A stretch of 64,000 bases of DNA, from contig BFEA01000033.1 of assembly GCA_003427395.1 (NCBI GenBank), positions 1,065,233 to 1,129,232 on the forward strand. The letters run 5' to 3'. Every line of letters begins with the position of its first letter. Position 1 is the first letter of the stretch. The translations under genes were made by a program, and so were the position numbers. Shown here piece by piece: positions 1-64,000 of this stretch. Under the pieces are notes generated by a model. That model was not told the DNA's origin, searched no databases, and saw only the letters and a list, made by a program, of their open reading frames with translations. The stretch comes from Chara braunii (taxonomy: Eukaryota; Plantae; Charophyceae).

Positions 1-500
1 TAGAGATGCCGCAGAAAAAAATTGAAATTTCAGAATAAATAAAAATAAAGAAAATAAATCAGAAAATGAGAAAGGAAGTAGCGGGAAGAAGACAATTCAA
101 ATTTTGAAGAAATAGGAAATTTGAATCAAAAGAAAAACAAAAAGAAGAAAAACAGAAAAAAATCGAAGTTGGGAGGGGAAGGGGATGAAAAAGTGAAGAA
201 GAAAAAGAGAAATAGGTAAGAAAGAGAAAAAGATGGAAGTGGAAGGTGGGGGGGTGATGGGGTTGTAGTTGGGGGAGAAGAGGGTGAGAGAATGGGAGAG
301 AAAGGGATGGGAAAGGTGGAGAGGAGTAGAAGAGATTAGTAGAAGATGGTGAGTGGGGAGGGGAGGAGAGAAAGGATGGTAAAAGATGAGTGAAGAGGGA
401 GGTAGGAGGAGAGCGGAGTGGTAGGGTTAGAAAAAGTGATTAGATGGTGGAGGGGGGAGGAGAGAGAGAGAGGGGTGGGGGAGTAGGTTAGTGGGGAGTG
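1..500. repeat. Purine-rich low-complexity sequence (possibly low-quality contig sequence)
   Basis: Almost entirely A/G runs; no credible ORF. Confidence 0.6.
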
Positions 501-623
501 GTGATACCGAGCTCTTGGTTGGCCAAGAGCAACAAGATCACCAAGAGTCACTGGATGTTGGCCATTAAGATGCTGGCAGCCTGCTGCTGCAACAAAAATG
601 ATGTTGGAGTAATCAAGGGTTGG

Positions 624-1070
624 CTGAGATCTTGATCAGCCACCCAGATTGGCCTGTACTGCAGGGGTCTTCAGCTCCACAGCAAGCTGCCACGTGGCAC
701 TGCAGATGGCCATGTGCGCAGGCAGCAGCAGCCACGGGGGGGAACAAATAGCAGCCCGACCGTTGCTGCCGTTGCTGCCGTGCTGGCCGCTGTTCGCCGC
801 TCGCCGCTCCCCGCGTGGGGGGGGGAGGGGGGCGTAAATAGCTGGCATAGCACTTCTTCAACATGAGCGTGCCGCATTATAGAGCCATACACACATTGTG
901 GCCAGTGTGTTATGGCAGCAGCTACGCACACGCATGGCCAACAGCTGCCTAGGTTCAAACCTTGGCAGTAGCATGCATCCTGGATTTTGATATTATAAAT
1001 TCAATAAATAATATAAATTCAATAAAGTAATCCCGGAGTGGGGCGGGGCGGGCCAGCGTGGGCACGTGGC
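624..1070. repeat. Dispersed repeat, copy 1 (copy 2 at 18198-18658)
   Basis: Shared blocks ctgagatcttgatca, ggggtcttca..ctgccac..cactg.agatg.ccatg..cgcaggcagcagcagcca, aaaccttggcag.agca and the terminal ggggcggggc..cagcgtgggcacgtggcg occur in both copies in the same orientation. Confidence 0.8.
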
Positions 1071-1609
1071 GAGTGCGGGTGTGTGTGTGGCGGCCTTGGC
1101 CTTCTCTCTTTTCTCGCCACATGTCACTTCTTCCCTGATGCGCCTTTCGTTATGTTTTCCCGCTGTTTTTCGCTGGAAACCGCCGTTTTTCGCTGGAAAC
1201 GGCCGAAAAACAGCCAAAAAACCCTGTGTCGGGTTTTGCAGTTTTTTCCTGCTATGCGGTGTGGTGGGTGGGAGCGGGGAACGTTCCCGCTCTGATACCA
1301 GTGTGGCGGACCCACCGGGTGAGGTGCTCTGCCTGAGATAGAGATGGAGATGGAGGATGAGGGTGGAGCAAGATGGCATAACGCAGCTCCCACGTGGACT
1401 CCAACGCACGTACTCCAAACTGTGCAAATGTAGAATGACCCAAAGTACAGACTCTGGCTGGGGTATACCCCAGCGGACCAACTGGACTGGACTGGACTGG
1501 CTCGTTCCGACAGAGGTACCGGCCTGGACTGGACTACCCCAAATACAACACAGGCATGTGAGAACAGGCCAAGGGGCTGGTCTCACAGGCCAACCAGAGG
1601 TCCGCTACA
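1071..1609 (-). mobile_element. 5' end of a Ty3/gypsy element: 308-bp LTR (1302-1609), tRNA-iMet PBS (1289-1300) and truncated leader
   Basis: LTR termini tgtggcgga...tccgctaca; gctctgatacca is the reverse complement of TGGTATCAGAGC; the LTR is homologous to 23274-23582. Confidence 0.9.
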
Positions 1610-1820
1610 CCACACCTGCTGACACCCTGTCCTTTGCGGGCGGCTGATAGGAAGTGTAGGAACATATGAATTTTCCTTTAACCACATGCGGTGGAGTGTA
1701 TTGGAGGTGTGTTTCTTGGACACATACCATGTCTGGCCATCTGTTGGTATCGGGACTAAGGCACTGTCCATACAACGTGTTTTTTTTTCAGCATCGCTTG
1801 TATGAGTCCATTGACATTAA

Positions 1821-1950
1821 ACCACCAGTACTTGGGCACTGCGCCCCGGAGGTCGAAGCGACACGGGCTGTGGATTCGATTTATCCACGGCCCGCCGGCC
1901 GCAAAATTTTCGTAGCGTTAACGCTAAGGCCGGCCCCAAGTACTGGTGGT
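1821..1950. mobile_element. 130-bp MITE with TTAA target-site duplication
   Basis: TTAA (1817-1820) + accaccagtacttggg ... cccaagtactggtggt + TTAA (1951-1954); perfect 16-bp TIR. Confidence 0.85.
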
Positions 1951-2281
1951 TTAAGTGACCATATATCTCTGTCTGGATGGCCCAGTTTGGTTGCCCATTG
2001 TGGCGGGCTCCTGGTTTTGGGAAACACCAGGGGGGGGGGGGGGGGGGGGGGAGGTTGAGGGGGGCGGACGGGTTGCGTTGGACCCATCGAAGGGTACCTG
2101 GCTGGTGGTGATGGCGGAGGGGCTGGGGGAGAGCGATCGGGCATGGCGGTTCCGGTGCTCACGTGGCAGGAGGCTGGCACAGTGGGGGGTCAGTGGACTG
2201 TTGTTGGTCATTGGCCTGTCGTTGTGTGGCAGGATCATCCATTGTTGGGGTCAGACTGTGTCTCTCAGCTGCCGTTGATAC

Positions 2282-3172
2282 TCAGTCCGCGGCCTTGATG
2301 GGGCGGATGCAGTGGGGGTCATCCCATCGGTTGTGCTCCTCCAGCACACTGTCCTCAATGAAGATTTGCATAAACACCAGGACCCGACTCAACGTCCACC
2401 TGAAGTTAGTTCTGAAACGAGAGGTAGTCAGGTCCATCAGCTGTTTCTGGTTAAACCATGTGATGCCATTGGCCGTTTTCTGCAGACTTACCTTGGGGTC
2501 AACCAGTAGGATAGCCGGGGTGATACCCTTAGGAAATGTGAGCGATTTGGGGAGCACCGCCCCCAACACCCCTACAGTGGCTGTCTCACTTAACCAGTAC
2601 TTTAACCTCTTTAGGATGACCGCTGTGGAGGGGTTGCCCCTCCAGCCATCAACTGTGAGGCCGTTGGGCCCCACGTTCTGGTGATGGTGGGTGTCCTGCT
2701 GTGGGGGTCTGAGGCCCAGCACCCACTGTCCTGCTTCCTTCACCCTGGTGAGCTGGAAGATCGCCACTCCCGGTGGCATAACTACCGGGGCGCTGTCGTC
2801 TTCCTCCAGTCTCACCAGTTCTCTCAGTTTTTTTGGGGGAGATGCGTCAGTCTGTTCATCGTCCGATACCAGCAGTGAGCTGTCCTCATCGTCATGGATG
2901 ATTTCCACCACAGTGACCTGCCGGGTGAGCAAAGGGATTATCGCGTGTTTCAGTCCATCCTGTGGATGGTCCTCCCTCCGAGGGGGTTGGCTGTTTTGCA
3001 GGGCAAGGTGGGGTCCGGTCTGATGCAGTCCCTGCAATTGTTGTGCCGTCACTGTGTGCTGCTCTTCAGGCGGTGGAAGGTGGTTCATCAGGCCGGGGTG
3101 GCATTGGCGCTGACCTTCCCCCAGGCCCTGGTTTGTTTCCGCCATCTTCCCGGTGTTTGGTAGATCTGACAT
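2282..3172 (-). CDS. Hypothetical 296-aa protein, probably a TE-associated accessory ORF
   Basis: Long intronless ORF with a disordered/acidic N-half and a globular-looking C-half; a Pro/Gln-rich frame continues past the stop; no recognised domain. Confidence 0.35.
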   Translation of the reverse strand: MSDLPNTGKMAETNQGLGEGQRQCHPGLMNHLPPPEEQHTVTAQQLQGLHQTGPHLALQNSQPPRREDHPQDGLKHAIIPLLTRQVTVVEIIHDDEDSSLLVSDDEQTDASPPKKLRELVRLEEDDSAPVVMPPGVAIFQLTRVKEAGQWVLGLRPPQQDTHHHQNVGPNGLTVDGWRGNPSTAVILKRLKYWLSETATVGVLGAVLPKSLTFPKGITPAILLVDPKVSLQKTANGITWFNQKQLMDLTTSRFRTNFRWTLSRVLVFMQIFIEDSVLEEHNRWDDPHCIRPIKAAD

Positions 3173-3730
3173 GGTATGGCATGGAATGGTGGGTTAAGGA
3201 AGAGTCTGAGTCATACAAGCAGACACAGTCACACACAAAGCAGGAGACTAGCAGGTAACAGCACAGGCTCGGAGGGACTTGATCAGGCACCCAGGAGACG
3301 GGCGAAGAGGTCTCTGTTGCTTTCTCAAGTACCTGTCTTCACAGCCTCACACATAGCCGAAGCTGGGTAATGGCCCCCGTAAATTGTATCTGGGATGCCG
3401 GGCCCAATTCCCAGCAGGTGCGCCCCCCCACCAATAGATTGGGGCAGCCAGCACTGGGCCTACTAGGGGAGGCTGCTCATATCACCCCCCACGAGTAACC
3501 CGCGGCTGGCTTCCAACAAAAAGGAAAACAAGAAAGAAAAAGGACTTTTACTACTGCTAACTCTCACCCACTTGGCACTAAGTTAATCTTTGCTGACCTA
3601 GCCCAGATTGACTCAACTGCTGGGAGGTGGAAGATTACCGTAGACTGGCCAGAGAGTCGGAGGTAGTTTAAGGATAACCCGGAGGTCCTCAAGAATTATT
3701 TACGTCACATACAGGATAATGAGGCTAGGT

Positions 3731-3902
3731 AACTGCCATTTCGTCAAAATGGACATTTTTTATTTTTTTAACGAAATTCCAACCGAGTTTTTTGGCCGAA
3801 CCGGACCCTCAGGAGCAGCAAATTTGGACGAGTTTTCAGACAATAAACTTGGTTTCAATTTGTTCAAAAATAAACAATGTCCATTTTGATGAAATGGCAG
3901 TT
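3731..3902. mobile_element. MITE-like foldback element (~170 bp)
   Basis: aactgccatttcgtcaaaatggacat ... atgtccattttgatgaaatggcagtt, imperfect inverted arms ~60 bp; flanked by AGGT on both sides (alternatively a TA TSD). Confidence 0.75.
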
Positions 3903-3947
3903 AGGTGGCATCTCCACTTCCTAACAAGTCAACACCCATCTGCATGT

Positions 3948-4230
3948 GGTTCGCTTGCACGCCGGTCAGTACTGGTCTGTGGACTAGTCAGTTTAATTAA
4001 TGAGCGCCCGTTGCTCATGCCTATGAAACTACTTTACGCGATGTTGCTGTCGGCGCCATTGTCAGACTAACCCCTCGACAAATGAAGACTGGTCAATGTT
4101 CGTGCACACACGGTTCACTTGCACGCCGGTCAGTACCGGTCAATAGGCTAGACAAGTTGTTGTATGAGGGCCTGCCGCTCATGCCGGTGCCACTACTTTA
4201 TGTGGTATTGCCATTGCCAGGCTGATCCTA
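3948..4230. repeat. Two diverged tandem copies of a ~165-bp unit
   Basis: ggttc(g/a)cttgcacgccggtcagtac..ggtc and gctcatgcc....actacttta occur at ~3948 and ~4112. Confidence 0.7.
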
Positions 4231-4259
4231 CCTATCTACTAATGCAGACACCTATCAAC

Positions 4260-5211
4260 CTATGACCTACTTTCCATCAGCAAAAATGATGACGATTGCA
4301 GATCAATTTAAGAAAGACCAACAAACAGGAGTCAAACTCATGTACTCATCGTTGCGTCACACAAGGCTTAGGGTGTTGAGGTACTTCCAGCTCGCTGACA
4401 ATTCCTCCATGCTCACTGACCTCATTAATTCACCGGATCAAGCAGGTACGTGCTTTCTATCCCCCTTGCACCTTTTCCTTTTTTCAAAAAAAAAACAACA
4501 CCAGCCCCTTCTCTTCAGCCGGGGATCAGCCCGGTGCTTATCACCGGCAAGCATGAGTCCATCCCCGGCCAATCCCTTTTTCCTTTTTTTTTTTTTTAAA
4601 TCCACTGCCATGCTGCCACTTCTTCTTCTTTCATGCTGCACCTTCAAGTTTTCGCCCACGAATGCTGCACCTTGTTTTTTAAATCACGTTTTTTTTTTTT
4701 TTTTAAAGACCTGCTGCTCATGCCGGCTCTCCTCCTATGAACCCTCACTTCCCCGTGGGCACCTTCTCTCCTACACTGTGCCAGTCCTGCACGTGCTCAT
4801 CCTTCTGCCTTGCTCTCCTTTCTGCCTGCACGCACACCTTCTTATCTTCGCTGGTTCTCTCTCTGACTTGCACACACTCGACTTCTCCACATGCTTGCCT
4901 TTCTTTTACACGCACATGTTTTTCTCTTTCTTTGCACACCTTCCTTCTCTCTTGGACATGTCTGCTTTCTTGTGTGTGCCTCATGATCTGCTGAAGACAA
5001 GGAGAGTTCCCTCGGATACCACTTAGATGGTATGCTTTGTGCTAAAAGATCTTATTTTCTCGTCTTTATTGACTCAAACTTCATGAATGCATCGCATTCA
5101 AGATCTACACCAAACCACCAAGATTCGCATGAACTGATTTACAACTTCAAATGATGTACACTGCATTCTCAAGCTCTGGTCACCACCAAGAACATCAAGC
5201 AGGTAACTCTC

Positions 5212-5282
<71 letters not shown>

Positions 5283-5940
5283 TGTATATATTCTATACAA
5301 TATAAATATTCTATACTACTGCACACAGGTCTCGAGAGAGAGATCATCAGGGATCACTCTGAATGTCTGCACTCGCTGTTCCTCTCCTTCTGCGCTATCA
5401 CTCTGAATGTCTGCACTCGCTGTTCCTCTCCTTCTGCGCTATCCTAACACTTCGACGCCCAGCACTGTTGACCACTTCCTCACCAGGAACTGGTCACACA
5501 TCCAAGATCTTGGCAGAGAATCACGCAGTAGTGCTTCTGCAAGAGAGAGGATCGCAGAAGTGGTTCCTGGCTGCAGCCTCCCTTTGGGAATCCAGGGACC
5601 TCCACTGGCCAGGCTGACAGTCCTGTCTGGCCTTGCAGCGGCCGATAGAGATTTGGACTGCCCCTAGGCCATCCCTGGGATGGAGCTGCTACTTGACCGG
5701 GACTTGACACATGGCAACTCCCCTTGGCACTGACTGCGAGGGACTTCTACTGTTCCTAGGCCTTACCTTACCTGATTTCTATTTTGGCCTATATGATACC
5801 TACCAGAAAGTTCTATGTGCGGCCCTATGGTCTGGAAATGGGACACAGTAACGCGGGGAATGCTGTCAGACTGTGTATACTATCTATACTATCTTTCTGA
5901 CTCACCGAGGAAATAGGAGCCTTAAGTTGTCATGAAGGTA
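4260..5940 (-). mobile_element. Probable 5' fragment of an LTR retrotransposon: LTR-like ~5024-5940, PBS-like 5011-5021, leader to the left
   Basis: ctcggatacca is a near match to the iMet PBS reverse complement; 5490-5850 is homologous to 39370-39740; contains (CT)n and a 44-bp internal duplication; boundaries uncertain. Confidence 0.5.
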
Positions 5941-6020
5941 GCATGGACAATGCTTTGAACCCACTTGCAATGGACAGGCAGGCTTATGAAGCCACTAAGC
6001 TACACCGCAGCAGGAAGTGA

Positions 6021-6077
6021 CAGACTCTTTCATTGGACTCTCACCACTCATCAGGAGGCTGGACACTGGAGAATCTG
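6021..6077 (-). ncRNA. Degenerate type III hammerhead ribozyme
   Basis: Minus strand: CAGAUUC-U-C-CAGUGUCCAGCCUC-CUGAUGA-GUGG-UGAGAGU-CCAAU-GAAA-GAGUCUG; core and stem III intact, stems I and II eroded. Confidence 0.7.
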
Positions 6078-6844
6078 CAGAATCCCCTAATGTTGTTTGG
6101 ACTCCCTTGAAGTGATAATGTCTTAAGACCCAGTTAGGCAGGCATATGAAGCAACTAGTACACCGCAGCACGAAATGAAGCATCTAGGGAAGCAGCAAGG
6201 GAAAAAAAGCAGGCAGCAGTGAGGCAGATGGACAGGAGGGCAAGCAGCAAAGTGAGCAACAAGGCAATAAGGCTGGAAGCAGCCCACGCGACGATGGCAC
6301 ATGACAAGACAATTACAGGACACACGTACACAGCAAGGACCAGAGCAGACTATCACCCACTCACAGGTTCATACCACCCTCAAGAGCCAGGAGCCACAAG
6401 ATGAGGGTATATTGCCACCATGCAACACAGGCATGACGAACACACCAGCCGCAAGTAGTGTAGAAGGCACTTCCATTCAGTGCTGCCAAATCATTTGCAT
6501 ACCTGGACCACTGGACATATTGAACAGGGAGGGGAAAAGAGAAGAAAGCACAGCAGAGACTTGAGTATGTATAAGGAGTATATCTGGCAAACACTGAACA
6601 GATAACTAGTATGCTTGTGTGTGTGCTTGTCTGTGTGCCTGCATGTGTGTCAGTGGTTGTGTGCAAGGTAGAGGTACCACTTTGCCTGCCTCGCTCTGCC
6701 TCTCTGTCTGTCTCTGCCTGTGGTCTCTGTCCGTGTCTTTGTTTGTCTCTAGTCTACGGCTACGTCCCTGTGTCAATGCGCCTCTGTATTTCTCAATCAT
6801 GCTTGCTCACAAAACGATTGTAATGTTTGTATTGAACATTGCAG

Positions 6845-7393
6845 ATACTTCAGCTCCTGTTTCCAGGCTGTCAACGCTTGTCACAGATCCAACTTTCAAG
6901 TCAGACACGATGACGGTAGGGCCATTCAACCTACAGGCAGTAGACACCCATGGGCTCACTGCTATCCAGAATTCCCAGTACACTAGACCATACCTGATTG
7001 GGCCGGTGTTAATCCGCCCCGAGGAAGCTGCAACTGTGACATGGCTCTGCAAAGTTGACCTGGGCACATGGACTGTATGTGGACCTCAGGTCAACAGAAG
7101 CAACCTTCTGATCGGGTCCCATACATTGTTTGTTCGAGCAGTGGACCTTGCGGGAAATGTCGAAGTGGATCCCACTGTGACCAGTTTTACCATAGAGGAC
7201 TTCCGTGAAGGTGAAGGCTGTTCGTTTTCGTACTCACTGAATGGAGGACCATTTACACCAATACAAGGGGATAGACTGACACTAACTGGCCTCAGCAACA
7301 CAGGACGGTTACGGCAGGAGTTAGCAGTACTGGCTGCTGACACCTATGGCAACAGCAAGCAGAGTTTGATTGCCACTTTTCTATGGACTGTTG
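6845..7393 (+). CDS. Internal exon A of the Ig-like repeat protein gene
   Basis: ttgcAG acceptor and G/GTTAGT donor, phase 1-1; encodes (D)TSAP...GSHTLFVRAVDLAGNVEVDPTVTSFTIE...FSYSLNGG...VLAADTYGN...WTV. Confidence 0.85.
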
Positions 7394-7417
7394 GTTAGTA
7401 CATTCTGCCACACAGTC

Positions 7418-7457
<40 letters not shown>

Positions 7458-7664
7458 NNNNNNNNNNNNNNNNNNNNNNNNNNNNNNNNNNNNNNNNNNN
7501 NNNNNNNNNNNNNNNNNNNNNNNNNNNNNNNNNNNNNNNNNNNNNNNNNNNNNNNNNNNNNNNNNNNNNNNNNNNNNNNNNNNNNNNNNNNNNNNNNNNN
7601 NNNNNNNNNNNNNNNNNNNNNNNNNNNNNNNNNNNNNNNNNNNNNNNNNNNNNNNNNNNNNNNN
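7458..7664. other. Assembly gap between (CT)n and (TG)n
   Basis: N run. Confidence 1.
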
Positions 7665-8381
7665 TGTGTGTGTGTTGTTTTGAAAGGACCCCCACATTCT
7701 CTCTCTGATTACCTCCGCGAATGATCATAAACCATCCATAAAACAAAAGAAGTAGAGATAGGCAAGATAGTAAAAATTGCAAGGTTGGCCACGTTTATGT
7801 GGTTCAGCGGTAAGTGCCCACACGCCCGTCTGCCGCCGAAGTGGAATACTTGCACATATATATTCTATTTGACGATATATATATATATATATATATACGA
7901 TATATATATATATATTTATTTATTTATATTTATATATATATATATATATTTATAGTCCATGAAGGGTTGGAGGGCAAAAGGCACTTACCTAAGACAGAAG
8001 ACTCCTCCCGCACGAAGTCACCAACCCAACCCTCCAAAGGTCCAAAAAAACTCGGAGAGACTTCCGCATCGGCCCACAAAACGACGAACTGAATTACACG
8101 AAGACAGCACAAGTGCAATACCATTCGCACTCATCCCAAACTACCCATTCACATCACAGGGTTGAAAGGTAAAAGACCACTGACCTAAGACAGAAGACTC
8201 CTCCAGCAAAGAAGAACACCGACCCCACCGGCCAAAGGTCCGAAGAAACTTGGAGAGCCTTCCCCGCCGGCCCACAAACATTCCCCCCTTAAAATAACTC
8301 GTGGCCGCCCATAGACATCTAAACAGCCCATGCTCTAAAGCAGGGCAAAATATTAGGCCGTGCATAATAAACCAAGCCAAC
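7665..8381. repeat. Repeat unit homologous to 17208-17830, with a (TA)n insertion
   Basis: Collinear matches from gtgtgttgtttt.gaaggaccc to ctctaaagcagggcaaa..att.gcc.tg.ataataaac; also has an internal duplication (cctaagacagaagactcctcc). Confidence 0.85.
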
Positions 8382-9497
8382 TGCAAGGAACCTGACAGTT
8401 CACAACTTGCTGGAGTGTAACACACTGCATGCATAGACGCCATTCACATAGATAGAGAAGCTTCACACAAAGCCAAGTCGAGATAAGATGAGAACCAAGG
8501 TAGCGCACCCCTTATTATCACAACCACTTCATACAAAGAGTATCTCGAGTCCAAGAGTTCAGCACCAACAGAATACAAGTCTCTCTCGTTCAATCATCAG
8601 CATGGGGCCTGGCTCAGCCAGCGTCTGCCCTCAGATCACAGGTATGGCGCCAACAGGTAAGTATCCACCATACCCAACTCCTCAACCTGTCTTCTCTCTC
8701 TCACTCTCTCGAGATCCCTGTCTTGGTTCCCTTGTCTTACTCTGCATGCTCACTCCGTACTGAAGAGGATCTACTCTGAATGCTACTCACTAATGTCGAC
8801 TACTAACCCCTCTACTTCTACTAACCAAGTTGGCGCAGCTATGGCTGCTTCTGCCAGTCAGCGCCCGGCCTCTTCTTCTTCTGCTTGCGCAGCTTCCAGC
8901 CAGCGCATTCTCCCTGCATGCTAGCGCACAAGTGCTTCAGCACTTCCACGCATCTATGCCAGTGGAGATCTGTCGTGCGGGGAGGTTGGCCTGGTCTCTT
9001 GTAGTGTTGACCTCCCTTCGCGAGGTCTGAATCAGTCTTCCTTGGGTCTTTCCCCAGTCCCAGACCACTGCAGAATGTGTCCCAGTACCTTTCCCTCAGG
9101 GTCTGCTGCTGCGGCGGCCTTTAGGCCTGAATTTTGGACTTTGGGTCTGAATCTGGACTGCCTGTTGGACTTTGACTTGGACTGGGACTCTACCCCATTG
9201 ACTTCCATTCGAACAGACACAACTTTTGGACGAACAGACACATCTACTGCACGAACAGACATGACTTACACAGCCCCCTGGACGAACAGACGTGACTCCC
9301 ACAATTGAATGCTGCAACTGTTCGTCCCGGGGCACAACTGTGACCTTTGACACAACTCCTCACTTCAGTTAGGCCGTGACTTTTGACCCAGAGAACATGT
9401 CTTTTGATCTGCTTTTCACGAGTTGGGTTCTGGCCGAGTGGGCCCCATTATGTTGTGTTCGTCATTCAAGGTCTGAACGGGTAAAGACCCTTTTACT
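8382..9497 (-). repeat. 3' LTR
   Basis: Highly similar to 16014-17108; begins tgcaaggaacc on the + strand. Confidence 0.95.
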
Positions 9498-9559
9498 CTC
9501 GCCGGCCTAGTTTCGAAGTCCTTTGAGAAAACCTTCATCTATCTATGATGCTTATTCCT

Positions 9560-12500
9560 CTTCTGGCTCTTTCATAAGCAGATACAATACGAGGTGCAGA
9601 CTCAATCAATTATTCTCTTGTGAACCAGTGATCTTCACTTGGGTCCTGATATGCAAATCTTACTTTATATTGTCGTTGGGGTCTGCCTCTATGTCCAGTT
9701 TGAAGAGTACTTTCAGCAATAATCCTGTCCACATCATATTTTTCATCCATACGAGGAGGGATCGCCGATCGGCGACTGGGAAACAACTCATTCGTCACGC
9801 AAGGTAAGAGTTTTGAGGCATGAAACACTGGATACGTATGCAAATGTAGAGGAATCTCAATCATGGAAGAAGGTCCATCCACATCTCCAATCACATCTAG
9901 AACGTGTCAAGGTCCTGTGTAGGCTGGTAGCAATTTTTGGGAAATGTTCTCCTCACGAACGAACTCTTTAGACTTAACCCATACCAGATCACCTACAGCA
10001 AACTGAGAAGGTCTTCGGTGTTTATTTGCCTGTTCTATCATTTGATGTTGTGCCTTTATTATATTCTCCTTTACTTTCTCAATGTTTTTCTGATATTGGA
10101 TCGCAAATTCACTTGTTCCTAGTGGAAGCTTATGTACTTGATCCGGGTTCAGGCGATCGATAGGTCTGCGTGGAGGCCATCCCAAATGTAACTCCATTGG
10201 AGTCTTGCATGTAGACAGGTGAACAAAGTTGTTATAAGCACTAATAACTTTGGGCAAATGCTCGTCCCAATCAATCTGGTCGGGACGTATGTACATGCGC
10301 AATGTTTGCTGCAAAAACTTGTTCATTTGCTCAGTCCGGCCGTTTGTCTCAGGGTGTCTGCCTGACGACATAGTCAACTTAGAGCCATAGACGTTCATCA
10401 GTTGTTGCCATTGTTCACTCGTGAACCACGAATCTCTGTCACTTACAATCGTTAGGGGATGTCCATAATCCTTCACCCAGTGGTTACAAAATTGCCGGAT
10501 AACCAATTCTGTTCTGGCTTCCGCTGGCAATGCTACAAAGGCAGCATACTTACTATACCTGTCAACGATGACCATAACTTGCGTTTTTTCATTCCTGCTT
10601 TTTACTTTAGTATCCATAAAGTCAATGAACACAGAGTTTCATGGACCTGTTGGGATTGGCAAAGGCTTCAAAAGACCAAGGGGAGGCTAAGTGGTGCTCT
10701 TATTTCGTTGGCACACTTGGCAGCCCTACACATAAGCGATGCAGTCGGGTTTCATACGAGGCCAAGTGTAGGAATGCGAAAGGTTTGCATATGTCTTCTT
10801 CCACCCGAAATGGCCTTCGGTTTCGTGGCACTCCCCCAGGATCAGACTTTTGATCTCCTCCACATTTGGAACACAAAGCCGATCATGCACATCCGTCCTT
10901 TCAAACAACAGTCCTTGTGTAATATGATAGTTAGGAAACTCTTGAGGCGCTTCTTGTATATGCTTAATCATAGCACCATAAACAGGATCTGTGGAATATG
11001 CATTTCTAATCTTCTCTTGCACATCGGCGCCCATATCTAAATATGTTACAATGGCACTGAAGAAATCAGATCTTCGACTTAGTACATCGACGACAACATT
11101 ATACTTCCCCTTGACTGACTTTTGCTCAAAATCATATTGGTAAATCTCAGCGGCCAACGTAGTCAACTTAGGTGTCATCCGGGCCTGCGTTTTAAGCCAG
11201 CGAAGTATCTCATGATCTGAGTTCACTTTGAAGCGGCGACCTAGGAGATAATGACGCCAATGATCCAAAGCTTTCCGGAGTGCGTCTAACTCTCTTTCAT
11301 ACGTGGAAGCGGCGACCTTCTCACTAGGCAGTCATCGGGACATAAACTCAACAGGTTTGTATCCATTTCCGTCATCTTGTTGGAGTACAGCGCCTATCCC
11401 GTCTTGACTGGCGTCGGTTGTCACAACGAAGGGCAAGGAAGGATCGACAAGTTTCAAGACCGGATAGTTGATCAGACATTTCTTTAGACGCTTGAACGAG
11501 GATGTACAGTCCTGGTCCCACTTTCAGATGGTTTATTTCTTTCATAATCTGCGAAGGGGAGCAGCGATTATCGTGAAGTGTTTAACAAACTTACGATAAT
11601 AGTTAGCCAACCCAAGGAACGACCACAGTTCAGCCAAAGTGCGGGGGTTGGGCCAATCACGAATTGACGCAATTTTTGCGTCCTCCGGTTTGATTCCTTT
11701 TCCATTAAGAACAAGCCCCAAATACAACGCTTCTCGTTTTGCCCATTCACATTTTTTGGGGTTCAATTTCAACTTTGCCTCACTCAATTTATTTAGCACA
11801 AGTCGAAGGTGCTCGCAATGCTCTTTCATATCTTTAATAAAAATCAAAATATCATCAAGATATACGACAACAAATTTATCAAGCCATTCACGAAAAAGTT
11901 CATTCAACGTTCTCTGGAAAGCCGCAGGTGCATTAGTAAGACCAAAGGGCAACACAATGAACTCATAGTGCCCATACCTTGTACGGAAGGCAGTCTTGTA
12001 TTGGTCTTCTGGTTCTACCTCAATCTGATGGTAGCCAGACTTCAGGTTAATTTTCGTAAAGTACCTGCTCCCTTGAACTCGATCCAACAAATCATTGATT
12101 CTGGATAATGGCTCAACATTCTTAATAGTTATATCATTTAATCTCCTATAATCAATACACATACAGACCCCGCCATCTTTCTTTGGCACAAATAGCACCG
12201 GCGCTCCATAAGGCGAGGAGCTAGGCCTTATCCATCCCTTTTCCAACATTTCATTGAGCTGGGTTCGCAGTTCATCCAATTCTTTGGGTGACATTCTATA
12301 AATCGGGCCCTTTGGAATTTGGCTTCCAGGGATAATTTCAATGCGATGTTTGATTGGTCGTTCCACCACACCGCTTGGGGCCTCGGCCACATCTGCGAAT
12401 TCGTTCAAAATCTTTTCAATTTCTGGGGACTTCGCCTCTTCTTTGGCTTCTCCTTCCTTCACCGGGCGCACATCTGCTACAAACACTTGATCGTATAAAT

Positions 12501-13029
12501 TGTATTTCTTTACATGGCGAGCGAACGCGGGGGCACTCATACAACAATGAGCCAAGCTGCTTTCCTTACCAGATTCATGGAGTAGGCGGATTTTTTTCTT
12601 TGCACCCTGCAGACTTGGGAGCCAACACTCATGATCCCTTAACTTTATATCCGCATCTGCAGCTTCACCGCAATCCATGCCTAAAAGAATATCAAAAGGG
12701 AGACTATCTTCCACCAAGAGAGTCAGAGAGTGGAGAACGTGTTCCACCTTCCCCTCTACTTCGAGCCGGAAGTATGTCTGGACCCCTTCAACATATCTAT
12801 CCATTACGGTCTCAGTACTATTTGCTAATTTATTGACTACGGGCTCATCCAACTGTTTGACCTTTAGCCCGAGACGCAGCTTTTGCAATCCTTTCTTACT
12901 AATATAGTTGCGTGTTGACCCACTGTCAATCATACCGCCTACTCTTACTTTATTGACTTCTAGATCTTCAATAATTAGCTGCCCTCTCTGTTTTTTCATT
13001 TCGACCCAGGCTTTGCGACGAGTGGCCAA
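9560..13029 (-). pseudogene. pol: Disrupted pol (aspartic protease, RT, RNase H, integrase, chromodomain)
   Basis: MIDSGST protease; YLDD RT; TTDAS and DHWRHYL RNase H; H..GHFG..C..C and IDF..VIVDRYSK..SDRD..TEQMN integrase; YDVDRII..YKVRF chromodomain; several stops and frameshifts. Confidence 0.95.
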
Positions 13030-13199
13030 CTCATTACCTATGCATGCGAGGGATCCACTTAGAGAGGTATATACACTAACTACCTCTGGACAACTAACTA
13101 GGTGGGGGTTGCTTACCTTTCCAGCTTCTGCCAGTGAAACCTTCGGATGGGAGGATGTCTGTCTATTTACATCCGAAGTTCCTGTAGAGGCAACTGAGA

Positions 13200-15010
13200 C
13201 CCTACTGCCTGTTCCCTTTTGGTACCTTATAATCTAGGCAATAGGGAACAATGTGGTTGGGGTCACCACATTTAAGGTATTGGTCGGCAACTTTCCTTTC
13301 TTGCCAGACTTTCTTTGTAATCCCCAACTTTTCCCAAGGTCTGCCTTCCGACAAACTAGGATGGGGTGGATATGGTTTATCCCAATTCCCATACCATGTA
13401 CCTCGTCCTCTACCCCAAGTGGAGTTGAAACCTCGAGCACATTGCGAGGAACCATTGCCCCTTCCACCCATGTAGTAGCTACCTTCGCCACCACCCCTCT
13501 GGGTGTTGGTCCTCTTCCTGCATGTCCGCGGCCTCCTCTTCCTCAGCCACGACCTCTTCCTTGTCGCTCTCCCCTGCGGGCTGCAACGGCCGCGTAGTCC
13601 CCCTCCTGGACTACCGAACCGTTGGATCCTCCCTCCATACCGTAATCTATTTGATCATAGGAGAGAGTTTCAACACCTCCTTCTTCAAAGGTCAGAAGGA
13701 GGTTGTCTTTCCCAGGTATATACCCTGAGATGGTGCGGTTCTGCCACTTCTTTCCCGCTTGCAGATCTTTCTAATAATGACAGTAGTTAGCTTCAGTTAA
13801 GAAGCCAGCATGATCTATGGCGATCTTGATGAATTTCTCATATGTCATTCCCTCCTCCTTGGTACGGGGATATAACTGAGTGCGGAGAGGATCGGGTAGT
13901 GCCCTAGCGAAGTTATTTAGAATCTGCGTTGGAGTAAGTCCGTGCTCAGCGCATTGCAAAACTTCATCCATAGTTGCTTTAAGGGCGGACACACTTTTCC
14001 ATTTTCTGTCTGGAACGTTTGATATTAGCATTTCGGTTCTGCGAGCCAAATTTTTATCTTCAAATCTTTCTCTAAAAGCTTTGAAGAAATCTTTGATTCG
14101 TGTTTGCTGGGAGTATTCAACAATTGTCTCACAATTGACTTCTTTTTACAGCGATATGGCGAAGCTCATTGCATCGCCGGTCATGCACGAAGTGGCCATT
14201 AAGACCCTGTCCTAATATGGAATGCGCTATCCATACACGTAAGATTCTACCGCAGCAATCGCGTGCAACACACTCTCCTCCTTCTTGTCGGTGTATGTCC
14301 ATGACGCCCTTACTTTGATCTTTCGGACTTCCCCTACATCTTCTTGTAGCACACCCTTCTTCTTCCTATCTCCGTCTCCATCATCTTTTCCATCTCCTCC
14401 AAGTTGTTCTTCGGTTGCTGTTTGTTTTTCTTTCTGCACCTGTAACTCTCTTTGCAACCTTTCTCCTTTTGCTTGCAATCTTTTCCTTTCTTCAAGATCT
14501 TGTCGTTTTGCTGCTAACATTTTAGTGTTGCAACTCTGCTCGTTTTTCTTCCAGTAAAAGTTCCCTTTCCCTTTTATCTTTAATTGATGCCAATTTTGCG
14601 ACAAAAGTGTCCCTTTCTTCCTCTGTCTCTTCAGTCCTGTCACCGGAGTAGCTGTACTAGTCATACCAGTTTAAGGGACTGACCTGTATACTTAACCCAC
14701 TTGTATGACTGCTTTCGCCCCTTTCAGTTCGATGTCTGATGAGTCTGTCATCAACAGGTTCATCTTCTTCTTCTATAGTCTTTAGTTTTTCCTGCAATTT
14801 TTTTCCTAACTTTTCTTTCAACTCCTTTTTAATCCTTTCTTCTTCTAGCTGAGTTTTCTTTCTCAACTCTTCTTTTTTCTGCTTCTTTCTATCTTCTTTC
14901 TATCTTCTTTCTCTTTCTTTCTCTCGGCCTGCCAGCGTTCTACTTCAGCCTGTTCTGCAACCGAGGGCCCTGGCTTCACATTGCTTGATCTCATCATCAT
15001 ACGGGAGGTA
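13200..15010 (-). pseudogene. gag: Disrupted gag
   Basis: Coiled-coil K/E-rich N-part, capsid-like fragments, degenerate zinc knuckle (YLKCGDPNHIVPYC) just upstream of the protease. Confidence 0.8.
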
Positions 15011-16013
15011 CATATCCTCCCAAAACCCAGGGGAAAGAAGATTATGAACAGTGGCCCCAACAATACTGAAAGGACCAACAATCCCTGCATGGGATAATCA
15101 TCCATGGTGGGTGACAGCACACGGGAAACCTCCGCTAGCCCACCAAGTGACCAACCCAGATATTTACTTTGTCTAATCTAACGTGGATGGGATATGCTCC
15201 GTATATTTTTTTTTTTAAATGTTTGGATGTTGCTGCTTTGGAGTACCGAATGCAACTTGTACCTCTTTCTTCAACTCAAGATACAATAGGACTTTTTTTT
15301 TTTTCTTCTGTATTCACTGTCTGCCTTTTACTTAATTACCTTCTTTTCCTTCCTTTCGTTGGTCTAGTTGTATCCCTGTTCCCTTTCTTTTTATTATTGC
15401 TAATACCTCTGGTTTGTTGCGCAAGTACAAGTTGGAGTCCTCACAATGTCAGATGCAGGGGATGATCCTCAACGCAGATCACTTTGCCCAACTAAATTAT
15501 GTCGTATGCCTCTAGTGCGATCTGACGTGGCACTCTGCCACTATTCCCCAACCTACTCCTATCTTTAATAGCTCCTATAGCGCAAATGTCAGATCAGATG
15601 TCAGAACAACAGGACCAGACAAGGACTGACGTGCCCAGTCACTTGAGTCCTGACTTTCATACCAGACCAGCTCGAGTGTAGACCAGACAGCAGAACTGAC
15701 CACCAGAGAGGAGGGGAAGTAGAGGTATTCGGCATACTCTACATGCAGCAAGGTAAGGGTAAGAGGTTCTTCTCTCTTCTGAAGTCGTCGATGAAGTCCC
15801 CTCGTTCGCTCCATGCTCCACGCTCCACGCGCAGGTAAGATCTCCCTCCTTAGCCCCTTCCTCTTCGGCTACCTTCTCCCTCCTTATCCCAATCCACACA
15901 CCTTTCTCAACCTTACACCATCGCCAGCATCTTCAAGCCAGCGCAGTCTCCTCGCCAGCCTTACTCATGCCAGCGCTTCAGTGAGCGCAACAAGTTCTGC
16001 TCCGATACCAAAT

Positions 16014-17108
16014 TGCAAGGAACCTGACAGTTCACAACTTGCTGGAGTGTAACACACTGCATGCATAGACATCATTCACATAGATAGAGAAGCTTCACAC
16101 AAAGCCAAGTCGAGATAAGATGAGAACCAAGGTAGTGCAACCCTTATTATCACAACCACATCATACAAAGAGTATCTCGAGTCCAAGAGTTCAGCGCCAA
16201 TAGAATACAAGTCTCTCTCATTCAATCATCAGCGTGGGGCCTGGCTCAGCTAGCATCTGCCCTCAGATCACAGGTATGGCGCCAACGGGTAAGTATCCAC
16301 CATATCCAACTCTCAACCTGTCTTCTCTCTCTCACTCTCTCGAGATCCCTGTCTTGGTTCCCTTGTCTTACTCTGCATGCTCACTCCCTACTGATGAGGA
16401 TTTACTATGAATGCTACTCACTAATGTCTACTACTAACCCCTCTACTTGTACTAACCAAGCTGGCGCAACTATGGCTGCTTCTGCCAGTCAGCGCCCAAC
16501 CTCTTCTTCTTCTGCTTGCGCAGCTTCCAGCCAGCGCATTCTCCCTGCATGCTAGCGCACAAGTGCTTCAGCACTTCCACGCATCTATGCCGGTGGAGAT
16601 TTGTCGTGTGGGGAGGTTGGCGTGGTCTCTTATAGTGCTGGCCTCCCTTCGCGAGGTCTGAATCAGTCTTCCTTGGGTCTTTCCCCAGTCCCAGACCACT
16701 GCAGAATGTGTCCTAGTACCTTTCCCTCGGGGTCTGCTGCTGCTGCGGACTTTGGGTCTGAATCTGGACTGCCTGTTAGACTTTGACTTGGACTGGGACT
16801 CTACCCCATTGACTTCCATTCGAACAGACACAACTTTTGCACAAACAGACACATCTACTGCACGAACAAACATGACTTACACAGCCCCTTGGACGAACAG
16901 ACGTGACTCCCACAATTGAATGCTGCAACTGTTCGTCCTGGGGCACAACTGTGACCTTTGACACAACTCCTCACTTCAGTTAGGCCGTGACTTTTGACCC
17001 AGAGAACATGTCTTTTGTTATGCTTTTCACGAGTTGGGTTCTGGCTGAGTAGGCCCCATTATGCTGCATTCGGCATTCAGGGTCTGAACGGGTAAAGGCC
17101 CTTTTACA
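16014..17108 (-). repeat. 5' LTR
   Basis: tgcaagg...ttttaca (TG..CA), 3 nt from the PBS. Confidence 0.95.
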
Positions 17109-18197
17109 ATGAAACATGTCCAACCATAAAAAAGGAGAATAGCTTCCTAGTGCAGTCCGATCCTAACCGCTCAAATCTGCCAGGACAGAGAGCTAGCAAG
17201 ACCGGAAAGTGTGTTGTTTTAGAAGGACCCGCAGATTCTCTCTCTGATTCCCTCCACGAATTATCATAAACCATCCATAAAACAAAAGAAGCAGAGATAG
17301 GCAAGATAGTAAAAAGTGCAAGCTTGGGCACGTTCGTGTGGTTCAGCGCCAAGTGCCCACACACCCGTCGACATTTTTATTTTTTTCATAGTCCATAAAG
17401 GGTGGCAGGGCAAAAGGCACTTACCTAAGACAAACGACTCCTCCAGCAAAAAGTCACCGACCCAACCCTCCAAAGGTCTGAAAAAACTTGGAGAGCCTTC
17501 TGCATCGGCCCACAAAACCACGAACTCAATTACACAAAAACAACACAAGCGCAACAGCATTGGCACTACTTTCATCCCAAACTACCAATTCACGTCACTA
17601 CCAAAGGGGTGGAAGGTAAAAGACAACTTACCTAGGACAGAAGACTCCTCCAGCAAAAAGAACACTGACCCCACCTGCCTAAGATCCGAAAAAAAACTCG
17701 AGAGCCTTCTGCGTCGGCCCACAAACATTCCCCCCCAAAAAAAACTTGTGGCCACCCATAGACATCCAAACAGCCCGTGCTCTAAAGCAGGGCAAAGAAT
17801 TATGCCTTGTATAATAAACAAAAACCACGAAACACGAGATCCAACAGCTTTTCCCCATGGTCTGGGGGGGAGCTGAGGGCTGGCAAGTTTACTCCCATGA
17901 CCCTTATAGTGGCTTCCTTGGGCTTCCAGTCCACGCACAGTGTGGCAAGTGGTGAGTTGTCAGCATTGCTAAGCCACCATCCTTCTGTCTTCATTCCCCA
18001 ATCGACTCTCATGTCGGCCGCTATTTCAAACAGATGGATTGTGCGTGCCAACGCTTAGAGGCTGGCGGGGGTGACTCTGTATGCAGAAAATATGGTCAAA
18101 CATCTTTGCATGTGTTTGGAAAAACGGGATTTGAACCCAAACGTGAAGGGTGTCCTGAAGTGGTGATGAAAAATACGACTGTTGTTAACCTTCTCTC
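17109..18197 (-). mobile_element. Probable LINE 3' remnant (ORF2 tail plus 3' UTR-like repeat)
   Basis: Peptide IAADMRVDW resembles EIQADWRW at the end of the LINE at 25.9-26.0 kb; 17208-17830 is duplicated at 7665-8381. Confidence 0.4.
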
Positions 18198-18658
18198 CTG
18201 AGATCTTGATCATCCCCTAGCAGCAGCACTGCAGATCCAGGGTGTGTTGTGTGAGCAGACCCTCACCACTATAGAGCAGCCCCTGATCACGGGGTCTTCA
18301 CGGTCTACAGCAGACTGCCACATGACACTGTAGATGCCCATGGGCGCAGGCAGCAGCAGCCATGGTGTCTCCTCACCGCCGTGGCGCGGGGGAGGGGGGG
18401 GGAAAGCAAATAGTTGCCTGCCCGCTGCTGTCGACAGGGGGAAGGGGGAGGGGGGGTTAAATAGTTGTCGTGCACTTCTTCAGCACCAACAAGCCATAAT
18501 ATTAGCCCAAACTGTGGTTTGTGGCCAGTGTGTTAAGGCATTGGCTACGCACGAGCATGAGTGGCAGCTGCCCAGGTGCAAACCTTGGCAGCAGCAGCAT
18601 CCCGGATCTTGATAATAAATAATCTGGGAGCGGGGCGGGGCAGCGTGGGCACGTGGCG
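18198..18658. repeat. Dispersed repeat, copy 2 of 624-1070
   Basis: See copy 1. Confidence 0.8.
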
Positions 18659-20941
18659 GTTCTTCACCTACCCGATTTTGATCGCCCTTTTATCCTTACC
18701 ATGCGTCAGACTTTGCTGCAGGAGCAGTGCTTTCTCATATTTCCCCCTCCTCTCCTGATTCCTCTCATCCTCGCATCCCTCGCTTCCCACCCCCTACCCC
18801 TACCACTGCTTCCCGCCAGATGCCTACTCGTCCAGCTACTGACGAGCCTTCTATTGACTATTCTCCTACCATCGCCAAGGACAGCACTATTGAGTCTCGC
18901 TCAGGTGATTGTCTGATAGCCTTCTACTCCCGCCAACTCTTGCCTGCCGAAATAAACTACACCGCTGATGAACGTGAGGTTCTCGCAGTAGTTTATACTG
19001 CTCGGCACTAGCGTCACTACCTGCACGAGGCACCATTCACGTGCGCACGGGCAACTCTGTTGTCCATACTTTTCTTACAAAGCCGAAGCTTACTCCTCGA
19101 CAGGCTCGCTGGTGGCGCGACCTACCCGAGTTTAGTTTCACCACTGAGCACATGAAGGGTGAGACTAATCGGGTCGCAGATGCCTTATCCCGACGCCCTG
19201 ACCATGATTAGGAGCAGATCGAGCTCACTGCCATCTCGGTCACCACCTTCCACCACTCGATGATCGACGAGTTTCGCACTCAGTACCGCCACTGCCCCGA
19301 CTATCGCGACATCCATGCGACCCTTCGGAGTGGCAAGGCCGTCCTGAACTACTCTCTCGGGGAAAACGGTCTTGTGTACTGACACGGTTCACAAGGCACC
19401 AGAGAGCCCCGTATTTACGTTCCCTCCACTGGAAAGCTACGTGTCCGGGCAGTAGCAGAGTTCCATGACTAGGCAACCCCGGTCATATGGCTTCCACAAG
19501 TCGTTGGCTCGTGTGAGCCGCCTGTACGTTTGGCCAAAGCGCAAGGACTTCGTGAAGGACTACATCGCAGAGTGTCCCACCTGTCAGGAGGTGAACAGTG
19601 CGAACCACCTGCGTTATGGTTTGCTCCAGACTCTTCCTATCCCTGAGGGTCGTTGGCAGTCCATCTCGATGGACTTTATCGGTCCTCTGACCCCCTGCGT
19701 TCATGATGTTATCCTGGCCGTCGTCGACCGCTTCACGAAGCGCGCACACTTTGTTCCGTGCTGCTATGCCATCTGTGCACATGAGGTCGTTGACATCGTG
19801 TTTGACCGAGTCGTGCATAACCACGACTTACCTCTGAGCATCATATATGACCGGGAAGGTCACGAACAGGACTCTCGGAGAGATTCTCCGAAAGATTGTT
19901 CGTGACGACTAGCAGTGGGATCTCCATCTTGCCCACTTGGAGATAGCCTACAACCACGCCGTCTCGGCAGCCATGGGGATGTCGCCTTACTATTGCGACC
20001 TCTGCTATCACCCTCGTGTTCCGCGGACTTCCTTCGACCGTCATAGATGCACCCCGACACAAGTTGTCCCGCGCTGGATGATTGGGTTGCACACATGACG
20101 TCAATCATGAAGGTCGCACATGAGCACATAGCCGCTTCCCAGACTCGCATGGCAGCACGTGCGAACCGATCGAGGATGGATCATCCATTGAAAGTCGGTG
20201 ATGATGTGCTTATCGACGCCCGCCACTTACAACTCGAAGCGGACACACTTCGCAAGTTTCAGCGTCGCTTCTTTGGCCCATGCTGCATTCTTCAGACCGT
20301 CGGTTCTAATACGGCTTCTAGCCCGGTCAGCTTCCGTGTGAAGCTGCCCAACTACCTACGCCAGGCTCATATGCACGATGTCTACCACGTCTCGTTACTG
20401 CGGCCCTACCGTAGACCGTCTGAGTGTTTTGTTGGACGACCATACGAGCGTTCTCCACCCATCATGGTGAATGGCCACGAGGAGTTCCTTATTTCAGACA
20501 TCATTGGTCGTCGGGTCACCGACGACAACCCTCCCCATGTCGAGTATCTCGTACGTTGGAAGGGTTACCCTGATGAGGAGGCTACTTGGGAGCCCGTCGA
20601 GCACTTGCAGCATGCTCGTATGTTGGTCGGTGCCTATGACCGTGCTCGTTGTGCTGGGTTCCCGCGGTCCCGATTTTTAAATATTTTTTTTTCATATTAG
20701 ATAAATACAAAATAATATATATATATATATACATGGGGTTGTAGGGTTTAAAAATACCTACAACCCCATATATATATTCTTTGAATTATGAAGTGTTTTT
20801 CAATTTACAAAAATAGAAAACCAACAATTAAGTATTTTAGTAAAAAAAAAACGTAATAAAAAAAACGAATTTTTAATTTTTCGTGTGTGTGTATGTGTGT
20901 GTGTGTGTGTGTGTGCATGTGCAGGGGGGAAGGGCGACCCC

Positions 20942-20972
<31 letters not shown>

Positions 20973-21020
20973 AAAAAAAAAGTAAAAAAAAAAAAAACAG
21001 CGGGTTGGACTCGCGCACGC

Positions 21021-21090
<70 letters not shown>

Positions 21091-21093
21091 CTG

Positions 21094-21724
21094 NNNNNNN
21101 NNNNNNNNNNNNNNNNNNNNNNNNNNNNNNNNNNNNNNNNNNNNNNNNNNNNNNNNNNNNNNNNNNNNNNNNNNNNNNNNNNNNNNNNNNNNNNNNNNNN
21201 NNNNNNNNNNNNNNNNNNNNNNNNNNNNNNNNNNNNNNNNNNNNNNNNNNNNNNNNNNNNNNNNNNNNNNNNNNNNNNNNNNNNNNNNNNNNNNNNNNNN
21301 NNNNNNNNNNNNNNNNNNNNNNNNNNNNNNNNNNNNNNNNNNNNNNNNNNNNNNNNNNNNNNNNNNNNNNNNNNNNNNNNNNNNNNNNNNNNNNNNNNNN
21401 NNNNNNNNNNNNNNNNNNNNNNNNNNNNNNNNNNNNNNNNNNNNNNNNNNNNNNNNNNNNNNNNNNNNNNNNNNNNNNNNNNNNNNNNNNNNNNNNNNNN
21501 NNNNNNNNNNNNNNNNNNNNNNNNNNNNNNNNNNNNNNNNNNNNNNNNNNNNNNNNNNNNNNNNNNNNNNNNNNNNNNNNNNNNNNNNNNNNNNNNNNNN
21601 NNNNNNNNNNNNNNNNNNNNNNNNNNNNNNNNNNNNNNNNNNNNNNNNNNNNNNNNNNNNNNNNNNNNNNNNNNNNNNNNNNNNNNNNNNNNNNNNNNNN
21701 NNNNNNNNNNNNNNNNNNNNNNNN
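21094..21724. other. Assembly gap
   Basis: N run. Confidence 1.
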
Positions 21725-23273
21725 CCACAATTTTTTTCTCCCCCCTCTAACCCCCCCTTATTTGGACCCCCAGGTTTTTCAAGTTTTTCAATTTTTTCCT
21801 TTATGGGTGGGTGGGGCCCGGGTCGCGCCCCCGGAATCTCGACCCCAACTTTGGTCACCCCTCCCCCCATGCCCGCAGCGAGCCTTCCCCAACCGCGACC
21901 GCAGCGGTCATGACCGCGGCCTCGCGGCCCCGACCACAGGCCGCGATTATGCCCACGGTGACCGCGGCCACTGGGGATACATAGTCGTGCTGGGTTGACT
22001 GCTCCTCCTCAGCCCACTGACCCTCCTTCTCCCTCAACTGAGGAGACCGCTGAAGTCGAGCCTGCTCCATTTGAGGCAGACCTTCAGCAGCAGCCGGATG
22101 CGTCTGAGCGTCCACAACGCACTCGTTGTCGTTCCGCTCGATACGACGATTGACTCTAAGTCTCTGACTTATCTTCCCTCGTCTTTGACTTCTCAGAACT
22201 CCATCCACTCCAGTTTTGTCACTTCAGCTCGTCGACATTGCGACTCTTCCTCGACGACATTCTGGACTTCTCCTCATGAACGTTATTGGCAGCTTCATGG
22301 ACTTCGTCACGATCAGCTCTGCCTACTTCAGATGTCGTCACTCTCTTACCACCTTACCCTGTACAGTACCCTGGTTGTGTCGCATGATGGTCTCCCTTCG
22401 CCGGGTTCCTCTGAGTTGGGCTCTCCCTTGGTATACGCATAGGCATCGGGACAGTAGCGTCGCCTTGGCTTCCCAGCTTACGGATCCAGCTCCGACTTCC
22501 CTCACTTTAGGAGTCATTTGCATGATTCTCTTACCTATCACTTTTTCTACCCTCTCTCGGCCCTCACGCCCTAGTTAGGCAGCCTTGCATGCTTCATCTA
22601 GGTGCGCCCAGTATGCCAGGCTCCCTCATTCCCTTGCATGGTCGACCCTCCATAGCGGTCACCCCTTTAGTCGAGCATTACCCGCCCTGATGGTCTATAT
22701 GTTAGGGTAATTGGTTCTGTTCGCTCCCAGTTCCCTACCCTCATTCAGCTTGATGACATGTGTCTCCCTGTCATTATGTGTGGATACCCTTAGGAGTTTA
22801 TCGACCCCTAGGCTGCATTCTTCACTCTCAGAGATCATCCCACCCTTTGGTTGCGACACACTCCTCCTGTGACATATGGTTGTCTTGTTGTTGCTTTGAT
22901 GCTCTCAAACTGAGGCTACTGCCTCTGACATTTCTATGATTTAGTTGTTCTGTTTTTGCTGTTCTTAGGACTTACACACTAATCAGCTGTTTTCAGACTG
23001 AGGCTACTGCCTCCAACATTCTAGGATCTAGTTGTCATTATTTTCTGTTTTCCTGGGACATGTATACTAGTTAGTTGCTTGTGCTTTCACTTAGGCTGTT
23101 AGTGGTGACATTGCTGTTTCGTGACATTTTCTATCCTAGGTTGCATCGCATGGACTCAGCATGGAGCTTGCTCCGCATCCTAGAGTACTCGGGTTTTCTT
23201 CTTCTTTGGTCGATTTCCGCTTCTTGGCGGAAGCGTGATTCTATCTAGGCGATCCATCACAGGCCGAGGATTG

Positions 23274-23582
23274 TGTAGCGGACCTCTGGTTGGCCTGTGA
23301 GACCAGCCCCTTGGTCTGTTCTCACAGGCCCGTGTTGTATTCGGGGTAGTCCAGTCCAGGCCGGTACCTCTGTCGGTACCAGCCAGCCCAGTCCAGTCTA
23401 GTCAGTCCGCTGGGGTATACCCCAACTGTTGTCTGTTTTTGAGATCATTCTACATTGGCACATTTTGGAGTACGTGCGTTGGCGTCCAGCGTGGGAGCTG
23501 TGCTGTGCCATCTCGCTCCCCCTTCATCCTCCATCTCCATCTCTATCCCAGGCGGAGCACCACACCTGGTGGGTCCGCCACA
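23274..23582 (+). repeat. LTR (same family as 1302-1609, opposite orientation)
   Basis: TG..CA termini; collinear with the reverse complement of 1302-1609. Confidence 0.92.
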
Positions 23583-25260
23583 CTCACTGTGTAAAATCTC
23601 ATTTATGCCTTCCTGATGCGTCCCAACTTTCTCATTTTTCTGTTTGCACCGAACTTTGGTTTTGTCCTCCCCCCCTTCTGGCCTTCGCTTTCTTGAAGAA
23701 AGTCATTGTCATCATTGCTCATCAAGCCGTCGCCCGCGTTTCCTTGCTTGTATTCTCCATTTTTGTGCCTAGTCATCGTGGTAACAACTCATCTACCTAA
23801 GGGAGGTCGAATTAAAAAAGAAAGATCCCTGCAACATAAAACCCAACAAAACGGTGTGTACCGGGCTGAAGCGACGGCCTCCCGCCGTGGACCAAACTAG
23901 ACCCATCGGGTGCAACAACTAACTCTGTAAAATACATTTGGCCAATCTCATTCAGATTCTCACTGTGTAGAATCTCATTTATGCCTTCCTGATGCATCCC
24001 AACTTTGTCGTTTTTCTGTTAGCATCGAACTTTCAGGAATGAGTCGAGGCCCTGTTTTTTTTCATCGTATATATCTTGAAGGGCTTGGAGCACGTCCTCT
24101 TCTATGATAGGCACCTCCCTTGCCTCTCTGTCTTGTGTGGTCAACATGGACGGGAGGGCATTGAGAAGGGTATCTCTGGTGTCTTGCAAAGTGTGGGGCG
24201 GTCTGTGGTGGGCTTTGGATGTGAAGAGTCTTTGATAGTCTGCAGAGGCGTATTCTGCTATTTTGTAAGCATTCTCAGCCACTGGTTGGGTGTCATTAAA
24301 GGGATGTTTGAGGGATGATTGTGTACTTGTCTTCCTCTGGCCTTCACTTTCTGGAAGAAAGTCCTTGTCAACATGCCGTCAGCCGTGTTTTTGGAGATCC
24401 CTGCTTGTATTCTCCATTTTGTGCCTGGTCATCGTGGTAACAACTCATCTACCTAAGGGGGGTCGAATCAAAAAAGAAAGATCCCTGCAACATAAAACCC
24501 AACAAAATGGTGTGTACCGGGCTGAAGCAATGGCCTCCCGCTGTGGACCGAACTAGACCCATCGGGTGAAACAACTAACTCTCTAAAATACATTTTGCCA
24601 ATCTCATTCAGATTCTCACTGTGTAGAATCTCATTTATGCCTTCCTGATGCGTCCCAACTTTCTTGTTCCCCTCCCCCCCCTTCTGACCTTCACTTTCTG
24701 GAAGAAAGTCATTGTCATCATGCCATCGGCCGCATTTTTGGAGATCCTTGCTTGTATTCTCCATTTTTGTGCCTGGTCATCGTGGTAACAACTCATCTAC
24801 CTAAGGGGGTCGAATAAAAAAGAAAGATCCCTGCAACATAAAACCCAACAACATGGTGTGTACCGGGCTGAAGCGACGGCCTCCCGCCGTGAACCGAACT
24901 AGACCCATTGGGTGAAACAAATAACTCTCTAAAATACATTTTGCCAATCTCATTCAGATTCTCACTGTGTAGAATCTCATTTATGCCTTCGTGATGCGTC
25001 CCAACTTTGTCGTTTTTCTTTTCTTTTCTTTTTTCTTTTCTTTTTTTTTCTTTTTCTTTTTTTTCCCCAAAACCCTCCGGTGCTAGCGGTGCTGCTAGAT
25101 TTGCACCAAACTTTGTTTTTGTTCCCCCCCCCCCCTAAATTCTTTCAGGAATGAGTCGAGTCCCAGGGTTTTTTCATCGTCTATATCTTGGAGGGCATTG
25201 CCTCTCTGTCTTGTGTGGTCAACATGGACGGGAGGGCATTGAGAAGGGTATCTCTGGTGG
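23583..25260. repeat. Tandem array of ~350-bp units interspersed with LINE ORF2 fragments
   Basis: Three near-complete copies (~23740, ~24398, ~24745) plus a partial at 23583; 24019-24282(-) EVPIIEEDVLQALQ..KKQGLDS resembles the start of a LINE RT and is partly repeated at 25143-25259. Confidence 0.85.
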
Positions 25261-25469
25261 TCTATGTAGTCTTAGGAGTAGTGGTAGGAAAGTAGTGAAA
25301 GGCAAAAAGAATTTGAGAGAAGAACAGTGTAGTTTTACAAATTGAAAAAAAAAAAAAAAAAAAGCAATACAAACAACTTTGGCTGAGGGTCCCCTCGAAA
25401 TTCCTGTTAATTAGTTTTTTGAAGAAAAACAAATTAGAGAAAACATGAGTATATACCTTTTTAAACCCC

Positions 25470-28253
25470 TCTAGTCACTGTTCATATCCCCCACCCCCCC
25501 TGGATGACCAATCGCCGAAATGGAAGGTAAGGCCGGATTCTGACTGCTAAGGCCTAGCACAGTCCTGGCCTGAAGTCTGCTTTTTTGGGGGGATCCTTGC
25601 CTCTTTCCTGACCCGTCTGGTTTTGCCGGGCAACCCCCCCTCTGCCCAACTGGCCTGGGCATGCCTGTCAGGCTGGGGCGACGGGCCAGCATAGCTAACA
25701 ACCACATAAACCTCAAAACATAACCAAAAGCACCATCCACACGGCCTGAAAAGCCTAACAAACCATAAAAGAAAGACTGACTCAGCCACACACTCTGCCT
25801 ATCTACAGTCTGAGTAGAAGGTACCGTGCCCTCTCTCAGCCCATTACCCCTACTTATCCCACCATTCTGAGAAGACTAACCTACCCTCCCCTGACACTCT
25901 AACCACCCCTTCCCTCTGACACTAAGTTGATCTGAACCAGCTCAGACCTCTCCTGCTCTTGCCCCATTGGGCCTTCCATCTCCAATCCGCTTGGATTTCC
26001 TCTTTTAACAACTTCTTGAACAATCTCTCTGCCTGGGTCTCTGGTAGGCCTTGGCCTTGGAACCGCCGGTCATTGCCATCAGCCCTTTTCACGCAGAGCA
26101 TCACAGCCCTGCACGCTTGCGCAGCGTATCCCCATCCACTGTCTGCTGCCAAACCTTCTGGTAGTGTTCCTAGCAACACCCATCGTTCCCCGGCAAAATC
26201 CTCTCTTCAGGACCCAAATTTCCAGTGGGCAAACCACTAGTCCATCCATCTCCTGGATTTGGGATATGCCCACCACAAGTGATGCAAGGTTTCAAATATC
26301 CAGCTGCAACAATCGCAGGCTTCCTTAATTGTCATGCCCTTCTTGTGCAGCCACCTGGCTACGGGAATAGTCTGATGTGACTGTAGCCAGAGCAAGGAGG
26401 CGAACTTCTGGGATGGGATCTTGGCTAGTTGCTCCCACAGGCATTGCAGTTCCTTCTGGCTGGGGGGCTCCAAGTGTGGGAACGTCTTCTGCCAGTCCCT
26501 TGGCGATTACTTCCTCCTTCCTCCGCTGTTTCTTCTGCATTGCTCCCTCTTGGTTCGCCAGGTCCCAGACAACTCCTGAATCCGTGCTCCAGCCCCATCT
26601 TGTTTGATCCACTCCCATCTCGTCACATGACATGCCCCCTGCTACTAGCTTCCCAGATCTGGGTGGCAAAACTTCACCCGGCTCAGTTGGCAGGATTCTA
26701 TTTGAGTTAGCTGTCCCATAATTTGTGGCCATACCTGCCTTCTTCAGATGTGGAAGTCCGACTATCATTCTTTCATGCATGGACAGCGTACACTTGCCTA
26801 GGACTGTATTGTTCCATCCTTCCAATCTCAAGAATTCTGTAGCTGTCCCTTCCTGCCTTCTGAACCAAGTACCGACAGCTGGCACATAATCGGGGCTTAC
26901 CATCTGCAACCGATCAGGTGGGACTGCGTTAATGAGGCACTTCATTCGCTCTTCCTGATGAGGAAGCATGCCCAGCTTTTCTTTAAGCTCGTCTGGCTTT
27001 CTCCACTGGCGAGTGATTTCATCCCACAAATCCCCCAGGGTGGAAACTCCACGCTGGATCCACTTGATCCCAAAGGAGCCTGGGGACGTTGAAGCACTGA
27101 ATGGAACTCCGGTAGCGGTGAGCAGCAAAGGGTTTTCAAACAAGTGTTGCTTCAGCACCTCACCTCTTGAGTTTTGAACGTCCGTTTATCAGGTTTGCAG
27201 TTTTGCCATGCGGACAAAATATCGCGCCAAAATTTAGATGTGATGAAATTTGCTCCTCTTATTTAGGAACACCTAGATCATTACTTCCACCCACACATCC
27301 TTTGACCGTGCCAAACCCCATTGTTGGCATAACAGCTTATCCGCCAGAAGACACCAATCTCTTCGGAGCTCTGTAGTAGCTACCTTAACTATCCAAATGG
27401 ACAGTAGCTTGACATTCTGCAACTCCGAATCCAGTAGACCTAAGTCACCCTTGTTTCTCGGTGCACATAGTGTATCCCACGCCACTTTCGAGATAGAACC
27501 TTTATCTTCGTCGGAGTTTGGCTTCTCGATGAATCTTCACGCGAAAGCCTTCACCCCCTTCACCAGCAGCTTGGATAACTTTCGCACCTTGGCCACGAAC
27601 CACAAGATAGAGAATGCAGCCACTGTCACTGCAAGAACCCTCCCTATTAAGGACAGGTGGGGGCTGCACCCCAGCTGCAAATGTGTTTCTATACTTAATT
27701 CCTGCATAATCGCAAACTGAGCTTTTGTGCAGTCCCCCAGAGCCAGCTGGACACCCAAATACAGCTCCGCTTCAACCCCTTGCGCTTCGCGCATCCCCCA
27801 TTCCATAGAAAGCTGATAGTCTGGTGGCAGAAAGTTAATGGATTTACTCCAATTTACTTCTGCCTCTGACAGCTCCGCATACCTCGTTAGACATTGCTTC
27901 AGTGCTTGCAGCGAAACGGGTCTGTTAGCTAACAGGGCCAGCAGATTGTCCGCTAATGCCTTGACGCGACCCTCCTTCCCATGTCGGAGTCTTAACCCTT
28001 GCAAAAGAGGATGCGAACGGATATCATTCAGCAATACCTCCAGTTGGAGCACGAGCAGGAGGGGTGCCAAAGGACAGCCTTGTCGCAGTGATCTGGACAG
28101 CTTGAAGGCCTCTGAGTGGTATCCATTTACCTGAACCGCTGCTGTTGAGAAGAAGTACATTGCTTTAACTCCATTGCAGAAGGCATCATCAGTCCCATGG
28201 ATTCAATTGCAGTAGCCAGGTTTTTGAAGATGGACCTCCCTTTTACTCTCCTC

Positions 28254-28319
<66 letters not shown>

Positions 28320-28342
28320 NNNNNNNNNNNNNNNNNNNNNNN

Positions 28343-28436
<94 letters not shown>

Positions 28437-30365
28437 AGGATAAGGATTGACGCTCCTCATGGACTTCGGATGAGAAAAATGGTTGATGGGATGGATTCAT
28501 TTTGAGACACCCAAAGAGAGAGAGACAAAAGCTCCCCGATCCATCCCTACTAACCCCGACAGGAATTTCCCCAATCTGTTTGCTAGCGCTTTGGCTAGTA
28601 GCTTGTAGGAGAAATTCAACAGCAAGATAGGCCTCCAGTTCCTAATCTTGCTTCTGCTCCCTTTCTTCAAGTTTCTTGTACAACAGAGTGATGATGATGC
28701 CCCTTGTCATGGTCTCCCCCAATCTTCCACCCTGGAGCACTTTATTCAACATCAAAATGAGGTTGTTTGCCAGAGTATCCCAGCATACCTTGTAGAATTC
28801 CATCGGGAGGCTGTCATCACCTGGTGCCTTCCCTTTAGCCACCGTGCCCAATGTCGCCTTCAGCTCCTCCGCCATAAAAGGTCTGTCTAATTCCTGCCTG
28901 GCTCCTTTTGTCAGTGCCACTCCCAAGGAAGCCCATAGATCTGAGTATGCAGACAAATCTGAGTTCGGATCTTCGAACTGGGAACGAGAGGTCATTATGT
29001 CTCTGAAATAAGCTGCTGCGTAAGTGCACATACTGGCGTTTTCAGTTGTTGGTGGTAAGCTGCTGAGATGAGGATGAACAAGCTCTTTCATCTGCATATT
29101 GGCGTTTTCAGTTGTTGGTGGTAAGCTGCTGAGATGAGGATGAACAAACTCTTTCATCTGGACTGCCCTCCTTTTCGGGAGCAGTCTTTGAAAGGTCTCT
29201 TTCGTCACCCGGTCGTCTGTAACAATCTTCTTGTCTGTTTATTACTCTGTAGTACCTCCCAATCATGTTGCCTCAGTGCACTTCAACTTCTGAGATTGGG
29301 TGGCCCACCATACGTGCTTCAGCCTCCTCTACCTCCTGCTATTTCGTTGTTCCTGAGATAGTAGGCAATTGATGAAAACACCTCCATTTTACTCGAGATG
29401 ATTTTATTTTATTTTTATTTTATTTTTTTCGCGCAGGGGTCATGCTAATCTTCTTTGTATTGTTCCAATTTTAACGAATGTCCCGGACCCGAAGGACAGC
29501 TTGAGACGATTCTAGTTCCCGCATCTACCCAATCCGCTCTGTTCCCCAAGGTGTCCCTTGATCCTTCCCAATCCATCCAAAAGTTCTGCACCCAGTCCGT
29601 GATTCACTTGTCCTCTAATAAGTGCTCTTATCTCTGCTGACTGAATTGACATCACCACGGGCTTGTGATCCTACAGCACCTCGCTGTGCTCTGAAACCGA
29701 TTGAACACTACCCGCCAGTGGATCTGAGACTAGGAAAACATCCAGTCTTCTTCGAACGTGAGCCATTTGAAGAGCAGTCCTCAACCGTGTAAAACCCGGA
29801 GAGACTGGATTAATTTCCCTGTAAGCATCGTGCAGACCCCAATGTTCCGCCCAGAGCAACAATGTTCTCCCATCCGGGATCCCTCTTCATCCTCTCTTCC
29901 TTTTCTGAATCTCATCCCGGACTACTGACCATATTCCAGTCTCCACTCACAATTAGATGATCCGTCTTAGGCAGCTTTTGAGATAACATTTCAATGAATC
30001 CAATTCTGTCCAGCTGGTCATTAGGAGCATAGACTGAGGCAATGACCCAGTCCTCATTAGAGTCATTACCAATACTCAGTTTGATCCAGCTCCAGCAACC
30101 CCAATGGTCATTATCACAGTCCACCAAATCAACGTCCAACAGATTGTGAATAAGCACTGCCACCCCCCCTCTACTACCTTGCGCTGGAGACCAAATTTGA
30201 GGCCCTACCCACCAATCTTTCAACTGGCCTAGTTTAATTTCCGAGAGCTTGGTTTCCTGTATGAGTACAATATATATTCCCTGTTCATGCACCCACGTCT
30301 GTTTACCTCCTGAGTCTCCCAAGCCCTGCACGTTCCATCTCACCAGTTTAATTTTCTGCCCATGA
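25470..30365 (-). mobile_element. Decayed L1/Tx1-type LINE ORF2 (APE endonuclease, RT, C-terminal Zn finger) with 3' UTR
   Basis: WNVQGL, IQETK, GGVAVL, SVYAPN, GDWN, RLDVFL and DHKP endonuclease motifs; KAPGDD, NWRPI, LRQGCPLAP and LADN RT motifs; CDCC...ETLHHLWW; many stops; interrupted by microsatellite and gap at 28240-28530; in-frame 66-bp duplication at ~29035-29160. Confidence 0.93.
28320..28342. other. Assembly gap within (CT)n
   Basis: N run. Confidence 1.
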
Positions 30366-31029
30366 CCGCCTGTTACATGGGCTGTAGTTTGGATCTGCCC
30401 TGGGTTGGTCAGGTACAATCTGCCAAGCGGCCGCTCAGGACTTCTGCGAAATACGCAGAGGTAAGATTCCGTCTCTTTTGAAGCTCGCCATTCGATTGAC
30501 TCAAGAAGCTTGCATTCAGCCCTGGCTCTATTTATATCCTCTCCAAAATTCCGCTTGCAGGTCAGACATGAACAAGCACAAGGGAATACCCACCATTCCA
30601 ACAGAGGCTATGTTATACCAAAGTTCTGTGGGAATCTTAGCATCTATTAGCGGAATATTGCAGCGAGCCTTACCCCCTTTGGAAGATCAACCAAAAGGCA
30701 AGCTGGGGGATCGTCGGGAAACATTCTGAAAATAAAGCGCTCAGAATAGAGTTGACTTCCCTTCATAACTACAAACTGCTGTGTGGGAAGATCAACCACA
30801 TGGCAGGCAGGAATAAAAAATACTTATTGTCTGGTGCACGTAAGCCCAGGATGAAGATCTCCTGCCCTTGTAACGTGCAAACGAACGGCAACAGCAGGTT
30901 GTCTTCCATTTGCAAATCGCCTCGTGCTCTCGACACCCCCCCTTCGTTGCTTTTCTGCCTGTGACAACTTTGTTGTTGCCCTTTTTTTTTCCCTTTTCTC
31001 TTTCCCTTTTTTTTAATCTTTTTGTGTGA

Positions 31030-31099
<70 letters not shown>

Positions 31100-31352
31100 A
31101 TCAAGGTTGCTGTTCCTCTGTTTGTCCCAGGTTTATTGCCATGATCCTGTTTGTACTGCGTAGCGACCTTGTGTGTACCACCATCTTTGGTGTTTTTCCG
31201 TTTCACCAACTTTGTTGTTTTTCAGTTTTTGCCAGCTTTGTTGTTCTTCTGTTTGCGCCAAATGTTTGGTATCGTTATTGTTTTAGTAACTTTTTACCAA
31301 CTTCGTTGTTTTCTGTTGGCAACGACTTGTTGTTTGATTGGATGATGAGCAG

Positions 31353-31683
31353 ACAGGAGAGCGCCGCACACTGAGCTAGTCGACTTCCGTACAGTGAGTG
31401 CGGCAGCATCCACGGTGACAATCGAGTTCTCTAACGCCCTTAAACCTGCACTAGGCTTCCGCATTACTGACTCAAGGGACCCCGAGACAACGGAAATCCA
31501 GCTCTGCCCCGATGCCCCAATGCCCACATCAAAGTGCCAAATGACCGAGGCCATGACAAGTCTTGTTCCAGGACGGTACACATATACTGTTGCTGCATTC
31601 GACTACCTCGGCAACGCCGATCCAGAGCCGTTGGTTCTCCGTTGGACGGTGGATCCGATAGACACGATCATTACCACCAAATT
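31353..31683 (+). CDS. Internal exon B of the Ig-like repeat protein gene
   Basis: gagcAG acceptor after a T-rich tract, phase 1 giving WTV-D-RRAPHTEL; LVPGRYTYTVAAFDYLGNADPEPLVLRWTVD; TT/GTAAGC donor, phase 2. Confidence 0.85.
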
Positions 31684-31759
31684 GTAAGCGGTTCATGTCA
31701 TGTCCGTGAAGGATCAAATGGAAAAATGGAATGGACTGGATAAGCCGGAACCCGATTGA

Positions 31760-32520
31760 AGTGATGGATTTGGTTTATTAATATGATGTCAGTGGATTTG
31801 ATTGAATGATTGGATGGTTGATTTATGTACTGATAGATGGATTGATTGGCTGATTGGCTGGTTGGGTGATTGGCTGGTTGGCTGGTTGGCTGCTTGCTTG
31901 CTTGCACGTTGGATGGACTGGATTCGATTTTATTGGGTTTTAGATGACGGACTGACCGACTGATCAATCGATCGATTAATTTGATTTGATTGACTGATCG
32001 GATTCCAAAATTTTTCTCTTTATTGATTGATCGATTGACTGATTTGACTGATTTGATGGATTTGATTGATTTGACTGAATTGATCGATTGAGTTGTTTGA
32101 TTGAATTAACTGATTGATTGGAACTTTCTTTTTGTTGAAACGCCCGCAATAACATAACAGATAGGCATGATGATATGAGCACACACTCCTACCTGAACTG
32201 GTTGATGATTGAGTTGATTGAATTAATTGAATTGGTTGAATTGATTACATTGATTGAATTGATTTGACTGATTGAATTGATTTGACTGATTGAATTTGAT
32301 TGAATGAGTTTGATAGAACTGAATGAGTTCGATAAATAATGAATTCGATCTATGGAATGAATCTGATAGATTGGATTGATTCATTTGGTTGGGTTGGATG
32401 GACTCTGTCGGATTGCGTTTAGATTGGACTGGATTGAACCGGGCTGGACAGGCCCGGACTCGACTGAATGACATTGAATTCGCTTGACTCGATTGATTCG
32501 TTAGTTGATTGATGAATGTA
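31760..32520. repeat. Degenerate (GATT)n/(GAATT)n simple repeat in the intron
   Basis: Visible periodic gatt/gattt/gaatt units. Confidence 0.85.
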
Positions 32521-32727
32521 AGCGTGCATGCTCCCGCCCTCTGGCTTTGCCCTCGAGATTTCAATTTAGCAAGATTTGGGGCATTTCGTCTATTAAACTG
32601 GAGCTTTGGTCCAAACATATCTCTCCAATTCTCCTTGCATGACGACCTCTCTTTTTCTCCCATGTGGCTCACATATTGTGGGCATGCCAACACTCATTTT
32701 GCTGACTTGGTCTGTTGTAATCCCCCC

Positions 32728-32760
<33 letters not shown>

Positions 32761-32854
32761 TTCTCTCTCGCTCGCTCACACACACACACACACACACAGA
32801 GACTGTTTTTTTTTCTGAAACTGACTGGAAGGTGCTTTCCTGCATTGTTTACAG

Positions 32855-33908
32855 GAATGGGAACAGGGTGAATGTTTCTGTGCGGGCCATGCGGGATAGA
32901 CCTGTCAGGTTCTCATTTCAGACCAAGCTAGACGGCGGCGCATGGCAGCAAGGGCACAATCCCAACTTTGTGATAAGAGCATCTGAGGGCCGGCATGTCC
33001 TCCAGGTGCGCGCCGTGGGGTTAGATGATAACCTGCCTGATCCAACGCCAGCCGTCTTCTCCTTCACTGTGGACCTCAACGATAAGGAAGAGGAGGAGGT
33101 TGGTCCTCCTTCTCCCATTGTTAACAATACTGGTCCGATCTTTGTATTCAATTCCACCCAGCCTACATCCATGCAGACGTACCGGACAGACGACGGCACC
33201 TACCTCGCCCAGGGCGACCACAGGATCAAAGTGGGCTACATGTCAACGGGCCCGAACTCATTTTCCATCCGAGTTTCAAACAAAGCCCGATCTTCCTCTG
33301 AGAACCCACCACTCAATCACTCCTACATCATCAATCTCGCACCCGGTCCATTAGATGAACCTATGAAAACTGGATTGTCCAGTCCCTACCTGAACTCTGG
33401 AGCGATGCTCCTCCTCGACGCCGCCCAAGACGGCGTCACCTACGAGTACCGACTGGGCAAGCGCCCACCTGTCTGGGATGCTGTGACCGGGAATCTGCTG
33501 TCGCTACCTGACATGGTAGAGGAAGGTATATACATCTTGGACGTCGAAGCTGGTGACACGAATTCCGACGGTACGCTCGACCTCCAGCCGGCTGATTTTG
33601 TCTCTAAGGTCTTCTCTGAAGATGGCCTGTGGCCACCTTATTGCCCACACTGTGACATCGGGGATGCTAGCAGCGAGGAGGATAAGTCTGAGACCGATCA
33701 AGGTTCTGATGCAGGTGCAGGTGCAGATTCAGATGCAGGTCCTGTTCTTGGAACAGCAGTGCCGCTGCCGCCGCCGCCACTATCATCCGGAGCGGAGGGG
33801 AACGCAGGCGACAGTGACGGCGGCCAGACGTTAGCCCCTGTGTTGCTAACACCGCCCCGTGAAGATGTAGATAGCATTAGGTTCAAGTTGGGTGGGCTGC
33901 ACAGATAA
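32855..33908 (+). CDS. Exon C (apparently terminal) of the Ig-like repeat protein gene
   Basis: ttacAG acceptor, phase 2 (TT|G = Leu); FQTKLDGGAW..EGRHVLQVRAVG...DPTPAVFSFTVD, two further repeats, then a CPHC motif and an acidic/Pro-rich tail; TAA at 33906-33908. Confidence 0.82.
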
Positions 33909-35397
33909 CGATGATGATGATGATGATGTAAGAGGATGGGCAGTCAATCCCCGTGTAAGTTGGAACAGGGTAGTCAATGCTGCCCGGTCCGCCCTCTTAT
34001 GTTCTGGTCTCTACGTAAGAGGGATGCTGGACCCGGTTTTCAGCAGGTGCACCCTCCCCTGACCTACAGGTTGGAGCCATCACAAACGGGGTGGTGCCCT
34101 ACTAGTGGTTATTGCTCTTACCACCGCGAAGAGTGCGACACCTGTAATGATGTTGAATAACAACAAGAAGGAAAAAGAAAAGAGACGCTGTAGCAGCTTC
34201 TTCGAGGATCATCTCGTTAGAGCATGGCCACATTGTGCAGTGAGCATAGTCACACTAGGACTTTTCGGACTCGGGTCTGCATGTTATTACGGTCAGATAC
34301 ATCCAGGTCAAGGCGGAACTCCAGTCAGATACGTCCAGGAAGGCCCTGGTGTGAGTATGCCCAAAATTTGTGAACTGCTTTTGCGCGATTAAAATAATAT
34401 CAAGGCTACCAGTAGGTCCACTGTGAGAAAGACAAAAAGTCCTTACCCATGTAGGGAACTGGATAGGTGGACATCCACACCTACTGACAGTCAAAGTTGC
34501 ACACAACAGCCGTCTGCAATATGCTAGAGTATGCCTCCTACACGTGGTTCGCGGAGGGTATACTCTCTCCAAGACTTTCCTGGATATGTCTCATGGCAAT
34601 TACAGCAGGGGCCGGGACGGATCCGACCGCTATTCCGTCCAGAGATGAGTTGAAGAGTCCATTGCAACTGTGAGTATATGCCCTGAGAACTATTCATCAG
34701 TGCAGCGGCTATTAGATAAATGGGGCAACTACGTTGATGTCACCTTTGAGTTCCTGAAGTGCAAGAAAGCCCCCGGCCTGCGGACTTCGAAAATGCGATG
34801 AAAGTACTGAGGCAGTGGTGCCAGGCCGGGTGTCATAACTACAGGGCTAGGCCGTGGTGGCCCAACGGATCCTTTTCAACCAAATTGAGTTTTGGAACTC
34901 GGCGGCTGTTTTAAAGGAGGGGGCGTGCTTTTTCTGCCTTTGCGAACTCAAAACCTGCTGTGTCCGTACTTGGTTCTAGATAAATAAATAGCACTGGTCC
35001 CAGGCTTGGAACCTCTCCTCCTGTTTTGTCCCGGCTTACCACACGGCCCATCCACATCATAGGCCAGGGCCAAGTCATGGACCAGGACCTGGATCATGGA
35101 CCAGGATCTGTATCACGCATCAATGGTAGCTAGAAATAACACGCCTTATGCATGCTGGCCCTGAGTGGAAGAATAGGCAACAAGTCAACTTAGTCAACTG
35201 ATTGGTCAACTGATTCCACAGCCTTTCAGTGGACCGAGGTAGGTGAATGTTCAATGGTGCGCAACGGGTATTATCTATCAGCAAGTTGAGGCTTCAAACC
35301 CCCGTACGAATCCATAGGATATGCCTGTTTTCTGAAGGAAAACAACACCTGAGGAGGGGGGAGGACAAGGGGAGAAGAGCAGGAAAGGGGCCAAAGA

Positions 35398-35533
<136 letters not shown>

Positions 35534-36277
35534 AGGAACATGTGCTCTCATACAGAGGGAGAAAGTGAGAGGAATATTATAGATGGACGAACTGTTCCTT
35601 GATTTGATTTTTCTGTAATTACATCGGAGGCAGAAGGTTAATAACTCAAGAGGGATGGAGTGGCCGCGGATTCCGCAATCATAATTTTGATGGACTTTTC
35701 ATTTCTTTCCTTATTTTTTTCCCTTCCTTTATAAAGGGAAAGAGAACGATTAATGTTAAGATGATTGGGCCTCCTACTCTGGGAAGGAGCACCCGGGTTC
35801 GCCTCCAGGTGCTCTTTTTTTTTTTGGGAAGGAGGAGGGCAAGCTCACGTTTTTGTTTCAAATTTCAACCTTTGCTGAGTTGCTCTCATCCCTGTCTTTT
35901 TCCTTTTCGTGAAAAGAGGAAATCACCCCTTTTTCAACCTCCTATCTATCCGAGTGTGTGTTTTCTTCTGGCAGCTCTTCTAATGAAAGGTCCCTGCAAC
36001 TTCCTTTTCCATGCAGATAGTATAGATGTCTCTTTCTCCCTTCACTGCCCCCTCCCCCCAGGGTCCCCATCCAAAACAAAGTAACGAACCCGTCCATTTT
36101 GCCATTGGAGCTCATTTTCAATTTTACATTTGGATTTTTCCACGCATCATACATTATCAATGCAATGGCCTGCACAGAATCAGTCTTAGATTTATGCTGT
36201 TTTCTGAGTATTGCTGCTTACTGGTCTGATTATCTGATATGCTGAGATTTCCGTGTTTTGTGAGAGTGTGCATGAGT

Positions 36278-36318
<41 letters not shown>

Positions 36319-36499
36319 ACAGTGTGTGTGTGTGTGTGGTGAGATGAGTCTACTGCACCTTGCGATGCAGCGAACCACGTTTATATAAGACATATAAGAC
36401 ACAACATAAATAATGCCAATAACACAGACATCACAGCATCGAACGAATCACACCATGATCCAAGCGAATATTCCATTCGACTGGGTATGCACGACCTCA

Positions 36500-37747
36500 C
36501 TGACTTCCCTAAAAGGACACAACGACTAGAGCTCGAGGGCACTGAGCCTTAAGCTGAAACAAACAATACGCAGCACCTAGGGGAAGGCAGAAAAAGGACA
36601 GCGAGGAAAAAAGGCATGCGGCATCAACAAAGGGCGAAGGCTGGAGGGCAAGGGGGAGGCCGGTGGGCGGAGAGACAACATGCCGCACAACAAACAGCAC
36701 AAGGCAGCAAAGCATATAGGCTGGAGGGCATGGGGGTGGCGGGTGGGCAGGCAAACGGCACACAGCAACAAAGCACACTAGGTGAAAAGCATGGGGTAGA
36801 CGGATGGGCAAGCAAACAGCGCAAGGCAGCGAGGGAAACAACAGCAACACAAACAACGACAATGCAAAAACAACCCCCGAAAAAAATACAAGTATAAACA
36901 AGACAAAGACTGAAAAAAAAAAATAATAATAAATAATAAATTATAATAAATAGATGATGAAAGATTGTTTCGTTGGAGTTGCACCGACTCAGCAGGAGGC
37001 TGAACCCCTAAACAATCTGCGGAATCCCCGTATTTGATGGTTTGGGTCATGAACCCTTTGACCCTTGTTGAAGGCAGACTGTCCCCAAGCGGAACATAGC
37101 AGCGGGCAGCAACCCTGCGGAGCACCAGGCAGCGCAGTAGAGGCAACACGGCTGCACAACGCCAAAAACGACTGCAAGGAACGACACGGCACGCCAAACT
37201 CGCAGCAGGGCACCCAAGCAGTGAAGCACCAGGCAACACTACCAAGACAACCACACTGCAAGGGACAAGAGGGCAAGCGGACCAGCAGCAGAGCGACCAT
37301 GCTGAGAGGCACAAGGCAACCCCAACACGGCAACCAAACTACAGTGCGCTCAAGCAAAGGACCCGGAAGGCACGACCAGCGGGCGGGCGGCAAGGCAGCG
37401 AAGCAGCGAAGCGCAAGGCAACACCACAACCCGGCCGCACCACACAGCGAAGACAGCAGCATGCCAAGAACGACCTGCGAGGCAAGCGGAGCGGGCAGCA
37501 AGGCAGTGGTGGAGCGCAGACGGGGTCGTCCACGCATCCAACACGGAGCAAAGCAGCACATCACCTACTCACATCACGGGTGAACCCCACAGACTGTTGG
37601 TTCCCACCACCCACTGAGCCAGGGAGACACTCCACCGAGCATCCGTCATCACCTACAGGCAACACAGACATCCCGAACCGAGCGGCCCCCCTAAGAGTGC
37701 AGTTGGCACTCCAAACGAGGAGCCACCGACTGTTTGGCACTACCTAA
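36500..37747 (-). mobile_element. Non-coding dispersed repeat carrying a type III hammerhead, copy 1
   Basis: Collinear with 40330-41463 (clear from ~36950 to 37747); strong C/A strand bias; right end runs into a gap. Confidence 0.75.
36962..37018 (-). ncRNA. Type III hammerhead ribozyme with a core mutation
   Basis: AGAUUG-U-U-UAGG-GGUUCAG-CCUC-CUGCUGA-GUCGG-UGCAACU-CCAAC-GAAA-CAAUCU; A6 to C and one stem II mismatch. Confidence 0.85.
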
Positions 37748-38512
37748 NNNNNNNNNNNNNNNNNNNNNNNNNNNNNNNNNNNNNNNNNNNNNNNNNNNNN
37801 NNNNNNNNNNNNNNNNNNNNNNNNNNNNNNNNNNNNNNNNNNNNNNNNNNNNNNNNNNNNNNNNNNNNNNNNNNNNNNNNNNNNNNNNNNNNNNNNNNNN
37901 NNNNNNNNNNNNNNNNNNNNNNNNNNNNNNNNNNNNNNNNNNNNNNNNNNNNNNNNNNNNNNNNNNNNNNNNNNNNNNNNNNNNNNNNNNNNNNNNNNNN
38001 NNNNNNNNNNNNNNNNNNNNNNNNNNNNNNNNNNNNNNNNNNNNNNNNNNNNNNNNNNNNNNNNNNNNNNNNNNNNNNNNNNNNNNNNNNNNNNNNNNNN
38101 NNNNNNNNNNNNNNNNNNNNNNNNNNNNNNNNNNNNNNNNNNNNNNNNNNNNNNNNNNNNNNNNNNNNNNNNNNNNNNNNNNNNNNNNNNNNNNNNNNNN
38201 NNNNNNNNNNNNNNNNNNNNNNNNNNNNNNNNNNNNNNNNNNNNNNNNNNNNNNNNNNNNNNNNNNNNNNNNNNNNNNNNNNNNNNNNNNNNNNNNNNNN
38301 NNNNNNNNNNNNNNNNNNNNNNNNNNNNNNNNNNNNNNNNNNNNNNNNNNNNNNNNNNNNNNNNNNNNNNNNNNNNNNNNNNNNNNNNNNNNNNNNNNNN
38401 NNNNNNNNNNNNNNNNNNNNNNNNNNNNNNNNNNNNNNNNNNNNNNNNNNNNNNNNNNNNNNNNNNNNNNNNNNNNNNNNNNNNNNNNNNNNNNNNNNNN
38501 NNNNNNNNNNNN
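37748..38512. other. Assembly gap
   Basis: N run. Confidence 1.
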
Positions 38513-38607
<95 letters not shown>

Positions 38608-38638
38608 CACCGTATTTTGTCTGCACTAGAGGGGGAAT

Positions 38639-38708
38639 ATAGCTTGTATACATTCGTTATGAGGGTGGGTCTCTCAACCCACCCAGATGATGAATGTATA
38701 CAAACTAT
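38639..38708. other. 70-nt imperfect hairpin (32-bp stem, 6-nt loop)
   Basis: atagcttgtatacattcgttatgagggtgggt-ctctca-acccacccagatgatgaatgtatacaaactat. Confidence 0.75.
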
Positions 38709-39331
38709 CTACAGCCAAAATGAGGGTGAGGTATTTCCGGGAAGCACCCCTGGTGCGGGCACCCTCCCCCTGACCCGCCTCCAAAAAGAATAAAAAATAA
38801 AAATAGAAACATTTTTTAGGGCGCAAATGGCCGTTGTACGCGCGCGTATATCTACCACAGCCCCGTCGTACGCTATGTACGAGGGCGTACCCCATGTACA
38901 TAGCGTACAATGGTACGCCTAGGCTATGGCGGAATGAGATGGGAGAGGCACAGTAGATATTGCATCGTCCTCTGAACATCTGTGATGATGTTCACCCATA
39001 GTGTTAGTTGCAACCGACTAGAACTGAGGAGAGAGAAGTGAGGTTATGGACAAAAGGAAGGCTCTTTGAGTGCTGGCAATAAGGGGAATACTCGTACATG
39101 ATTCCTGTTCATTCATTCATTTATTTTTGTATCATTGTATGCAATTTCATTAGGGGAGAAGAAGATGAGAGAAGGAAGAAGTGAGGGGGAAGACATTGGT
39201 TCAACTTGTATGATTCTTCTTCTTTCATCCTTTTCATTCTGCTGCACTCTTTACCTCTCTCAACTTCTTCTTATGTGTTTCGGCATGTCTTTCATTTTCT
39301 CGCAATTTGAGTTTTACATCATGAATATAGC

Positions 39332-39369
39332 CTGTCTCTTATACACATCTAGATGTGTATAAGAGACAG
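39332..39369. other. Nextera mate-pair junction adapter (assembly artefact)
   Basis: Exact CTGTCTCTTATACACATCT-AGATGTGTATAAGAGACAG (two back-to-back Tn5 mosaic ends). Confidence 0.98.
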
Positions 39370-39740
39370 GCCTGGTACTGTTCACTCCAAGATCTTGGCA
39401 TTTGCAACACAGCAGCGCTTCCACAAATGCCAGAACTGAAGAAGAACAGGTTCCTGACGTTGGCCTCCCTTTCCCGCCTGTGCCTATCTCCCACGTGATT
39501 CCATACTCTTCTGCCAGGCCCTGCCGCAGCAGGCAAAGATTCGGTCTGCTGTGGCCTTCCCCTAGGACTGAGCTGCAATTGGACCGGGACTGCACAGATG
39601 GCGACTCCCTACCTATCGACTTCTAGGACCCTCCTATTGTTCCTACTGGTCTTATCCTGTCAGATTTCTATTTTGTGTTGTACATTACCTAGTTCTACTT
39701 CGGCCCTAAGGTACGGAAGAAAATGAGACACAGTACCAAG
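39370..39740. repeat. LTR-like fragment related to 5490-5850
   Basis: Shared tccaagatcttggca, cttcta.tgttccta, gatttctatttt and ggcccta.ggt...ga..tg.gacacagta. Confidence 0.6.
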
Positions 39741-40329
39741 GCTGTACTGCAGCTGCGCATTAATCCTTTCACTCTCGCCGTATATTGCTTGTTAGCAAGG
39801 ATGTTCAATTGATTTCTGCATGCTGGTTATGGGTTTCACTTTTCTGCGTGATCTGGAGGGTGTGGATTGGGGGCCGGCGGGTGGGGCAAGTATCTGGCGG
39901 GATGCTGTACACTGCGTGTTCATGGGGTATAGCAGGCATGCCTTCTGCATTGTTCATCAAATGTATGGTCATGCATGTGTGTGAGTGTGTGTGTGTTTGA
40001 GAGGTCTGTACTCCACGGCACGCGAGATACGATACATCATTACTCGTACCCGCACAGCTCCGACAAACCATGTCGGCCCACCTTGAATAAGAGACAAAGC
40101 GGGAGTGACGTTCCCCGCAGCAAACGGCCAACAAAAAAAGTTCACAGGCACGGGACAGACGCATCCAGTACTGAAAGGCAGGGAATTCTAAGCCGGACTC
40201 TACAAGCAGCATCTACTCTTCAACTTCAGTACACAGATTTGACATGGGACAGACACATCCAACAGTGGAAGGTAGGGGAAGACTATGTCAAATGATGAGA
40301 GTAGCATCAATGCTTCAGACGCCATTTTC

Positions 40330-41463
40330 AGAAAGACCAGAACACATGCAATAACACCTCACAAACAAACGGAGGGATGGGGAGGAGGCAAAGCGCAGGG
40401 AACCAACACCATAGGCTGACAAACCACAACATGGCACATGAAGTTAGAGGCACAAGAGGAGGAACAAACAGTGAGGCAGCACATAGGCTGAAGCACATGG
40501 GGGAGGCGGGAGGGCACAAGTACAAGTATTGAAAAACAACAAAGCGACCAGAAGAAAAGAAAACAGCAAAGGACAGGCTGGAGGGTGGAGGGAAGGAGGG
40601 CGGGCAGACAAACAGCGCAAGGCAAGAAAGAAAGACCAAAAAAAATACATTAAAAGCTGATGATGAAAGATTGTTTCGTCGGAGTTGCACCGACTCATCA
40701 GGAGGCTGAACCCTCAACAATCTGCGGAGTCTTCGTATTGGATGGTTTGGGTCATGAACCCTTTGACCCTTGTTGAAGGCAGACTGTCCCCCAAACGGAA
40801 CACATCAGTGGGAAGCAACCCTGCGGAGCACCACCAGGCAACGGCAACACAGCTGCACAACACCAAAAATGACTGCAAGGAATGACATGGCACGCAGGAT
40901 AAGCAGTGTGGCAACCACGCCGTGAAGCACAAGGCAACACCAACAAGGCAACCACACAGCAGGGGACGGCAATGGTTGCGGTTGAGTAGCACGGCAACCA
41001 TGCAGTGGCACACAAGGCAGCACCTACAAGGCAAGTGAACTACAAGGCACGCAAGCAACAAAGACGGAAGGCACGACCAGCGGATGAGCGGCAAGGCAGC
41101 GGAGCAGCGGAGCAGCGAAGCAGAAGGCAACACCAGCAACACGGCCACACCACACAGCGAACACAACAATTTGCAGAGAACCACATGCGAAGCAAGCGGG
41201 ACAGGCAGCAAGGCAGTGGAAGAGCACAGACGAGGCAGTCCACACATCCAAGACAGAGCAAAGCAGCACATCACCTACTCACACCACAATTGAACACCGC
41301 AGACTGTTCATTCCCACCACCCATTGAGCGAGGGAGTCACTCTGACGACCATCCGTCGTCACCCACAGGCAACACAGACATCCCTGACTGATCAGCCCCC
41401 CTAAGAGTGCAGTAGTCACTCCAAATGAGGAACTACCATTGCAACTGTTTGGCACTACTTAAG
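40330..41463 (-). mobile_element. Non-coding dispersed repeat carrying a type III hammerhead, copy 2
   Basis: Collinear with 36500-37747; both end in ccccctaagagtgcagt..cactccaaa.gagga...ctgtttggcactac.taa. Confidence 0.75.
40668..40723 (-). ncRNA. Canonical type III hammerhead ribozyme
   Basis: AGAUUG-U-U/GAGG-GUUCAG-CCUC-CUGAUGA-GUCGG-UGCAACU-CCGAC-GAA-A-CAAUCU: all core nucleotides present and three perfect helices; predicted cleavage between 40716 and 40715. Confidence 0.93.
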
Positions 41464-41544
41464 GGTGCTCAGTTGGGTGAGTAAAAGTGCTTAGAAAAAT
41501 CAGAGGGAGAACAGACAACAAGAGGAAAACAGAGGCATAAAACT

Positions 41545-41585
<41 letters not shown>

Positions 41586-41810
41586 ACAATACGTTACTCC
41601 ATGGCACAAAATGCCAAGAACCCCACAACAAGTTGTGATACGACTGTTCAAGCCACAGGTCTATAGGCTGCATCCGGTCTTATATGTATCTTCCAATGTC
41701 AAGCACTTTTCTTCCTTATGTCCGGATGCCAAGCAGCCCCACCTTTTTCCGAGAACCATATAAACATATTCAATACCAGATGAGGATGCCGTTCTGGACG
41801 ATGGTTCCTA

Positions 41811-42287
41811 TCATGCCAAGCCCTCCTGTATGAGGATTATGATGAGAGTAGCATATAGCGAAAGCAGGAGTAGAATGACGAGCAATCTTCTAATCAGTAG
41901 GAGGGTCAAATCCCTCTTGGGTCTGGTAGTGTGATGTATGGCCTCATTCAGTGTGTTAATCTCCATGCTGAGTGCCATGTTCGCTCTCATGAGTTGGTCC
42001 ACAGCCTGCTGTTCTTGCATCCTAATCTGTAGTATACTGTCCTCAAAGTCCCTAAGCAAGGAGCGGTGATCACCGTAAATTAGCGAAAAAAACATGGCAG
42101 CCCATTCCCGAATTTCATTGTAATCGTCCCCCGACGGGGCCTCATAATGGTAATCAGGGTGGATAGACGGATGATCACCTCTTCTTATCAGGACGTCATT
42201 AAGTAACGCAATACGCTTCTCTATCATAACAATCTTCTCAAGAAGGGTTGCTCGATCGTATAGCCGAGTGTCCATCGGGGTATACAA
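41811..42287 (-). CDS. Orphan 158-aa ORF, helical/coiled-coil with a hydrophobic C-terminus
   Basis: Non-repetitive, protein-like composition; first ATG at ~42275 (MDTRLY); no recognised family. Confidence 0.4.
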   Translation of the reverse strand: MYTPMDTRLYDRATLLEKIVMIEKRIALLNDVLIRRGDHPSIHPDYHYEAPSGDDYNEIREWAAMFFSLIYGDHRSLLRDFEDSILQIRMQEQQAVDQLMRANMALSMEINTLNEAIHHTTRPKRDLTLLLIRRLLVILLLLSLYATLIIILIQEGLA

Positions 42288-42419
42288 ACAGTCCAGAGAT
42301 CAGGGAATGTGTTTTTATACCTCTCATATAATAAATAGACACCCTATAGTGAGTCGATCATGTCGATAGAAAAATTAGAAACTTAGAATTCTTCCCATAA
42401 AGCGAATTCATCATCACTC

Positions 42420-44820
42420 TATATGTTCTAAGCGTAGCATAAGTATAGCGAATGGACAAATATAATTCTCCCCTCGTGTCTCGGTTCCTACCAATTTCTC
42501 ATTGAGCGGCCTTTCGTGTGGAAAGAGCGAGTGACAGAGGATCAGAAAAAGCCGTCATGTCTGGTGAATAACTGTTGTGATGTGATCTGTCCTATCCAAC
42601 AAACAACCAAGATACTATACAGAAGATACCTTGTGCAGTTTCTCGTATCAATGTGATAGATTTCGGCCCAATTCCCAGGCGTTAAGAAAGATGGTATGCG
42701 GTGATGAAGGAAACGTGGTCATCCTGTGTTGGTGATGCCATAACCCCACCATGGCCAAACTGTAGGATAATAATTATTTAACCCAAAGTAAGAGACTTCT
42801 CTGCAAAATTGATTATACCCAGACTTAATCAAGGACGAAGCAGTCGGAGACCGGTAATAGTGGCGGAAAAAAACCTCTGTTATGCCAGAAAGGCCAATGG
42901 TACCGTTACTTGTGCATAGCTCAGGCGCAATTTTCCAAAGCAGGACCCCTCGTAAGATTCAGAACAAGAATGGAGATTCACCGAGATACTCTCAATGTCG
43001 AGTTAAACTAGCCAACATCAAAAATTCAAAAATCGGGAAAAATCTTTATGTGAGATAATAGGTAAAGGCGACCCTTCACAAGAAAACGTAGCCGACAACA
43101 ATAGCCAAGCAAACTCGTCAAACTTCCATATCTGTAGGAAAGTCCAAATCTAAGCTCCAGGGTTTACAGGGTGACTGACTAAGCTCGTACTGGAATCCAA
43201 CACGGTAATCCATCGTACTCCCATCTGAGCTTAGGAAAAAACTAGTATGAGAGTCTCACCACTCCTCTGCATGCCATGTTCGCTTCTCTATATCAAGCGG
43301 CCTATGTGAAATGATCGAGTTGGTGACATCCCCTCTTGTATACCATAGTTACTATCCATCAATGATACCAACTCCGAAAGGAGGAACCCTCAAAAAAATA
43401 TATATAGAAATTGATAATCATCCAGAAAGGTCGATGATTACAGACTCTATCAAATTCCAATCAGTCGAGTACCAGTTGCCAGACAATTATTGTGAATACG
43501 GAAAAATCAATGGTACCATTCTGAGTACATGGCTTAACTGGGGGACAATCACTTAATTTTCCATCCTCCATAAAAAAAAAAATTCTCCGTAGAACCAAGG
43601 ACATAAATAGAGTTTTGTTGACAAATGAGATATTATCGAAGTCTAGTTAGCCGTGGACTAGCCATAATGAGACTGAAAAAAAAAAAATTAAAAAAATTAT
43701 TCGAAAGATTGGTCACGGAGGAACGTTCATATCAAAGTGCGGCGTGTACAAAATTAATAGTCAAGAAACAACAGTCCATATCAGCAGGGATTGGCCGAAA
43801 CTAAGTCCATAAAGAATTTTTTCCTCTAAACATCCATCATTGTTTATCATCACCCGATATGCCCTAAACAAACAGATCATATGGGGGTGACAACACTTTC
43901 CCGCCCATCATAGCCCCTCCCAATATCACATGGCCACCGGTGTGTCGGAAGGTGGCCCGACATCGCTTAGTTAAAACGTTTCATTATGTAAGCTTAATGT
44001 TGTATTTCTAGCATTTGCTAATCCGAAACAAGGTCCCAAAAAAAACAAAGGTTATACGCAAAATTGTAACCACTCAGATAGGTTGACAAATCCAGACGTG
44101 ATCAAGGAAAAAATTGCTTGGTTACTAGTCAAAGTGGTGCTGTCATTTGAGTAAAATGGTAACAAAACACAGAAGGTACTGCTATCTGCACATGAGTCAC
44201 TACGACGTTTTATATGGTATCTATTTTGTGTTACCTAGAAATGACCTCCCATGAGCATAAATAGAATTCGTCGAAGTATGTCGACCCACTCAGATATAAA
44301 CAAAATCAATTCGATCATAGACCAGCGACTTTGAAAAAATGTAAGATGGTGATAACGAACAATCGTTCACAACAAAGTGAAGCCTACATCAAGTCCAGTA
44401 ATTCATCGAGGTCCAAGTCTGCAGGGTTTTTTTCGAAGCTAAGCCCTCGGGCTTCACGAGGTGGTAGAAGATCACAAGCATCTAATTATATCCCTACACA
44501 TTCCTGGATAAAATCAGTATCGTAAGAGGGCGTCACCATTCTACTGTCCATCTCATATCAAACTTCTATTGCCAATCATACTGAGTGCGTAGCCATCTAT
44601 GTGAAGAGTGTTTCATGAGCATCCCATTATGCAATGAACAAAGGGAGAGAGGGAGTGAGAAGGGTTGAACGATGCTTTCATATGTCAACTGACAATTACA
44701 TCATGGATACTTAGTTCTATCAAGCTACAAAGCTTCATTAGTCGCAGAGATTAAGAAGGGAAGGAATGGAAAGAGAGGGAGAGAGGTTCACATGTTTCGA
44801 AGGAACAATAGTATCCAGTA
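42420..44820 (+). pseudogene. Putative decayed viral envelope glycoprotein (rhabdovirus G-like) endogenous element
   Basis: Manual translation across stops and frameshifts gives Cys/Trp/N-x-S/T-rich fragments (LCYARKANGTVTCA*L; SIVLPSELRKKLV*ESHHSSAC; PDNYCEYGKINGT; YVDPL; LYPYTFLD); resemblance judged by eye only. Confidence 0.3.
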
Positions 44821-44830
44821 GATAAAATTC

Positions 44831-45388
44831 ATGTTACCACATCTTGTTCCTACCACAAATCGGTCATCGTGGCTCAGTACCATTACCCTACCATCACCAA
44901 TGATTCCAAAACAATCAATCAAAAAGATGACCTTAATGCTAATTACTAAAAACTAATGATAATGATGAACATGTATCCTATAATCGGAGCAATCCACAGA
45001 ATGTACGCTTACCACAACTACTATGCATACATCATTTATGGTTGGACTTGTCCTAGTTCACCATATTGTACCGATGAGAGCAAGAACCATCCAATTAACC
45101 CTACTCCTAGCACAAATTGGTTACCATGCCTTGTCCTACCGCAAATTGTTCATCAGCGCTATTACCTTATCACCAATGATTTCGAAATAATTAGCAAAAA
45201 GATAGTCATAATGCTAATTACAAAGCTAATGACAATGAAGGGCATATATCCTACGATTGAAACAATCCTCCTAATGTTTGCCTACTGGGGCTACTACGCA
45301 TACATCAGTTATGGTTAGACCAGTCCTTGTTCACCATATAGTACCGAGGGGAGCAAGAACCATCCAGTAATCCCTACTCCTAGCACAG
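44831..45388. repeat. Two diverged tandem copies of a ~280-bp unit
   Basis: gttacca...atcaccaatgatt...taatgctaattac...gcatacatca.ttatggtt.gac...gagcaagaaccatcca...ccctactcctagcaca occurs twice. Confidence 0.9.
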
Positions 45389-45621
45389 GTCAGAGGAACA
45401 GTCTTTTCACGACCAATCACTATATGCGTACTCAGAGATAATAATCCAATTACGATCGAGCGAAAAGGCCTGATAGCAACCCTCAGCCAGAACAACCTTG
45501 ATGCAGATATAACATGTAGACATCTGACGTTTCAAACGAGGAGGCTTGATGCAGATCACTTTGACATGCAGTTCTGGAAGAAGCAGGGAACAAGTCGTTG
45601 AGGTTGAAGCAGGAAGGGTGT

Positions 45622-45686
45622 GGCAAGCCCCTAAAACGTTTTTCCCCGAATGCCACAATTCAGCTCATCAGAGGGATTTCAAAGCC
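45622..45686 (-). ncRNA. Type I hammerhead-like motif with palindromic stem III
   Basis: GGC-UUUGAAA-UCCCU-CUGAUGA-GCUGAAU-UGUGGC-AUUCGGG-GAA-AAACGUUU-U-AGGGG-CUU-GCC; only C11.1 is altered (to G). Confidence 0.75.
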
Positions 45687-46825
45687 TGCATACACAACAC
45701 AAGGCACGACCAAGCATTCCACACTGCCAACACTTCCATTCATACTCAGGCAGGTAAGTAACAGGAAGAGCATAGTACCAGATCCTCGGCGCCATAGCCA
45801 GTCAAGTGAAAGCACACACAAGCCTCCAAGTCGCACAATGCAATTGCAAGCAAAGATGAGGAGTAATGACGATATGCAGCGATAGATATAGGAGGATGAA
45901 CAGCGGGTCCGTGCGGTAAACATGGGCGGAAGGACATGCCCTCGGGATAACCGTGAAAGTGTACCCCGTTATTTTCAGGTACACGTTTCCTCAAGACAAC
46001 GGAAAATGCAATGATTACCCGGGTCGGCTAGGGTAAATTCAAATTGGCCTGACCTCCGATCCTACCGTGTTGCCAGGTTTTCAAGTTACCCGCAGGGGTT
46101 CTAGTCCCAGTAGGTCCTTGAGTATTGGGCGTTCCTCAGCTGGCCAGTACGGTTCCGGACAACCTCTGTTGGGCAGAATTTGTACATACCTGGTTCCTAC
46201 GGGGCCTCGAACCGGTTACCCATGAGCCCACCAGTGGGACAATGCTGTCGCTGTATCGAATCTCATGAAATCAGATCATTCAGATCGTGGCCTATACGAT
46301 TTTTGAGGGCAACGGGCCAATGTAGCCTTCCTACCGGTCAGACAATGGTTTTAATTCCCTCTGCCCATTGCCCATGGGGCTGTACCGAGGCAGGTTCCCA
46401 GTGACCGTATATTAGTGGGGTCGAGTACTGGCGTATGTTTTACGAACTGGAAGCAGGGGGGATGCCTGTCATTTATGCCCATGACCCATCAAGGATACGT
46501 CAGGTTACTTGTACATGTAGGCCCAAATAGTTCAAGGAGTGCATTTCCTTTCTCCGGGGAACATGACTAGGTGGGTGTACGGGGTGGGTTCGGGGAGCCT
46601 TATGGTACAATTTACATCACAGTTTTCCCAAAGCAGTGTCAGGGGTGCATTACCTCTCGCCAGGGAGCATGATTATATGGGTATACGAGGAGGGTACAGG
46701 GAGACGCGTGGATATTAATATCTTGAAAACAACCAACCATCACTCTTGTGTGTGTGTGTGCCCGTTTTCATGCATGCGTATGTAAATGTATATACATATA
46801 TATATAAATTTCGCATATGTGAGCA

Positions 46826-46856
<31 letters not shown>

Positions 46857-46859
46857 CCT

Positions 46860-46900
<41 letters not shown>

Positions 46901-49099
46901 GTGTTCTTATATACGTATTTCATGGCCGGCGGGTTTCGCTGCATCATGCATTTCTCTGGTGAAAGTTCACCAGTGCACCTTGTACCCTGATACCGTGCAG
47001 GTATGGCATGGCTCATGGGTGGCAAGATCGACATTTACTCCGGCAATGGATATTTTCACGCTTTTTCCGAAGTGCTGTATAATGGCGGGTTTGGGCTAGC
47101 GTTTCTGTTAAAAAGGAGGGCAGGAAGAGGACTTGCACAACCAAAAATTCAGCTTCACATCTTTAAACAATTTCTGAAAAAGAAGAACATAAGAATGAAC
47201 ATAAGGGTGATGGGGGGGGGAACAGTATAAAGCGAAATCCCGAAGCCAATCTCTAATGGCACCGCGTGCATCTTAAAAAGGAGGAAAAAACGAGGGGGGT
47301 ATCGCTATTTCCGTGAGGTTTGTCATCAAGCGCTCGTGCGTCCTAATTAGGTCGGACAAGACGAGCTCATGACGGGGAATAAAAGACCCAAACGAAAATT
47401 CCAACATTCCAACATATTTGTGCACAACACTTTTCTCAAAAAGGGGCACGCGCATCTAGAAAATGAGTTGGAGTGATGCATACACCATAAATTTCATCAT
47501 TGAAGTGATTATCATCCATTGGAGAGCGGCATCCAGAGATAGCTGAATCCTGGCTGGTGTTTGCTAGAGTAGTAGTGTTCTGAGCTCTTGGTTGTTGATG
47601 CCAGAATGACGGTGGTCGGTGCTGGGGTGTTTGCCCTGTAACCGGTTTGGTAGCAAGAGTGTGAGGCCTGGTAGAGAGATTCGGGGATTTGGCGAGGGAG
47701 GAAGGCAATCTAGTGGCGAACTAGGAGGTACTACCAAGAAAACCTTTGAGGCCGGCCCTGGCCGGGTATAGTTTTGGTAGTGAGAACACGACAACGATGG
47801 CAGGTATTGGGCACGTTCATTTTATCTTTGCAGTGTTGAGTCTGGTTTAGGGGAAAGCTAGGAGTTGCTCATTGATTGTGAGGCTGCGAGTGCAGATGTA
47901 GTCATCATCTTTTTCATCATGAGCTAATTTACCAATCTCCATCATCTTCATCATCATCATCAGTATTATTATCTCACAGTTTTCATAAAATCAGCAGAAG
48001 TTTGATCATCATCATCAACATTACAATCATCATCATACGAGGGACGTTGAGCCTGGTTCTCCGCATGTTCGCTTCGGTCACTCTGGGTAGACTGTGAGGA
48101 CCCCGACTTCAATCTTCTTATTGGTAATATAAAAAAAAAGGTTGGGTGCCGTACAAAAAAAAAAAACAGAGACCTCTCATAGGCAGCAATGACACGGACG
48201 CACCGGCCACCGCTGGAAGAACTACAACGGGTTGCGCAGGCCTCACCGTAGGCTTGGGGCCTCTCTGCGCAGCCAAAATTTAATTATGACCGGTTATCAA
48301 TGTGGCCAGCTCTCCCTAATACATGGCCTGTACTTTGGCCATACTGACTGGACCGAAGTGTCCGCTCATTAGGGGCTTCCACATCCAAAGCTTTTACCCT
48401 GTTTAGTTCCACCTCCCTCGCCTCTAGTCTAGGCTTTAACCTGACTAACACCTATCGAAGAGGCATGGGAAGAGACCTGGGACATTGCAGAAACGGTAGC
48501 CTTTGCTGCCTCGGCCTTGGCTCTAATGTGCGCTGCTGCCACAGCTGCTAGTGCCATCACTGCGTTGGCTGCTGCCACCTGTATCTTTTGTGAGACCCTA
48601 CTCTCCTCAGCTGTTCTACGCTGTCTCCTTTCCTTGCGTGGTCTTTAACATCAAGCAAGTGGTCGACCGACAAAGTGTCCGTCCACGGGCAATCCTCCCC
48701 TCATCCTAGTCTATGTGTCTCAACCTTACTATCATCTTCACACCAAAGCTACACGTGGCATGCAATCTGAACTAGTGTCCTCACTGGGACCTACCGCAGT
48801 GTGGCACCCAACCGCTTAATAAATAAAATTAAATCTACGGTCCATATTTATCAAGAAGCAGTCGAGCGATAACAACAGATAGTTTCAGACCCTTGCAAAC
48901 AATTCTACTTCTGCTTTTGACTAATCTGAAACAGATGCTCGCAGAAAGAATAAACAACTACTATCTATGCAACAGTTTGTTAGCTATTAGCAGTCCGTCA
49001 CAACTAACTAAACAAAAGTAAAAATAAAATCAGTTGTTGAAATGCATCCTGAATGGAAATACTGCAATATTGAGCAATCGAGCAATTACTGGAATCTTC

Positions 49100-50267
49100 C
49101 CTCCCCCTATATCCCTCTTGAATAGTCACTTTGTGTCGACGTCCTGTAGCTCTGGTTCAACGGCGTGTCTAAAGGTATACAATCGGCCCACTGGTGCCCA
49201 CCCCTGTGCCCCAACTCAGTACCAGACCGGCCAGCCCTGTCCATACTATTTTTATACTCACGTACAACACGAGTCTCTTTATAGACTGTTCGGTACTCAT
49301 TTCTCCCTCATAGGGCTGGCATGCCCGACATGACCTCTACAACGCAGCAAGCAGACCAAAGGACAAGCGGCAAAGCACGCGTGTACTGGTCCCAACGGGT
49401 TGGGATGGTGACTGTGACCCGACTGCTTTGTTCAAGGCCCTTCAGAGGCAACACCCGTCTCCCACTAGCTGGCTTCCCAGGAAGAATGTGGACTCTCAAG
49501 GTTGAGCGCTCGCGACACCTCACAATGAGAGGACTCTCAAGACATAACTCACTTGCTCACGGTAAGAAGTAACGAAGAGGGTAGATAAGGTACGGAGCAA
49601 CGTACCTCATAATCCTGCCCCCAACCACAGATTTCTCACCAGTAACCTGTCGTGAATTTATGATGACCAGTCGATGCCTCGGCACAACCCACAATGCAAT
49701 GCAGTTCCACCTCGGCTTAAATTGCCATGTCAGCAAGCTCTCACCATCCAACGTGCACCCCTACGTCACCACATAGCCTTCCAGGCGTGCCCTCACAACT
49801 CAGGGCCGCCTATACACCAACGCACAAGCATTATCACTGCCCCACCATTTCCCAACGAAGCACCAAACAGCTATTGCGAAAGAACCAGCGGAGTGGTTCG
49901 AACCAACTCTGATACCAAATTACAAGGAAAATGAGCAATAGCAAAATGATACATTCCAGATTGCAAAATCAAAAGCCAAAAAGTCCAACGTTGTCCAGAA
50001 AGCAGAAATGCGCTGATGTTACACCAACGGAGAACCAAAGCACCGAATCCGAATGTCAATGAGAGCATACTCTCACCACCACCAACATATGCATCCAGAG
50101 CCCTTCCTCCTACTTGGCGCTCAACGCCCAGACTACAATCACACAGCTACTACCAGCCTACGAATTGACAATGCAACCTGTTGACGTCAGCATCAACAAC
50201 CGAAGTACATGAAGATGCCGACCCTGTGGACCATCGCAAGACCAGGTATGTGCCCCCACATCATCAT

Positions 50268-50338
<71 letters not shown>

Positions 50339-51050
50339 TCTTTACCCATGTCTTCCTCCCCATACACGAAGACCACCACCACCTCCATTGGTTGTCCAAG
50401 CCAAGCCCTGGCTATGTAGGGCTGACGATGGCGCTGCCCTCAACAGCGCTCTGCCTTCTTCCAGCGCCTGTGCGCACTGCCTGGCACCTAGTGCTAACGC
50501 ACAGCGCACAGCCTGCGAGCGCACGCTCAAGCAGCGTTGCCGCATGCACTGCCTAGAGCCCGAATGAGCCCACCAGTGGCGAGCTCTTTCCTTTATGGAA
50601 AGTGCTCGCCCAATTTGCTGCCTGGCTGGGCCTGGTGTGTTTCCAGTAGCTTCTGATCGGGCCAAAGTGTTTGCGCCCAGGGCCATTCAGACATTGGCCT
50701 GGGACCAAATTGGGTAGGCCTGCCCAACCACCCAGGAGTAAACATGAGAATCTCCCTGCTTCGCCTGTGCTGTTGGAAGAGCCTAGAAGGCTCATGAATT
50801 ATTTCTGATTCTCACGAGTACGGAGGATGTAACCAACTAGTGCATGGAAACTGTCTGGCGCCCACCAAACATTGCCAAAATTGACGAACTCATGCCATAT
50901 TGAAATTCAGGGGCCCGCCTTTACTTAGGGCGGGCTCATACTTGCTGAAAGGGCCCTACAGTGGCCTGTCAAGGAGCTAACTCGTAACCAAGCCTCGTCG
51001 AAGATCCATGCCCACATGGGGGTTCCAACAGGCTCTGCTTGGGCCCCTCA
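49100..51050 (-). mobile_element. LTR retrotransposon 5' fragment: PBS 49907-49917, LTR from 49921, leader to the left
   Basis: ctctgatacca-aat-tacaagg parallels 53449-53470 (gctgtgatacca-aat-tgcaagg); outer limits approximate. Confidence 0.6.
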
Positions 51051-51238
51051 GCCTGGTCTCATAACCCTATAAACAGGCATTGGCACATATTTGCAGGTCC
51101 GCCTTCACTTAGGGCGGGCACGGCACTTTCAGACACTGCCGAAGGACTAAATCCTCGCAATCCGAAAAAAAGAAAAAAAAAGGTTAAAATTAAAAATTCA
51201 CGATTTTGGGGACTAATTAGGGTTATCTAATAAACTAC

Positions 51239-51240
<2 letters not shown>

Positions 51241-51286
<46 letters not shown>
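51241..51286. repeat. (AATC)n microsatellite
   Basis: Direct observation. Confidence 0.95.
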
Positions 51287-51287
<1 letters not shown>

Positions 51288-51289
51288 TG

Positions 51290-51622
51290 ATCGATTGATC
51301 GTTCGTCCGCTTGCACGCGTCAGGTCAGGCTTTTGTCCTGATTCACGTGCGGGGCTCTGATACCAACTGACACATGCCCAGTTGGGCAATGTGTATGGAG
51401 CCAAGGATCCGCAAAGTGATGGAAAGGACTGAAATGGACAGTGCAATGTCAGCGAAGCATCAACAAGCAATGTACATCCCGATACATACAAAATGGCACA
51501 ATGTAGCGCAGTGGAAGACTGAAAGATAAGACCTGATCTGACTGAAACTGACGTGACATCCCATCATACACCACAATTGTGAGAGAGGAAGGAGGGACGA
51601 CATACATAGGGCCTCGTTAGAC
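51290..51622 (-). mobile_element. PBS (51354-51365) plus adjacent LTR fragment starting at 51368
   Basis: Perfect gctctgatacca followed 2 nt later by TG; right boundary uncertain. Confidence 0.6.
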
Positions 51623-51759
51623 ACTCCTTATGGACCCGAAATCCACAAGGAAGTGCTCGTTCCACCTGTCCTTGGAGACGATTCGTGAAAAAAAAATTGA
51701 AAACAGCACAAGGAAATTTCCTTGTGGCGTCCTTGTGGCTACAGCCAATTTTTCTGAAT

Positions 51760-53240
51760 CCCCATCAGGAACAAACTCTTTAGATTTAACCCATACCAGA
51801 TCACCTACAACAAATTGAGAAGGTCTTCTATGCTTATTTGCTTGTTCTATCATCTGATGTTGTGTTTTTACTATATTTTCCTTCACCTTTTCAATATCTT
51901 TCTAATCTGTATCGCAAACTCGCTTGTTCCTAGTGGAAGCTTATGTACTTGATCCAGATTCAGGCGATCAATAAGTCTACGTGGTCGTCATCCCAAATGC
52001 GGCTCCATCGGAGTCTTGCATGTAGACAGGTGAACAGAGTTGTTATAGGCACTAGCACCTTTGGGCAAATGTTCGTCCTAGTTAATTTGGTCGGGACATG
52101 TACATACGCAACGTTTCTGCAAAATCTTGTTCATTTGCTCAGTCTGGCCGTTTGTCTCAGGATGTCTACCTTATGAGCCATAGATGTTCATTAGTTGCTG
52201 CCACTGTTCACTTGTGAATCTATGTCACTTAATCGTTAAGGGATGTCCATAATCCTTCACCCAATGGTTAAAGAATTCTCGGATTAATAATTTTAACTTC
52301 GCTTCCACTGACAATGCTACGAATACAGCATATTTACTGAACATGTCAACGATAACCATGACTTGCGTCTTTCCATTCCTGCTTTTTACCTTAGTGTCCA
52401 TAAAGTCAATAGACACAGAGTCTCCTGGACCTCTTGGGATTGGCAAAGGCTTCAGTAGACCAAGGGGAGGTTGAGTGGTGCTCTTATTTCGTTGGCACAC
52501 TTGACAACCTTGCACATACGCAATGCAATCGGGTTTTATGCGAGGCCAAGTGTAGGAACGCGAAAGAGTTGCATAAGTCTTTTTCCATCCAAAATGGCCT
52601 TTGGTGTCGTGACAGTCCCCCAATATCAAACTTTTGATCTCTTCCTCATTTGGAATACAAAGCCTATCATGCACATCCTTTCTTTCAAACAGCAATCCTT
52701 GTGTAATACGATAGTTAGGAAACTATTGAAACGTTTCTTGTATACTCTTAATCATCGCCCATAAACAGGATTTGTGGAATACGCACTTTTAATTTTCTCT
52801 TACAGGTCGGTGCCTACATTTAGATATGTTACAATGACACCGAAGAAATCAGATCTTCGACTTAGCGCATCAGCAACAACGTTATACTTATCCTTAACTG
52901 ACTTTAGCTCAAAATCATACTGATCAATCCCGGCGGCCCACCTAGTCAATTTAGGCGTCATCCGGGTCTACGTTTTAAACCAGCGAAGTGTCTCGTGATC
53001 CGAGTACACTTTGAAGTGGCGTCCTAAGAGATAGTGTCGCCAGTGATCTAGAGCTTCTCGGAGAGCAAACAACTCCCTTTTATACGTTGAAGCAGCGGCC
53101 TTCTTATTAGGCAGTCGTCGGGACATAAACTCAACAGGCTTGTATCCATTTCCATCATCTTGTTGGAGTACCACACCTATCCCGTATTGACTGGCGTCGG
53201 TTGTAACGACAAAGGGCAAAGAAGGATCAGCAACCTCAGC
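51760..53240 (-). pseudogene. pol: Gypsy RNase H-integrase fragment closely related to the 8382-17108 family
   Basis: DPSLPFVVTTDASQYGIG, DHWRHYLLGR, EEIKSLILG, CQVCQRNK and KTQVMVIVD nearly match 9950-11450. Confidence 0.92.
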
Positions 53241-53463
53241 CAAATGCCACATCGGCATGCTCTCATCATCGTACATACACCGGTTGTCGCCCCTGCTCCC
53301 ACGTTGTTGCCACATCCTTCCTGCAGTGCACCCTCTACCCGGATGCCACATCAACAAGCCAGTGCCAAAGTATCCTCACTGCCCAAAAGCATCGTCAACT
53401 CACCAAGTAACAATGTCACCAGCCCCGGTTAATGGCAAGCACGAACCAGCTGTGATACCAAAT

Positions 53464-53839
53464 TGCAAGGAATATGAATGAGAACAATATACAGAAAGCA
53501 AAGTTGCGAAATCGCACAGATGTCCAAGTAGTCATGTACCAAGCAGAGAGCATAAATGCGCCAAGATTCCATCCACATAAGAGCGTTACAATGAACCATA
53601 GCTACATCGGACCGGACCCTGGACCCCAGACCCCGGACCTCCCGGACCCTTCCGGAGTTATTCGGACCGACCCGGACTCCTCGTTCTCCTTTACTCCTCC
53701 CCCTCCTCGTCGGAGCTATGGTGTAAGGGGGGAGTGTGTGTACAGGGCCTAGCCACGCCATGCGCAAATTAGTGATGTGGCACATATGCACTTTCTTTTT
53801 TTTCTTTTTTTTAAAAAAAGGGTGTGTGTGTGTATGGGG

Positions 53840-53905
<66 letters not shown>

Positions 53906-56210
53906 AACCACAACAACGGGTCCTCTTAACACGGATCAGGCCCATGCAGGCCATCTGAAGGGTCCTCACAGCCATGTAGTGCGAAACCCCCACAAAATCG
54001 AGGCAGGCAGCGCATATGAAGTAGAGCACGAGCTGGCCGAATATATAGTCATGATTCGAGTTCAGGTATGTGTTTCAGCAATTATGGGTTTCTCGCGTAG
54101 CTAGGACCTGTTGATCTCTGGCATTCTCTGCACGTGACTCTTAGGGCTTGGCTGCACTACTCACGAAATGTGCAAAATTAGAATGAATCTTCTGCACAAC
54201 GTGGAATAATACGTGTTTTGTCTTTTGTGCATTTGGTGAGTAGAGGCCCTTAGGGCCACTGCACATATTCCTAAGAAAAGAAAAATGAGAAAAGAAAAGA
54301 AAAACGAGAAAAGAAAAGGAAAACAAAAGAAGAAGAAAAAAAAAAGAAAACAGAGAAATAGTGACCCATAACCGAGATGCACAGACCTGAATTTGAATCC
54401 AGACTATATATTCTCTGCCCACGCTCACGAAGTACAAGTTTGAATTGTACCTCTAGGATCCTGGCTAGTATGCTGTAGGGATCCTATTGAAAAGAGGCTG
54501 GACCCAACTAGGACAGCTTTGGGGTATGGTGTGGCCCCGACTTTTCTCCCTATTCCTTTCTGATTTTCAGAAGCGAGCGGAATGTTTGGCCACCCCACGC
54601 TGTCCTTTCAACTTTTTCATTTATTTATTTTTTTAGTGCGCCGCTGCAACCACGGAAAAAAAAAAAAAAAAAAAAAAAAACACAACAACAACCTCGTTTT
54701 CTGGGCCGTTTGGATCGTCGGTGAGGTTGGTAAAAAATAAGGCACTATTTCTTTTGGGCGGCCCAGGGCATGAACAATCGCCCCCGACCACCGAAAAAAA
54801 AAATTGGCCATTGGGCTAGGGCCCTCACATCCGGACCAAGATCCGGACCCGGACCCCGGACCACGAACGGTCCGGATCCCTGTCCAGTGGTCCGGATCGT
54901 AGCCATGCAATGAACTCATGAGCCAATGTTCAAGCCCTCATGCCACACCAACGCAATATCCAATGTCGCTCCAATTGTATGGCGCCCAGCGCCCTACCTA
55001 TTCTACCTAGCGTATCCTACCACAACCGCATTCACGCAATAGGCTCACTTCGACTTTGAAGACCAATATACATGACGTCAACACCATAGCCAACCTCCCT
55101 CATGCACCAGGTATTAACCTTCTGTCACCAGGTCACAAATGGTTAACATATCTTGTCTCCCCTCATCACCCGCTGACCACCCACAGGTCCCACACTCGCC
55201 TCCTTCCTAAAGACCACCAATCGCCTCTTACCCCCTTGCACCATACAGCACGAGCATGGCTGCCCTGTTGACCCTCTCCTTCTCCGGGCTTCTCCCCTCT
55301 TCACGTTGACAATGATAATAAGATTATTCCTGATCACACACGGAAGTGCCACATGGCACTCAATCTCATGAAAAACACGAAGACAATGCAGATTCCAGTA
55401 TCGACTTCAAACCCACGTGAGTACCCGTTCTCCCTCAACCACAGATCCCGATCTTCCTCCTCTTCACAACCAGTCACTTCATGTAGACAGCATGGACAAT
55501 GTGTCGTCAACAATCAAAAACAGGTGGCAATTGCCCCCTCATCAATGTAAACCAGTAGTAGCGCTACATCAGTAAGCCACGCAGACCACAGACAGCGCCA
55601 CGTTAGCATGCCACGTAGACCATAGGCAGCGCCACGTATACTAGAGGCAGCGCCACATCAACATATCGCCTAGACCATAGGCAACGCCACGTATACCAAA
55701 GGCAACGCCGCATTAGCATGCCATGTAAACCAGAGGCGGCGCCACATATACCAGAGGCACCGTCACATCAACATGGCATGGAACACTGAAGAAGCGTCGA
55801 CATGCTGCCTCCTACTCATGTCGTTGTCTGCAGCGCTTGTGCACAGCCAGCATAAAGCTAGCATGGTGTCAAAATCGAGCCTGCGTCAAAGCAGCATAGC
55901 AAAACTGAATGCCTTAACTCTTTCGAGGCCAACCTTAAGTAGCAATACGTGAGGTTGTCTGGCCTCGGTGCTTTTCTCTTCAATCGTCCAGATTGACTCA
56001 CAAAGTGTGAGTGCTTGACATGCGGTCTAGGCTAGGTACCTGTGGACTTTGACTGATTGGTGGACCGATAGTTGACTAAAGTCAACTGTCACACGTCATA
56101 CCCTAAATTCGTGAAGGGTTTTTTTTGCCCTTGTTAGGCGTGGGCTGGGGGTGGCTAAGTAGGCCCGCTGATGACCCTCAATTCCACGAGACATTTGGCA
56201 AGTTATTGCA
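53464..56210 (-). repeat. LTR (~1.4 kb after removing the hAT insert) with a PBS on one side and a PPT on the other
   Basis: tgcaa...ttgca termini; PBS at 53449-53460; tttctcccgactc at 56211 onward reads as a purine tract on the minus strand; 55268-55938 matches 62678-63271. Confidence 0.75.
53597..54907. mobile_element. Non-autonomous hAT-superfamily DNA transposon inserted in the LTR
   Basis: 8-bp TSD CAATGAAC (53589-53596 and 54908-54915); imperfect TIR catagctacatcggacc / ggtccggatcgtagccatg; subterminal GGACC repeats. Confidence 0.88.
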
Positions 56211-59200
56211 TTTCTCCCGACTCGATTTTTGTGTTCCATTGCAGAAAATTAATTAATTCTACGTTAACCCACATTCATATGCATCAATAATATCAAGAGC
56301 AGTGAGTGGGAGTTTTTTCCTACTAAATCATCCGGCCTTAGATGAAGGTTGGGATTTGAACTTTATCTTGTCCTTCTTCTGAGGTCGTCCTTTGCCACCT
56401 GTAGAGCAATAACCATGTTCCAATATTTTCTCAACTTCGTAACCTCCATCCATAGAAGGTAAAGTCATAAATTGCCTATTTGGAAAATCGTCACTTTCTA
56501 CATAAGGTAGCAACTTAGACGCGTGAAAAACAGGGTATATCCTAAGATGTGGAGGTTTATCTATACGGTAAGAAGGTTCATCTTCACCTCCAATTACTTT
56601 GAGAACTTCCCAGGGTCCATAGTAGACAGGTAGCAGTTTTTGACACACATTTTCTTCTAAGGAAAACTATTTCTACCTAACCCATACAAAGTGTCCTTCT
56701 TGGAATTGTGAAGGATGACGATGTTTATAAGCTTATTCAATCATTTGCAGTTGGACTTTCTGTATGTTTTCCTTCACCTTCTTGATGTCTTCTTCATACA
56801 AAACTGTAAATTCACGCGTCTCTGGGGGTAGGCTTTGAATTTGGCCCCTCGTTAATGTATCAATGAAACGCCTAGGCTTCCATCCTTTATGCAGTGCGTT
56901 AGGTATTCTACCTATGACAGTATGTATACTGTTGTTATATGCACTGACAATTTTAGGCAAGTTCTCATCCCAGTCAATATGATATGAACGGACATACATT
57001 CGCAAAAGTTGTTAACCAAGAAAATTCATTTGCTCAATTTGATCATTCGTTTCAGGATGTCTGTCTGATAACAATGGTCAATTTGGTTTTATAGACTTCC
57101 ATCAACTTTTGCCATTGTTGACTGGTGAATCAAACATTTTTATCTGATACGATAATTTTGAAAAATTCATATTGAAAGACTCATCCCATTTGAAACTTTT
57201 GGATGACTAGTTCGGTTCTCGCTTCAACAGGCGAAGGAATGAACATAGCATACTTAGAGAATCTATCAACGATTACCATTACCTGACTATTACCGTTTCG
57301 ACTCTTCGTGAGGCTCATAAAGTCAATAGAGATAGATTCACCAGACTCACTTGGAATAGGTAGTGGTCGCAATAGTCTCATTGGATTCTCATGTGAGGGT
57401 TTGTTCCTTTGACAGACAAAGCAAATCTGCATATACTTTAATGCATATTCTTTCATTCCTTTCCACTCAAAACGTTCACGAACATCGACATACGTCTTCT
57501 TTTACCACCAAAGTGTCCTTCTGCATCATATCATTCCCCAATGATCAAACTCTTAATTGATTCTAGGTGAGGAATACACAATCGTTCTTCGGTTTTGTCC
57601 AGCAAGAAGAGTAAGTCATCGGTCATTCGATATTCTGAAAACAACTCGGGGTTCTTTCGTACTGTTCCAATAACAGGACTCCAAATATGATATCTCTCAT
57701 AAACCTGGCGGATCTGCTCTTTCAGTTCATTTCCAATATCGAGATAGGAGACAATAGTTCCAAAGAAATCCGCACGCCTGGACAAAGCATCCGCAACTAC
57801 GTTAGACTTACCTTTAATGGTTTCACCTCAAAGTCAAATGTGTCGAGGAATGCGAACCACCTTACCAACTTGTTGGAGAGGTTAGGGTGAATCTTGATCC
57901 ACTTCAATGTAGACTGATCAGAGTAGACAATGAAATGTCTCCCTAACAAGTAGTGCTTTCAGGTATCTAGTGCATCTACTAAGGCATACAATTCTCTTTC
58001 ATATGTAGAGTTCGTTATTTTTTAGGACAGAAGTATTCTCGACATAAACTCAATAGGTCTATATCCTTTACCGTTATCTTGTTGTAGCACAACCCCAATC
58101 TCATACTGACTTGCGTCAGTCGTGACAATGAAAGGAAGAGAAGGGTCGTCAATTTTTAAGACATGGTAATGAGTCAAAGCATGTTTTCACTTTTTAACCG
58201 ATGACTCATAGTCTTTGTCCCACAACCAAAGTTTTTCCTTTTTCAGTAATCTCCTCATAGGAGCAACTATCAAGGAGAAGTTTTTGACGAACTTCCTATA
58301 ATAGCTAGTTAGTCCTAAGAAAGACCTTAGTTCGGTTGTAGTCTTAGGTTGTGGTCAATCTCTGATTGAATCTCTGATTGATGTAATCTGCTTTTCTTCA
58401 GGCCTTAGTCCTTCCTCGTTTACTATATGCCCTAAGTACAAAACTTCAGGCTTAGCAAACTCAGACTTCTTCGGATTCAGTTTGAAGTTGCTCTCGCGCA
58501 ACTTCTGCAAAATCGTTCGTAGGTGTTTTTCATGATCCTCTAGTGTTTTGCTATACATTAGAATGTCATCGAGATAGACTACTACGAATTGGTCAAGCCA
58601 TTGGTGGAATAACTCATTCATTGACCTTTGAAAGGTCGCAATTTGTAAGACCCAAGTGCATAACCACGAACTCGTAGTGACCATACCTGATTCGGAAAAC
58701 CGTCTTGTTTTGATCCTTAAGAACCACCTCAATCTGGTGGTACCCTGACTTGAGATCAATCTTACTGAAATACCTGCACCCCTGCAACTGATCCAATAGA
58801 TCGTCAATGCGCGAAAGAGGTTTCACGTTTTTAACAGTGACGAAATTCAGGCCGCGATAGTCAATATATAAACGAAGTTCACCTTCCTTTTAAGACACGA
58901 CTAAGATAGGCGCATCATAAGAAGATGAACTAGGGTCAATCCATCCGTTGCTAGTAAGTTCTTGCAACTGCTTCCGAAGTTCTTCAAGTTCCTTAGGAGA
59001 CATTCGGTAGATGAGACCCTTGGGATTCTTGCTTTCCGAAACGATCTCGATTGTGTGTTTAATAGCACGCTCAGTGATTCCCGTTGGCTCAGTTTGCAAG
59101 TTCTTATATTCGTCAAGAAGTTTCTCAATAGAAGGTGGATAGGATGAGAAACACTCACCAACTCGCTTGACAAGCATCATCATCACCTCCTGATCCAACT

Positions 59201-62200
59201 TCTTATTTACTACCATCGATCGAAAAGTTGGATAACTCATACAACAGAAAGACGGCGTAGAGTTAGAGTGAGACCTATGATATAACTTAATAGCACGCAG
59301 TTTGAACTTCTCGTCCTTGAGTTTGACAATTTTATCTTTAAACTCAACTTCTTGGTCTGCTTCCTCATGCCAATCCATGCCCTGAATTATATCAAAGGGT
59401 ATTTTTTTCTCAATTAGGAAAGATACTTCATGTAGAAATATTTTGTCCTTAGTTTTGAAATAACATTTGACACGATTGACATATTGAGAGACAGTGATTG
59501 CGCTCTTGTCAGCCAGTATAGACGTGATAGGTCTAGGTAAATCCTTTACCTTCAATCCAAGATGCAACTTACGAATTGCCTTTTCTAATATATAAGACCG
59601 CGTCGATCCCAGATCTAACAGAGCACCTACTCGCGTGTGCGCAATCTCAGTATCTGCGATCATCAACTCACCTTTTGACTTCGCTTTCTTCGCCCACGAG
59701 CTCCGTAATGCTATGAGTTTATTGTCAAGCTCATCAAGAGAATCGTCCAGCGAGACAGAACAAAGTAGTGTTTCAAGGTGGTCAAGACGAGCGAAAAAAG
59801 AGTCATCCTCTACCTTGAGAGTCGAAGCGGTAGAAGGGATTGTAGGTGCCTTACCTTTATCTTGGTCTAAACCCTTCAACTCAGTAGAAGCAGATGGTTG
59901 CTCGCTTTTGGGTTTCGAATAAGTGGGCACCAAGCTATCTCGTGCCCCACGGTGCCACACTTGAGGCACTGACGATTATCCATTTTGGACTCTCACTCCT
60001 CTCGAGTCATGTTCATTTTTTTCTACGGTCTCCCGAACGCGATGCCGGGATGCTCGGGAAACGAGCGTAGCCTCCTCTTCTTCTTCCACTGACTTTGGCC
60101 TCCCTTGTTGACGATTACAGCATCGACGCCACCCTTCCCAGATTCGCTGCCGCCATTACCTCCTCCTCCCTCAAACTCATCGAGGGGTAATTTTTCTACT
60201 GTCTCATCATAAAATAGCACAAGCATATGGTCCTGACGCTTTCACCGCCAAAGGACCCGCTTGCCGTACCCACCAACCGGTCCTGATTTGACTACCGAAG
60301 CGTACGTACCTTTCACTTGCATGGTCATCTGCTCTCTTTGGAGAGCGAGATCGCGAAACTGTCGATAATTGTACTTACCAAACTTTGACTCTGTCACGAG
60401 TTGTCCACGAATGGGCTCGGACAATACTCGTGAGTAAATTTACAGGACCTGGTTATCTTGCAAATTCAACCCAGGTACCTGCAAAAGAAGATCAACTTCA
60501 CGAGACAGTGAATCAACCGAAGACCAACGCTTCTGGCGAATGGTGGTGAGTTCGTCGAAAGCCTTATCGATTGTCGTTTTATCGAGCAATCTTTCCTTAA
60601 CCTTTTGGAGAAATTGTCTCAACGTCAAAGTCTTAGCCCACTCACCTATATCCTCGAAGCCAGCAGCATTGGCGTCGGCCAACACCCACTGCTTAGCCAC
60701 TCCTCCCAAACACGACGTGGAGAAAATGACCCGACTCTCGGGCTCAACGGGTGTTGTTCCGACGTAGGTCTGAATTTCCGCAATCCAGAACAACAAGTTT
60801 TCTTCCTTCTTGTTGTTGTACATGAATGACACTTTTATTTTAACATTTTATTTTTTCGTTTTTTTTGCTTCCTTCACCGGTTCTTCTTTTTTTTTCGGTG
60901 AGTGATTCCTTCTTCTCAACTTGTCTCTCAGGTTATTTCTTAGAACCTTCGGGTTTCTCGGGTGTGCCTCCTTTTATCGCGTCCTTCATTAATTTTTATT
61001 GGGGTTCCTTCTTGTCTTCTCTGCCCTTGGCCACCTTTTTATACACCACTTTTTTTTTTTCCTTCTGTCATTCTGATCATTGTCTCCATAGCGGCGGTGT
61101 TACTGTCAATTTTCTTCTTGAGATGAACGAGGTAGATCGTAATAGACTGAAGAATAAATGCAACCTCACTACCTACTTCTTCGTAATTAAACTTTTACCT
61201 CAATTCATTCATTACTTTTTCTTTTTTTTGCTGTTCTTTCAATTCTTCAATCTTCCTCCTGTCGTCTTTTAATGTACTCTCAAGTTGCCTGACGTTTCCC
61301 TCCATTATTTCTACAGACAATTGTTCTTTTTTTCTTCCTTTCTTCTTTCATTTTTTGATCCATCTTTTCAAAGTCATCGACGACATATTGATCAAGGATC
61401 AGTCGTCCTTGCTTTATGAGGTCTTCGCCCCGCTTGCCTGTTTCTATTATCTGAACAACAGTTTTAACGACATGTAGATCTCTTTCAGCATCTCGCAGAT
61501 TGATCCGTCTGTGAACGTCCTATTCAGCATCTAGACCGACACCATGTATCTCAACAAGAAGTTGGCGAAGGAAGCCGACCCAAGTATGCCTCCTTGCGTA
61601 AATCTAACCACGGGTTTTCAGTTCCACTCCCTCTTCAACGACAAAGACAGTAAGAGGAATGGAGAAAAAAATCAGCCGTATGAACCGAGTCAAGATAGAG
61701 GCACGCAGATATTTCCAAAGAGAACTCGTTTTGTTAAACGTACAGATGCCGCACAATAAGTAAAATTAAAAGACAAAAATAAATTTCACGACGCACGCAA
61801 CTTACAACAAAAGTTATTCAAAGCATATACAAAGAAACACATATTTTACTAAGTCTAACTTCGTTATCTGTTCTTTCTATGTGATGACGTCCTACAGTAT
61901 GTGTACAAGTACCGCAGCCATGACCAATGTGATCAAGACAACAACACACAGGTGAGTATGCAAGGACACCGCAGAACAACCAATCAAGTGAGTAAAACCA
62001 ACACTCCAACACAATCAATTGTTAGCTTCCTCTCTTATGGTTGTACTATCTGCAGCAACCAAACATATTACACACTCAACACCTCACTCAGCCACGCAGG
62101 CCACTCAATGGAGTGCCACGTCAACACATCAAGAACCCAGAGGGTGTACAAGGGGAATGTCACGTTAGCAGGGCGTGCCTGTCACGCACATTACACTGCC

Positions 62201-62511
62201 ATGCCACACGTAGGCACTATGCCACATCAGCGATCCAATTCACACACTTCATTTCATTGGACCGGCATCCTATCAGCGTGTTGCATACGAAACTCTTGCC
62301 TGTGTGTCTTCAATGCAGCTACGTCATCAGTCTTCAAGGGACGGCTGCTCACAAGTGCATTACTACAATGTCGAGACTTGCGGTATGACCGCGTGCGTTA
62401 ATAAACGCGTTTCGTTTTGCACATGCGGCACCTCCCACTTACGTGGGTGCCACGTCAGCACCTGACAGCAAACAGCAGATTGCGATGAAGAAGTTCGCTC
62501 CGATACCAAAT
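56211..62511 (-). mobile_element. Internal region of a decayed Ty3/gypsy chromovirus (gag-PR-RT-RH-IN-chromodomain), PBS 62497-62508
   Basis: gag fragments 60023-61400; LLDLGST protease; [11 protein letters not shown] and YLDD RT; CFVCQRNK and VIVDRFSK integrase; YEVEKILEH chromodomain; many disruptions. Confidence 0.93.
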
Positions 62512-63271
62512 TGAACCTAGTCTAACAGATACTCAAAAGTCGTCCAATACCGGTAGACTCTGTATCTGCATCGAAATCTCCAATTTGTGATATCAAACAG
62601 TATCTCATTATCATTAATAGAAGAGAGTGAAGACGGAATAGGCAAGGGAAAAAATGAAGAATCAAATAATAATCCTTGCTGACCCTCTCCTTCTCCGGGT
62701 TTCTCCCCTCTTCACATTGACAATGATAATAAATATACTCTTGATCACACATGGACGTGCCACATGGCACTCAATCTCATGAAAACCATGAAGATACTGC
62801 AAATTCTAGCATCGACTTCAAACCCAGGTGAGTACCCGTTCTCCCTCAACCACAGATCCCGATTTTCCTCCTCTTCGAAACCAGTCACTTCATGTAAACA
62901 GCATGGACAATGCCTCGTCAACAATAAAAAACAGGTGGCAATCGCCCCCTCATCAATGTAGACCAGTAGCAGCGCTACATCGATAAGCCAGCAAACCAAA
63001 GGCAGCGCCACGTCAGCATGCCACGTAGACCATAGGCAGCGTCACGTATACCAAAGCCAGTGCCACATCAACATGCCAGGTAGACCAGAGGCAACGCCAC
63101 ATCAGCATGGCATGGCGCACTGAAGAAGCGTCGACATGTTGCCTCCTACTTGTGTCGTTGTCCGCAACGCTTATGCACAGCGAGCATGAAGCCAGCATCC
63201 TGTCAAAGTCGAGTCAGCCTCAAAGCAAGATAGCAAGACTGAATGCCTTGACTCTCTCGAGGCCAGCTTAA
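62512..63271 (-). repeat. 5' LTR (partial; interrupted at a TTAA site)
   Basis: TG 3 nt from the PBS; homology to 55268-55938 stops exactly at ttaa. Confidence 0.85.
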
Positions 63272-63905
63272 ACCACCAGTTCACCCGGACCTATTTTTAC
63301 GAACCAAACGTTTATTTTTTCCGAGCCTCAAACAAATTGGTGTCGGCCTATGAAAAGTCATTCGTGGTACTGGTCGCGTCCTCGTCTGTTCACTACAGCT
63401 GGACCTGAGGTGCAAAAAACAGGACGTTACTATTCCTATTCTGCATTTTTTTTTTCTTCAGTGTTTTCACTCTTTGGTGGGTACCCCGACCAACCGGTCG
63501 CTTCTTCCTGGCCCCACAACTGACACTATCGAACATTCTGCTGAGTCATGCTGGTGTGTAGCCAAAGGACACAGAGACGCGGAGGCTGGCGGTGCCACCA
63601 TGTCCACGAACGGCACCCACGATTGGCGTGAACATGGGGCCTCGCCACACCACTCTCGAAATGCGGCGGGTGCATCATCTGGCCATGTTCTAGTAGGAAG
63701 TCACGATTGGCGCCCACGATGGCGTGAACATGGGGCCTCGCCACACCGCTCTCGAAATGCGGCGGGTGCATCATCTGGCCATGTTCTAGCAGGAGGTTCA
63801 TTCTCATTTTTGCACATTTCGAGAGCGAAGTGGCATGTCCATTGTGGCAGCATCGTACTACAGAGATTGAGTGGCGGGATATCTGAGCGATCATCAGCCT
63901 TTCCC

Positions 63906-63906
<1 letters not shown>
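63272..63906. mobile_element. Left end of a TTAA-targeting TIR transposon related to the 1821-1950 MITE
   Basis: ttaa-accaccagt terminus; contains a 96-bp-period duplication (63625 and 63721); other end not seen in the window. Confidence 0.7.

Positions 63907-64000
<94 letters not shown>
63907..64000. repeat. (CA)n(GA)n microsatellite
   Basis: Direct observation; similar compound repeats at 28259-28434, 35402-35531 and 38513-38602. Confidence 0.98.

What the first reader, a model, noticed from the sequence alone, without database searches (positions are those of the whole stretch)
40668..40723. Intact type III hammerhead ribozyme inside a non-coding dispersed repeat: candidate retrozyme-like system in an alga-like genome
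Seen: the minus strand has every hammerhead core element (CUGAUGA, GAAA, GUU cleavage triplet) and three perfect helices (GAGG/CCUC, GUCGG/CCGAC, AGAUUG/CAAUCU). It sits in a ~1.1-kb repeat with no credible ORF. Established: type III hammerheads typify viroids, satellite RNAs and angiosperm LTR retrozymes, which are non-autonomous elements that make circular RNAs. Inference: this is a ribozyme-processed non-autonomous retroelement family. I see no LTR pair, PBS or PPT around it, so it may differ from described plant retrozymes. Loop 1 GUU and loop 2 AAC are complementary and could supply the tertiary contact.
Basis: partly seen in the sequence, partly recalled or inferred. Interest (0 to 1): 0.92.

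Follow-up and report, generated by a model that had tools for sequence, protein, structure and literature searches.

The report
Intact hammerhead ribozyme in algal retroposon
A complete, probably active self-cutting RNA motif (type III hammerhead) sits in one copy of a very abundant non-coding jumping element of a stonewort-type alga; the motif is real, but this scan has met its ribozyme-bearing retroelement family before, and Penelope-like relatives with hammerheads are already published for Chara braunii.

Summary
The minus strand 40723-40668 carries every invariant hammerhead nucleotide and three uninterrupted helices. The predicted cut lies between 40716 and 40715. A motif this strict never arose in 1000 shuffles of the window. 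Rfam scores it only 23.4 bits, below its 48.5 threshold.

The motif lies in a non-coding element that starts right after a (CA)18 microsatellite at 41547. The conserved part ends at 40659, and a variable T-rich and CT-rich tail follows. Copy A (37747-36953) and a relic (6079-6020) carry dead ribozymes.

Public reads of the same organism show that the roughly 55-nt ribozyme module is shared by several families. Its summed DNA word depth is about 3x10^4 times that of single-copy flank. Many copies begin 1-8 nt after the cut site, directly next to (TA)n. The family is transcribed with a strand bias.

There is no LTR pair, PBS, ORF or rod-like fold, so this is not a plant-type retrozyme. My best reading is a non-autonomous, Penelope-like (Chlamys-type) retroposon whose RNA is trimmed by the ribozyme.

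Cleavage, circular RNA, the transcribed strand and the autonomous partner remain unshown. The scan found this family before on other DNA of this genome.

The parts
40668..40723 (-). Type III hammerhead ribozyme. Helix III 40723-40717/40674-40668; U17 = 40716; predicted cut 40716|40715; helix I 40715-40702; core CUGAUGA 40701-40695; helix II 40694-40678; GAA 40677-40675.
40724..41547 (-). Non-coding body of the element upstream of the ribozyme. It is A-poor (13% A) on the ribozyme strand. The last ~70 nt before the ribozyme are the best conserved part.
41548..41583 (-). (CA)18 microsatellite abutting the element's 5' end. The same junction, (CA)n followed by AATCAGTTTTATG, occurs in an independent copy in L001.
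40654..40667 (-). Conserved 3' stretch UUUCAUCAUCAG after the ribozyme. UCAUCAG (40660-40654) is complementary to the catalytic core CUGAUGA and competes with helix III in the predicted fold.
40478..40653 (-). Variable T-rich tract followed by a CT-rich tail holding ~61-nt minisatellite-like units. Copy A and L001 share it only patchily. Whether it belongs to the element is uncertain.
36953..37747 (-). Copy A of the same element, 81% identical and cut at its 5' side by the N gap 37748-38512. Its hammerhead (37018-36962) is dead: core CUGCUGA, a C-A mismatch in helix II, and a 1-nt insertion at the cleavage site.
6020..6079 (-). Diverged hammerhead relic of a different, more abundant subfamily. 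Helix III is kept through a G-C to C-G change and a U-A to U-G change. Helix I is broken and helix II is damaged.

Best explanation
The motif is a genuine type III hammerhead ribozyme, and probably still catalytically competent. It is carried by one copy of a non-coding, non-LTR retroposon. The conserved part is about 0.9 kb (41547-40659) and a variable tail follows.

The element belongs to a hyper-abundant superfamily of hammerhead-bearing retroelements in this genome. Earlier scan notes name the genome Chara braunii, and my evidence fits that name without proving it.

The element encodes nothing. I infer that it is copied in trans by the reverse transcriptase of Penelope-like (Chlamys-type) elements. 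Those elements are published as carrying canonical hammerheads in C. braunii and as targeting (CA)n.

Mechanism (inferred):
1. Transcripts that include the ribozyme fold it as they are made and cut between U40716 and G40715.
2. The 3' product, which starts at G1.1, or a uncut full-length RNA as in this copy, is reverse-transcribed at a nicked microsatellite.
3. This accounts for the many family members whose DNA starts a few nucleotides after the cut site, directly next to (TA)n.
4. A downstream UCAUCAG can pair with the catalytic core and may shut the ribozyme off once the RNA is complete.

Shown: the motif, the family, its abundance, transcription, the non-coding nature and the microsatellite junction. 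Inferred: cleavage, retrotransposition, the Penelope-like partner and the sense strand.
For: - The canonical core and three helices are present, and the strict motif occurred in none of 1000 shuffles. The local minimum-energy fold is the hammerhead.
- Across four copies H17 is U, A, U and C, never G. Helix III keeps pairing through one double and one single compensating change.
- The ribozyme is more conserved than the body: 93% against 80% versus copy A (P = 0.006), and 95% versus L001.
- Summed DNA word depth is 570,000 and 399,000 over the ribozyme bins, 2,500-167,000 over the body, and 17 for single-copy flank.
- None of the 41 best-supported differences listed falls in 40649-40804, so this copy's ribozyme matches the family majority there (313 further rows were not shown).
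- Hundreds of reads carry (TA)n directly upstream of 40707-40714, which is 1-8 nt after the cut site (table 7).
- Raw RNA reads cover the element with a 5-10-fold strand bias, so this is RNA and not DNA carry-over.
- The body is non-coding. Substitutions fall 30/31/33 by codon position, indels are not multiples of 3, and there is no Pfam hit.
- The 5' junction at (CA)n is identical in two independent loci.
- Craig et al. 2021 (PMC8557442) report hammerheads in C. braunii Chlamys elements, (CA)n targeting, and non-autonomous Chlamys derivatives that share 3' ends with autonomous families.
- Li et al. 2026 (bioRxiv 10.64898/2026.07.22.740005) derive animal non-LTR retrozymes from Penelope-like pLTRs.
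Against: - The Rfam score is below threshold.
- RNA reads show no pile-up of ends at the cut site, and no back-joint at the cleavage site appears among the joints listed. The libraries are oligo-dT selected, so this is weak evidence.
- With its 3' tail included, the predicted minimum-energy fold is an inactive alternative (-19.5 against -17.2 kcal/mol; helix III pair probability 0.12).
- The cleavage triplet is GUU, which to my knowledge is less common than GUC or GUA in natural hammerheads.
- If the RNA libraries are of the usual dUTP type, most body transcripts are from the + strand, antisense to the ribozyme.
- I could not fetch any autonomous partner or compare with the Chlamys-2_cBra consensus. 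Protein routes to more copies gave only one locus.
- The organism name rests on earlier scan notes. My own indirect support is DNA runs dated 2018, and a related contig from assembly GCA_003427375.1 whose accession number lies next to that of the C. braunii reference, GCA_003427395.1.
Confidence: 0.55

Rival explanations
1. The repeat is not a separate non-autonomous family. It is the 3' terminal part (3' UTR with the published '3'-HHR') of 5'-truncated copies of an autonomous Chlamys-2_cBra-type Penelope-like element. The ribozyme would then be the one Craig et al. 2021 already described.
For: Craig et al. describe a C. braunii Chlamys type with a canonical 3' hammerhead, frequent 5' truncation and (CA)n targeting. 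Here the ribozyme lies near the 3' end of the conserved part.
Against: Two independent copies share exactly the same 5' end at (CA)n, which random 5' truncation would not give. No reverse transcriptase, endonuclease or zinc-knuckle coding remnant lies upstream of either copy. The published consensus was not available for comparison.
Confidence: 0.2
2. The element's sense strand is the + strand. It would be a retroposon with a constant 3' end followed by a (TG)n tail and a ragged 5' end. The hammerhead then lies on the antisense strand and is a hitch-hiking or inactive module in this family.
For: The constant end is the microsatellite end, while the other end is ragged. This is the usual pattern for target-primed reverse transcription. 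Body RNA reads are 5-10 times more often 'first mate on -', which means + strand RNA in the most common library type. The + strand is A-rich and T-poor.
Against: Family members end 1-8 nt from the cut site, which self-cleavage explains simply. Over the ribozyme bins the strand ratio is reversed. The library type is unknown.
Confidence: 0.12
3. It is a plant-type retrozyme or viroid-like system. Copies B and A would act as ribozyme-bearing terminal repeats, and the RNA between two cuts would circularise and replicate.
For: It has a type III hammerhead, as in angiosperm LTR retrozymes (PMC4918200). Copies B and A are direct repeats 3.7 kb apart.
Against: B and A are only 81% identical and A's ribozyme is dead. 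No tRNA-Met primer-binding site lies between 36 and 42 kb. The 889-nt RNA folds no better than shuffles (z = -0.85), unlike rod-like or branched retrozyme circles. No back-joint at the cleavage site appears among the joints listed.
Confidence: 0.05
4. It is a chance match to the hammerhead consensus with no ribozyme history.
For: The Rfam score is below threshold. The local fold energy is unexceptional against shuffles (z = -0.96).
Against: The strict motif hit 0 of 1000 shuffles. The same motif recurs in homologous copies and in a vast family, and is more conserved than its surroundings.
Confidence: 0.02

Closest known systems
Chlamys-type Penelope-like elements of Chara braunii (Chlamys-2_cBra with a canonical 3' hammerhead; endonuclease-less PLE-X type) and non-autonomous Chlamys derivatives such as MRC1 of Chlamydomonas (Craig et al. 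2021, PMC8557442)
   Same: Same probable host genome. Both have a canonical hammerhead, a junction at (CA)n, same-orientation neighbouring copies (L001; copies B and A) and high copy number. The idea of non-autonomous derivatives is also published.
   Different: This copy has no reverse transcriptase, endonuclease or gag-like ORF. The paper does not state the hammerhead type, and it does not describe ribozyme-bearing non-autonomous elements in Chara. Sequence similarity to the published consensus could not be tested.
Angiosperm LTR retrozymes (Cervera et al. 2016, PMC4918200)
   Same: Both are non-coding and non-autonomous, carry a type III hammerhead, and belong to a transcribed family.
   Different: There are no LTRs, PBS or PPT, no stable rod-like or branched fold, and no circle shown. 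The junctions are at microsatellites rather than 4-bp target duplications. Copy number is orders of magnitude higher.
Metazoan non-LTR retrozymes (Cervera and de la Pena 2020, PMC7229834; Li et al. 2026 bioRxiv 10.64898/2026.07.22.740005)
   Same: Both are non-LTR and non-coding, carry a ribozyme, and have a proposed Penelope-like origin and mobilisation.
   Different: The animal elements are 170-400-nt tandem units with type I hammerheads, which often need dimers. This one is about 0.9 kb and dispersed, with a type III hammerhead whose 7-bp helix III should allow cutting as a monomer.
Hammerheads of Avsunviroidae and plant virus satellite RNAs
   Same: The type III topology is the same, and the GUC...GAC-type helix II next to the core is similar (Rfam alignment).
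   Different: This motif is encoded in nuclear DNA inside a repeat. There is no sign of an autonomous RNA replicon.
Environmental and phage hammerheads with helix II GUCGG-UGNRANU-CCGAC (16 metagenome and 4 viral contigs)
   Same: Helix II is identical and loop 2 nearly so. The relic at 6020-6079 carries the variant loop UGAGAGU, which is also seen in those contigs.
   Different: In those contigs helix III is a closed hairpin after GAAAC and helix I is open. Their flanks are unrelated. This is a shared structural solution, not the same element.

Membership tests
Hammerhead ribozyme, type III (Rfam RF00008) | Invariant core: C3 U4 G5 A6 N7 G8 A9, G12 A13 A14, the A15.1-U16.1 pair, the G10.1-C11.1 pair, and H17 not G | tested here: met
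   All are present at 40723-40668 on the minus strand.
Hammerhead ribozyme, type III (Rfam RF00008) | Three helices around the core, with helices I and II closed by loops and helix III open | tested here: met
   The helices are 4, 5 and 7 bp. The minimum-energy fold of the 71-nt stretch is exactly this.
Hammerhead ribozyme, type III (Rfam RF00008) | Score at or above Rfam's gathering threshold | tested here: not met
   23.4 bits against 48.5. The alignment omitted the 5' strand of helix III.
Hammerhead ribozyme, type III (Rfam RF00008) | Structure supported by conservation or covariation among homologues | tested here: inconclusive
   Only four copies were available. 93.5% of cells pair, there is one compensatory pair in helix III, and H17 is U/A/U/C. 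The ribozyme is more conserved than the body. The shuffle control is not significant (109 of 500).
Hammerhead ribozyme, type III (Rfam RF00008) | Self-cleavage at the predicted site | not testable with these tools
   RNA reads show no pile-up of ends, but the libraries are oligo-dT selected. An in vitro assay is needed.
Plant LTR retrozyme | Two LTRs, each with a hammerhead, flanking a 600-1000-nt non-coding core | tested here: not met
   The only direct pair (B and A) is 3.7 kb apart and 81% identical, and one of its ribozymes is dead.
Plant LTR retrozyme | tRNA-Met primer-binding site and polypurine tract | tested here: not met
   No PBS-like match lies between 36 and 42 kb. The matches found in the window lie at other coordinates, several beside the LTR repeats.
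Plant LTR retrozyme | Unit-length circular RNA | tested here: inconclusive
   No back-joint at the cut site appears among the joints listed. Poly(A)-selected libraries are unsuitable for finding circles.
Metazoan non-LTR retrozyme | Short (170-400 nt) tandem units with type I hammerheads | tested here: not met
   The hammerhead is type III, the conserved unit is about 0.9 kb, and the copies are dispersed.
Penelope-like element (Chlamys) or its non-autonomous derivative | Reverse transcriptase with or without a GIY-YIG endonuclease ORF (autonomous member) | tested here: not met
   There is no coding signature and no Pfam hit in or next to the element. At best it is a non-autonomous derivative.
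Penelope-like element (Chlamys) or its non-autonomous derivative | Insertion at (CA)n or other microsatellites | tested here: met
   (CA)18 abuts the 5' end of B. The same junction occurs in L001, and (AC)n lies upstream of A across the gap. Family reads abut (TA)n.
Penelope-like element (Chlamys) or its non-autonomous derivative | Partial tandem (pLTR), head-to-tail or inverted arrangements | tested here: inconclusive
   L001 holds two same-orientation copies with ~700 nt between the end of the first and the start of the second. B and A are direct repeats, and all three window copies are on one strand. No inverted copy was found.
Penelope-like element (Chlamys) or its non-autonomous derivative | 3'-end similarity to an autonomous family of the same genome | not testable with these tools
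   The published consensus sequences are not held, and no eukaryotic genome search tool is available.

The most novel reading that the evidence does not exclude
Streptophyte algae harbour a hugely amplified class of Penelope-like-mobilised, non-LTR 'retrozymes' with type III hammerheads. These elements would be the evolutionary bridge between animal non-LTR retrozymes (type I) and angiosperm LTR retrozymes and viroid-like RNAs (type III). Intact copies such as this one would still self-cleave in vivo, and possibly yield circular RNAs.
Probability: 0.25. Interest if true: 0.8.

Novelty: new variant of a known kind. Interest (0 to 1): 0.5.

Why it matters
In eukaryotes, type III hammerheads are regarded as a feature of angiosperm LTR retrozymes and of the circular RNAs that infect plants. 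Penelope-like elements and animal retrozymes carry type I motifs (PMC7761336). A non-LTR element with a type III hammerhead, associated with microsatellites and present at roughly 10^4 copies in a charophyte, would join those two worlds. It would also give a testable system for what the ribozyme does in retrotransposition: defining the RNA's 5' end, or making circles. This locus offers an intact ribozyme next to a natural dead-core control (copy A). The value is tempered: hammerheads in C. braunii Chlamys elements are published, and the scan has already reported this family on other pieces of the genome.

Tried and rejected
1. Coding capacity. The 186-aa ORF that ends at the cut site is an artefact of an A-poor strand. 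It shows no codon-position bias, its indels shift the frame, and it has no Pfam hit.
2. More copies through proteins. Two database searches with that ORF found only one relative (P0001, giving L001). A search with the peptide encoded by the ribozyme found nothing. P0001 carries no name.
3. Assembly accession of the window. Looking up its ORFs found nothing on record.
4. Exact ribozyme in JGI metagenomes. No matches. A looser pattern found only unrelated hammerheads that share helix II.
5. Viroid- or retrozyme-like compact fold of the 889-nt RNA. Not better than shuffles.
6. PBS and inverted copies. None found.
7. A 1.5-kb unit running from (CA)n to (CA)n. Rejected, because the distal ~300-500 nt before the downstream (CA)n are not homologous among the three copies (z about 0). 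The equal spacing remains unexplained.
8. Earlier findings by sequence.
9. Read-end evidence for cleavage. None seen. The libraries are oligo-dT selected, so this does not count against cleavage.

Full report
**Observation.** On the minus strand, 40723-40668 reads as a textbook type III hammerhead.
- Helix III is AGAUUGU/ACAAUCU, 7 bp counting the A15.1-U16.1 pair.
- H17 is U40716.
- Helix I is GAGG/CCUC with loop GUUCAG.
- The core is CUGAUGA.
- Helix II is GUCGG/CCGAC with loop UGCAACU, closed by the required G10.1-C11.1 pair.
- GAA follows.

The 71-nt stretch folds into this shape as its minimum-energy structure.

My own descriptor finds this one site in the window. In 1000 dinucleotide shuffles, a loose descriptor (helices of 3 bp or more) hit 10 times in total. 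One as strict as the real motif hit never.

Rfam's Hammerhead_3 model scores it only 23.4 bits against a threshold of 48.5, in an alignment that dropped the 5' strand of helix III. By Rfam's criterion alone it would not be called.

**Copies in the window.** BLAST and a covariance model built from the copies find exactly three, all on the minus strand.
- Copy B holds the intact motif.
- Copy A (37747-36953) is 81% identical to 41462-40659 and is cut off by the N gap 37748-38512. Its ribozyme is dead: core CUGCUGA, a C-A mismatch in helix II, and an extra U at the cleavage site.
- The relic at 6079-6020 has a broken helix I but keeps helix III through a G-C to C-G change and a U-A to U-G change.

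A fourth and fifth copy lie on L001, a 1534-nt contig of NCBI assembly GCA_003427375.1. One of them has a near-intact ribozyme with a GUA site and a G10.1-U11.1 pair.

Across the four ribozymes, H17 is U, A, U and C, never G. The ribozyme, together with the ~70 nt before it, is the best conserved part of the element: 93-95% identical against about 80% for the body. With only four sequences, formal covariation statistics are not significant.

**Anatomy of the element.**
- *5' end.* Copy B and the second L001 copy share the same junction: a (CA)n run, then AATCAGTTTTATG, with no homology upstream of the repeat. The element therefore begins at 41547, next to (CA)18 (41548-41583). Copy A also has (AC)n upstream, across its gap.
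- *3' side.* Firm homology among B, A and L001 ends about 9 nt after the ribozyme, at 40659. A T-rich tract of variable length follows, then a CT-rich tail with ~61-nt units that the copies share only patchily, down to about 40478.
- *Unexplained spacing.* The next (CA)n lies 615-680 nt after the end of the element's conserved part, 9 nt past the ribozyme, in all three copies. The intervening distal sequence is not homologous (z about 0), so I leave this unexplained.
- *Coding.* The body is non-coding. Substitutions between B and A fall 30/31/33 on the three codon positions, indels are 1, 4, 5 or 8 nt, and no ORF hits Pfam. The long ORFs come from a strand with only 13% A.
- *Absent features.* There is no tRNA-Met primer-binding site near the element and no inverted copy. 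The 889-nt RNA folds no better than shuffles.

**Reads.** Public runs labelled with one coded organism hold the stretch. There are four DNA data sets from 2018, and raw oligo-dT RNA-seq from 2026. I laid reads at 85% likeness on 40000-41900.
- *DNA depth.* Summed DNA word depth is 17 on single-copy flank, 2,500-167,000 over the body, and 399,000-570,000 over the two ribozyme bins. It drops to 100-1,600 below 40640. The tool warns that this is not a copy number. As an order of magnitude it points to about 10^4 copies of the ribozyme module and fewer of this body.
- *Shared module.* Most reads that match the ribozyme leave this locus at 40672 on one side and at 40725 on the other. The ~55-nt module is therefore shared by families with different flanks. 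The relic at 6079-6020 belongs to the majority type.
- *Copies starting near the cut site.* Hundreds of reads carry (TA)n directly upstream, in ribozyme sense, of 40707-40714. That is 1-8 nt after the cut site.
- *Match to the family majority.* None of the 41 listed best-supported differences lies in 40649-40804, so this copy's ribozyme equals the family majority there. 313 further rows were not shown.
- *RNA.* Reads cover the body with a 5-10-fold excess of 'first mate on -', which shows real, strand-biased RNA. Over the ribozyme bins the ratio is reversed (about 1.5 to 1).
- *No sign of cleavage or circles.* No place shows a pile-up of molecule ends, and no back-joint at the cut site was listed. 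I could not calibrate the library's strandedness.

**Mechanism.** The simplest reading is a non-autonomous retroposon whose RNA is trimmed by its own ribozyme. Uncut RNA gives full-length copies such as B. Cut RNA gives copies that begin just after G1.1 next to a microsatellite.

A 7-bp helix III should allow cutting as a monomer. Once the 3' tail is included, the predicted best fold pairs the core CUGAUGA with the downstream UCAUCAG (-19.5 against -17.2 kcal/mol). Cutting may therefore be confined to a co-transcriptional window. Copy A largely keeps that tail (UCAUCA, 6 of the 7 bases), but L001 does not, so this is a hypothesis only.

**Comparison with the literature.**
- Craig et al. 2021 (PMC8557442) report three Chlamys-type Penelope-like groups in Chara braunii. 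One has a canonical 3' hammerhead and a gag-like ORF, and an endonuclease-less group also has canonical hammerheads. They report insertion bias for (CA)n and (C)n, very high copy numbers, and non-autonomous derivatives in Chlamydomonas that share 3' ends with autonomous families.
- Li et al. 2026 derive animal non-LTR retrozymes from Penelope-like pLTRs.
- Reviews assign type III hammerheads to plants and their circular RNAs, and type I to animals and Penelope-like elements (PMC7761336). They mention only 'putative retrozyme sequences' in algae (PMC11722881; PMC4918200).

This element fails the defining tests for a plant LTR retrozyme and for a metazoan non-LTR retrozyme. It fits a Penelope-like non-autonomous derivative on the features I could test. 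The decisive test, similarity to an autonomous element, was not possible.

**Rivals.**
1. It is merely the 3' part of truncated autonomous Chlamys-2-type copies. The shared discrete 5' end argues against this.
2. The element's sense strand is the + strand, with a (TG)n tail, and the hammerhead is antisense. The constant microsatellite end, and the strand bias if the libraries are dUTP-type, speak for this. The conservation pattern of the ribozyme and the ends near the cut site speak against it.
3. It is a true circular-RNA retrozyme. There is no support.
4. It is a chance match. This is excluded.

**Earlier scan notes.** Notes name the genome Chara braunii and describe the same superfamily on other pieces. 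I used them as leads. My own evidence for the organism is indirect.

**Verdict.** This is a real, intact ribozyme and a useful locus. It is a new variant of a known kind rather than a new system.

Noticed in passing
window 29398-29497 (-): A U6 snRNA match (62.6 bits, above Rfam's threshold) lies between a LINE-like endonuclease ORF (29912-30601, Exo_endo_phos) and a reverse-transcriptase ORF (27537-28160, RVT_1) on the same strand. It could be a U6 retro-pseudogene inside or next to a LINE.
   Followed up: no
window 7670-17567 (-): A Ty3/gypsy LTR retrotransposon. Its LTRs lie at about 7670-9435 and 16011-17567. A tRNA-Met-type PBS is at 16010-15999. Protease and RT (11542-13029), RNase H with integrase zinc finger (10726-11268) and integrase (9907-10632) ORFs are present.
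   Followed up: partly
window 55263-63272 (-): A second LTR element. Direct repeats 55263-55938 and 62674-63272 are 84-90% identical. An aspartyl-protease ORF lies at 58890-59969 and a PBS-like site at 62497-62508. A further gypsy fragment at 51765-53058 matches 9953-11275.
   Followed up: no
window 19465-20700 (+): Remnants of a chromodomain-bearing integrase (Integrase_H2C2, SH3_Tf2-1 and Chromo domains) from another Ty3/gypsy-type element, ending at the N gap 21094-21724.
   Followed up: no
window 45622-45686: The minus strand holds CUGAUGA followed by GAAAAACGUUUU. My type III descriptor and Rfam at E up to 10 did not report it.
   Followed up: no
window 39976-39996, 36258-36338; L001 ~1300-1322: In all three copies a (CA)n run lies 615-680 nt after the end of the element's conserved part, 9 nt past the ribozyme, on the same strand. 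Yet the distal sequence between them is not homologous. This is unexplained; it may reflect clustering of (CA)n-targeting insertions.
   Followed up: partly
L002-L021 (metagenome and viral contigs): Unrelated environmental and phage hammerheads share helix II and loop 2 (GUCGG-UGNRANU-CCGAC) with the algal ribozyme. Both loop variants seen in the window (UGCAACU-like and UGAGAGU) occur among them. This looks like a recurrent structural module.
   Followed up: partly
window 40672-40714 (run X5, table 5): One contig of a presumed RNA data set (depth 229) joins 40714 back to 40672, which is a head-to-tail repeat of a 43-nt ribozyme segment. It may be an assembly loop or a real tandem or circular form.
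   Followed up: no
window 41811-42287 (-): A 158-aa ORF with a coiled-coil-like middle and a hydrophobic C-terminus lies just upstream of the element. It has no Pfam hit.
   Followed up: no
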